Shown: piece by piece, positions 1-64,000 of the stretch
Layout of the letters: each line of letters opens with the position of its first letter
Position numbering within the stretch: position 1 is the stretch's first letter
Origin: Macrostomum lignano
Taxonomy: Eukaryota
Assembly: GCA_002269645.1 (NCBI GenBank)
Contig: NIVC01000807.1
Location: 1 to 64,000 of the forward strand
DNA length: 64,000 bases
Reading direction: 5' to 3'
Translations under genes and position numbers: made by a program
Notes under the pieces: generated by a model
Told to the model about the DNA's origin: nothing
Seen by the model: only the letters and a program-made list of their open reading frames with translations
Database searches by the model: none

Positions 1-1030
1 GGGTGTCAGCCAGCTCATTTCCTCGGATCCCCACATGCCCCGGAACCCACTTAAGGGTAATTTTGTTGGCGGAACCCAACACGTTAAGAAGTTTGATACA
101 GTCGAGGACTGTAGCAGAGTTGGTGCTGCAGCCACTGATGGCGTGCAAGGCAGCTTGGCTGTCCGAATGGAAAATGATGTTCTTGCCAATAACGCCAGTG
201 GCGAGAAGCTCTGCAGTGCAGGAGCTGATGGCCAGAACTTCATTTTCGAAAACACTGGAGTTGACCCCAGTGTATTGAGCGTGGGTAGCGATGACCCTCC
301 CGTTCAGAAAGATTCCAACACCAAAGCCGGTGTTGGCTGACTGCTTAGAACCGTCGGTGTAGCAATGAAGCTCACCAAGGTTCCATTGGTCATTGATGTT
401 ATCGCGCGAGTCGATAGCTACGGAGTAGCGCTGTCTCAGGTTGAGCGTTGAGGCAATGCCATCGGTGAAGACGCGATTGGCCTGACACTCGTTGAGAAAG
501 TTGAGGCACAGGTCGCTATGCGGGACAAGGTTCCGCTTAGCAGGTGCTCTCATGTGAATGAATTTGACGCCAGCATCAATTAGACGCCGCGTCGATCTAG
601 CCGCCTCACCCCTGACGAAGAGGTCAAGAGGCGGTAGATTAAGGAAGGCCCCATGCCAGCAAAGGGCGTGGACCTGGTGGCGTTGCAGATAAGCCTACAC
701 GCTCTGCCTTGGATCGTGTTGAGCAGGTCTGCATGGCTTTTGACCTGGGTAGCGCTAACCCAGACAACAGAGGCGTACGTAATGGCAGGTCTAACTACGG
801 AAGTATAGATCCACCAAAGCCGCTTTGGGATAGACCCAAGAAGTGCCAAGTGCTCGTCGGAGCTGGGCCAGGATGGCTGAGGCACGCTTGGCTTTTGCTT
901 TCACGTGGAAGGACCAGTTGAGCCGGTGGTCAAGTGTGACCCCGAGACATCTGGTCTGGTGCGCGAAGGCAATATCTCTGCCGTAGAGCTGCAGAGGACG
1001 TATGTTCCAGCGTAGTCTGCTGGTAAACAG
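1..1030 (-). mobile_element. 5'-truncated non-LTR retrotransposon (R1/I-group-like): RT C-terminal region followed by RNase H; continues beyond the window start
   Basis: Manual minus-strand translation across two frameshifts (near 830 and near 650) gives the RT-end motif CLGVTLDHRLNWSFHV, then RLWWIYTSVVRPAITYASVVW, then a stop-free frame to base 1 with RNase H motifs CYTDGSK, FENEVLAI, FHSDSQAAL and WVPGHVGIRGNELAD. The 5' side ends abruptly in a 29-bp satellite near 1031. Confidence 0.92.
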
Positions 1031-1274
1031 GATACTCTCATTTAGATCTATAGGCACTGGATACTGCCATTTAGATCTATAGACACTAAATACTGCCATT
1101 TAGTTCTATAGACACTGGATACTCTCATTTAGATCTATTGAAACAAGCTACTACCATTTAGATCTATAGACACTAGACACTACAATTTTGATCTATGCAC
1201 ACTAGAAGTCTCCACAGTCTAGATCTATAGAGACTGAATACTACCGTTTAAATCTAGACACTAAATGCTGACAT
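1031..1274. repeat. Degenerate copies of a 29-bp minisatellite (TTTAGATCTATAGACACTAGATACCACCA-like)
   Basis: Recurrent TAGATCTATAGACACT motif; same family as 2545-3070. Confidence 0.8.
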
Positions 1275-1278
1275 TTAA

Positions 1279-2511
1279 CAGAATAAAGAGCACGCTATTT
1301 TTCCCCATAGGGAAAGACCACGGGGGTGTATTTCAAATACACACGACCCATTTCACGATAGCTCGCAAACCGAATTACCGATTTTCGTAAAAGTCCACCG
1401 CATGGATCAAAATTCCCCCCCTTTCCAACGAATTAACTTTCAAAGTCATCCGACGTCAGCATCGTCGAGATGTTCAACGATTCTTGTCGAAGACACTGGT
1501 GGCAAGGACAACCAACACTACACTGTATAAACCTTTATGGTGAATCCATATTGGCTCAATAATCTGGGTCCATCTGTCGTAGAGGCCTTTTTTCTCAGCA
1601 TCCCAGGCAACAGGGTCCCCTTCATCACCGTCTGGAGCATCGACGGCGACCGTCGGGACCTTCCACAAAAGCACCCGATCGGCATCGCAGAGACGGCTGT
1701 GTTCCCAAAACTGAAATGGAAGAATCCACGTCTGCATGCGGAGTTCAGTCAGTAGTCACAATCGGTGAATGAAATGGACGATGGCGACCCTCTAGGCTGA
1801 CCTGTAGACATACAGGCGACCTTCGGGACCTTCAACGGAGTGCACATTGCGGCCCTGACGAACTGACACCCCAAAATCGTGATTTTTTATCAAGGCACCA
1901 AACCAGACATGTCTGCGTATTATACAGTGCTTTTGTACCATGTTCAGCATTCAGCTCTGTCTGGACGACCTTCGGGACCTTCAACGGAGTGCACCTTGCG
2001 GCCCCGACGAGCTGACACCGCCAACATCGTGATTTTTCTATCAAGGCTGACTACTGACTGAATGCTGCATGCAGACGTGGATTCTTTCATTTCAGTTTTG
2101 GGAGCGCAGCTGTCTCTGAGATGCCGATCGGGTGCTTTTGTTGAAGGTCCCGACGGTCGCCGCCGATGCTCCAGACGGTGATGAAGGGGACCCTGTTGCC
2201 TGGGATGCGAGAGAGAAAGTCCCTGCGCCTGATATGCATAGTTTGTTGAGCCGACGTGGTTTCATGGTGAGATTTTGCTAGCAGAAAAAATTTTCCAATG
2301 TTGGTGGTTTTTGCCACCGGACACCCCGAGGAGAATCGTTGAATATCTCGACGATGCCGATTTTTCGTGATTCTCGAAGTTGCTTCATCGAATAGAGCGG
2401 AAAATTTTAGCCCGTGTTCTGGATTTTGATGGCAATTGGTTGAATATTTTCGGAGATCCAGACAAAGGAAAAGTGTGTATTTGAAATACACCCCCTATGG
2501 TCTTTCTACTG
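1279..2511. mobile_element. Non-autonomous foldback/long-TIR DNA element with TTAA on both sides and CAG...CTG termini
   Basis: About 1590-1758 is a close inverted copy of about 2048-2220. GAAAGACCA(C/T)..GGGGGTGTATTTCAAATACACA is inverted at both ends, and GCATCGTCGAGAT(G/A)TTCAACGATTC is also inverted. TTAA lies at 1275-1278 and 2512-2515. The centre holds an ~80-bp direct repeat (~1818 and ~1967). No transposase ORF. Confidence 0.75.
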
Positions 2512-2544
2512 TTAAGATGTACACTCCGTTAGGCAAGCAGTGTA

Positions 2545-3070
2545 CACTTCACAGATCTATAGACACTGGATACTCTCATTTACGAGCTAGATCTATAGAC
2601 ACTAGATACCACTATTTACATCTATAGACACTAGATACCCTCATTTAGATTTATAGACCCTAGATACCACCATTTAGATCTATAGACACTAGATAACACC
2701 ATTTAGATCTATAGACACTAGATACCACCATTTAGATCTATAGACACTAGATACCACCATTTAGATCTATAGACACTAGATACCACCATTTAGATCTATA
2801 GACCCTAGATACTCTCATTTAGATCTATAGACCCTAGATACTCTCATTTAGATCTATAGACACTAGATACTGCTGTTTAGATCTATAGACACTAGATACT
2901 GCTGTTTAGATCTATAGACACTAGATACTGCCGTTTAGATCTATAGACACTAGATACCACCATTTAGATCTATAGACACTAGATACTGCCGTTTAGATCT
3001 ATAGACACTAGATACCACCATTTAGATCTATAGACACTAGATACTGCCGTTTAGATCTATGGACACTAGA
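2545..3070. repeat. 29-bp tandem minisatellite (TTTAGATCTATAGACACTAGATACCACCA), about 18 copies, intronic
   Basis: Period 29 read directly (ATTTAG at 2701 and 2730). Confidence 0.95.
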
Positions 3071-3128
3071 AAGCTGCATAGATGTCTGTAGACCATCCCG
3101 TTTCTAAGAAAACGCGTCCCGCTCGCAG

Positions 3129-3687
3129 GTTCGTCACAGACCGCGGCGTCTCCTCCGTGCTGGCCGCCTGTCCGAGCTTGCAGGAGGCGGACTTCAGCGG
3201 CCTGAAGCAGATCACCAGCCGGCCATTCCTGCCCATCATTCACGACCTGCCATCGTGGCGCCGGACTCTCGCCCTGCTGCGACTGCGGCTGGCCGAGCGG
3301 GCAGCCAGATGGCGCCGACGAGCCTCCGTCGCTGCCGCCGCCTGCGGTGGCGCCGGTGGCGAACGGTCGCCGGACGGGAACTCCTCCTACGTCGGCAACG
3401 ACAACGACGACTCAGACGACGACGGCGAGTCCAGCGGCGGAGACGAAGACTTCGAAGAGCTGGAGCTGCCGCGCCGCAGTCGGGTGTTCGCGCCGGCTCT
3501 GCGAATCCTTCGCCTGCTGGTCTCCGATCTGATCAACGAGGACTGCATGCGCGAGATTGTGGCCGTCTGCCGTGGCTCCTTGGTGGTGTACGGCTATTCT
3601 GCCGACCCGCTGGAGCCCCGATGGGTCACCATTCATCCCGGCAGGCAGCGGGTGCTTGAGTCCGCTCTGCTCAGCGCCGATGTCTAA
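3129..3687 (+). CDS. Terminal coding exon of a leucine-rich-repeat protein (FBXL/AMN1-type LRR); upstream exons lie outside the window
   Basis: Acceptor CTCGCAG|G at 3128/3129 (phase 2). Translation FVTDRGVSSVLAACPSLQEADFSGLKQIT resembles a cysteine-containing LRR unit, followed by an acidic linker and stop TAA at 3685-3687. GC-rich coding-like composition contrasts with the flanks. Confidence 0.6.
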
Positions 3688-3782
3688 CCTTGCATGTTTG
3701 CTTGCTGATTTTAAGAATGCTCTTCGTGCGTCTCAGTGTGACATTCTAGTGTGGGTAAACTTGCCTTGCTTCACTTATAGCC

Positions 3783-4692
3783 TCCCAGTTCCATATCTAG
3801 CTTCCCAGTTCCATATCTAGCTTCCCAGTTCCATATCTAGCTTCCCAGTTCCATATCAAGCTTCCCAGTCTCATATCTAGCTTCCCAGTCTCATATCTAG
3901 CTTCCCAGTTCCATATCTAGCTTCCCAGTTCCATATCTAGCTTCCCAGTTCCATATCTAGCTTCCCAGTTCCATATCTAGCTTCCCAGTTCCATATCTAG
4001 CTTCCCAGTTCCATATCTAGCTTCCCAGTTCCATATCTAGCTTCCCAGTTCCATATATAGCTTCCCAGTCCATATCTAGCTTCCCAGTTCCATATCTAGC
4101 TTCCCAGTCCATATCTAGCTTCCCAGTTCCATATCTAGCTTCCCAGTTCCATATCTAGCTTCCCAGTTCCATATCTAGCTTCCCAGTTCCATATCTAGCT
4201 TCCCAGTTCCATATCTAGCTTCCCAGTTCCATATCTAGCTTCCCAGTTCCATATCTAGCTTCCCAGTTCCATATCTAGCTTCCCAGTCTCATATCTAGCT
4301 TCCCAGTTCATATCTAGCTTCCCAGTTCCATATCAGCTTCCCAGTCCATATCTAGCTTCCCAGTTCCATATCTAGCTTCCCAGTTCCATATCTAGCTTCC
4401 CAGTTCCATATATAGCTTCCCAGTTCCATATCTAGCTTCCCAGATCCATATCTAGCTTCCAGTCCATATCTAGCTTCCCAGTTCTATATATAGCTTCCCA
4501 GTTCCATATCTAGCTTCCCAGTTCCATATCTAGCTTCCCAGTTCCATATTTAGCTTCCCAGTTCCATATCTAGCTTCCCAGTCCCATATCTAGCTTCCCA
4601 GTTCCATATCTAGCTTCCCAGTTCCATATCTGGCTTGACAGTTCCATATCTAGCTTCCCAGTTCCATATCTGGCTTGACAGTACCATATCTA
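3783..4692. repeat. 20-bp tandem minisatellite (AGCTTCCCAGTTCCATATCT), about 45 copies
   Basis: Period 20 read directly. Confidence 0.95.
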
Positions 4693-4887
4693 GTCCAGCC
4701 TTTGGCACGATGTTGACAAGTTTTTTAACACCTCACATCACTGAATTTCACAGTTTACGGCCAAAATTAGGTGCCCAGAGTTTATGGTGATTAATTGTAG
4801 TAGACCATGAATTTGCAAAAGCTATTTTTGTTGGCTTAGCGGTAAAATTTCGCATTCCAGTAATTGTAAAGCTAATTGGTTCTGTAA

Positions 4888-4900
4888 AATAAACAATAAA
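4888..4900 (+). terminator. Candidate polyadenylation signals (two AATAAA) for the LRR gene
   Basis: AAATAAACAATAAA in AT-rich sequence downstream of the stop codon; inference only. Confidence 0.35.
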
Positions 4901-5087
4901 TTTAGCATAAGATATTCCAAATTTCAACTTTGTCTGTGACTCGTTGAGTCGCTGTGCTTTCGCCCAGCTCATTAAAAAATGCTATGTGAATGGATTTTAT
5001 ACAACTGTTATTTGATTTTTTGAGAGTTCACTTTGAATGAGCTTTAGGTAGCACCTTATTTAAATTAATGGCTGATACTTAAGTTAG

Positions 5088-5126
5088 TTAGTTAGTTAGT
5101 TCGTTAGTTAGTTAGTTAGTTAGTTC

Positions 5127-5168
<42 letters not shown>

Positions 5169-5205
5169 CAGTCAGTTAGTTAGTTACTTAGTTACTTAGT
5201 TAGTC

Positions 5206-5244
<39 letters not shown>

Positions 5245-5269
5245 CAGTTAGTTAGTTAGTTAGTTAGTC

Positions 5270-5316
<47 letters not shown>

Positions 5317-5317
5317 C

Positions 5318-5352
<35 letters not shown>

Positions 5353-5437
5353 CAGTTAGTTAGTTAGTTAGTCAGTTAGTTAGTCAGTCAGTTAGTTAGT
5401 TAGTTAGTTAGTTAGTCAGTTAGTTAGTTAGTTAGTC

Positions 5438-5490
<53 letters not shown>

Positions 5491-5505
5491 ATTAGTTAGT
5501 TAGTT
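5088..5505. repeat. (TTAG)n tetranucleotide microsatellite with TCAG variants
   Basis: Direct reading. Confidence 0.95.
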
Positions 5506-5819
5506 AACGTGACAGCATCCGGAGTCGAACCCAGTGACGGGTATCAAATAGCATTGAAATATTTCTCCCCGCAGTGACGAGTCGTCGCTATTTATACTAG
5601 CAGAATAAATGTAAATGAGCTTAATTCTATGGCTTAAACGCATTGCCCAAGCGTAGCACACGAGGCTGCTGCACTGTACCCGGTTTTTGCATCTATGGTC
5701 AGCAGCTGTTTAAACAATGCAGCCATATAATTTTGATCTTTTATTTATAATTAAAATAATTTCAATTAGCAGGTTGCAAACCGCAGTACTGCCAAGTTGC
5801 ATTTCGTTGATCAGCAACG

Positions 5820-7592
5820 ATGACCAGCTGCCCGCTGCCGCCGCAGTTCCCCAACTCGCACCTGAACATACCACCGTTCCTACGCAGCCATCACCCGTAC
5901 ACGAAATGGATGATCAACATGATCCGTGGCAGGTCGCACCACCGCCTCACCACCATGGTGAGGGAGAGGCCCGAGCTGTTCCAGCAGATCTTCCAGATCG
6001 CCGACCAGCCAGACCTCATCGGGAACGACTCGCGCGACTCTCAGTCCATGTTTCACCGCAACGCCGTGCTGTACCTCAACCCGCTGAGTCTGGCCATCTA
6101 CCTCAAGGAGGAGAAGTCGGTGGAGATCATCCTGCGCAGCGGAGTCAACCATGGGCACCAGAAGAGCTTCGCCACAGACGTATTCAGCCGAGGCGTTGCC
6201 GGCGGCGACATTGTCGAGATCCTGCCCGTGTGCGTCGCCATCAGGCGGGAGTTTTACGAGGCCATCAGCTCCCTGAGCAGCGTGGCGCCGCCGTTCATGA
6301 AGGACGGACAGGCGCTGACATTGGACATCAGCCGGCCATTCGAGCTGCACTATGAGAGCAAGGCCAGCCAAAAGGTATTCAAATATCGCGACACTCTCCA
6401 CTACGGCACCGAGACTATGAAGACGCGGCTCAACATCAATATCAGCAGCCTGCTCGAGAGCCTCATCACCATTCGGCCGGAGATTTGGCAGCCGCAGGTG
6501 CTGGACGATGACGGGTTCGGCCAGAAGATCAGCCTGTTCCGCCGCATCGCCCGCGTGGCGTACTACGAGGACCCGGAGTGTCGCAAGTCGCACAACTTGA
6601 TCAGCGCGCTGGAGACGCTGTTCAAAAACCGCTGCTTCCTTGAGCTGCAGCCGACGCCCGACACCAAGGCCGGGTTTGTTGCCCGCATCCAGAGCCTGGA
6701 CCCCATGATCATGGACCAGGACTGCGCCATCGCACTGCTGATGGGCCTGTACTACCGCATGCACTGCAAGGTTAAAAACGGCCCGATGAACTCCCTGGCC
6801 GACATCATTCGCCGAGCCCTCACAGCCACCAAGTGGCGAAAAACGTTTCTGCGACTGCCTGTGGAGCATCTGCAGAAGATCTTCAGCTGCCTGCCGGAGA
6901 ATGTCGCCCTACCAACTGACTCTCTGCTGGCCATCAAGACTCACATCAGCATCATCAACGAGAAAGAGCAGGACAGCACCATCAATCTGACAGGAGCTGG
7001 GCGCGTGCCCGCCTCCGAGCTGCGCAGCGTTGGCGACGACTGCGCCCTCCTGCGGGTGCGGCAGAACGGCAGCCGGTTCAGCAAGCCGCCCTCGCTCAAC
7101 AGCTACATCCAGGCCAGCAGCAGCGGCATGCCGCGGATGAAGCAGGCGGCCGCCCAGCCTCCTGCCGGCAGCTCCGACATCATGACCGACTTTGACGAGT
7201 CCGGCATGCCGGGCCAGGAGATGCCGCCTCAGCTGATGCAGCAGATGCTTCAACAGCAGCAACTGCAGCAGCATCAGCAGTTTCAGCAGCACCGCCAGCA
7301 GCTGCTGTCGTCTCGATCTCCCTACGCCGGCAACGAAAAGACGGAAACCGCCGACCACGAAGACGAGGAGCGCTCCGAAGACTTGAACAGCTTCGAGCGC
7401 GAGCTGGTGAAGCACATGTACTCCAGCAGCGGTGGCAGGCAGCAGCAGCAGTTCGCGCCCGGCGACATGGGCGACGTCCGACTTCAGGGTGGAAAGCCGG
7501 CGGGCCGCGCGGGTCTGCAGCAGCAGCAGCAGCAGCAGCTGTTTGATGCGTTTGACGCCGTCAATAGCAGTCCGGCCAACTCGGCCTACTGA
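5820..7592 (+). CDS. Intronless 590-aa protein with ankyrin-like repeats, a possible SOCS box and a Q-rich low-complexity C-terminus
   Basis: Long ORF with GC3-rich codons and an AT-rich acceptor TTAGCAG at 5766-5772 upstream. LNPLSLAIYLKEEKSVEIILRSGVN and ILPVCVAIRREF are ankyrin-like. PMNSLADIIRRAL...FLRLPVEHLQKIF resembles the BC-box/Cul5-box of a SOCS box. AATAAA lies at 7801. The domain calls are pattern-level only. Confidence 0.8.
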   Translation: MTSCPLPPQFPNSHLNIPPFLRSHHPYTKWMINMIRGRSHHRLTTMVRERPELFQQIFQIADQPDLIGNDSRDSQSMFHRNAVLYLNPLSLAIYLKEEKSVEIILRSGVNHGHQKSFATDVFSRGVAGGDIVEILPVCVAIRREFYEAISSLSSVAPPFMKDGQALTLDISRPFELHYESKASQKVFKYRDTLHYGTETMKTRLNINISSLLESLITIRPEIWQPQVLDDDGFGQKISLFRRIARVAYYEDPECRKSHNLISALETLFKNRCFLELQPTPDTKAGFVARIQSLDPMIMDQDCAIALLMGLYYRMHCKVKNGPMNSLADIIRRALTATKWRKTFLRLPVEHLQKIFSCLPENVALPTDSLLAIKTHISIINEKEQDSTINLTGAGRVPASELRSVGDDCALLRVRQNGSRFSKPPSLNSYIQASSSGMPRMKQAAAQPPAGSSDIMTDFDESGMPGQEMPPQLMQQMLQQQQLQQHQQFQQHRQQLLSSRSPYAGNEKTETADHEDEERSEDLNSFERELVKHMYSSSGGRQQQQFAPGDMGDVRLQGGKPAGRAGLQQQQQQQLFDAFDAVNSSPANSAY

Positions 7593-8142
7593 CCGCGGTG
7601 CCGTGCTAGTGACATTTTTCTCAGTCTTTAAGAATTTACTTTGTTCATCTTTCTGCCAGGTTTAAGAGTTTATTTCATTCATAGAAATTTGTTTTTTAGC
7701 GTTCATTTACTGCTGAACTCTCCACACATTCTCGCCACGGAACATTTATATCATTTTTGGCCTGGAATATTTTTTCTGACTGGGTCACCGCTTAACCAAC
7801 AATAAAAATATATATACCGGTTTTTAAGGTTTGGCTGACTAGGTGGGCAAAAGGTCGATGAGAACGTTTTAATTTTTCCATGCTTTTATAGAAATTTAAA
7901 TTGACTGATACGAGCTGAGCACTCAATTTATTGTGTACTGAACTTGTGGGTTTTGCTTGATGAATAAGAGAAAGAATATTTTTCATTCCCAACTCTTAGA
8001 TCACTATATTTCGTGTTAAAGAATCAAGAGTCTAGTTAAAGTTGGGAAACTCCTTTTGGGAGTCGATAATTTAGCAGTCTCAAATGATGTTTTATTTCTA
8101 TTTTCTATAATTCTCCATTTCTATATTTCATGATTTTTTCTA

Positions 8143-9178
8143 GCTTCCCTGATGTTCCATCTCAAGCTTCCATGATGTTCCATCTCAAGCTTCCATGATG
8201 TTCCATCTCAAGCTTCCATGATGTTCCATCTCAAGCTTCCATGGTGTTTCATCTCAAGCCTCCATGATGTTCAATCTCAAGCTTCCATGATTCCATGATG
8301 TTCCATCTCAAGCTTCCATGGTGTTTCATCTCAAGCCTCCATGATGTTCAATCTCAAGCTTCCATGATTCCATGATGTTCCATCTCAAGCTTCCATGGTG
8401 TTTCATCTCAAGCCTTCATGATGTTCAATCTCAAGCTTCCATGATTCCATGATGTTCCATCTCAAGCTTCCATGGTGTTTCATCTCAAGCCTCCATGATG
8501 TTCCATCTCAAGCTTCCATGATGTTCCATCTCAAGCCTCCATTATGTTCCATCTCAAGCTTCCATGATGTTCCATCTCAAGCTTCCATGATGTTCCATCT
8601 CAAGCCTCCATGATGTTCCATCTCAAGCTTCCATGATGTTCCATCTCAAGCTTCCATGATGTTCCATCTCAAGCCTCCATGATGTTCCATCTCAAGCTTC
8701 CATGATGTTCCATCTCAAGCTTCCATGATGTTCCATCTCAAGCCTCCATGATGTTCCATCTCAAGCTTCCATGATGTTCCATCTCAAGCTTCCATGATGT
8801 TCCATCTCAAGCTTCCATGGTGTTTCATCTCAAGCCTCCATGATGTTCAATCTCAAGCTTCCATGATTCCATGATGTTCAATCTCAAGCTTCCATGATTC
8901 CATGATGTTCAATCTCAAGCTTCCATGATTCCATGATGTTCTATCTCAAGCTTCCATGGTGCTATATCTCAAGCTTCCATGATTTTCAATCTCAAGCTTC
9001 CATGATTCCATGATGTTCTATCTCAAGCTTCCATGGTGTTCCATCTCAAGCTTCCATGATGTTCAATCTCAAGCTTCCATGATTCCATGATGTTCAATCT
9101 CAAGCTTCCATGGTGTTCCATTTCTAGCTTACATGATGTTCCATCTCAAGCCTCCATGATGTTCCATTTCTAAGCTTC
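8143..9178. repeat. 23-bp tandem minisatellite (AAGCTTCCATGATGTTCCATCTC) with 31-bp variants carrying an extra TGATTCCA
   Basis: Period 23 (8581 to 8604), with recurring variant blocks. Confidence 0.95.
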
Positions 9179-9468
9179 TATGGCACTCTAAATTCCATTT
9201 ATAAATCAATTTTCATTCATCAGCTCGCAGAAAGAACCACGAACTGTACTCGTACATGAAAATAAAAAATAGATTTACTTTAAGTAGTTATTGTATTCAA
9301 TTATAACTTAATTCAAAATATGCTGCGAGAGAACTCAGAAAGACCAGTAAGTTTATATATTTAAAGAGTTTTTGTTCGAGCACAACTGACACACTTCAAT
9401 AATGAATTGAAACTTCGCAATCGCACAGCGAAATTGTAGGACTGAGCGTGAGCAATTTTGAGCAGGAT

Positions 9469-10611
9469 TTATTCGCCGTGAAGCAATTTCGACTGTTGAC
9501 GGTTGGGACGAGAAATTGCCTGCAAGTGAAAGTGCGAAAGTGAACGAATTTGTGACACAAGCTGGGTTGACAGAACTGCTCGATAGCCATTTCAGTGACA
9601 TCAGCAGACATCAGAATCCAATAATCAGGCATGACCATATCCGGAAAATCCCAGAATCCCATAGACGGAATCCCATAGCCGGACATCCCAAAGCCGGACA
9701 CCCCAGAATGCCATATCTGCACATCCCAGAATCCCATAACAGGACATCCCATCATCTCATATCCGGACATCCCAGAATCCCATAGCCGGACATCCCAGAA
9801 TCCCATTGCTGGACATCCCAGAGTCCCATAGCCGGACATCCGAGAATCCCTTTTCTGGACATCCCAGAGTCCCATAGCCGGACATCCGAGAATCCCATAA
9901 CCGGACATCCCAGAGTCCCATATCCGGACATCCCATAATCCCATAGCCGGACATTCCAGAATCGCACACCCAGTTGCGCACCTGTCCAACCCTAGGCGGA
10001 GTGGAGGCCCTGGGCCGCAGCCTGTACTCGATGACCTGATCATAGAAGCGGTCCAGCTTGACGGCATTGGTGGTGCCAGCGCTCAGCGATCTGGTGTCCA
10101 CGCAGCTGAGCAGGATCTCCGGACAGCCAATCCGAGCGGCAGCTTCGCCACCGTTCGGCCGCTTGGCCAGCGCATCGGCTTTGCACAGGTCGCTCTTGGC
10201 GCCAATCACCAGCACTGGCGGAGTGTCAGCGCCAAGGCAGCTCTCGTGCAGCCAGCGACTGAGATTGAGCTCAGTCTTCCTGTTAGTGAGGTCGTGCACC
10301 AGCAGGATGCCGTGTACACCGTGGTAGAACACGCCGCGGCTGTTCTTGTGCATCGGATAGCCGCCGATGTCCCAGAACTCCAGGAAGAACAACCGCTCAG
10401 CCTGGCCGGTCAGCTCCGACCTGTACTCGTGCAGGCCGACCTGCAGTGAGCAGCCCACAGTCCAGGCTGGATTGGTCAGCTCGCTGTGATTGGTCAGCAG
10501 GTGTACAAGCGAGGACTTGCCAACGCCGGAGTCGCCAAGCACCAGAATTTTCACACGGAGCGTGTCTTCCTGTGCCGGCGGTTGTGGGGTTTTCGAAAAT
10601 TGATCAGACAT
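9469..10611 (-). CDS. RABL3: Rab-like protein 3; exons 10611 (or 10569 if SL-initiated)..9982 and 9519..9469
   Basis: RVKILVLGDSGVGKSSLVHLL, PAWTVGCS, FWDIGG, GILLVHDLTNRK, LVIGAKSD and AGTTNAVKLDRFYDQVIE match the RABL3 family. Donor CAG|GTGCGC at 9982/9981 and acceptor ACTTGCAG|GCA at 9520/9519 (phase 0) add AISRPNRQQSKLLHGE*, resembling the vertebrate ...KSLHYD end. Confidence 0.93.
9640..9960. repeat. About 23-bp tandem repeat (GGACATCCCAGAATCCCATAGCC) inside the RABL3 intron
   Basis: Direct reading; variant units alternate. Confidence 0.9.
10570..10576 (-). promoter_or_regulatory. Candidate trans-splice acceptor (GGCACAG|GAA) at the RABL3 N-terminus
   Basis: Phase-0 CAG. AUG plus EDTLRVK gives the same N-terminal length as human RABL3 (MASLDRVK, recalled). 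Confidence 0.5.
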
Positions 10612-10621
10612 TCTACTTGCT

Positions 10622-10925
10622 CCATTTGACTCTCAGTCACTCGCTTAATTCTCACCTGACTCTCAGTCACTCGCTAAATCCTCACCTGACTCTCAGTCAC
10701 TCGCTCAATCCTCACCTGACTCTCAGTCACTCGCTAAACCCTCACCTGACTCTCAGTCACTCGCTCAATCCTCACCTGACTCTCAGTCACTCGCTAAACC
10801 CTCACCTGACTCTCAGTCACTCGCTAAACCCTCACCTGACTCTCAGTCACTCGCTCAATCCTCACCTGACTCTCAGTCACTCGCTCAATCCTCACCTGAC
10901 TCTCAGTCACTCGCTCAATCACTGT
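10622..10925. repeat. 30-bp tandem repeat (CTCACCTGACTCTCAGTCACTCGCTCAATC), about 10 copies
   Basis: Period 30 read directly; immediately upstream of RABL3. Confidence 0.95.
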
Positions 10926-11239
10926 ACTCTGTTAGTCTACTCACTGAATCTATATACTAAAAATAGTTTGTCGGTATTGCTAAATGAGGTACTGGTAAAA
11001 AAGTAAAGACAAAATCGAGCTTTTTATTAAACCATATGATTTCTTAAAATTTTATTTAAGCAATAGTAGAAATTAACAATTTACGCTCCGATGAAAATTG
11101 CACTAACAAAATTATTTTCTTCGCAATTAAAGTTTCTTATTATTAAGATTTTATAGTTTACTATAGTAGTAATTAAGCAGGTCTAAACCTACAGGTGCGA
11201 GCTATATTATGGGAAGTTTACAGCTTCATATTTTACACT

Positions 11240-14200
11240 TAAAAAGAACAAGGATGGTTTGTGGCGATTCTCAAGGATGGTTTGTGGCGATTCTCAAGGA
11301 TGGTTTGTGGCGATTCTCAAGGATGGTTTGTGGCGATTCTCAAGGATGGTTTGGTGGCGATTCTCAAGGATGGTTTGGTGGCGATTCTCAAGGGTGGTTT
11401 GGGGCGATTCTCAAGGATGGTTGGTGGCGATTCTCAAGGATGGTTTGTGGCGATTCTCAAGGATGGTTTGTGGCGATTATCAAGGATGGTTTGTGGCGAT
11501 TCTCAAGGATGGTTTGTGGCGATTCTCAAGGATGGTTTGTGGCGATTCTCAAGGATGGTTTGGGGCGATTCTCAAGGATGGTTTGGGGCGATTATCAAGG
11601 ATGGTTTGGGGCGATTCTCAAGGATGGTTTGTGGCGATTCTCAAGGATGGTTTGTGGCGATTCTCAAGGATGGTTTGGGGCGATTCTCAAGGATGGTTTG
11701 GGGCGATTCTCAAGGATGGTTTGGGGCAATTCTCAAGGATGGTTTGTGGCGATTCTCAAGGATGGTTTGTGGCGATTCTCAAGGATGGTTTTTGGCGATT
11801 CTCAAGGATGGTTTGGGGCGATTGTCAAGGATGGTTTGTGGCGATTCTCAAGGATGGTTTGGGGCGATTCTCAAGGATGGTTTGTGGCGATTCTCAAGGA
11901 TGGTTTGTGGCGATTCTCAAGGATGGTTTGGGGCGATTCTCAAGGATGGTTTTTGGCGATTCTCAAGGATGGTTTGTGGCGATTCTCAAGGATGGTTTGT
12001 GGCGATTCTCAAGGATGGTTTGTGGCGATTCTCAAGGATGGTTTGTGGCGATTCTCAAGGATGGTTTGTGGCGATTCTCAAGGATGGTTTGTGGCGATTC
12101 TCAAGGATGGTTTGGGGCGATTCTCAAAGATGGTTTGGGGCAATTCTCAAGGATGGTTTGGGGCGATTCTCAAGGATGGTTTTTGGCGATTCTCAAGGAT
12201 GGTTTGGGGCGATTGTCAAGGATGGTTTGTGGCGATTCTCAAGGATGGTTTGTGGCGATTCTCAAGGATGGTTTGGGGCGATTGTCAAGGATGGTTTGTG
12301 GCGATTCTCAAGGATGGTTTGGGGCGATTCTCAAGGATGGTTTGGGGCAATTATCAAGGATGGTTTGTGGCGATTCTCAAGGATGGTTTGTGGCGATTCT
12401 CAAGGATGGTTTGTGGCGATTCTCAAGGATGGTTTGGGGCGATTCTCAAGGATGGTTTGGGGCAATTCTCAAGGATGGTTTGTGGCGATTCTCAAGGATG
12501 GTTTGGGGCGATTCTCAAGGATGGTTTGTGGCGAATCTCAAGGATGGTTTGGGGCGATCCTCAAGGATGGTTTGGGGCAATTCTCAAGGATGGTTTGGGG
12601 CGATTCTCAAGGATGGTTTGGGGCGATTCTCAAGGATGGTTTGTGGCGATTCTCAAGTATGGTTTGTGGCGATTCTCGAGGATGGTTTTTGGCGATTCTC
12701 AAGGATGGTTTTTGGCGATTATCAAGGATGGTTTGTGGCGATTATCAAGGATGGTTTGTGGCGATTTTCAAGGATGGTTTGTGGCGATTTTCAAGGATGG
12801 TTTGTGGCGATTATCAAGGATGGTTTGTGGCGATTATCAAGGATGGTTTGTGGCGATTCTCAAGGATGGTTTGTGGCGATTCTCAAGGATGGTTTGTGGC
12901 GATTCTCAAGGATGGTTTTTGGCAATTCTCAAGGATGGTTTGGGGCGATTCTCAAGGATGGTTTGTGGCGATTCTCAAGTATGGTTTGTGGCGATTCTCA
13001 AGGATGGTTTGGGGCAATTCTCAAGGATGGTTTGGGGCGATTCTCAAGGATGGTTTGTGGCGATTCTCAAGGATGGTTTGGGGCGATTCTCAAGGATGGT
13101 TTGTGGCGATTCTCAAGGATGGTTTGTGGCGATTCTCAAGGATGGTTTGGGGCGATTCTCAAGGATGGTTTGGGGCGATTCTCAAGGATGGTTTGTGGCG
13201 ATTCTCAAGGATGGTTTGGGGCGATTCTCAAGGATGGTTTGGGGCAATTCTCAAGGATGGTTTGGGGCGATTCTCAAGGATGGTTTGGGGCGATTCTCAA
13301 GGATGGTTTTTGGCGATTCTCAAGGATGGTTTGTGGCGAATCTCAAGGATGGTTTGGGACGATTCTCAAGGATGGTTTGGGGCGATTTTCAAGGATGGTT
13401 TGTGGCGATTATCAAGGATGGTTTGTGGCGATTCTCAAGGATGGTTTTTGGCGATTCTCAAGGATGGTTTGTGGCGATTCTCAAGGATGGTTTGGGGCGA
13501 TTCTCAAGGATGGTTTGTGGCGATTCTCAAGGATGGTTTGGGGCGATTCTCAAGGATGGTTTGTGGCGAATCTCAAGGATGGTTTGGGGCGATTCTCAAG
13601 GATGGTTTGGGGCGATTCTCAAGGATGGTTTGGGGCGAATCTCAAGGATGGTTTGTGGCGATTCTCAAGGATGGTTTTTGGCGATTCTCAAGAATGGTTT
13701 GGGGCGATTCTCAAGGATGGTTTGTGGCGAATCTCAAGGATGGTTTGGGGCGATCCTCAAGGATGGTTTGTGGCGATTCTCAAGGATGGTTTTTGGCGAT
13801 TCTCAAGGATGGTTTGGGGCGATTCTCAAGGATGGTTTGTGGCGATTCTCAAGTATGGTTTGTGGCGATTCTCAAGGATGGTTTTTGGCGATTCTCAAGG
13901 ATGGTTTTTGGCGATTATCAAGGATGGTTTGTGGCGATTATCAAGGATGGTTTGTGGCGATTTTCAAGGATGGTTTGTGGCGATTTTCAAGGATGGTTTG
14001 TGGCGATTATCAAGGATGGTTTGTGGCGATTATCAAGGATGGTTTGTGGCGATTCTCAAGGATGGTTTGTGGCGATTCTCAAGGATGGTTTGTGGCGATT
14101 CTCAAGGATGGTTTTTGGCAATTCTCAAGGATGGTTTGGGGCGATTCTCAAGGATGGTTTGTGGCGATTCTCAAGTATGGTTTGTGGCGATTCTCAAGGA

Positions 14201-17200
14201 TGGTTTGGGGCAATTCTCAAGGATGGTTTGGGGCGATTCTCAAGGATGGTTTGTGGCGATTCTCAAGGATGGTTTTTGGCGATTCTCAAGGATGGTTTGT
14301 GGCGATTCTCAAGGATGGTTTGTGGCGATTCTCAAGGATGGTTTGGGGCGATTCTCAAGGATGGTTTGGGGCGATTCTCAAGGATGGTTTGTGGCGATTC
14401 TCAAGGATGGTTTGGGGCGATTCTCAAGGATGGTTTGGGGCAATTCTCAAGGATGGTTTGGGGCGATTCTCAAGGATGGTTTGGGGCGATTCTCAAGGAT
14501 GGTTTTTGGCGATTCTCAAGGATGGTTTGTGGCGAATCTCAAGGATGGTTTGGGGCGATTCTCAAGGATGGTTTGGGGCGATTCTCAAGGATGGTTTGTG
14601 GCGATTATCAAGGATGGTTTGTGGCGATTCTCAAGGATGGTTTTTGGCGATTCTCAAGGATGGTTTGTGGCGATTCTCAAGGATGGTTTGTGGCGATTCT
14701 CAAGGATGGTTTGTGGCGATTCTCAAGGATGGTTTGGGGCGATTCTCAAGGATGGTTTGTGGCGAATCTCAAGGATGGTTTGGGGCGATTCTCAAGAATG
14801 GTTTGTGGCGATTCTCAAGGATGGTTTTTGGCGATTCTCAAGGATGGTTTGAGGCGATTCTCAAGGATGGTTTGGGGCAATTCTCAAGGATGGTTTGGGG
14901 CGATTCTCAAGGATGGTTTGGGGCGATTCTCAAGGATGGTTTTGGCGATTCTCAAGGATGGTTTGTGGCGAATCTCAAGGATGGTTTGGGCGATTCTCAA
15001 GGATGGTTTGGGGCAATTCTCAAGGATGGTTTGTGGCGATTATCAAGGATGGTTTGTGGCGATTCTCAAGGATGGTTTTTGGCGATTCTCAAGGATGGTT
15101 TGTGGCGATTCTCAAGGATGGTTTGTGGCGATTCTCAAGGATGGTTTGTGGCGATTCTCAAGGATGGTTTGGGGCGATTCTCAAGGATGGTTTGTGGCGA
15201 TTCTCAAGGATGGTTTGTGGCGAATCTCAAGGATGGTTTTTGGCGATTCTCAAGGATGGTTTTTGGCGATTATCAAGGATGGTTTGTGGCGATTATCAAG
15301 GATGGTTTGTGGCGATTTCAAGGATGGTTTGTGGCGATTTCAAGGATGGTTTGTGGCGATTATCAAGGATGGTTTGTGGCGATTATCAAGGATGGTTTGT
15401 GGCGATTCTCAAGGATGGTTTGTGGCGATTCTCAAGGATGGTTTGGGGCGATTCTCAAGGATGGTTTGGGGCAATTCTCAAGGATGGTTTGTGGCGATTC
15501 TCAAGGATGGTTTGGGGCGATTCTCAAGGATGGTTTGGGGCGATTCTCAAGGATGGTTTGGGCGATTCTCAAGGATGGTTTGGGGCATTCTCAAGGATGG
15601 TTTGTGGCGATTCTCAAGGATGGTTTGTGGCGATTCTCAAGGATGGTTTTTGGCGATTCTCAAGGATGGTTTGGGGCGATTCTCAAGGATGGTTTGTGGC
15701 GATTCTCAAGGATGGTTTGGGGCGATTCTCAAGGATGGTTTGGGGCGATTCTCAAGGATGGTTTGTGGCGATTCTCAAGGATGGTTTTTGGCGATTCTCA
15801 AGGATGGTTTGTGGCGAATCTCAAGGATGGTTTGGGGCGATCCTCAAGGATGGTTTGTGGCGATTCGCAAGGATGGTTTTTGGCGATTCTCAAGGATGGT
15901 TTGGGGCGATTCTCAAGGATGGTTTGTGGCGATTCTCAAGGATGGTTTGTGGCGATTCTCAAGGATGGTTTTTGGCGATTCTCAAGGATGGTTTGTGGCG
16001 ATTCTCAAGGATGGTTTGTGGCGATTATCAAGGATGGTTTGTGGCGATTTCAAGGATGGTTTGTGGCGATTTCAAGGATGGTTTGTGGCGATTCTCAAGG
16101 ATGGTTTGTGGCGATTCTCAAGGATGGTTTGTGGCGATTCTCAAGGATGGTTTGTGGCGATTCTCAAGGATGGTTTGTGGCGATTCTCAAGGATGGTTTT
16201 TGGCAATTCTCAAGGATGGTTTGGGGCGATTCTCAAGGATGGTTTGTGGCGATTCTCAAGTATGGTTTGTGGCGATTCTCAAGGATGGTTTTGGCAATTC
16301 TCAAGGATGGTTTGGGCGATTCTCAAGGATGGTTTGTGGCGATTCTCAAGGATGGTTTGGGGCGATTCTCAAGGATGGTTTGTGGCGATTCTCAAGGATG
16401 GTTTGTGGCGATTCTCAAGGATGGTTTGGGCGATTCTCAAGGATGGTTTGGGGCGATTCTCAAGGATGGTTTGTGGCGATTCTCAAGGATGGTTTGGGGC
16501 GATTCTCAAGGATGGTTTGGGGCATTCTCAAGGATGGTTTGGGGCGATTCTCAAGGATGGTTTGGGGCGATTCTCAAGGATGGTTTTGGCGATTCTCAAG
16601 GATGGTTTGTGGCGATTCTCAAGGATGGTTTGGGGCGATTCTCAAGGATGGTTTGGGGCGATTCTCAAGGATGGTTTGTGGCGATTCTCAAGGATGGTTT
16701 GTGGCGATTCTCAAGGATGGTTTTGGCGATTCTCAAGGATGGTTTGTGGCGATTCTCAAGGATGGTTTGTGGCGATTCTCAAGGATGGTTTGTGGCGATT
16801 CTCAAGGATGGTTTGGGGCGATTCTCAAGGATGGTTTGTGGCGATTCTCAAGGATGGTTTGGGCGATTCTCAAGGATGGTTTGGGGCGATTCTCAAGGAT
16901 GGTTTGGGCGATTCTCAAGGATGGTTTGTGGCGATTCTCAAGGATGGTTTTGGCGATTCTCAAGGATGGTTTGGGGCGATTCTCAAGGATGGTTTGGGGC
17001 GATTCTCAAGGATGGTTTGTGGCGATTCTCAAGGATGGTTTGGGGCGATTCTCAAGGATGGTTTGGGCGATTCTCAAGGATGGTTTGTGGCGATTCTCAA
17101 GGATGGTTTGGGGCGATTCTCAAGGATGGTTTGTGGCGAATCTCAAGGATGGTTTGTGGCGATTCTCAAGGATGGTTTGTGGCGATTCTCAAGGATGGTT

Positions 17201-20200
17201 TTGGCGATTCTCAAGGATGGTTTGGGCGATTCTCAAGGATGGTTTGGGGCATTCTCAAGGATGGTTTGGGCGATTCTCAAGGATGGTTTGGGGCGATTCT
17301 CAAGGATGGTTTGGCGATTCTCAAGGATGGTTTGTGGCGATTCTCAAGGATGGTTTGGGGCGATTCTCAAGGATGGTTTGGGGATTCTCAAGGATGGTTT
17401 GTGGCGATTCTCAAGGATGGTTTGTGGCGATTCTCAAGGATGGTTTTGGCGATTCTCAAGGATGGTTTGTGGCGATTCTCAAGGATGGTTTGTGGCGATT
17501 CTCAAGGATGGTTTGTGGCGATTCTCAAGGATGGTTTGGGGCATTCTCAAGGATGGTTTGTGGCGATTCTCAAGGATGGTTTGTGGCGATTCTCAAGGAT
17601 GGTTTTGGCGATTCTCAAGGATGGTTTTGGCGATTCTCAAGGATGGTTTGTGGCGATTCTCAAGGATGGTTTGTGGCGATTCTCAAGGATGGTTTGTGGC
17701 GATTCTCAAGGATGGTTTGTGGCGATTCTCAAGGATGGTTTGTGGCGATTCTCAAGGATGGTTTGTGGCGATTCTCAAGGATGGTTTGTGGCGATTCTCA
17801 AGGATGGTTTTGGCGATTCTCAAGGATGGTTTGGGGCGATTCTCAAGGATGGTTTGTGGCGATTCTCAAGGATGGTTTGTGGCGATTCTCAAGGATGGTT
17901 TGGCGATTCTCAAGGATGGTTTGGGCGATTCTCAAGGATGGTTTGTGGCGATTCTCAAGGATGGTTTTGGCGATTCTCAAGGATGGTTTGGGCGATTCTC
18001 AAGGATGGTTTGGGGCGATTCTCAAGGATGGTTTGTGGCGATTCTCAAGGATGGTTTTGGCGATTCTCAAGGATGGTTTGGGGCGATTCTCAAGGATGGT
18101 TTGGGGCGATTCTCAAGGATGGTTTGTGGCGATTCTCAAGGATGGTTTGGGCGATTCTCAAGGATGGTTTGGGGATTCTCAAGGATGGTTTGGGGCGATT
18201 CTCAAGGATGGTTTGGGGCGATTCTCAAGGATGGTTTTGGCGATTCTCAAGGATGGTTTGTGGCGATTCTCAAGGATGGTTTGGGGCGATTCTCAAGGAT
18301 GGTTTGGGGCGATTCTCAAGGATGGTTTGTGGCGATTCTCAAGGATGGTTTGTGGCGATTCTCAAGGATGGTTTGTGGCGATTCTCAAGGATGGTTTGTG
18401 GCGATTCTCAAGGATGGTTTGGGCGATTCTCAAGGATGGTTTGGGCGATTCTCAAGGATGGTTTTGGCGATTCTCAAGGATGGTTTGGGGCGATTCTCAA
18501 GGATGGTTTGTGGCGAATCTCAAGGATGGTTTGTGGCGATTCTCAAGGATGGTTTGTGGCGATTCTCAAGGATGGTTTGTGGCGATTCTCAAGGATGGTT
18601 TGTGGCGATTCTCAAGGATGGTTTGTGGCGATTCTCAAGGATGGTTTGTGGCGATTCTCAAGGATGGTTTGTGGCGATTCTCAAGGATGGTTTGGGCGAT
18701 TCTCAAGGATGGTTTGTGGCGATTCTCAAGGATGGTTTGTGGCGATTCTCAAGGATGGTTTGGCGATTCTCAAGGATGGTTTGGGCGATTCTCAAGGATG
18801 GTTTGTGGCGATTCTCAAGGATGGTTTTGGCGATTCTCAAGGATGGTTTGGGCGATTCTCAAGGATGGTTTGGGCGATTCTCAAGGATGGTTTGTGGCGA
18901 TTCTCAAGGATGGTTTGGCGATTCTCAAGGATGGTTTGGGGCGATTCTCAAGGATGGTTTGGGGCGATTCTCAAGGATGGTTTGTGGCGATTCTCAAGGA
19001 TGGTTTGGGCGATTCTCAAGGATGGTTTGGGGATTCTCAAGGATGGTTTGGGGCGATTCTCAAGGATGGTTTGGGCGATTCTCAAGGATGGTTTTGGCGA
19101 TTCTCAAGGATGGTTTGGGCGATTCTCAAGGATGGTTTGGGGCGATTCTCAAGGATGGTTTGGGCGATTCTCAAGGATGGTTTGTGGCGATTCTCAAGGA
19201 TGGTTTGGGGCGATTCTCAAGGATGGTTTGTGGCGATTCTCAAGGATGGTTTGTGGCGATTCTCAAGGATGGTTTGGGGCGATTCTCAAGGATGGTTTGG
19301 GCGATTCTCAAGGATGGTTTGTGGCGATTCTCAAGGATGGTTTGGGGCGATTCTCAAGGATGGTTTGGGCGATTCTCAAGGATGGTTTGGGCGATTCTCA
19401 AGGATGGTTTGGGGCGATTCTCAAGGATGGTTTGGGCGATTCTCAAGGATGGTTTGTGGCGATTCTCAAGGATGGTTTGTGGCGATTCTCAAGGATGGTT
19501 TTGGCGATTCTCAAGGATGGTTTGTGGCGATTCTCAAGGATGGTTTGTGGCGATTCTCAAGGATGGTTTGTGGCGATTCTCAAGGATGGTTTGTGGCGAT
19601 TCTCAAGGATGGTTTGGGCGATTCTCAAGGATGGTTTGTGGCGATTCTCAAGGATGGTTTGTGGCGATTCTCAAGGATGGTTTGTGGCGATTCTCAAGGA
19701 TGGTTTGGCGATTCTCAAGGATGGTTTGTGGCGATTCTCAAGGATGGTTTGTGGCGATTCTCAAGGATGGTTTGTGGCGATTCTCAAGGATGGTTTGGGC
19801 GATTCTCAAGGATGGTTTGGGGCGATTCTCAAGGATGGTTTGTGGCGATTCTCAAGGATGGTTTGTGGCGATTCTCAAGGATGGTTTGGGCGATTCTCAA
19901 GGATGGTTTGTGGCGATTCTCAAGGATGGTTTGGGGCGATTCTCAAGGATGGTTTGGGCGATTCTCAAGGATGGTTTGGGCGATTCTCAAGGATGGTTTG
20001 GGGCGATTCTCAAGGATGGTTTGGCGATTCTCAAGGATGGTTTGTGGCGATTCTCAAGGATGGTTTGGGCGATTCTCAAGGATGGTTTGGGCGATTCTCA
20101 AGGATGGTTTGGGCGATTCTCAAGGATGGTTTGTGGCGATTCTCAAGGATGGTTTGTGGCGATTCTCAAGGATGGTTTGTGGCGATTCTCAAGGATGGTT

Positions 20201-23200
20201 TGGGCGATTCTCAAGGATGGTTTGGGCGATTCTCAAGGATGGTTTTGGGATTCTCAAGGATGGTTTGGGCGATTCTCAAGGATGGTTTGTGGCGATTCTC
20301 AAGGATGGTTTGTGGCGATTCTCAAGGATGGTTTGTGGCGATTCTCAAGGATGGTTTGTGGCGATTCTCAAGGATGGTTTGTGGCGATTCTCAAGGATGG
20401 TTTGTGGCGATTCTCAAGGATGGTTTGTGGCGATTCTCAAGGATGGTTTGTGGCGATTCTCAAGGATGGTTTGGGCGATTCTCAAGGATGGTTTGTGGCG
20501 ATTCTCAAGGATGGTTTGTGGCGATTCTCAAGGATGGTTTGGCGATTCTCAAGGATGGTTTGGGCGATTCTCAAGGATGGTTTGTGGCGATTCTCAAGGA
20601 TGGTTTTGGCGATTCTCAAGGATGGTTTGGGCGATTCTCAAGGATGGTTTGGGCGATTCTCAAGGATGGTTTGTGGCGATTCTCAAGGATGGTTTTGGCG
20701 ATTCTCAAGGATGGTTTGGGCGATTCTCAAGGATGGTTTGGGCGATTCTCAAGGATGGTTTGGGCGATTCTCAAGGATGGTTTGGGGCGATTCTCAAGGA
20801 TGGTTTGGGGATTCTCAAGGATGGTTTGGGGCGATTCTCAAGGATGGTTTGGGGCGATTCTCAAGGATGGTTTGGCGATTCTCAAGGATGGTTTGTGGCG
20901 ATTCTCAAGGATGGTTTGGGGCGATTCTCAAGGATGGTTTGGGCGATTCTCAAGGATGGTTTGTGGCGATTCTCAAGGATGGTTTGTGGCGATTCTCAAG
21001 GATGGTTTGTGGCGATTCTCAAGGATGGTTTGTGGCGATTCTCAAGGATGGTTTGGGGCGATTCTCAAGGATGGTTTGGGCGATTCTCAAGGATGGTTTT
21101 GGCGATTCTCAAGGATGGTTTGGGGCGATTCTCAAGGATGGTTTGTGGCGATTCTCAAGGATGGTTTGTGGCGATTCTCAAGGATGGTTTGGGCGATTCT
21201 CAAGGATGGTTTGGGCGATTCTCAAGGATGGTTTGTGGCGATTCTCAAGGATGGTTTGGGCGATTCTCAAGGATGGTTTGTGGCGATTCTCAAGGATGGT
21301 TTGTGGCGATTCTCAAGGATGGTTTGGGCGATTCTCAAGGATGGTTTGGGCGATTCTCAAGGATGGTTTGGGCGATTCTCAAGGATGGTTTGGGCGATTC
21401 TCAAGGATGGTTTGGGGCGATTCTCAAGGATGGTTTGGGGCGATTCTCAAGGATGGTTTGGGCGATTCTCAAGGATGGTTTGGGGCGATTCTCAAGGATG
21501 GTTTGTGGCGATTCTCAAGGATGGTTTGGGCGATTCTCAAGGATGGTTTGGGCGATTCTCAAGGATGGTTTGTGGCGATTCTCAAGGATGGTTTGTGGCG
21601 ATTCTCAAGGATGGTTTGGGCGATTCTCAAGGATGGTTTTGGCGATTCTCAAGGATGGTTTGTGGCGATTCTCAAGGATGGTTTGTGGCGATTCTCAAGG
21701 ATGGTTTGTGGCGATTCTCAAGGATGGTTTGTGGCGATTCTCAAGGATGGTTTGTGGCGATTCTCAAGGATGGTTTGTGGCGATTCTCAAGGATGGTTTG
21801 TGGCGATTCTCAAGGATGGTTTGTGGCGATTCTCAAGGATGGTTTGTGGCGATTCTCAAGGATGGTTTGTGGCGATTCTCAAGGATGGTTTGTGGCGATT
21901 CTCAAGGATGGTTTGTGGCGATTCTCAAGGATGGTTTTGGCGATTCTCAAGGATGGTTTGTGGCGATTCTCAAGGATGGTTTGTGGCGATTCTCAAGGAT
22001 GGTTTGGGCGATTCTCAAGGATGGTTTGGGGCGATTCTCAAGGATGGTTTGTGGCGATTCTCAAGGATGGTTTTTGGCGATTCTCAAGGATGGTTTGGGG
22101 CGATTCTCAAGGATGGTTTGGGGCGATTCTCAAGGATGGTTTGTGGCGATTCTCAAGGATGGTTTGGGCGATTCTCAAGGATGGTTTGGGGCGATTCTCA
22201 AGGATGGTTTGTGGCGATTCTCAAGGATGGTTTGGGGCGATTCTCAAGGATGGTTTGTGGCGATTCTCAAGGATGGTTTGGGGCGATTCTCAAGGATGGT
22301 TTGTGGCGATTCTCAAGGATGGTTTGGGCGATTCTCAAGGATGGTTTGGGCGATTCTCAAGGATGGTTTGTGGCGATTCTCAAGGATGGTTTGTGGCGAT
22401 TCTCAAGGATGGTTTGGCGATTCTCAAGGATGGTTTTGGCGATTCTCAAGGATGGTTTGTGGCGATTCTCAAGGATGGTTTGTGGCGATTTCAAGGATGG
22501 TTTGTGGCGATTTCAAGGATGGTTTGTGGCGATTCTCAAGGATGGTTTGTGGCGATTCTCAAGGATGGTTTGTGGCGATTCTCAAGGATGGTTTGTGGCG
22601 ATTCTCAAGGATGGTTTGTGGCGATTCTCAAGGATGGTTTTGGCGATTCTCAAGGATGGTTTGGGCGATTCTCAAGGATGGTTTGTGGCGATTCTCAAGG
22701 ATGGTTTGTGGCGATTCTCAAGGATGGTTTGGGGATTCTCAAGGATGGTTTGGGCGATTCTCAAGGATGGTTTGTGGCGATTCTCAAGGATGGTTTGGGG
22801 CGATTCTCAAGGATGGTTTGGGCGATTCTCAAGGATGGTTTGTGGCGATTCTCAAGGATGGTTTGGCGATTCTCAAGGATGGTTTGGGGCGATTCTCAAG
22901 GATGGTTTGGGGCGATTCTCAAGGATGGTTTGTGGCGATTCTCAAGGATGGTTTGGGGCGATTCTCAAGGATGGTTTGGGGCATTCTCAAGGATGGTTTG
23001 GGCGATTCTCAAGGATGGTTTGGGGCGATTCTCAAGGATGGTTTGGCGATTCTCAAGGATGGTTTGTGGCGATTCTCAAGGATGGTTTGGGGCGATTCTC
23101 AAGGATGGTTTGTGGCATTCTCAAGGATGGTTTGTGGCGATTCTCAAGGATGGTTTGTGGCGATTCTCAAGGATGGTTTGTGGCGATTCTCAAGGATGGT

Positions 23201-24145
23201 TTGTGGCGATTCTCAAGGATGGTTTGTGGCGATTCTCAAGGATGGTTTGGGCGATTCTCAAGGATGGTTTGGGCGATTCTCAAGGATGGTTTGGGGCGAT
23301 TCTCAAGGATGGTTTGTGGCGATTCTCAAGGATGGTTTGTGGCGATTCTCAAGGATGGTTTGGGCGATTCTCAAGGATGGTTTGTGGCGATTCTCAAGGA
23401 TGGTTTGTGGCGATTCTCAAGGATGGTTTGGGGCGATTCTCAAGGATGGTTTGGGGCGATTCTCAAGGATGGTTTGGGGCGATTCTCAAGGATGGTTTGG
23501 GGCGATTCTCAAGGATGGTTTGTGGCGATTCTCAAGGATGGTTTGTGGCGATTCTCAAGGATGGTTTGGGGCGATTCTCAAGGATGGTTTGTGGCGATTC
23601 TCAAGGATGGTTTGTGGCGATTCTCAAGGATGGTTTGGGGCGATTCTCAAGGATGGTTTGGGCGATTCTCAAGGATGGTTTGTGGCGATTCTCAAGGATG
23701 GTTTGGCGATTCTCAAGGATGGTTTGGGCGATTCTCAAGGATGGTTTGGGGCGATGCTCAAGGATGGTTTGTGGCGATTCTCAAGGATGGTTTGGGGCGA
23801 TTCTCAAGGATGGTTTGGGGCGATTCTCAAGGATGGTTTGTGGCGATTCTCAAGGATGGTTTGGCGATTCTCAAGGATGGTTTGGGGCGATTCTCAAGGA
23901 TGGTTTGGGGCGATTCTCAAGGATGGTTTGGGCGATTCTCAAGGATGGTTTGGGGCGATTCTCAAGGATGGTTTGGGGCATTCTCAAGGATGGTTTGGGG
24001 CGATTCTCAAGGATGGTTTGGGGCGATTCTCAAGGATGGTTTTTGGCGATTCTCAAGGATGGTTTGTGGCGATTCTCAAGGATGGTTTGTGGCGAATCTC
24101 AAGGGTGGTTTGTGGCGATTCTCAGGAGTTGCTAGGGCGATTCTC
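11240..24145. repeat. 12.9-kb satellite array, 23-bp unit AAGGATGGTTTGTGGCGATTCTC
   Basis: Period 23. Variants GTG/GGG/TTT before GCGATT; 21-22-bp deletion variants appear after ~14900. A 1196-bp (52-unit) internal duplication is visible. Confidence 0.98.
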
Positions 24146-24199
24146 AAGGGTGATTTAAGATTCTACAAAAGCACAAGGCAGCTTCTGAGCTTCAGTCAG

Positions 24200-25147
24200 T
24201 CACCGGACCGCTTGCATGCGGACCTGTTTAACCAGGGCGGCCATCAGAGTCGGCTCTTTAACAAAACGCGAGTCCTTATCAACGGCCAGCAGCCTGGGCC
24301 GCTTTTGATTCGGCTCAGCTGGCGGCGCCGCTATGAGCAGATGATCCGTGTACAGTGGCGCCATATCTATCCAGCGCAGGTTGGCCGGCGCCGCGGCGCG
24401 CATTTGGTTAATTGGAATTCGGCGCGCACCAGTCAGGCTGGTCACTAGCAGGTGGCCGCCGGGCTCCAGCACCAGACGCCGGGCCAGACGCAGCGGATGA
24501 GCAAATGCGTACATGCCAGATAGCAGGGCGGTGAGACTGAGCAGGGCGGCGATGAGCAGGTTGATGGGGCTGCCAAGGCTGCTGCTAGGCAGGCTGGAGG
24601 CCAGACTGGTTAGCCAGCTGGTGTCAGCGGCGTCATCAACAGAATCGCCATCGCCAGACTGCAATAAATCATCGTCGCTCATCAGGCGACGCTGCAGGGC
24701 GGCCTCCTCGTGTCCGGCAATCAGCCGACTATGCCGCAGGTGGTCGAACATCAGATAGGCGCTAAGCAGAGCGATTAAACCGGATAGGCAGTTGCGCTTG
24801 TAGAGCTGGTGAGGCGGAGCCTCGAATAGCAGCACCGCTTTGCTGGTCTGGGTGGAGCCGATTGAGGCGAACTCGGCCGTCTGGGTTGAGTACTCGCTCC
24901 ATGCTCCGCTCTGGCTATTCGGGTCTTGCTGCTTCTGCTGCTGCTGCTGCTGTTGCTGTCTTGGTTGATCTCGCAAGCGACGCGCAATCCGCCCAAGGTC
25001 GCTGCCGCCGCCTCCGCTGCTGCAGCGCCTGTAGCCTGGCTGTCCCAGTCTCAGTCGGTGCTGCTCAACCAATCGAAGGTATCGTTGAATAACAAGACGG
25101 CAGCAGCGATGCTGCAACTGCAGCACTGATGCGCTTGGCATGGGCAT
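24200..25147 (-). CDS. TMEM223: TMEM223-like mitochondrial membrane protein (TMEM70/186/223 clan), single exon, 315 aa
   Basis: Arg-rich, acid-poor N-terminus (presequence-like) and two hydrophobic helices. VLLFE, LRLARRLVLEPGG, IPINQM and LAVDKDSRF parallel human TMEM223 VLLFE, LRSVRSVVLRAGG, VPLKQV and LLDKTGHF (recalled). Confidence 0.72.
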   Translation of the reverse strand: MPMPSASVLQLQHRCCRLVIQRYLRLVEQHRLRLGQPGYRRCSSGGGGSDLGRIARRLRDQPRQQQQQQQQKQQDPNSQSGAWSEYSTQTAEFASIGSTQTSKAVLLFEAPPHQLYKRNCLSGLIALLSAYLMFDHLRHSRLIAGHEEAALQRRLMSDDDLLQSGDGDSVDDAADTSWLTSLASSLPSSSLGSPINLLIAALLSLTALLSGMYAFAHPLRLARRLVLEPGGHLLVTSLTGARRIPINQMRAAAPANLRWIDMAPLYTDHLLIAAPPAEPNQKRPRLLAVDKDSRFVKEPTLMAALVKQVRMQAVR

Positions 25148-25177
25148 GAGTTTAGTTGATTGACTTTATATCAGCAC

Positions 25178-26530
25178 TTTGGACTGGGGATCGGAGGACA
25201 TTGGGATGTCCATCGGTGGATTGCGGATTGAAGGACTTTGGGGATGTCTACCGGTGGATTGGGGACCGTAGGACATTGGGGATGTCCACCGGTGGATCGG
25301 GGATCGTAGGGCATTGGGATGTCCACCGGTGGATTGGGGATCGTAGGGCATTGGGGATGTCCACCGGTGGATTGGGGACCGTTGGGCATTGGGGATGTCC
25401 TCTGGTGGATTGGGGATCGTAGGGCATTGGGGATGTCCACTGGTGGATTGGGGATCGTAGGGCATTGGGGATTTCCACCGGTGGATTGCGGATTGAAGGA
25501 CTTTGGGGATGTCTACCGGTGGATTGGGGATTGAAGGACATTGGGGATGTCCACTGGTGGATTGGGGATCGTAGGGCATTGGGATGTCCACCGGTGGATT
25601 GGGGATCGTAGGGCATTGGGGATGTCCACTGGTGGATTGGGGATCGTAGGGCATTGGGGATGTCCACCGGTGGATTGGGGACCGTTGGGCATTGGGGATG
25701 TCCACCGGTGGATTGGGGATTGAAGAACATTGGGGATGTCCACCGGTGGATTGGGGATCGTAGGGCATTGGGGATATCCACTGGTGGATTGGGGATCGTA
25801 GGGCATTGGGGATATCCACCGGTGGATTGGGGACCGTAGGGCATTGGGGATGTCCACCGGTGGATTGGGGACCGTAGGGCATTGGGGATGTCCACCGGTG
25901 GATTGGGGACCGTTGGGCATTGGGGATGTCCACCGGTGGATTGGGGATTGAAGAACATTGGGGATGTCCACCGGTGGATTGGGGATCGTAGGGCATTGGG
26001 GATATCCACTGGTGGATTGGGGATCGTAGGGCATTGGGGATATCCACCGGTGGATTGGGGACCGTAGGGCATTGGGGATGTCCACCGGTGGATTGGGGAC
26101 CGTAGGGCATTGGGGATGTCCACCGGTGGACTGGGGACCGTAGGGCATTGGGGATGTCCACCGGTGGACTGGGGACCGTAGGGCATTGGGGATGTCCACC
26201 GGTGGATTGGGGATCGTAGGGCATTGGGATGTCCACCGGTGGATTGGGGATCGTAGGGCATTGGGGATATCCACTGGTGGATTGGGGATCGTAGGGCATT
26301 GGGGATATCCACCGGTGGATTGGGGACCGTAGGGCATTGGGGATGTCCACCGGTGGACTGGGGACCGTAGGGCATTGGGGATGTCCACCGGTGTATTGGG
26401 GCTTGAAGGACATTGGGGATGTCCACCGGTGGATTGGGGATTGAAGGACACTGAGGATGTCCACCGGTGGATTGGGGATTGAAGAACATTGGGGATGTCC
26501 ACCGGTGGGTTGGGGTTACAGGACATTGGG
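25178..26530. repeat. 38-bp G-rich tandem repeat (GGGGATGTCCACCGGTGGATTGGGGATCGTAGGGCATT), about 35 copies
   Basis: Period 38 (25981 to 26019); each unit contains the perfect palindrome TCCACCGGTGGA. Confidence 0.95.
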
Positions 26531-26964
26531 GTTACAGTATTAAAAAGACTTTAGCAAGCGTCCAGCCGTCAAGTAAATAAAAAAGTCAAACCAAAATTAT
26601 ATGAAAAAAATGTTATCATGTACATCCTTTAAGTCGAAAGTTAACAAACATTTTCATTAATGCAATGTCTGTGCGTCTAATTAAAACAAATCGAGACGCT
26701 CTTTGTGTTTAAGAATAGGAATGAAATAAACACAGAACAGATCGTACATTTAAACAAACGCAAATATCACTACTAACATAAGTAGCAACATACAGACGGT
26801 GAACACAAACTATACGGCAAAGCAATTCTGCAGAGAAGCAGCTCAAAGTCTGCACATAAGAAAACTGCTGATAATTTTGCATGCATTTGTACGAGCTCAT
26901 TTTTAACAGTACATGTATTTGCGTGTGCGTGCTCATGGGTCAGTGGAATGGGTATGACTGATTG

Positions 26965-27105
26965 CCTACTAACTAAATAATTAACTGATTAATCAATTAG
27001 TTGACTAACTAACTGACTAACTAACTGACTGACTGACTAACTAACTAACAAACTAGCTAACTAACTAACTAACTGACTAACTAACTAACAAACTGAATAA
27101 CTAGC
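26965..27105. repeat. (TAAC/TGAC)n microsatellite downstream of the CHFR stop
   Basis: Direct reading; reverse complement of the (TTAG)n motif at 5088. Confidence 0.85.
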
Positions 27106-27147
27106 TCACTAAGGTCTCATCAAAGCACAGCAGGCTAATAGAATAAG

Positions 27148-30100
27148 CTAGTCAAACTTGGTCCGCCGGCAAGCGTGATTAAACCGTTTCGCATGCTCCG
27201 GCTTATTAAACTGAGTGCGGCACTCGCTGCCCCAGTGACAGTTGGGCCGGCTGGCCGCCTCGGCAGGCAGGGAGGCGGCGGGCAGGCCCGAGCGATAGGC
27301 CAGGGCCAGTTCTCGGAGGCAGGCCTGGCCGCAGGCGTAGCACACAGGGGTGTCCGGCCGGACTGGCCGGCTGCAGCGGTACTCGCCTGCGGCCAGGCGG
27401 GCGCAGCACTCTCGGAGCAGGTCGCGAACGCCCATATTGTTGGCGATGAGGTAGTCGGCGAGGATCTGCGACAATGGAATTGGGGATGATGTCATTTTTA
27501 GGGATGGATCCTTGAAGGAGCAATTCTCAGGATGGATGGGGTGATTCTCAGGATGGATGGAGTGATTCTTAGGGATGGATGGGGTGATTCTCAGGATGGA
27601 TGGAGTGATTTTCAGGATGGATGGGGTGATTCTCAGGATGGATGGAGTGATTCTTAGAGATGGATGGGGTGATTCTCAGGATGGATGGAGTGATTTTCAG
27701 GATGGATGGGGTGATTCTCAGGATGGATGGAGTGATTCTCAGGATGGATGGGGTGATTCTCAGGATGGATGGAGTGATTCTCAGGATGGATGGGGTGATT
27801 CTCAGGATGGATGGAGTGATTCTCAGGATGGATGGAGTGATTCTCAGGATGGATGGAGTGATTCTCAGGATGGATGGAGTGATTCTCAGGGATGGATGGG
27901 GTGATTCTCAGGATGGATGGAGTGATTCTCAGGATGGATGGAGTGATTCTCAGGATGGATGGAGTGATTCTCAGGATGGATGGAGTGATTCTCAGGATGG
28001 ATGGAGTGATTCTCAGGGATGGATGGGGTGATTCTCAGGATGGATGGAGTGATTCTCAGGATGGATGGAGTGATTCTCAGGATGGATGGAGTGATTCTCA
28101 GGATGGATGGAGTGATTCTCAGGATGGATGGAGTGATTCTCAGGGATGGTTTGGAGTGATTCTCAGGGATGGTTGGGCCCGGCTCTGAAAAGTGATTTAT
28201 GGCGAATCTGAAGGGTGATTTAGGGCCATTCGGAAAATCACCTTGGACTCAACCGGGTTGCCATTGACAACGTCCTCGAGCACGCGCCTGCCGAATGTGA
28301 AATCCTCGAATTCGGCCAGGCAGCCGAGGCAGCCGGGCCGGCGGCAGCCCCAGTAAGCGTGGCAGAAGAAGCGCTGGCACAGGGCGCACTGGAATCGGCG
28401 ATTCTCGGCCGGGCAGGACGGGTCGGCCCGGCGGTCTGGGAAGGCCTGCCAGCAGCACTGGCACAGCAGGTGGGCCTGGTTGTCCGGGCAGCTGGGGGTG
28501 TGAGGCGGATTTGAAAGTACTTTGAGCAATTCTTCATCCTTTAAAGTGCTTTTAAAGAGGTCAAGGCGATTCTCTAAGAGGCTGAGGGCGATTCTCTAAA
28601 AGGTTGACGGCGATTCTCTAGGAGGCTGAGTGTGATTCTCTAGGAGGCTGAGTGTGATTCTCTAGGAGGCTGAGTGTGATTCTCTAGGAGGCTGAGTGTG
28701 ATTCTCTAGGAGGCTGAGTGTGATTCTCTAGGAGGCTGAGTGTGATTCTCTAGGAGGCTGAGTGTGATTCTCTAGGAGGCTGAGTGTGATTCTCTAGGAG
28801 GCTGAGTGTGATTCTCTAGGAGGCTGAGTGTGATTCTCTAGGAGGCTGAGTGTGATTCTCTAGGAGGCTGAGTGTGATTCTCTAGGAGGCTTTGGGCGAT
28901 TTTAAGGGAGGCTGAGGGCGATTCTCTAGGAGGCTTTGGGCGATTCTCTAGGAGGCTTTGGGCGATTCTCTAGGAGGCTTTGGGCGATTCTCTAGGAGGC
29001 TGAGGGCGATTCTCTAGGATGCTGAGGGCGATTCTCTAGGATGCTGAGGGTTATTATCTGAGAGGTTGACGATGATTCTCTAGGAGGCTGAGGGCGATTC
29101 TAGGAGGCTGAGGGCGATTCTCTAAGAGGCTGAGGGCAATTCTCTAGAAGGCTGAGGGCGATTCTCTAGGAGGCTGAGGGCGATTCTCTAGGAGGCTGAG
29201 GGCGATTTTCTAGGATATTTAGGGCGATTCTCTAAGAGGTCATTAAACTGGCAGAGACTGACACGTGAGCAACTTGCAGCGGCTCCCATCGGAGATCGTC
29301 CAGATGGGGACAGCCGTCCACAGGCGGCGGGCCCGCGCCGGCAGCTCGCAACGGCGCCAGCGGCTGCTGCGGGTCGGGCGGCTGGTAGCCCGGGCACTGG
29401 CGGCAGACGTGCCGCAAATGCAGTGGGGTCGCCAACCGATGCAGCTGATAGGTCGGGTACGGCCCTGCGAACCCGAACAGCCGGTTCATTCCAAAGTAGG
29501 CGACTCCGGCATTGCCGTCGTCATCGCTGTCTTCATCTTCTTCGTCGGATTCGTCCTCATCAGCTGGAGACTGTCTGACCACCGGGAAGGCCTCCTGCCG
29601 GCCGATGTCGTTGAGACTGTCGAGCCTGAATGAGTTTTAAATTTATTGTTGTGTAGAAACAGACTGCTCTGAAACTGGATGTATCTACAATAGGGTCCGC
29701 TCTCTACCCATCAACTCACACAGGATCCTCTCTCTACCCATCTACTCACACAGGATCCGCCCCCTACCCATCTACTCACACAGGATCCGCCCTCTACCCA
29801 TCCACTCACACAGGATCCGCGCTCTACCCATCTACTCACACAGAATCCGCCCTCTACCCATCTACTCACACAGGATCCGCCCTCTACCCATCTACTCACA
29901 CAGGATCCGCCCTCTACCCATCTACTCACACAGGATCCGCCCTCTACCCATCTACTCACACAGGATCCGCCCTCTACCCATCCACTCACACAGGATCCGC
30001 GCTCTACCCATCTACTCACACAGGATCCGCCCTCTACCCATCTACTCACACAGGATCCGCCCTCTACCCATCCACTCACACAGGATCCGCGCTCTACCCA

Positions 30101-31708
30101 TCTACTCACACAGAATCCGCGCTCTACCCATCTACTCACACAGGATCCGCCCTCTACCCATCTACTCACACAGGATCCGCCCTCTACCCATCCACTCACA
30201 CAGGATCCGCGCTCTACCCATCTACTCACACAGAATCCGCCCTCTACCCATCTACCCGCAGAATCCGCTCTCTACCCATCCACTCACACAGGATCCGCGC
30301 TCTACCCATCTACTCACACAGAATCCGCCCTCTACCCATCTACCCGCAGAATCCGCTCTCTACCCATCTACTCACACAGAATCCGCGCTCTACCCATCTA
30401 CTCACACAGGATCCGCCCTCTACCCATCTACTCACACAGGATCCGCCCTCTACCCATCCACTCACACAGGATCCGCGCTCTACCCATCTACTCACACAGG
30501 ATCCGCCCTCTACCCATCTACTCACACAGAATCCGCCCTCTACCCATCTACCCGCAGAATCCGCTCTCTACCCATCAACTCACAAAATCCGCCCCCAGAC
30601 CGCAGCCCCCCCCCCGCCAACCGAAGCCAAACAGTATTCGCACTTCTCCAACTCCTCAGCTGGGCGCCGCCGTTCCGGATGCGCAGCCAGGTAAGCCTCG
30701 GCTAGATTAGTCACCAGCACGTTCTTGGTCACGCGTTCCGGACGTACGCGACACTGCGGACAGACCGGATTAGTCCGTTGCCACTGGCTGTAACAGCCGG
30801 CACAATAGCCGTGCAGACAGGGTATCAGGGTGACGCAGTCGTGAAATATTTCGCAACAAATTGTGCAGTTCAGATTGGCTTCCATTGGATCGCTGGAAGC
30901 GGAGGATGAAGCAGAGGCGGATGCGGATGCTGCGGCAGCATCGGCTGAAACTGTTGGCACTTTGCTGACTGTGCTGGGATCTGCTGCCAACATTGTTGCC
31001 GGTTGATCAGGTCCTGTAGATGCAATAGCACAAGGTGTCCAGATTACTTCTTGTTTTGTAGGTTTACTGGGCTTAGCATTTTTCGGTCAAAGATGGTACA
31101 ATGTTTTTTATAATGAAGTTACTACCTCTACTACTAAGTAAGTAACAAGTAGCATTATTTGGATTTATTATTGGGATTTATTCAGATATTAACTTACCCT
31201 TTTCGGTGGTGACCGCCGATTTATTAGCTTTATCTTTAGCTTCATCCGTTCGAGTTCGCTTAGTCGGCGGCTGATCGGTCGCCGGGTCCTCGCCGCTGTC
31301 GCCGTCAGTTATGGGCAGAGTCGTGTCGGGAATGACCATAGTTTGAGGCGGTTCCGCGCTGCCAGACTCGCTAGCTTCATCCGGCTGTTCGTGGCCGAGC
31401 AGTTTGAGGCGAAATGCCACCGTAGAGTTGCCGGGCAGCGGACAGACAGTGATGACGTCATCCTGTCGCAGCTCGGCCACGTCGCCAAGAATCCGACGGC
31501 CATTGACCAGAGTGCCGTTCATGCTGGTGTCCTGCAGCCAGACTCCGCCGTCGGGATCCTTGAACACGGCGCAGTGGTGCCCGGACACGAACTGGTTGCC
31601 GGCCAAGGACAAGTCGCAGTCGACGGCCCGACCGATTTGGCAGCGATCGGAGAGCAGCTCGAGTGCCAGGCCGCCGTCCGAAGTGTTGAATAGCTGAGCC
31701 CAGGCCTC
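27148..31708 (-). CDS. CHFR: E3 ubiquitin ligase CHFR; exons 31708..31198, 31013..30644, 29625..29263, 28491..28242, 27465..27148; no own start codon found
   Basis: FHA (QIGRAVDCDL...VSGHHC...LQDTSMNGT), RING (CTICCEIFHDCVTLIPCLHGYCAGC...CPQC), Cys-rich region (VCRQCP; CPDNQAHLLCQCC; CALCQRFFCHAYWGC) and C-terminal PBZ (CHWGSECRTQ...HAKRFNH). All four introns are GT-AG with compatible phases 1, 2, 2, 0; exon lengths 511+370+363+250+318=1812 nt. Confidence 0.95.
27520..28175. repeat. 21-22-bp tandem repeat (GGATGGATGGAGTGATTCTCA) in CHFR intron 4
   Basis: Direct reading; shares the GATTCTC..GGATGG core with the 11240-24145 array. Confidence 0.95.
28565..29235. repeat. 22-bp tandem repeat (TGTGATTCTCTAGGAGGCTGAG) in CHFR intron 3
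   Basis: Period 22 (28621 to 28643); GGCGATTCTC variants towards the right end. Confidence 0.95.
29695..30595. repeat. 30-bp tandem repeat (CTCTACCCATCTACTCACACAGGATCCGCC) in CHFR intron 2
   Basis: Period 30 read directly. Confidence 0.95.
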
Positions 31709-31760
31709 CTGTAGGTGGCGGCAAGGTGCTTGAACGACAATAAATAAATAAATATTCCTA
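31709..31760 (-). promoter_or_regulatory. Acceptor region (TATTTATTTATTTATTG...CTACAG|GAG) at the start of the CHFR first coding exon; candidate trans-splice site
   Basis: U-rich tract followed by a phase-0 CAG; no upstream in-frame ATG or convincing cis donor was found. Confidence 0.6.
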
Positions 31761-31769
31761 AAGCCAACC

Positions 31770-32295
31770 AAAATGTCTCTTAAGCCCCGAAAATGCCCAC
31801 TAGTTTACTAAATTGTCCTCGTAAGGCTTTAAAATGTCCCCAAAGCCGCTACAGTCTCTCAGGATCTAAAAATGTCCCTTGAGCCACTAAAATGTCTCTC
31901 AGGACCTAAAAATGTCCCTTAAGTGACTAAAACGTCTCTTAGGACCTAAAAATATCTCTCCAGCCACTGAAATGTCTTCCAGGACCTAAAAATGCCTTTC
32001 CAGCCACTAAAATGTCTCTCAGGACCTAAAAATGTCCCTTAAGTGACTAAAACGTCTCTTAGGACCTAAAAATATCTCTCCAGCCACTGAAATGTCTTCC
32101 AGGACCTAAAAATGCCTTTCCAGCCACTAAAATGTCTCTCAGGGCCTAAAACTGCTCTTTAGCCAATAAATTGTCCCTCAAGCCACCCAAATGTCTCTTG
32201 GGACCTAAAATATGTCCTATAAAGATACTAAAATGTCCCTCAAGCCACTACAGTATCTCTTGGGGCCTAAAATGTCCCTCAGTTACTAAAATGCC
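31770..32295. repeat. Diverged ~20-bp repeat (AAAATGTCTCTCAGGACCT/AGCCACT) with an exact 120-bp higher-order duplication
   Basis: 31891-32010 is repeated at 32011-32130. Confidence 0.85.
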
Positions 32296-32496
32296 TAATC
32301 AAGTTTCCAAAATGTTTCACACACACAAGCAACCCTAACTTCGCCCAGTGGCAACCAAAGTGTAAAATTAGAGAACAGCCCCGCTTGAACCCCAGCACAT
32401 GATGCCGACCGAACTCGGTTAGTGCATTGGATAAAAAAGTTTTAAAATTACTATTCTGTTTCGTAAGCAACAGTAAGCAGCCGCACTATGGGCAGA

Positions 32497-32506
32497 GTTT
32501 TATTTA
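32497..32506 (-). terminator. Polyadenylation signal AATAAA for TAF7
   Basis: Minus strand TGTAAATAAAAC in AT-rich sequence after the 3' array. Confidence 0.5.
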
Positions 32507-32801
32507 CAGAATAATTATACAGCCTCAGTGCAAACGCACTTATAATATAAAACTGTACGCACTTAACCAGACAGAAATGCACCAAAAAACAGGCCAAAAG
32601 CAGATTAGCTAGAACTGGAGAGCAAGAAAAATACGCCAATTAATGAATTGCTGCAGAAAAGTTGAAATTTCATCAATCAGAAAAGCCAGGCGGGTCCAGA
32701 CAGAACTTGCAGAAAAAGTAACGATATTTAGTAGCAATGCGAACAATTAATTTGGGGACTCTGTTTACCACAGGCTTTGTACACACTCTGCGAAATTGGG
32801 G

Positions 32802-33560
32802 TTCTTCCTCAGCGGGACTATGCAATCTGGATTCTTCCTCAGCGGGACTATGCAATCTGGATTCTTCCTCAGCGGGACTATGCAATCTGGATTCTTCCTC
32901 AGCGGGACTATGCAATCTGGATTCTTCCTCAGCGGGACTATGCAATCTGGATTCTTCCTCAGCGGGACTATGCAATCGGGATTCTTCCTCAGCGGGACTA
33001 TGCAATCTGGATTCTTCCTCAGCGGGACTATGCAATCTGGATTCTTCCTCAGCGGGACTATGCAATCTGGATTCTTCCTCAGCGGGACTATGCAATCTGG
33101 ATTCTTCCTCAGCGGGACTATGCAATCTGGATTCTTCCTCAGCGGGACTATGCAATCGGGATTCTTCCTCAGCGGGACTATGCAATCGGGATTCTTCCTC
33201 AGCGGGACTATGCAATCGGGATTCTTCCTCAGCGGGACTATGCAATCTGGATTCTTCCTCAGTGGGACTATGCAATCGGGATTCTTCCTCAGCGGGACTA
33301 TGCAATCGGGATTCTTCCTCAGCGGGACTATGCAATCTGGATTCTTCCTCAGCGGGACTATGCAATCGGGATTCTTCCTCAGCGGGACTATGCAATCGGG
33401 ATTCTTCCTCAGTGGGACTATGCAATCGGGATTCTTCCTCAGCGGGACTATGCAATCTGGATTCTTCCTCAGCGGGACTATGCAATCTGGATTCTTCCTC
33501 AGCGGGACTATGCAATCGGGATTCTTCCTCAGCGGGACTATGCAATCGGGATCAGTCCTC
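32802..33560. repeat. 30-bp tandem repeat, about 25 copies (minus strand GAGGAAGAATCCAGATTGCATAGTCCCGCT), starting at the TAF7 stop codon
   Basis: Period 30; the first unit overlaps the TAF7 stop codon. Confidence 0.95.
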
Positions 33561-34832
33561 TTCCATGTCAATGTCGTCGGCTTTGTCAGCTGCATCATCT
33601 GCACCGTCATCGCCTCCTTCGCCGTCGCCGTCACCAGCTTCGCCTTCGCCTTCTTCATCGTCGCTATTGTCGCCCTCGTTATCGCCGGAGGATGTCGAGT
33701 CGCTGATGTCGCCAAACAGCTGAGTGGCCATCATCAGATTGTTGCTGCCATCGTCCACAGTTTGCGATGAGCCGGCGGGCTGCTCCGAAGGCTGCGACTG
33801 CTGCTGTTGTGAAGACGCCGAGTCCAGTTTAGAGGCCTCCTCTTCAGTGAGCACCTTTGGCACAGGAATGTTTGTGTGCATGTACATAATCACATATATA
33901 GCGGTTATATCTGCCAAGTTCTATCTCAATTCAATTCTAATTCTAAGCGGTTATATCTGCCGAGTTCTATCTCAATTCAATTCTAATTCTAAGCGGTTAT
34001 ATCTGCCGAGTTCTATCTCAATTCAATTCTAATTCTAAGCGGTTATATCTGCCGAGTTCTATCTCAATTCAATTCTAATTCTAAGCGGTTATATCTGCCG
34101 AGTTCTATCTCAATTCAGTTCTAAGTATAAGCGGTTTTATCTGCCGAGTTCTATCTCAATTCAGTTCTAATTATAAGCGGCTATATCTACCGAGTTCTAT
34201 CTCAATTCAGTTCTAACTCTGCCACCAATCCCGCCGCCACTTTCTCACCTCCCACTTGACATCTGCCGCTTCCATATCGTTTTTCAGCAGCCGTTTGACC
34301 TCCTTCTCCAGCTCCGGCATGTCCATACTGCGATTGCGCAACACCCGACGGAACCGCCTGCGGCGAACATTTCTCAATGGCGGCGTCAGTCCGTGATCCC
34401 ACTGGTGCATCCGCTCCTCGGCCGTCGCCGTGACCGTCGCCGAAGCCGAAGCCGATCTGCGGCGGCGACTACCCGAGGATCGTTGAAGCGTCTGCAAAGC
34501 TGAGGCGGCATCCTCGCCGCACATCAGCATCTGGGTGATGTTGGCCACCTTGTAGAAGGTACGCGAGTCGGCAGTCTTCAGTCCCTCAACTATGCAGGGC
34601 AGGTCAACCAGCCGGCCGGGCAGGGTCTCGCCGTCGTAGGTTAGAGTGAAGCTGCGCAGATCCTGCCGGGCCTCCAGGCTTAGCCGGTCCTGCAGCTGGG
34701 CGCCCGACTCGATGTCCCCCTGAGCTTGTCAGCAGCTGGCTGGGGCAGGCGCAGTATGAGGCACTGCTCCGGCTCTACCGGGGCGTGACCACGAGCTTGA
34801 GCAGGCTGCGTCTGCTGCTGCTGCTGAGACAT
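33552..34832 (-). CDS. TAF7: TFIID subunit 7; exons 34832..34249 (one apparent -1 frameshift at the C5 run 34716-34720) and 33854..33552
   Basis: EQCLILRLP, RLVDLPCIVEGLKTADSRTFYKVANITQML, WDHGLTPPLRNVRRRRFR and ELEKEVKRLL match the TAFII55_N domain. Donor GAG|GTGAGA and acceptor CCAAAG|GTG are both phase 0. Acidic tail with LFGDISDS; stop TGA at 33554-33552. Confidence 0.92.
33898..34218. repeat. 46-bp tandem repeat, about 7 copies, filling the TAF7 intron
   Basis: GCGGTTATAT recurs at 33901, 33947 and 33993. Confidence 0.92.
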
Positions 34833-34853
34833 TGGACTCTTATTGTTGCTTTA

Positions 34854-34860
34854 CTGAAAA
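34854..34860 (-). promoter_or_regulatory. TTTTCAG acceptor 21 nt upstream of the TAF7 ATG (5'-UTR intron or trans-splice site)
   Basis: Minus strand GAATATTTTCAG|TAAAGCAACAATAAGAGTCCAATG. Confidence 0.5.
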
Positions 34861-34902
34861 TATTCGATTCAATTTTCTCTGGTTTATGATATCAGAGGCT
34901 CG

Positions 34903-35187
34903 CGCTGGCCCAGCAACTGAGGATCTGGGAGGCTGGCCCAGCAACTGAGGATCTGGGAGACTGGCCCAGCAACTGAGGATCTGGGAGACTGGCCCAGCAA
35001 CTGAGGATCTGGGAGGTTAGCCTAGCAACTGAGGATCTGGGAGACTGGCCCAGCAACTGAGGATCTGGGAGACTGGCCCAGCAACTGAGGATCTGGGAGG
35101 CTGGCCCAGCAACTGAGGATCTGGGAGGCTGGCCCAGCAACTGAGGATCTGGGAGGCTGGCCCAGCAACTGAGGATCTGGGAGGCTA
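34903..35187. repeat. 28-bp tandem repeat (CTGGCCCAGCAACTGAGGATCTGGGAGG), about 10 copies
   Basis: Period 28 read directly. Confidence 0.93.
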
Positions 35188-35739
35188 GCGGTCGAAATCT
35201 GAAGACATGGGAGGGCGACGGCTAAGCTTGAAGATTAGAAAATGCTGCATATTAACATCTGGAAGTCCTTACTACCAGACTTTGACAACCAGACTTTGAC
35301 CAAGAAGCAAAGGCCGCTCGAGTCCATTTTTAGCAGCAAAAAAATAACTGCAAAGCGTGTCCCCATGTCACCCGCAGAAAGCTGAGCGACGGAAGCAACT
35401 GACTCCATTCAAGTTGGCGAATTCCATTCAAGAATGAAAATCTACAAGCCAAGCCATTCCAGGACAAGACTGGCTGGCAGAGCTATAAATAAAAATCAGA
35501 AGAGAAAACCGCTGCAGGCGCACTGATGCATGTCAGAAATAGCCGGAAACTCGCCAAAGAAAAAGTTCTTAGAAAATTTCCAGGAAAAGCATGCCGAGAT
35601 GGCAAAGGAAGAAAGGATCAACTAACAAGAAAAAAGTTTTTCCTAAAAATAGACTCACTCACTTAAGTCACAAAGTTAAGCGGAAGGAAAGATTGAGAAA
35701 ATGTAGACGAGGATAGTTGGCATTCTACTTGCCCCAAGC

Positions 35740-38700
35740 AAACTAGAAACTTCCCACACAAACTAGAAACTTCCCACTCCAAACTAGAAACTTCCCACAC
35801 AAACTAGAAACTTCCCACTCCAAACTAGAAACTTCCCACACAAACTAGAAACTTCCCACTCCAAACTAGAAACTTCCCACACAAACTAGAAACTTCCCAC
35901 ACAAACTAGAAACTTCCCACACAAACTAGAAACTTCCCACACAAACTAGAAACTTCCCACACAAACTAGAAACTTTCCACACAAACTAGAAACTTCCCAC
36001 ACAAACTAGAAACTTCCACACAAACTAGAAACTTCCCACACAAACTAGAAACTTTCCACACAAACTAGAAACTTCCCACACAAACTAGAAACTTCCCACA
36101 CAAACTAGAAACTTCCGCACAAACTAGAAACTTCCCACACAAACTAGAAACTTCCCACACAAACTAGAAACTTCCCACACAAACTAGAAACTTCCTACTC
36201 AAACTAGAAACTTCCCACACAAACTAGAAACTTCCCACACAAACTAGAAACTTCCCACACAAACTAGAAACTTCCTAATCAAACTAGAAACTTCCCACAC
36301 AAACTAGAAACTTCCCACTCAAACTAGAAGCTTCCCACACAAACTAGAAACTTCCCACACAAACTAGAAACTTCCCACACAAACTAGAAACTTCCGCACG
36401 AACTAGAAACTTCCCACACAAACTAGAAACTTCCCACACAAACTAGAAACTTCCCACACAAACTAGAAACTTCCCACACAAACTAGAAACTTCCGCACGA
36501 ACTAGAAACTTCCCACACAAACTAGAAACTTCCCACACAAACTAGAAACTTCCCACACAAACTAGAAACTTCCCACACAAACTAGAAACTTCCCACACAA
36601 ACTAGAAACTTCCCACACAAACTAGAAACTTTCCACACAAACTAGAAACTTGCCACACAAACTGGAAACTTGCCACTTAAACTGTAAACTTTCCACACAA
36701 ACTAGAAACTTGCCACTCAAACTAGAAACTTGCGACTCAAACTAGAAACTTCCCACACAAACTGGAAACTTGCCACTCAAACTAGAAACTTCCCACACAA
36801 ACTAGAAGCTTCCCACACAAACTAGAAACTTTCCACACAAACTAGAAACTTTCCACACAAACTAGAAACTTCCTACTCAAACTAGAAACTTTCCACACAA
36901 ACTAGAAACTTCCTACTCAAACTAGAAACTTCCCACACAAACTAGAAACTTCCCACACAAACTAGAAACTTCCCACACAAACTAGAAACTTCCCACACAA
37001 ACTAGAAACTTTCCACACAAACTAGAAACTTCCGCACAAACTAGAAACTTCCCACACAAACTAGAAACTTCCCACACAAACTAGAAACTTCCTACTCAAA
37101 CTAGAAACTTCCCACACAAACTAGAAACTTCCACAAACTAGAAACTTCCACACAAACTAGAAACTTGCGACTCAAACTAGAAACTTCCCACACAAACTAG
37201 AAACTTCCCACTCAAACTAGAAACTTCCCACACAAACTAGAAACTTCCACACAAACTAGAAACTTCCACACAAACTAGAAACTTCCACTCAAACTAGAAA
37301 CTTCCACACAAACTAGAAACTTCCACACAAACTAGAAACTTCCACTCAAACTAGAAACTTCCCACACAAACTAGAAACTTCCCACACAAACTAGAAACTT
37401 CCACACAAACTAGAAACTTCCCACACAAACTAGAAACTTCCACACAAACTAGAAACTTCCACTCAAACTAGAAACTTCCCACACAAACTAGAAACTTCCA
37501 CACAAACTAGAAACTTCCCACACAAACTAGAAACTTCCCAATCAAACTAGAAACTTCCCACACAAACTAGAAACTTCCCACTCAAACTAGAAACTTCCCA
37601 CACAAACTAGAAACTTCCCACACAAACTAGAAACTTCCCACACAAACTAGAAACTTCCCACACAAACTAGAAACTTCCCACACAAACTAGAAACTTCCCA
37701 CACAAACTAGAAACTTCCGCACAAACTAGAAACTTCCCACACAAACTAGAAACTTCCCACACAAACTAGAAACTTCCCACACAAACTAGAAACTTCCGCA
37801 CAAACTAGAAACTTCCCACACAAACTAGAAACTTCCCACACAAACTAGAAACTTCCCACACAAACTAGAAACTTCCCACACAAACTAGAAACTTCCCACA
37901 CAAACTAGAAACTTCCACACAAACTAGAAACTTCCCACACAAACTAGAAACTTCCCACACAAACTAGAAACTTCCCACACAAACTAGAAACTTCCCACAC
38001 AAACTAGAAACTTCCCACACAAACTAGAAACTTCCCACACAAACTAGAAACTTCCCACACAAACTAGAAACTTCCCACACAAACTAGAAACTTCCCACAC
38101 AAACTAGAAACTTCCCACACAAACTAGAAACTTCCCACACAAACTAGAAACTTCCCACACAAACTAGAAACTTCCCACACAAACTAGAAACTTCCCACAC
38201 AAACTAGAAACTTCCCACACAAACTAGAAACTTCCCACACAAACTAGAAACTTCCCACACAAACTAGAAACTTCCCACACAAACTAGAAACTTCCCACAC
38301 AAACTAGAAACTTCCCACACAAACTAGAAACTTCCCACACAAACTAGAAACTTCCCACACAAACTAGAAACTTCCCACACAAACTAGAAACTTCCACACA
38401 AACTAGAAACTTCCACACAAACTAGAAACTTCCACACAAACTAGAAACTTCCACACAAACTAGAAACTTCCACACAAACTAGAAACTTCCCACACAAACT
38501 AGAAACTTCCCACACAAACTAGAAACTTCCCACACAAACTAGAAACTTCCACACAAACTAGAAACTTCCACACAAACTAGAAACTTCCACACAAACTAGA
38601 AACTTCCACACAAACTAGAAACTTCCACACAAACTAGAAACTTCCACACAAACTAGAAACTTCCCACACAAACTAGAAACTTCCCACACAAACTAGAAAC

Positions 38701-41700
38701 TTCCCACACAAACTAGAAACTTCCACACAAACTAGAAACTTCCACACAAACTAGAAACTTCCCACACAAACTAGAAACTTCCCACACAAACTAGAAACTT
38801 CCCACACAAACTAGAAACTTCCCACACAAACTAGAAACTTCCCACACAAACTAGAAACTTCCACACAAACTAGAAACTTCCACACAAACTAGAAACTTCC
38901 ACACAAACTAGAAACTTCCCACACAAACTAGAAACTTCCCACACAAACTAGAAACTTCCCACACAAACTAGAAACTTCCACACAAACTAGAAACTTCCAC
39001 ACAAACTAGAAACTTCCACACAAACTAGAAACTTCCACACAAACTAGAAACTTCCACACAAACTAGAAACTTCCACACAAACTAGAAACTTCCCACACAA
39101 ACTAGAAACTTCCCACACAAACTAGAAACTTCCCACACAAACTAGAAACTTCCCACACAAACTAGAAACTTCCACACAAACTAGAAACTTCCCACACAAA
39201 CTAGAAACTTCCACACAAACTAGAAACTTCCCACACAAACTAGAAACTTCCCACACAAACTAGAAACTTCCCACACAAACTAGAAACTTCCCACACAAAC
39301 TAGAAACTTCCCACACAAACTAGAAACTTCCCACACAAACTAGAAACTTCCCACACAAACTAGAAACTTCCCACACAAACTAGAAACTTCCCACACAAAC
39401 TAGAAACTTCCCACACAAACTAGAAACTTCCCACACAAACTAGAAACTTCCCACACAAACTAGAAACTTCCCACACAAACTAGAAACTTCCCACACAAAC
39501 TAGAAACTTCCCACACAAACTAGAAACTTCCCACACAAACTAGAAACTTCCCACACAAACTAGAAACTTCCCACACAAACTAGAAACTTCCCACACAAAC
39601 TAGAAACTTCCCACACAAACTAGAAACTTCCCACACAAACTAGAAACTTCCCACACAAACTAGAAACTTCCCACACAAACTAGAAACTTCCCACACAAAC
39701 TAGAAACTTCCCACACAAACTAGAAACTTCCCACACAAACTAGAAACTTCCCACACAAACTAGAAACTTCCCACACAAACTAGAAACTTCCCACACAAAC
39801 TAGAAACTTCCCACACAAACTAGAAACTTCCCACACAAACTAGAAACTTCCCACACAAACTAGAAACTTCCCACACAAACTAGAAACTTCCCACACAAAC
39901 TAGAAACTTCCCACACAAACTAGAAACTTCCCACACAAACTAGAAACTTCCCACACAAACTAGAAACTTCCCACACAAACTAGAAACTTCCCACACAAAC
40001 TAGAAACTTCCCACACAAACTAGAAACTTCCCACACAAACTAGAAACTTCCCACACAAACTAGAAACTTCCCACACAAACTAGAAACTTCCCACACAAAC
40101 TAGAAACTTCCACACAAACTAGAAACTTCCACACAAACTAGAAACTTCCACACAAACTAGAAACTTCCACACAAACTAGAAACTTCCACAAACTAGAAAC
40201 TTCCACACAAACTAGAAACTTCCCACACAAACTAGAAACTTCCACTCAAACTAGAAACTTCCCACACAAACTAGAAACTTCCACACAAACTAGAAACTTC
40301 CACACAAACTAGAAACTTCCACACAAACTAGAAACTTCCACACAAACTAGAAACTTCCACACAAACTAGAAACTTCCCACACAAACTAGAAACTTCCCAC
40401 ACAAACTAGAAACTTCCCACACAAACTAGAAACTTCCCACACAAACTAGAAACTTCCACACAAACTAGAAACTTCCCACACAAACTAGAAACTTCCCACA
40501 CAAACTAGAAACTTCCCACACAAACTAGAAACTTCCCACACAAACTAGAAACTTCCCACACAAACTAGAAACTTCCACACAAACTAGAAACTTCCACACA
40601 AACTAGAAACTTCCACTCAAACTAGAAACTTCCCACACAAACTAGAAACTTCCCACTCAAACTAGAAACTTCCCACACAAACTAGAAACTTCCCACAAAC
40701 TAGAAACTTCCACACAAACTAGAAACTTCCACACAAACTAGAAACTTCCACACAAACTAGAAACTTCCACACAAACTAGAAACTTCCCACACAAACTAGA
40801 AACTTCCCACACAAACTAGAAACTTCCCACACAAACTAGAAACTTCCCACACAAACTAGAAACTTCCCACACAAACTAGAAACTTCCCACACAAACTAGA
40901 AACTTCCCACACAAACTAGAAACTTCCCACACAAACTAGAAACTTCCCACACAAACTAGAAACTTCCCACACAAACTAGAAACTTCCCACACAAACTAGA
41001 AACTTCCCACACAAACTAGAAACTTCCCACACAAACTAGAAACTTCCCACACAAACTAGAAACTTCCCACACAAACTAGAAACTTCCCACACAAACTAGA
41101 AACTTCCCACACAAACTAGAAACTTCCCACACAAACTAGAAACTTCCCACACAAACTAGAAACTTCCCACACAAACTAGAAACTTCCCACACAAACTAGA
41201 AACTTCCCACACAAACTAGAAACTTCCCACACAAACTAGAAACTTCCCACACAAACTAGAAACTTCCCACACAAACTAGAAACTTCCCACACAAACTAGA
41301 AACTTCCCACACAAACTAGAAACTTCCCACACAAACTAGAAACTTCCCACACAAACTAGAAACTTCCCACACAAACTAGAAACTTCCCACAAACTAGAAA
41401 CTTCCCACACAAACTAGAAACTTCCCACACAAACTAGAAACTTCCCACACAAACTAGAAACTTCCCACACAAACTAGAAACTTCCCACACAAACTAGAAA
41501 CTTCCCACACAAACTAGAAACTTCCCACACAAACTAGAAACTTCCCACACAAACTAGAAACTTCCCACACAAACTAGAAACTTCCCACACAAACTAGAAA
41601 CTTCCCACACAAACTAGAAACTTCCCACACAAACTAGAAACTTCCCACACAAACTAGAAACTTCCCACACAAACTAGAAACTTCCCACACAAACTAGAAA

Positions 41701-44700
41701 CTTCCCACACAAACTAGAAACTTCCACACAAACTAGAAACTTCCACACAAACTAGAAACTTCCACACAAACTAGAAACTTCCACACAAACTAGAAACTTC
41801 CACAAACTAGAAACTTCCACACAAACTAGAAACTTCCCACACAAACTAGAAACTTCCACCAAACTAGAAACTTCCCACACAAACTAGAAACTTCCCACAC
41901 AAACTAGAAACTTCCACACAAACTAGAAACTTCCACACAAACTAGAAACTTCCACACAAACTAGAAACTTCCACACAAACTAGAAACTTCCACACAAACT
42001 AGAAACTTCCCACACAAACTAGAAACTTCCCACACAAACTAGAAACTTCCCACACAAACTAGAAACTTCCCACACAAACTAGAAACTTCCCACACAAACT
42101 AGAAACTTCCCACACAAACTAGAAACTTCCCACACAAACTAGAAACTTCCCACAAACTAGAAACTTCCCACACAAACTAGAAACTTCCCACACAAACTAG
42201 AAACTTCCACAAACTAGAAACTTCCCACACAAACTAGAAACTTCCCACACAAACTAGAAACTTCCCACACAAACTAGAAACTTCCCACACAAACTAGAAA
42301 CTTCCCACACAAACTAGAAACTTCCCACACAAACTAGAAACTTCCACACAAACTAGAAACTTCCACACAAACTAGAAACTTCCACACAAACTAGAAACTT
42401 CCACAAACTAGAAACTTCCACACAAACTAGAAACTTCCCACACAAACTAGAAACTTCCACACAAACTAGAAACTTCCCACACAAACTAGAAACTTCCCAC
42501 ACAAACTAGAAACTTCCCACACAAACTAGAAACTTCCCACACAAACTAGAAACTTCCCACACAAACTAGAAACTTCCCACACAAACTAGAAACTTCCCAC
42601 ACAAACTAGAAACTTCCCACACAAACTAGAAACTTCCCACACAAACTAGAAACTTCCCACACAAACTAGAAACTTCCCACACAAACTAGAAACTTCCCAC
42701 ACAAACTAGAAACTTCCCACACAAACTAGAAACTTCCCACACAAACTAGAAACTTCCACACAAACTAGAAACTTCCACACAAACTAGAAACTTCCACACA
42801 AACTAGAAACTTCCACACAAACTAGAAACTTCCACACAAACTAGAAACTTCCACACAAACTAGAAACTTCCCACACAAACTAGAAACTTCCACACAAACT
42901 AGAAACTTCCCACACAAACTAGAAACTTCCACACAAACTAGAAACTTCCCACACAAACTAGAAACTTCCCACACAAACTAGAAACTTCCACACAAACTAG
43001 AAACTTCCACACAAACTAGAAACTTCCCACACAAACTAGAAACTTCCCACACAAACTAGAAACTTCCCACACAAACTAGAAACTTCCCACAAACTAGAAA
43101 CTTCCCACACAAACTAGAAACTTCCCACACAAACTAGAAACTTCCCACACAAACTAGAAACTTCCCACACAAACTAGAAACTTCCCACACAAACTAGAAA
43201 CTTCCCACACAAACTAGAAACTTCCCACACAAACTAGAAACTTCCCACACAAACTAGAAACTTCCCACACAAACTAGAAACTTCCCACACAAACTAGAAA
43301 CTTCCCACACAAACTAGAAACTTCCCACACAAACTAGAAACTTCCCACACAAACTAGAAACTTCCCACACAAACTAGAAACTTCCCACACAAACTAGAAA
43401 CTTCCCACACAAACTAGAAACTTCCCACAAAACTAGAAACTTCCCACACAAACTAGAAACTTCCCACACAAACTAGAAACTTCCCACACAAACTAGAAAC
43501 TTCCCACACAAACTAGAAACTTCCCACACAAACTAGAAACTTCCCACACAAACTAGAAACTTCCCACACAAACTAGAAACTTCCCACACAAACTAGAAAC
43601 TTCCCACACAAACTAGAAACTTCCCACACAAACTAGAAACTTCCACACAAACTAGAAACTTCCACACAAACTAGAAACTTCCACACAAACTAGAAACTTC
43701 CACACAAACTAGAAACTTCCACAAACTAGAAACTTCCCACACAAACTAGAAACTTCCCACAAACTAGAAACTTCCACACAAACTAGAAACTTCCCACACA
43801 AACTAGAAACTTCCACACAAACTAGAAACTTCCACACAAACTAGAAACTTCCACACAAACTAGAAACTTCCACACAAACTAGAAACTTCCCACACAAACT
43901 AGAAACTTCCACACAAACTAGAAACTTCCCACACAAACTAGAAACTTCCCACACAAACTAGAAACTTCCCACACAAACTAGAAACTTCCCACACAAACTA
44001 GAAACTTCCCACACAAACTAGAAACTTCCACACAAACTAGAAACTTCCCACACAAACTAGAAACTTCCCACACAAACTAGAAACTTCCCACACAAACTAG
44101 AAACTTCCCACACAAACTAGAAACTTCCCACACAAACTAGAAACTTCCCACACAAACTAGAAACTTCCCACACAAACTAGAAACTTCCCACACAAACTAG
44201 AAACTTCCCACACAAACTAGAAACTTCCCACACAAACTAGAAACTTCCCACACAAACTAGAAACTTCCCACACAAACTAGAAACTTCCCACACAAACTAG
44301 AAACTTCCCACACAAACTAGAAACTTCCCACACAAACTAGAAACTTCCCACACAAACTAGAAACTTCCCACACAAACTAGAAACTTCCCACACAAACTAG
44401 AAACTTCCCACACAAACTAGAAACTTCCCACACAAACTAGAAACTTCCACACAAACTAGAAACTTCCACACAAACTAGAAACTTCCACACAAACTAGAAA
44501 CTTCCACACAAACTAGAAACTTCCACACAAACTAGAAACTTCCACAAACTAGAAACTTCCACACAAACTAGAAACTTCCCACACAAACTAGAAACTTCCA
44601 CACAAACTAGAAACTTCCCACACAAACTAGAAACTTCCACACAAACTAGAAACTTCCACACAAACTAGAAACTTCCACACAAACTAGAAACTTCCACACA

Positions 44701-47700
44701 AACTAGAAACTTCCACACAAACTAGAAACTTCCCACACAAACTAGAAACTTCCCACACAAACTAGAAACTTCCACACAAACTAGAAACTTCCCACACAAA
44801 CTAGAAACTTCCACACAAACTAGAAACTTCCACACAAACTAGAAACTTCCCACACAAACTAGAAACTTCCCACACAAACTAGAAACTTCCCACAAACTAG
44901 AAACTTCCCACACAAACTAGAAACTTCCCACACAAACTAGAAACTTCCCACACAAACTAGAAACTTCCCACACAAACTAGAAACTTCCCACACAAACTAG
45001 AAACTTCCACACAAACTAGAAACTTCCCACACAAACTAGAAACTTCCCACACAAACTAGAAACTTCCACACAAACTAGAAACTTCCCACAAACTAGAAAC
45101 TTCCCACACAAACTAGAAACTTCCCACACAAACTAGAAACTTCCCACACAAACTAGAAACTTCCCACACAAACTAGAAACTTCCCACACAAACTAGAAAC
45201 TTCCCACACAAACTAGAAACTTCCCACACAAACTAGAAACTTCCCACACAAACTAGAAACTTCCCACACAAACTAGAAACTTCCCACACAAACTAGAAAC
45301 TTCCCACACAAACTAGAAACTTCCCACACAAACTAGAAACTTCCCACACAAACTAGAAACTTCCCACACAAACTAGAAACTTCCCACACAAACTAGAAAC
45401 TTCCCACACAAACTAGAAACTTCCCACACAAACTAGAAACTTCCCACACAAACTAGAAACTTCCCACACAAACTAGAAACTTCCCACACAAACTAGAAAC
45501 TTCCCACACAAACTAGAAACTTCCCACACAAACTAGAAACTTCCCACACAAACTAGAAACTTCCCACACAAACTAGAAACTTCCCACACAAACTAGAAAC
45601 TTCCCACACAAACTAGAAACTTCCCACACAAACTAGAAACTTCCCACACAAACTAGAAACTTCCCACACAAACTAGAAACTTCCCACACAAACTAGAAAC
45701 TTCCCACACAAACTAGAAACTTCCCACACAAACTAGAAACTTCCCACACAAACTAGAAACTTCCCACACAAACTAGAAACTTCCCACACAAACTAGAAAC
45801 TTCCCACACAAACTAGAAACTTCCCACACAAACTAGAAACTTCCACACAAACTAGAAACTTCCACACAAACTAGAAACTTCCACACAAACTAGAAACTTC
45901 CACACAAACTAGAAACTTCCACACAAACTAGAAACTTCCACAAACTAGAAACTTCCCACACAAACTAGAAACTTCCCACACAAACTAGAAACTTCCCACA
46001 CAAACTAGAAACTTCCCACACAAACTAGAAACTTCCACACAAACTAGAAACTTCCACACAAACTAGAAACTTCCACACAAACTAGAAACTTCCACACAAA
46101 CTAGAAACTTCCACACAAACTAGAAACTTCCACACAAACTAGAAACTTCCACACAAACTAGAAACTTCCCACACAAACTAGAAACTTCCCACACAAACTA
46201 GAAACTTCCCACACAAACTAGAAACTTCCCACACAAACTAGAAACTTCCCACACAAACTAGAAACTTCCCACACAAACTAGAAACTTCCCACAAACTAGA
46301 AACTTCCCACACAAACTAGAAACTTCCCACACAAACTAGAAACTTCCCACACAAACTAGAAACTTCCCACACAAACTAGAAACTTCCCACACAAACTAGA
46401 AACTTCCCACACAAACTAGAAACTTCCCACACAAACTAGAAACTTCCCACACAAACTAGAAACTTCCCACAAACTAGAAACTTCCCACACAAACTAGAAA
46501 CTTCCCACACAAACTAGAAACTTCCCACACAAACTAGAAACTTCCCACACAAACTAGAAACTTCCCACACAAACTAGAAACTTCCCACACAAACTAGAAA
46601 CTTCCCACACAAACTAGAAACTTCCCACACAAACTAGAAACTTCCCACACAAACTAGAAACTTCCCACACAAACTAGAAACTTCCCACACAAACTAGAAA
46701 CTTCCCACACAAACTAGAAACTTCCACACAAACTAGAAACTTCCCACACAAACTAGAAACTTCCACACAAACTAGAAACTTCCACACAAACTAGAAACTT
46801 CCACACAAACTAGAAACTTCCCACACAAACTAGAAACTTCCCACACAAACTAGAAACTTCCCACACAAACTAGAAACTTCCCACACAAACTAGAAACTTC
46901 CACACAAACTAGAAACTTCCCACACAAACTAGAAACTTCCACACAAACTAGAAACTTCCACACAAACTAGAAACTTCCCACACAAACTAGAAACTTCCCA
47001 CACAAACTAGAAACTTCCCACACAAACTAGAAACTTCCCACACAAACTAGAAACTTCCCACACAAACTAGAAACTTCCCACACAAACTAGAAACTTCCCA
47101 CACAAACTAGAAACTTCCCACACAAACTAGAAACTTCCCACACAAACTAGAAACTTCCCACACAAACTAGAAACTTCCCACACAAACTAGAAACTTCCCA
47201 CACAAACTAGAAACTTCCCACACAAACTAGAAACTTCCCACACAAACTAGAAACTTCCCACACAAACTAGAAACTTCCCACACAAACTAGAAACTTCCCA
47301 CACAAACTAGAAACTTCCCACACAAACTAGAAACTTCCCACACAAACTAGAAACTTCCCACACAAACTAGAAACTTCCCACACAAACTAGAAACTTCCCA
47401 CACAAACTAGAAACTTCCCACACAAACTAGAAACTTCCCACACAAACTAGAAACTTCCACACAAACTAGAAACTTCCACACAAACTAGAAACTTCCACAC
47501 AAACTAGAAACTTCCACACAAACTAGAAACTTCCACAAACTAGAAACTTCCCACACAAACTAGAAACTTCCCACACAAACTAGAAACTTCCCACACAAAC
47601 TAGAAACTTCCCACACAAACTAGAAACTTCCACACAAACTAGAAACTTCCACACAAACTAGAAACTTCCACACAAACTAGAAACTTCCACACAAACTAGA

Positions 47701-50700
47701 AACTTCCACACAAACTAGAAACTTCCCACACAAACTAGAAACTTCCCACACAAACTAGAAACTTCCCACACAAACTAGAAACTTCCCACACAAACTAGAA
47801 ACTTCCCACACAAACTAGAAACTTCCCACACAAACTAGAAACTTCCCACACAAACTAGAAACTTCCCACAAACTAGAAACTTCCCACACAAACTAGAAAC
47901 TTCCCACACAAACTAGAAACTTCCCACACAAACTAGAAACTTCCCACACAAACTAGAAACTTCCCACACAAACTAGAAACTTCCCACACAAACTAGAAAC
48001 TTCCCACACAAACTAGAAACTTCCCACACAAACTAGAAACTTCCCACACAAACTAGAAACTTCCCACACAAACTAGAAACTTCCCACACAAACTAGAAAC
48101 TTCCCACACAAACTAGAAACTTCCCACACAAACTAGAAACTTCCCACACAAACTAGAAACTTCCCACACAAACTAGAAACTTCCCACACAAACTAGAAAC
48201 TTCCCACACAAACTAGAAACTTCCACACAAACTAGAAACTTCCACACAAACTAGAAACTTCCACACAAACTAGAAACTTCCACACAAACTAGAAACTTCC
48301 ACACAAACTAGAAACTTCCACACAAACTAGAAACTTCCACACAAACTAGAAACTTCCACACAAACTAGAAACTTCCCACACAAACTAGAAACTTCCCACA
48401 CAAACTAGAAACTTCCCACACAAACTAGAAACTTCCACACAAACTAGAAACTTCCCACACAAACTAGAAACTTCCACACAAACTAGAAACTTCCACACAA
48501 ACTAGAAACTTCCCACACAAACTAGAAACTTCCCACACAAACTAGAAACTTCCCACACAAACTAGAAACTTCCCACACAAACTAGAAACTTCCCACACAA
48601 ACTAGAAACTTCCCACACAAACTAGAAACTTCCCACACAAACTAGAAACTTCCCACACAAACTAGAAACTTCCCACACAAACTAGAAACTTCCCACACAA
48701 ACTAGAAACTTCCCACACAAACTAGAAACTTCCCACACAAACTAGAAACTTCCCACACAAACTAGAAACTTCCCACACAAACTAGAAACTTCCCACACAA
48801 ACTAGAAACTTCCACACAAACTAGAAACTTCCCACACAAACTAGAAACTTCCACACAAACTAGAAACTTCCCACACAAACTAGAAACTTCCCACACAAAC
48901 TAGAAACTTCCCACACAAACTAGAAACTTCCACACAAACTAGAAACTTCCCACACAAACTAGAAACTTCCCACACAAACTAGAAACTTCCCACACAAACT
49001 AGAAACTTCCCACACAAACTAGAAACTTCCCACACAAACTAGAAACTTCCCACACAAACTAGAAACTTCCCACACAAACTAGAAACTTCCCACACAAACT
49101 AGAAACTTCCCACACAAACTAGAAACTTCCCACACAAACTAGAAACTTCCCACACAAACTAGAAACTTCCACACAAACTAGAAACTTCCCACACAAACTA
49201 GAAACTTCCCACACAAACTAGAAACTTCCCACACAAACTAGAAACTTCCACACAAACTAGAAACTTCCACACAAACTAGAAACTTCCCACACAAACTAGA
49301 AACTTCCACACAAACTAGAAACTTCCCACAAACTAGAAACTTCCCACACAAACTAGAAACTTCCCACACAAACTAGAAACTTCCCACACAAACTAGAAAC
49401 TTCCCACACAAACTAGAAACTTCCACACAAACTAGAAACTTCCCACACAAACTAGAAACTTCCCACACAAACTAGAAACTTCCCACACAAACTAGAAACT
49501 TCCCACAAACTAGAAACTTCCCACACAAACTAGAAACTTCCCACACAAACTAGAAACTTCCACACAAACTAGAAACTTCCCACACAAACTAGAAACTTCC
49601 CACACAAACTAGAAACTTCCCACAAAACTAGAAACTTCCCACACAAACTAGAAACTTCCACACAAACTAGAAACTTCCCACAAACTAGAAACTTCCACAC
49701 AAACTAGAAACTTCCACACAAACTAGAAACTTCCCACACAAACTAGAAACTTCCACACAAACTAGAAACTTCCCACACAAACTAGAAACTTCCCACACAA
49801 ACTAGAAACTTCCCACACAAACTAGAAACTTCCCACACAAACTAGAAACTTCCCACACAAACTAGAAACTTCCCACACAAACTAGAAACTTCCCACACAA
49901 ACTAGAAACTTCCCACACAAACTAGAAACTTCCCACACAAACTAGAAACTTCCCACACAAACTAGAAACTTCCCACACAAACTAGAAACTTCCCACACAA
50001 ACTAGAAACTTCCCACACAAACTAGAAACTTCCCACACAAACTAGAAACTTCCCACACAAACTAGAAACTTCCACACAAACTAGAAACTTCCCACACAAA
50101 CTAGAAACTTCCCACACAAACTAGAAACTTCCCACACAAACTAGAAACTTCCCACACAAACTAGAAACTTCCCACACAAACTAGAAACTTCCCACACAAA
50201 CTAGAAACTTCCACACAAACTAGAAACTTCCCACACAAACTAGAAACTTCCCACACAAACTAGAAACTTCCCACACAAACTAGAAACTTCCCACACAAAC
50301 TAGAAACTTCCCACACAAACTAGAAACTTCCCACACAAACTAGAAACTTCCCACACAAACTAGAAACTTCCACACAAACTAGAAACTTCCCACACAAACT
50401 AGAAACTTCCCACACAAACTAGAAACTTCCCACACAAACTAGAAACTTCCCACACAAACTAGAAACTTCCCACACAAACTAGAAACTTCCCACACAAACT
50501 AGAAACTTCCCACACAAACTAGAAACTTCCCACACAAACTAGAAACTTCCCACACAAACTAGAAACTTCCCACACAAACTAGAAACTTCCCACACAAACT
50601 AGAAACTTCCCACACAAACTAGAAACTTCCCACACAAACTAGAAACTTCCCACAAACTAGAAACTTCCCACACAAACTAGAAACTTCCCACACAAACTAG

Positions 50701-53700
50701 AAACTTCCCACAAACTAGAAACTTCCCACACAAACTAGAAACTTCCACACAAACTAGAAACTTCCACACAAACTAGAAACTTCCACACAAACTAGAAACT
50801 TCCACACAAACTAGAAACTTCCACACAAACTAGAAACTTCCCACAAACTAGAAACTTCCCACACAAACTAGAAACTTCCACACAAACTAGAAACTTCCCA
50901 CACAAACTAGAAACTTCCCACACAAACTAGAAACTTCCACACAAACTAGAAACTTCCACACAAACTAGAAACTTCCCACACAAACTAGAAACTTCCGCAC
51001 AAACTAGAAACTTCCCACACAAACTAGAAACTTCCCACACAAACTAGAAACTTCCCACACAAACTAGAAACTTCCCACACAAACTAGAAACTTCCGCACA
51101 AACTAGAAACTTCCCACACAAACTAGAAACTTCCCACACAAACTAGAAACTTCCACACAAACTAGAAACTTCCACACAAACTAGAAACTTCCCACACAAA
51201 CTAGAAACTTCCACACAAACTAGAAACTTCCCACACAAACTAGAAACTTCCACACAAACTAGAAACTTCCACACAAACTAGAAACTTCCACTCAAACTAG
51301 AAACTTGCGACTCAAACTAGAAACTTCCCACACAAACTAGAAACTTCCCACTCAAACTAGAAACTTCCCACACAAACTAGAAACTTCCCACACAAACTAG
51401 AAACTTCCCACACAAACTAGAAACTTCCCACACAAACTAGAAACTTCCCACACAAACTAGAAACTTCCCACACAAACTAGAAACTTCCCACACAAACTAG
51501 AAACTTCCCACACAAACTAGAAACTTCCCACACAAACTAGAAACTTCCCACACAAACTAGAAACTTCCCACACAAACTAGAAACTTCCCACACAAACTAG
51601 AAACTTCCCACACAAACTAGAAACTTCCCACACAAACTAGAAACTTCCCACACAAACTAGAAACTTCCCACACAAACTAGAAACTTCCCACACAAACTAG
51701 AAACTTCCGCACAAACTAGAAACTTCCCACACAAACTAGAAACTTCCCACACAAACTAGAAACTTCCCACACAAACTAGAAACTTCCCACACAAACTAGA
51801 AACTTCCACACAAACTAGAAACTTCCCACACAAACTAGAAACTTCCCACACAAACTAGAAACTTCCCACACAAACTAGAAACTTCCCACACAAACTAGAA
51901 ACTTCCCACACAAACTAGAAACTTCCCACACAAACTAGAAACTTCCCACACAAACTAGAAACTTCCCACACAAACTAGAAACTTCCCACACAAACTAGAA
52001 ACTTCCCACACAAACTAGAAACTTCCCACACAAACTAGAAACTTCCCACACAAACTAGAAACTTCCCACACAAACTAGAAACTTCCCACACAAACTAGAA
52101 ACTTCCCACACAAACTAGAAACTTCCCACACAAACTAGAAACTTCCCACAAAACTAGAAACTTCCCACACAAACTAGAAACTTCCCACACAAACTAGAAA
52201 CTTCCCACACAAACTAGAAACTTCCCACACAAACTAGAAACTTCCACACAAACTAGAAACTTCCCACACAAACTAGAAACTTCCCACACAAACTAGAAAC
52301 TTCCCACAAACTAGAAACTTCCCACACAAACTAGAAACTTCCACACAAACTAGAAACTTCCACACAAACTAGAAACTTCCACACAAACTAGAAACTTCCA
52401 CACAAACTAGAAACTTCCCACACAAACTAGAAACTTCCACACAAACTAGAAACTTCCCACACAAACTAGAAACTTCCCACACAAACTAGAAACTTCCCAC
52501 ACAAACTAGAAACTTCCCACACAAACTAGAAACTTCCACACAAACTAGAAACTTCCCACACAAACTAGAAACTTCCCACACAAACTAGAAACTTCCCACA
52601 CAAACTAGAAACTTCCACACAAACTAGAAACTTCCCACACAAACTAGAAACTTCCCACACAAACTAGAAACTTCCCACACAAACTAGAAACTTCCCACAC
52701 AAACTAGAAACTTCCACACAAACTAGAAACTTCCCACACAAACTAGAAACTTCCACACAAACTAGAAACTTCCACACAAACTAGAAACTTCCACACAAAC
52801 TAGAAACTTCCACACAAACTAGAAACTTCCACACAAACTAGAAACTTCCACACAAACTAGAAACTTCCCACACAAACTAGAAACTTCCCACACAAACTAG
52901 AAACTTCCCACACAAACTAGAAACTTCCACACAAACTAGAAACTTCCCACACAAACTAGAAACTTCCCACACAAACTAGAAACTTCCCACACAAACTAGA
53001 AACTTCCCACACAAACTAGAAACTTCCCACACAAACTAGAAACTTCCCACACAAACTAGAAACTTCCCACACAAACTAGAAACTTCCCACACAAACTAGA
53101 AACTTCCCACAAACTAGAAACTTCCCACACAAACTAGAAACTTCCACACAAACTAGAAACTTCCCACACAAACTAGAAACTTCCCACACAAACTAGAAAC
53201 TTCCCACACAAACTAGAAACTTCCCACACAAACTAGAAACTTCCCACACAAACTAGAAACTTCCCACACAAACTAGAAACTTCCCACACAAACTAGAAAC
53301 TTCCCACACAAACTAGAAACTTCCCACACAAACTAGAAACTTCCACACAAACTAGAAACTTCCCACACAAACTAGAAACTTCCCACACAAACTAGAAACT
53401 TCCCACACAAACTAGAAACTTCCCACACAAACTAGAAACTTCCACACAAACTAGAAACTTCCCACAAACTAGAAACTTCCCACACAAACTAGAAACTTCC
53501 ACACAAACTAGAAACTTCCCACACAAACTAGAAACTTCCACACAAACTAGAAACTTCCACACAAACTAGAAACTTCCCACACAAACTAGAAACTTCCCAC
53601 ACAAACTAGAAACTTCCCACACAAACTAGAAACTTCCCACACAAACTAGAAACTTCCCACACAAACTAGAAACTTCCCACACAAACTAGAAACTTCCCAC

Positions 53701-56700
53701 ACAAACTAGAAACTTCCCACACAAACTAGAAACTTCCCACACAAACTAGAAACTTCCCACACAAACTAGAAACTTCCCACACAAACTAGAAACTTCCCAC
53801 ACAAACTAGAAACTTCCACACAAACTAGAAACTTCCCACACAAACTAGAAACTTCCCACACAAACTAGAAACTTCCCACACAAACTAGAAACTTCCCACA
53901 CAAACTAGAAACTTCCCACACAAACTAGAAACTTCCACACAAACTAGAAACTTCCACACAAACTAGAAACTTCCCACACAAACTAGAAACTTCCACACAA
54001 ACTAGAAACTTCCCACACAAACTAGAAACTTCCCACACAAACTAGAAACTTCCCACAAAACTAGAAACTTCCCACACAAACTAGAAACTTCCACACAAAC
54101 TAGAAACTTCCCACACAAACTAGAAACTTCCCACACAAACTAGAAACTTCCACACAAACTAGAAACTTCCCACAAACTAGAAACTTCCCACACAAACTAG
54201 AAACTTCCCACACAAACTAGAAACTTCCCACACAAACTAGAAACTTCCCACACAAACTAGAAACTTCCACACAAACTAGAAACTTCCCACACAAACTAGA
54301 AACTTCCCACACAAACTAGAAACTTCCCACACAAACTAGAAACTTCCCACACAAACTAGAAACTTCCCACACAAACTAGAAACTTCCCACACAAACTAGA
54401 AACTTCCCACACAAACTAGAAACTTCCCACACAAACTAGAAACTTCCCACACAAACTAGAAACTTCCCACACAAACTAGAAACTTCCCACACAAACTAGA
54501 AACTTCCCACACAAACTAGAAACTTCCCACACAAACTAGAAACTTCCCACAAACTAGAAACTTCCACACAAACTAGAAACTTCCCACACAAACTAGAAAC
54601 TTCCCACACAAACTAGAAACTTCCCACACAAACTAGAAACTTCCCACACAAACTAGAAACTTCCCACACAAACTAGAAACTTCCCACACAAACTAGAAAC
54701 TTCCCACACAAACTAGAAACTTCCCACACAAACTAGAAACTTCCCACACAAACTAGAAACTTCCCACACAAACTAGAAACTTCCCACACAAACTAGAAAC
54801 TTCCCACACAAACTAGAAACTTCCCACACAAACTAGAAACTTCCCACACAAACTAGAAACTTCCCACACAAACTAGAAACTTCCCACACAAACTAGAAAC
54901 TTCCCACACAAACTAGAAACTTCCCACACAAACTAGAAACTTCCCACACAAACTAGAAACTTCCACACAAACTAGAAACTTCCACACAAACTAGAAACTT
55001 CCACACAAACTAGAAACTTCCACACAAACTAGAAACTTCCACACAAACTAGAAACTTCCACACAAACTAGAAACTTCCACACAAACTAGAAACTTCCACA
55101 CAAACTAGAAACTTCCCACACAAACTAGAAACTTCCCACACAAACTAGAAACTTCCCACACAAACTAGAAACTTCCACACAAACTAGAAACTTCCACACA
55201 AACTAGAAACTTCCACACAAACTAGAAACTTCCACACAAACTAGAAACTTCCCACACAAACTAGAAACTTCCACACAAACTAGAAACTTCCCACACAAAC
55301 TAGAAACTTCCCACACAAACTAGAAACTTCCCACAAACTAGAAACTTCCCACACAAACTAGAAACTTCCCACACAAACTAGAAACTTCCCACACAAACTA
55401 GAAACTTCCCACACAAACTAGAAACTTCCCACACAAACTAGAAACTTCCCACACAAACTAGAAACTTCCCACACAAACTAGAAACTTCCCACACAAACTA
55501 GAAACTTCCCACACAAACTAGAAACTTCCCACACAAACTAGAAACTTCCCACACAAACTAGAAACTTCCCACACAAACTAGAAACTTCCCACACAAACTA
55601 GAAACTTCCCACACAAACTAGAAACTTCCCACACAAACTAGAAACTTCCCACACAAACTAGAAACTTCCCACACAAACTAGAAACTTCCCACACAAACTA
55701 GAAACTTCCCACACAAACTAGAAACTTCCCACACAAACTAGAAACTTCCACACAAACTAGAAACTTCCCACACAAACTAGAAACTTCCACACAAACTAGA
55801 AACTTCCACACAAACTAGAAACTTCCACACAAACTAGAAACTTCCACACAAACTAGAAACTTCCACACAAACTAGAAACTTCCACACAAACTAGAAACTT
55901 CCACACAAACTAGAAACTTCCCACACAAACTAGAAACTTCCCACACAAACTAGAAACTTCCACACAAACTAGAAACTTCCCACACAAACTAGAAACTTCC
56001 ACACAAACTAGAAACTTCCACACAAACTAGAAACTTCCACACAAACTAGAAACTTCCACACAAACTAGAAACTTCCCACAAACTAGAAACTTCCCACACA
56101 AACTAGAAACTTCCCACACAAACTAGAAACTTCCCACACAAACTAGAAACTTCCCACACAAACTAGAAACTTCCCACACAAACTAGAAACTTCCCACACA
56201 AACTAGAAACTTCCCACACAAACTAGAAACTTCCCACACAAACTAGAAACTTCCCACACAAACTAGAAACTTCCCACACAAACTAGAAACTTCCCACACA
56301 AACTAGAAACTTCCCACAAACTAGAAACTTCCCACACAAACTAGAAACTTCCCACACAAACTAGAAACTTCCCACACAAACTAGAAACTTCCCACACAAA
56401 CTAGAAACTTCCCACAAACTAGAAACTTCCCACACAAACTAGAAACTTCCCACACAAACTAGAAACTTCCCACACAAACTAGAAACTTCCCACACAAACT
56501 AGAAACTTCCCACACAAACTAGAAACTTCCCACACAAACTAGAAACTTCCCACACAAACTAGAAACTTCCCACACAAACTAGAAACTTCCCACACAAACT
56601 AGAAACTTCCCACACAAACTAGAAACTTCCCACACAAACTAGAAACTTCCCACACAAACTAGAAACTTCCCACACAAACTAGAAACTTCCCACACAAACT

Positions 56701-59700
56701 AGAAACTTCCCACACAAACTAGAAACTTCCCACACAAACTAGAAACTTCCCACACAAACTAGAAACTTCCCACACAAACTAGAAACTTCCCACACAAACT
56801 AGAAACTTCCCACACAAACTAGAAACTTCCACACAAACTAGAAACTTCCACACAAACTAGAAACTTCCACACAAACTAGAAACTTCCACACAAACTAGAA
56901 ACTTCCACACAAACTAGAAACTTCCACTCAAACTAGAAACTTCCACACAAACTAGAAACTTCCACACAAACTAGAAACTTCCCACACAAACTAGAAACTT
57001 CCCACACAAACTAGAAACTTCCCACACAAACTAGAAACTTCCACACAAACTAGAAACTTCCACACAAACTAGAAACTTCCACACAAACTAGAAACTTCCA
57101 CACAAACTAGAAACTTCCACACAAACTAGAAACTTCCCACACAAACTAGAAACTTCCCACACAAACTAGAAACTTCCCACACAAACTAGAAACTTCCCAC
57201 ACAAACTAGAAACTTCCCACACAAACTAGAAACTTCCCACACAAACTAGAAACTTCCCACACAAACTAGAAACTTCCCACACAAACTAGAAACTTCCCAC
57301 ACAAACTAGAAACTTCCCACACAAACTAGAAACTTCCCACACAAACTAGAAACTTCCCACACAAACTAGAAACTTCCCACACAAACTAGAAACTTCCCAC
57401 ACAAACTAGAAACTTCCCACACAAACTAGAAACTTCCCACACAAACTAGAAACTTCCCACACAAACTAGAAACTTCCCACACAAACTAGAAACTTCCCAC
57501 ACAAACTAGAAACTTCCCACACAAACTAGAAACTTCCCACACAAACTAGAAACTTCCCACACAAACTAGAAACTTCCCACACAAACTAGAAACTTCCCAC
57601 ACAAACTAGAAACTTCCCACACAAACTAGAAACTTCCCACACAAACTAGAAACTTCCCACACAAACTAGAAACTTCCCACACAAACTAGAAACTTCCCAC
57701 ACAAACTAGAAACTTCCCACACAAACTAGAAACTTCCCACACAAACTAGAAACTTCCCACACAAACTAGAAACTTCCCACACAAACTAGAAACTTCCCAC
57801 ACAAACTAGAAACTTCCCACACAAACTAGAAACTTCCACACAAACTAGAAACTTCCACACAAACTAGAAACTTCCACACAAACTAGAAACTTCCACACAA
57901 ACTAGAAACTTCCCACACAAACTAGAAACTTCCCACACAAACTAGAAACTTCCCACACAAACTAGAAACTTCCCACACAAACTAGAAACTTCCCACACAA
58001 ACTAGAAACTTCCACACAAACTAGAAACTTCCCACAAACTAGAAACTTCCCACACAAACTAGAAACTTCCCACACAAACTAGAAACTTCCCACACAAACT
58101 AGAAACTTCCCACACAAACTAGAAACTTCCCACACAAACTAGAAACTTCCCACTCAAACTAGAAACTTCCCACACAAACTAGAAACTTCCCACAAACTAG
58201 AAACTTCCACACAAACTAGAAACTTCCCACACAAACTAGAAACTTCCACACAAACTAGAAACTTCCACACAAACTAGAAACTTCCACACAAACTAGAAAC
58301 TTCCACACAAACTAGAAACTTCCACACAAACTAGAAACTTCCCACACAAACTAGAAACTTCCCACACAAACTAGAAACTTCCACACAAACTAGAAACTTC
58401 CCACACAAACTAGAAACTTCCCACACAAACTAGAAACTTCCACACAAACTAGAAACTTCCCACACAAACTAGAAACTTCCCACACAAACTAGAAACTTCC
58501 ACACAAACTAGAAACTTCCCACACAAACTAGAAACTTCCCACACAAACTAGAAACTTCCCACACAAACTAGAAACTTCCACACAAACTAGAAACTTCCCA
58601 CACAAACTAGAAACTTCCCACACAAACTAGAAACTTCCCACACAAACTAGAAACTTCCCACACAAACTAGAAACTTCCCACACAAACTAGAAACTTCCCA
58701 CACAAACTAGAAACTTCCCACACAAACTAGAAACTTCCCACACAAACTAGAAACTTCCCACACAAACTAGAAACTTCCCACACAAACTAGAAACTTCCCA
58801 CACAAACTAGAAACTTCCCACACAAACTAGAAACTTCCCACACAAACTAGAAACTTCCCACACAAACTAGAAACTTCCCACACAAACTAGAAACTTCCCA
58901 CAAACTAGAAACTTCCCACAAACTAGAAACTTCCACACAAACTAGAAACTTCCACACAAACTAGAAACTTCCCACACAAACTAGAAACTTCCCACACAAA
59001 CTAGAAACTTCCCACAAACTAGAAACTTCCCACACAAACTAGAAACTTCCACACAAACTAGAAACTTCCCACACAAACTAGAAACTTCCACACAAACTAG
59101 AAACTTCCCACACAAACTAGAAACTTCCCACACAAACTAGAAACTTCCCACACAAACTAGAAACTTCCCACACAAACTAGAAACTTCCCACACAAACTAG
59201 AAACTTCCCACACAAACTAGAAACTTCCCACACAAACTAGAAACTTCCCACACAAACTAGAAACTTCCCACACAAACTAGAAACTTCCCACACAAACTAG
59301 AAACTTCCCACACAAACTAGAAACTTCCCACACAAACTAGAAACTTCCCACACAACTAGAAACTTCCCACACAAACTAGAAACTTCCCACACAAACTAGA
59401 AACTTCCCACACAAACTAGAAACTTCCCACACAAACTAGAAACTTCCCACACAAACTAGAAACTTCCCACACAAACTAGAAACTTCCCACACAAACTAGA
59501 AACTTCCCACACAAACTAGAAACTTCCCACACAAACTAGAAACTTCCCACACAAACTAGAAACTTCCCACACAAACTAGAAACTTCCCACACAAACTAGA
59601 AACTTCCCACACAAACTAGAAACTTCCCACACAAACTAGAAACTTCCCACACAAACTAGAAACTTCCCACACAAACTAGAAACTTCCCACACAAACTAGA

Positions 59701-59805
59701 AACTTCCCACACAAACTAGAAACTTTCCACACAAACTAGAAACTTCCCACACAAACTAGAAACTTCCCACACAAACTAGAAACTTTCCACACAAACTAGA
59801 AAACT
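35740..59805. repeat. 24-kb satellite array, 20-bp unit AAACTAGAAACTTCCCACAC
   Basis: Period 20 with frequent 19-bp (CC instead of CCC) and 18-bp variants; substitution variants cluster at the left edge and near 51000-51700. Confidence 0.98.
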
Positions 59806-60176
59806 TGACAAATATCAATCAAAAATCTAAGAAATAAAAAAGCATACAAGGAAAACATTAGATCCTAGAAGCCCTTTATTTATTATTGAAAGAAATACTA
59901 AATACAACGGCGAATCCTAATAGCAGTCAAAACAAAACGGTATTGATTTTTTTAAGTTATTAATTTTCAACATTAGCAACTACAGCCTGATAACAATACG
60001 CAGGTATTATCGAAATAAGCATAGCTTTTGCTCAGCAAGACTGTAACGTGCATAGCTAGGAAAAAAGCTATGAACAAGTTGACGGGAAGGGTATTGTTTA
60101 AACTTTATAAGCATACCGGACTGCCCAATCCATTCGATTTGTATTTTACTTAGGCCTGATTCCGAAGGGCCGAGTA

Positions 60177-60850
60177 GAGAGGATGGGAAGAGAGGGGAGA
60201 GAGGAAGAGAGGGGAAGAGAGGAGAGGGGAAGAGAGGAGGGGGAAGAGAGGAGAGGGGAAGAGAGGAGAGGGGAAGAGAGGAGGGGGAAGAGAGGAGAAG
60301 AGGGGAAGAGAGGAGAGGGGAAGAGAGAGGAAGAGGGGAAGAGAGGAGAGGGGAAGAGAGGAGAGGGGAAGAGAGGAGAGGGGAAGAGAGGAAGAGGGGA
60401 AGAGAGGAGAGGGGAAGAGAGGAGAGGGGAAGAGAGGAGAGGGAAGAGAGGAGGGGAATAGAGGAGAAGAGGGGAAGAGAGGAGAGGGGAAGAGAGGGGA
60501 AGAGGGGAATAGAGGAGAGGGGTAGAGAGGAGAGGGGAAGAGAGGAGAGGGGGAAGAGAGGAGAAGAGGGGAAGAGAGGAGAGGGGAAGAGAGGAGAGGG
60601 GAAGAGAGGAGGGGGAAGAGAGGAGAAGAGGGGAAGAGAGGAGAGGGGAAGAGAGGAGAGGGGAAGAGAGGAGGGGGAAGAGAGGAGAAGAGGGGAAGAG
60701 AGGAGAGGGGAAGAGAGGGGAAGAGGGGAATAGAGGAGAGGGGTAGAGAGGAGAGGGGAAGAGAGGAGAGGGGGAAGAGAGGAGAAGAGGGGAAGAGAGG
60801 AGAGGGGAAGAGAGGAGAGGGGAAGAGGGAGAAAGAAAGGGGAGAAGAGG
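60177..60850. repeat. Polypurine repeat (~GAGAGGAGAGGGGAA)n downstream of TOP3B
   Basis: Almost pure G/A on the plus strand. Confidence 0.9.
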
Positions 60851-61153
60851 GGAAAGAGGAGAGGAAAAAGGGTGAAACAGAGGGAGATGAAGACAGAATA
60901 TTAAGAAAACTGAAGCGCATTAATGAGATACAGAAAAAAAGCTTTAGAAAAAGAGAGAAAATACAAAGGAATATCGACAAGACAAGAGATGGGACTCCGG
61001 GAAATCTTAACGATGGGGCTCTTAAAACGATTCTCAGTTCTGGATTAGACAGAGCGTTTATGCGCAAACCGTCTGGTTCCCAAACCCACATTTGATACTC
61101 GATCTGTTTTGCATAATTCCAAGACGGCGCAATCACAAATTTCAGGGTTTTTT

Positions 61154-63396
<2,243 letters not shown>

Positions 63397-63443
63397 CTGC
63401 CGGTTTTGGGGGCAAGGGAGCGCGTGGCAGTTAGAGTGGATGC

Positions 63444-63444
<1 letters not shown>

Positions 63445-63474
<30 letters not shown>

Positions 63475-63507
63475 CATAGACAGACAGACACATAGACAGA
63501 CAGACAC

Positions 63508-63538
<31 letters not shown>

Positions 63539-63555
63539 CATAGACAGACAGACAC

Positions 63556-63586
<31 letters not shown>

Positions 63587-63603
63587 CATAGACAGACAGA
63601 CAC

Positions 63604-63690
<87 letters not shown>

Positions 63691-63733
63691 CATAGACAGA
63701 CACAGACAGACAGACACAGACAGACAGACAGAC
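63445..63733. repeat. (CAGA)n microsatellite with CACATAGA variants in a TOP3B intron
   Basis: Direct reading. Confidence 0.95.
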
Positions 63734-64000
63734 ATCATAGATTGGAATCCTAAATGTACTTTAAATAAAACCCGTAAATGTAATTTATGTGAATTTTCTG
63801 AGACGAAACTGAATTAGAAGTAAAGATAAAATCGAGAAAAACCGTTCTCTTAACAAAATCACGTGACTTTTAGGTTCTCAAAGGACATCCGGGACGGATG
63901 GACGTTCTTGAAACGTGAGCAATTAAAATCTTAGTCAAGGGCAGCGGAGCGCCCGTGACAACTGCGCGGGAGCCGTAGCGGGAGAGGGGGCAGGACAACA

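What the first reader, a model, noticed from the sequence alone, without database searches (positions are those of the whole stretch)
31560..32480. CHFR lacks its own start codon: initiator Met probably supplied by the spliced leader
Seen: the FHA exon opens at a phase-0 acceptor CTACAG|GAGGCCTGG (31709/31708). The first in-frame ATG lies inside the FHA domain (DTSMNG), and the track's start at 31771 is a TTG. Upstream to the TAF7 poly(A) signal I found only short closed ATG frames (MH*, MCWGSSGAVL*) and no good phase-0 donor. SL-AUG plus exon gives MEAWAQL..., aligning to the conserved W of human CHFR (QPWGRL, recalled), with G at +4. Established: flatworm SLs end in AUG usable for initiation. 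Inference: an obligately trans-splicing-dependent mitotic checkpoint gene.
Basis: partly seen in the sequence, partly recalled or inferred. Interest (0 to 1): 0.82.

Follow-up and report, generated by a model that had tools for sequence, protein, structure and literature searches.

The report
Flatworm CHFR gene without start codon
This Macrostomum lignano CHFR gene has no start codon of its own and most likely gets its first AUG from the spliced leader RNA, a mechanism already documented in flatworms, so this is a clean new example rather than a new phenomenon.

Summary
On the minus strand the FHA exon of a CHFR gene (FHA, RING, Cys-rich domain, PBZ) opens directly after CCACCTACAG| (AG 31710/31709, exon from 31708). 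An in-frame TAA lies at 31807-31805 with no ATG after it. The first in-frame ATG (31522-31520) lies inside the FHA domain. Only three ATGs occur in the 1.85 kb back to the TAF7 stop, and none has a usable donor.

The window is Macrostomum lignano and its exons are identical to GenBank contig NIVC01000807.1. All three GenBank CHFR models, built from RNA-seq, are marked partial and lack a Met. One starts exactly at this acceptor (EAWAQLF). A 4-nt indel between gene copies 31 nt upstream shows the upstream open frame is not coding.

The published 35-nt M. lignano spliced leader (SL) ends in ATG. Joined here it reads ATG|GAG GCC TGG, giving MEAWAQLF. This matches oyster MEGEAWGQLV and the first residues of the human CHFR FHA crystal construct.

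Use of the SL AUG as initiator is established in Schistosoma and Echinococcus. This is a new member of a known kind, of modest interest.

The parts
31709..31728 (-). Trans-splice acceptor: pyrimidine-rich tract plus CTACAG (AG at 31710/31709). It matches the [T/C]TNCAG motif.
   Evidence: Sequence. Motif from PMC8629364. The 20 nt before the exon are 20/20 identical between gene copies, while -100..-21 has 7 mismatches and a 4-nt indel.
31198..31708 (-). CHFR exon 1 (FHA domain). It starts GAGGCCTGG = EAW and ends AAG G|GTAAGT. The SL-AUG would precede base 31708.
   Evidence: Pfam FHA E = 2.9e-15. 100% identical to L003. GenBank PAA58109.1 starts EAWAQLF at the equivalent base.
31705..31707 (-). 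GAG codon that forms the second AG of the tandem acceptor CAG|GAG|. Use of it would give MAWAQLF, also in frame.
31805..31807 (-). In-frame TAA that closes the frame upstream of the acceptor. No ATG lies between it and the exon.
   Evidence: and the ORF table (the ORF starts at TTG 31771).
31520..31522 (-). First in-frame ATG of the gene, inside the FHA domain (DTSMNG). Starting here would delete about 60% of the domain.
31709..32480 (-). Presumed outron and intergenic spacer between the TAF7 poly(A) region and CHFR. It is largely a degenerate 40/120-nt tandem repeat (31854-32198). Its only ATGs are at 32427 (MH*) and 32400 (10 codons).
32499..32504 (-). The only AATAAA between the TAF7 stop and the CHFR acceptor (candidate TAF7 poly(A) signal).
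30644..31013 (-). CHFR exon 2 (RING finger). Acceptor CTACAG|GAC, donor GAA|GTGCGA.
   Evidence: Pfam zf-C3HC4. The junction was fixed by an exact match to PAA76631.1.
29263..29625 (-). CHFR exon 3 (acidic linker and start of the Cys-rich region).
28242..28491 (-). CHFR exon 4 (zf-CRD).
   Evidence: Pfam PF17979 E = 1.8e-20.
27148..27465 (-). CHFR exon 5 (end of zf-CRD, PBZ zinc finger, stop TAG 27150-27148).
   Evidence: Pfam PF17979 and PF10283.
33552..34832 (-). Upstream neighbour TAF7 on the same strand. It has its own ATG at 34832-34830 and its stop at about 33552.
   Evidence: Pfam TAFII55_N. GenBank TAF7 models.

Best explanation
The window carries one copy of the Macrostomum lignano CHFR gene (minus strand, five exons, 603 codons). 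The genomic coding sequence begins at the first base of exon 1 and has no initiator codon.

The pre-mRNA is SL trans-spliced at CCACCTACAG|GAGGCC (31709|31708). The 35-nt spliced leader ends in AUG, so the mature mRNA reads ...UUGCAUG|GAG GCC UGG... Translation then starts at the SL-borne AUG and gives MEAWAQLFNTSDGG..., a complete FHA-RING-CRD-PBZ checkpoint ligase.

Shown: gene identity, exon structure, absence of any cis AUG, the in-frame relation, non-coding behaviour of the upstream sequence, and transcript models that start at the acceptor without Met.

Inferred: that the SL is really attached at this site, and that ribosomes use its AUG. If so, un-trans-spliced RNA cannot make full-length CHFR.
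For: 1. Gene identity. FHA, RING, zf-CRD and PBZ are found in order on one strand. The best named relatives are M. lignano CHFR, then mollusc and cnidarian CHFR.

2. No cis start. An in-frame TAA lies 99 nt upstream with no ATG after it. Only three ATGs occur in the 1.85 kb back to the TAF7 stop. All have short closed frames and poor phase-0 donors.

3. Upstream sequence is not coding. Between the two gene-copy types, a 4-nt indel lies 31 nt upstream of the acceptor, and an out-of-frame ATG appears 23 nt upstream in L001/L002. The last 20 nt before the AG are 20/20 conserved. The first 69 exon nt differ only by two synonymous changes.

4. Transcript-based annotation. Mlig_3_7 gene models were built from RNA-seq, with boundaries cut at mapped SL-read peaks (PMC5730564). 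All three GenBank CHFR proteins are 'partial'. PAA58109.1 starts at the first base after CTACAG (L001 10001). The other two start 6 and 12 nt further in. None has an upstream exon. The window's spliced CDS equals PAA76631.1 plus four N-terminal residues.

5. The SL ends in ATG, and the acceptor matches the trans-acceptor motif [T/C]TNCAG.

6. The N-terminus fits. Oyster MEGEAWGQLV and mussel MDAEAWGQLV compare with worm M-EAWAQLF. The best PDB hit is the human CHFR FHA construct 1LGP, aligned from residue 2 of each sequence.

7. Precedent. SL-AUG initiation is documented in Schistosoma and Echinococcus.
Against: - No SL-CHFR junction read, 5' RACE product or N-terminal peptide could be examined here.
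- Two of the three GenBank models start a few nt inside the exon rather than at the AG. For those copies, SL evidence was probably not what set the boundary.
- The SL AUG has a U at -3, which is a weak context, although +4 is G.
- The TAF7 and CHFR models carry different name prefixes (Mlig026986 against Mlig022451). A shared precursor or operon is therefore not documented.
- A scan of metagenome contigs for the predicted junction found nothing, which is uninformative.
Confidence: 0.8

Rival explanations
1. A cis-spliced 5' exon carrying the ATG exists but was missed. It would lie in the repeat-rich spacer or upstream of or within TAF7, and would splice in phase 0 to the 31709 acceptor.
For: Real donors of this gene can be weak (GAA|GTGCGA scores -0.6 and CGT|GTCAGT scores -1.0), so a low donor score does not exclude use. 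In L001/L002 the repeat units contain ATG...CAG|GTCATG combinations scoring -0.4. An ab initio UniProt model (A0A1I8FKN3) joins a TAF7-region exon to this acceptor.
Against: The window/L003 copy has only three ATGs in 1.85 kb, and their best phase-0 donor scores -4.7. The L001/L002 candidates sit in repeat units that are absent from the window copy. None of the three RNA-seq-based GenBank models has an upstream exon. The fusion model is frameshift-ridden and reads TAF7 sequence in a wrong frame.
Confidence: 0.05
2. Translation starts at an internal AUG (Met63 of the exon, 31522-31520, or later). This would give an FHA-less CHFR, and the sequence upstream of it would be 5' UTR.
For: It is the first genomic in-frame ATG. 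Leaky scanning past a weak SL AUG (U at -3) is conceivable.
Against: The 62 codons before it encode the conserved N-terminal half of the FHA domain, including the GR and SGHH motifs. They align residue for residue with mollusc, cnidarian and human CHFR from the EAW motif onward. Changes between copies in this part are synonymous.
Confidence: 0.05
3. Non-AUG initiation (for example the TTG at 31771) occurs on an unspliced leader that reads through the acceptor.
For: The frame is open for 33 codons upstream in the window copy and contains a TTG.
Against: In the other gene-copy type, the frame is broken by a 4-nt indel and closed by a TAA 15 codons upstream. There is no orthologue support for an N-terminal extension of that sequence. 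Transcript models start at the acceptor.
Confidence: 0.03
4. The SL is joined mainly at the second AG of the tandem site (GAG|GCC, exon from 31705), giving MAWAQLF. This is a variant of the main model, not a contradiction of it.
For: CAGGAG is a NAGNAG acceptor and both joins are in frame.
Against: CAG is the enriched trans-acceptor (PMC8629364). The GenBank model PAA58109.1 includes the Glu codon. Orthologues have E-A-W.
Confidence: 0.07

Closest known systems
Flatworm mRNAs that use the SL 3'-terminal AUG as initiator methionine (Cheng, Cohen, Ndegwa and Davis 2006, J Biol Chem 281:733; Schistosoma)
   Same: The SL ends in AUG. The acceptor lies in frame directly before the conserved N-terminus. 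There is no other usable AUG. According to PMC9851317, the SL AUG is in frame in 28% of S. mansoni trans-spliced transcripts, and more than 40 cDNAs need it.
   Different: The species is different (a free-living macrostomorph). The gene (CHFR) is not reported in that context in the papers I could search (no paper holds both Macrostomum and CHFR). Use of the AUG is inferred here, not tested experimentally.
Echinococcus granulosus SL-bearing cDNAs that need the SL AUG for an orthologue-length N-terminus (PMC3510090)
   Same: The argument is the same: the N-terminus corresponds to conserved orthologues only if the SL AUG is the start.
   Different: Those cases rest on sequenced SL-bearing cDNAs. 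Here the SL junction is inferred from genomic sequence plus annotation.
[quoted passage not shown]
   Same: The acceptor motif is YTNCAG. The gene is conserved. A same-strand upstream neighbour lies less than 1 kb away (about 770 nt from AATAAA to the acceptor, 345 nt of it tandem repeat).
   Different: Those papers, as far as I read them, do not analyse SL-AUG-dependent starts. A shared TAF7-CHFR precursor is not documented.
CHFR (checkpoint with forkhead-associated and RING domains) E3 ubiquitin ligase
   Same: The full domain order FHA-RING-Cys-rich-PBZ is present. The best PDB hit is the human CHFR FHA domain (1LGP).
   Different: The N-terminal tail before the FHA domain is only one residue plus Met, against 14 residues in human and 4-6 in bivalves.

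Membership tests
SL-AUG-initiated flatworm mRNA | The organism's spliced leader ends in AUG at its 3' end. | not testable with these tools
   No SL RNA gene is in the window. Taken from the literature: the M. lignano SL is CGGTCTCTTACTGCGAAGACTCAATTTATTGCATG, followed by GTAAG in the SL RNA gene (PMC8629364; PMC10468722). The species was identified.
SL-AUG-initiated flatworm mRNA | The mRNA is SL trans-spliced at the acceptor in question. | tested here: inconclusive
   The evidence is indirect. The GenBank RNA-seq-based model starts at the first base after CTACAG. The motif YTNCAG is matched. There is no upstream donor or exon. No junction read was seen, and the metagenome scan found nothing.
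SL-AUG-initiated flatworm mRNA | The SL AUG is in frame with the main ORF. | tested here: met
   ATG|GAG GCC TGG continues for 603 codons through five exons.
SL-AUG-initiated flatworm mRNA | No alternative AUG could give the conserved N-terminus. | tested here: met
   An in-frame stop lies at 31807-31805. The first ATG is at codon 63, inside the FHA domain.
SL-AUG-initiated flatworm mRNA | The N-terminus corresponds to orthologues only with the SL Met. | tested here: met
   Alignment with 12 mollusc and cnidarian CHFRs, and with PDB 1LGP.
SL-AUG-initiated flatworm mRNA | Initiation at the SL AUG is demonstrated (peptide, reporter or ribosome profiling). | not testable with these tools
   This needs wet-lab or raw read data.
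CHFR E3 ubiquitin ligase | N-terminal FHA domain. | tested here: met
   PF00498 E = 2.9e-15; 1LGP E = 4.6e-10.
CHFR E3 ubiquitin ligase | Central RING finger. | tested here: met
   PF00097 and PF13639.
CHFR E3 ubiquitin ligase | C-terminal cysteine-rich domain with PBZ zinc finger. | tested here: met
   PF17979 E = 1.8e-20, and PF10283 at 22.4 bits, just under its 22.7 cut-off.
M. lignano operon (criteria of Ustyantsev and Berezikov 2021) | Adjacent same-strand genes, the second one SL trans-spliced, with a repeat-adjusted distance under 1 kb. | tested here: inconclusive
   The orientation is the same. About 770 nt lie between AATAAA (32504-32499) and the acceptor, and 345 nt of that is tandem repeat. 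However, the TAF7 3' end and the SL attachment are not directly observed. In the other gene copies the spacer is 5.7-7.4 kb, mostly repeats.
M. lignano operon (criteria of Ustyantsev and Berezikov 2021) | A polycistronic precursor spans both genes. | not testable with these tools
   The GenBank names differ in prefix (Mlig026986g7 for TAF7 against Mlig022451g4 for CHFR on the same contig), which gives no support.

The most novel reading that the evidence does not exclude
CHFR lost its native start codon after an in-frame trans-splice acceptor arose a few codons into the gene. In Macrostomum, checkpoint-ligase output would then be gated entirely by SL trans-splicing. This could be a regulatory lever in neoblasts, where 85% of specific genes are reported as trans-spliced. 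CHFR would also be one of a sizeable, unrecognised class of ATG-less M. lignano genes currently deposited as 'partial'. The Ras-like gene in the same cluster (acceptor at 10570|10569, with its native ATG still present 42 nt upstream in the outron) would represent the intermediate stage.
Probability: 0.2. Interest if true: 0.5.

Novelty: new member of a known kind. Interest (0 to 1): 0.3.

Why it matters
The practical value is for annotation. The three GenBank CHFR entries of M. lignano, and probably many other 'partial' proteins of this genome, are likely complete once the SL-borne Met is added. Gene finders that insist on a genomic ATG will truncate such genes or fuse them to neighbours. UniProt A0A1I8FKN3, which fuses TAF7 to CHFR, is an example.

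For biology, this is a clear case in a transgenesis-capable flatworm where the SL-AUG hypothesis could be tested directly with reporters. It does not reveal a new mechanism.

Tried and rejected
- A protein search with exon 1 alone found nothing. This was a word-index limitation, because the full-length query then found the M. lignano copies.
- My first gene model used a stronger-looking GTGAGT donor at 30583 and a different exon 3/4 junction. I replaced both after an exact match to PAA76631.1.
- I first read 'g4' in Mlig022451g4 as 'fourth gene of a transcriptional unit' and hence as operon evidence. I rejected this when the TAF7 copies on two different contigs turned out to be Mlig026986g7 and g9.
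- Synonymous against non-synonymous counts between copies (4 against 6-7 differing codons in about 590) are too few to say anything about selection.
- Supplement searches for CHFR or the Mlig identifiers in PMC5816591, PMC5730564 and PMC5173321 found nothing.
- Cheng et al. 2006 and Wasik et al. 2015 are not held in the library.
- Searching the window for the SL sequence gave only a chance-level match.
- An Rfam scan of 27000-36000 found nothing significant.
- A metagenome scan for the predicted junction gave 0 hits, which is uninformative.
Full report
**What is in the sequence**

The feature lies on the minus strand. The text ...ttgtcgttcaagcaccttgccgccacctacag|gaggcctgggctcagctattcaac... places an AG at 31710/31709 and the first exon base at 31708.

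From 31708 the frame GAG GCC TGG reads EAWAQLFNTSDGG... It contains an FHA domain (Pfam PF00498, E = 2.9e-15, residues 24-88). Upstream the same frame is open only to a TAA at 31807-31805 and has no ATG. The mechanical ORF table starts it at a TTG at 31771. The first in-frame ATG is at 31522-31520, at codon 63, inside the FHA match.

**The gene**

Downstream ORFs on the same strand carry a RING finger, the CHFR-type cysteine-rich domain (PF17979, E = 1.8e-20) and a PBZ finger. With canonical GT-AG junctions they join into a five-exon CDS:

| Exon | Window coordinates |
|---|---|
| 1 | 31708-31198 |
| 2 | 31013-30644 |
| 3 | 29625-29263 |
| 4 | 28491-28242 |
| 5 | 27465-27148 |

The CDS is 1812 nt, or 603 codons. 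Codons 5-603 equal GenBank PAA76631.1 exactly. The introns are filled with tandem arrays. The upstream same-strand neighbour is TAF7 (TAFII55_N).

**No start codon in cis**

Between the TAF7 stop (about 33552) and the acceptor there are only three minus-strand ATGs in 1.85 kb:

- 32673, with a 22-codon frame. It lies upstream of the only AATAAA, at 32504-32499.
- 32427 (MH*).
- 32400 (MCWGSSGAVL*).

The only phase-0 GT sites within those frames score -4.7 and -9.7 on a simple donor matrix. On the same matrix this gene's own donors score between -1.0 and 6.3. Of the AG sites in the 120 nt before the exon, only 31708 is both in frame and matches the published trans-acceptor motif. The site is a tandem CAG|GAG| acceptor, and the second AG is also in frame.

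**Organism and independent copies**

A full-length protein query identifies the organism as Macrostomum lignano. The Mlig_3_7 assembly (GCA_002269645.1) holds three CHFR copies, and I fetched all three as loci L001-L003.

The window's exons are 100% identical to L003 (NIVC01000807.1). The TAF7-CHFR spacer is 1861 nt in both. L001 and L002 represent a second copy type that is about 99% identical in the exons.

An alignment of the 5' region (A1) shows three zones:

- The 20 nt before the AG are identical in all copies.
- Positions -100 to -21 have 7 mismatches and a 4-nt indel.
- The first 69 exon nt differ by two synonymous changes.

The indel breaks the upstream frame. In L001/L002 a substitution also creates an out-of-frame ATG 23 nt before the exon, and a TAA closes the frame 15 codons upstream. 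The open frame upstream of the acceptor is therefore not coding. Coding constraint starts at the acceptor.

**Transcript-based annotation**

Wudarski et al. 2017 built the gene models from RNA-seq. They cut transcript boundaries at peaks of mapped reads that had carried the SL (the TBONE pipeline; PMC5730564). All three GenBank CHFR proteins are flagged 'partial' and none begins with Met.

| Protein | Locus tag | First residues | Start relative to acceptor |
|---|---|---|---|
| PAA58109.1 | Mlig022451g4 | EAWAQLF | First base after CTACAG (L001 10001) |
| PAA53966.1 | Mlig018430g1 | WAQLF | 6 nt further in |
| PAA76631.1 | Mlig002761g1 | QLFNTS | 12 nt further in |

A 5'-partial ORF call requires that the transcript model itself starts there, because a stop lies just upstream in the genome. 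No model has an upstream exon. Three UniProt models from the older ML2 assembly also begin EAWAQLF. A fourth (A0A1I8FKN3) is a frameshifted TAF7-CHFR fusion joined at the same acceptor. I regard that one as a prediction artefact.

**The spliced leader**

The M. lignano SL is a single 35-nt sequence ending ...TTGCATG, followed in the SL RNA gene by GTAAG. Thirty percent of genes are reported as trans-spliced, and the top acceptor motif is [T/C]TNCAG (PMC8629364). Wiberg et al. [quoted passage not shown]

Joined at 31708, the mRNA would read ...UUGCAUG|GAG GCC UGG, giving MEAWAQLF. The +4 position is G and the -3 position is U.

**Does the N-terminus make sense?**

Bivalve and cnidarian CHFRs start only a few residues before the same motif: oyster MEGEAWGQLV, mussel MDAEAWGQLV. 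The best PDB match is the human CHFR FHA crystal construct 1LGP (E = 4.6e-10), aligned from residue 2 of the query to residue 2 of the chain. Only a methionine is missing, and the SL supplies exactly that.

**Most likely mechanism**

Trans-splicing at 31709|31708 removes an outron that is repeat-rich and, in some copies, contains an out-of-frame AUG. It also donates the initiator AUG. Un-trans-spliced RNA cannot give full-length CHFR. I put this at about 0.8. The attachment of the SL and the use of its AUG are inferred, not observed.

The rivals are each at or below about 0.07:

- An undetected cis exon.
- Initiation at the internal Met63, giving an FHA-less protein.
- Non-AUG initiation in an unspliced leader.
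- Predominant use of the second AG of the tandem site, which is a variant of the main model.

Whether TAF7 and CHFR form an operon is undecided. The spacing in this copy fits the published criterion. The spacer is 5.7-7.4 kb in the other copies (mostly repeats), and the annotation does not link the two genes.

**Comparison with what is known**

Use of the flatworm SL 3'-terminal AUG as initiator methionine was established by Cheng et al. 2006. [quoted passage not shown]

E. granulosus cDNAs were argued in the same way from orthologue N-termini (PMC3510090). All reported parasitic flatworm SLs end in ATG (PMC12582326). The Hymenolepis genome paper calls it 'the necessary start codon' (PMC7653826).

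I found no paper that mentions CHFR together with Macrostomum. The M. lignano trans-splicing papers I read do not analyse SL-AUG-dependent genes. The finding is thus a well-supported new instance of a known mechanism. Its main use is for correcting annotation and as a test case in a transgenic flatworm.

**Context within the same gene cluster**

Three same-strand genes of the cluster have annotated 5' ends that abut an AG.

- **TAF7.** The model starts at AAGAG|TCCAATG. The SL AUG would be out of frame, and the gene's own ATG lies 4 nt downstream.
- **CHFR.** The SL AUG is in frame and is the only available start.
- **A Ras/Roc-like GTPase.** The model starts right after GGCACAG|GAAGAC (EDTLRVKILV; window exon start 10569). 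The SL AUG would be in frame, yet a native in-frame ATG still lies 42 nt upstream at 10611-10609.

This looks like a series from a redundant to an indispensable SL AUG. I did not follow it further.

Noticed in passing
window 10569-10611, minus strand (L001 19608; L002 18291): The GenBank model of a Ras/Roc-like small GTPase starts EDTLRVKILV right after GGCACAG|GAAGAC, so the SL AUG would be in frame (MEDTLRVKILVLGD). Unlike CHFR, a native in-frame ATG survives 42 nt upstream (MSDQFSKTPQPPAQ|EDTL...), in what would be the outron. This may be an intermediate stage of start-codon replacement, or alternative N-termini.
   Followed up: partly
window 34830-34838, minus strand (L001 2569-2577): The TAF7 GenBank model (PAA..., Mlig026986g7) starts PMSQQQ, so the transcript starts at AAGAG|TCCAATG. 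If that is a trans-splice site, the SL AUG is out of frame (AUGUCCAAUG) and opens a 37-codon overlapping frame. The real AUG lies 4 nt downstream.
   Followed up: partly
window 11249-24156 and 35739-59802: There are two very large tandem arrays: a 23-bp unit with about 567 copies (12.9 kb) and a 20-bp unit with about 1220 copies (24 kb). Together they make up more than half of the window. The 20-bp unit also begins locus L001, upstream of TAF7.
   Followed up: no
window 32802-33552, minus strand: A 30-bp tandem array of 25 copies starts right at the TAF7 stop codon and fills the presumed 3' UTR. It is open in several frames (for example (HSPAEEESRL)n). In L001 the same array has about 130 copies (4296-8186), so its copy number differs greatly between gene copies.
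   Followed up: partly
window 27523-28176, 28565-29239, 29692-30584: CHFR introns 2, 3 and 4 each consist largely of their own tandem array (30-bp, 22-bp and 21-bp units, about 30 copies each). Copy numbers differ in L001.
   Followed up: no
window 30583-30644, minus strand: The annotated exon 2 donor is a weak GAA|GTGCGA (30643). A consensus GTGAGT donor lies 60 nt further on (30583), with the reading frame kept. Using it would insert 20 residues (CEYCLASVGGGGAAVWGRIL). This could be an alternative 5' splice site.
   Followed up: partly
L002 13619-13935 (NIVC01002993.1): The Mlig018430g1 copy has a 1-nt gap in the last exon relative to the window. Its protein (PAA53966.1) therefore ends in a frameshifted tail and lacks the PBZ finger. 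It is either a decaying copy or an assembly error.
   Followed up: no
L001 10462-10527: The L001/L002 copy type carries an in-frame insertion encoding AEAEDEDEDEAKDE in the acidic linker of exon 1. A short GAAGAT-type repeat there has expanded relative to the window copy.
   Followed up: no
window 24200-25147, minus strand: A single-exon 315-aa ORF with its own ATG (MPMPSASVLQ...) and no Pfam domain lies between CHFR and the Ras-like gene on the same strand. It is annotated in all three GenBank loci. A 38-bp tandem array (25180-26515) separates it from CHFR.
   Followed up: no
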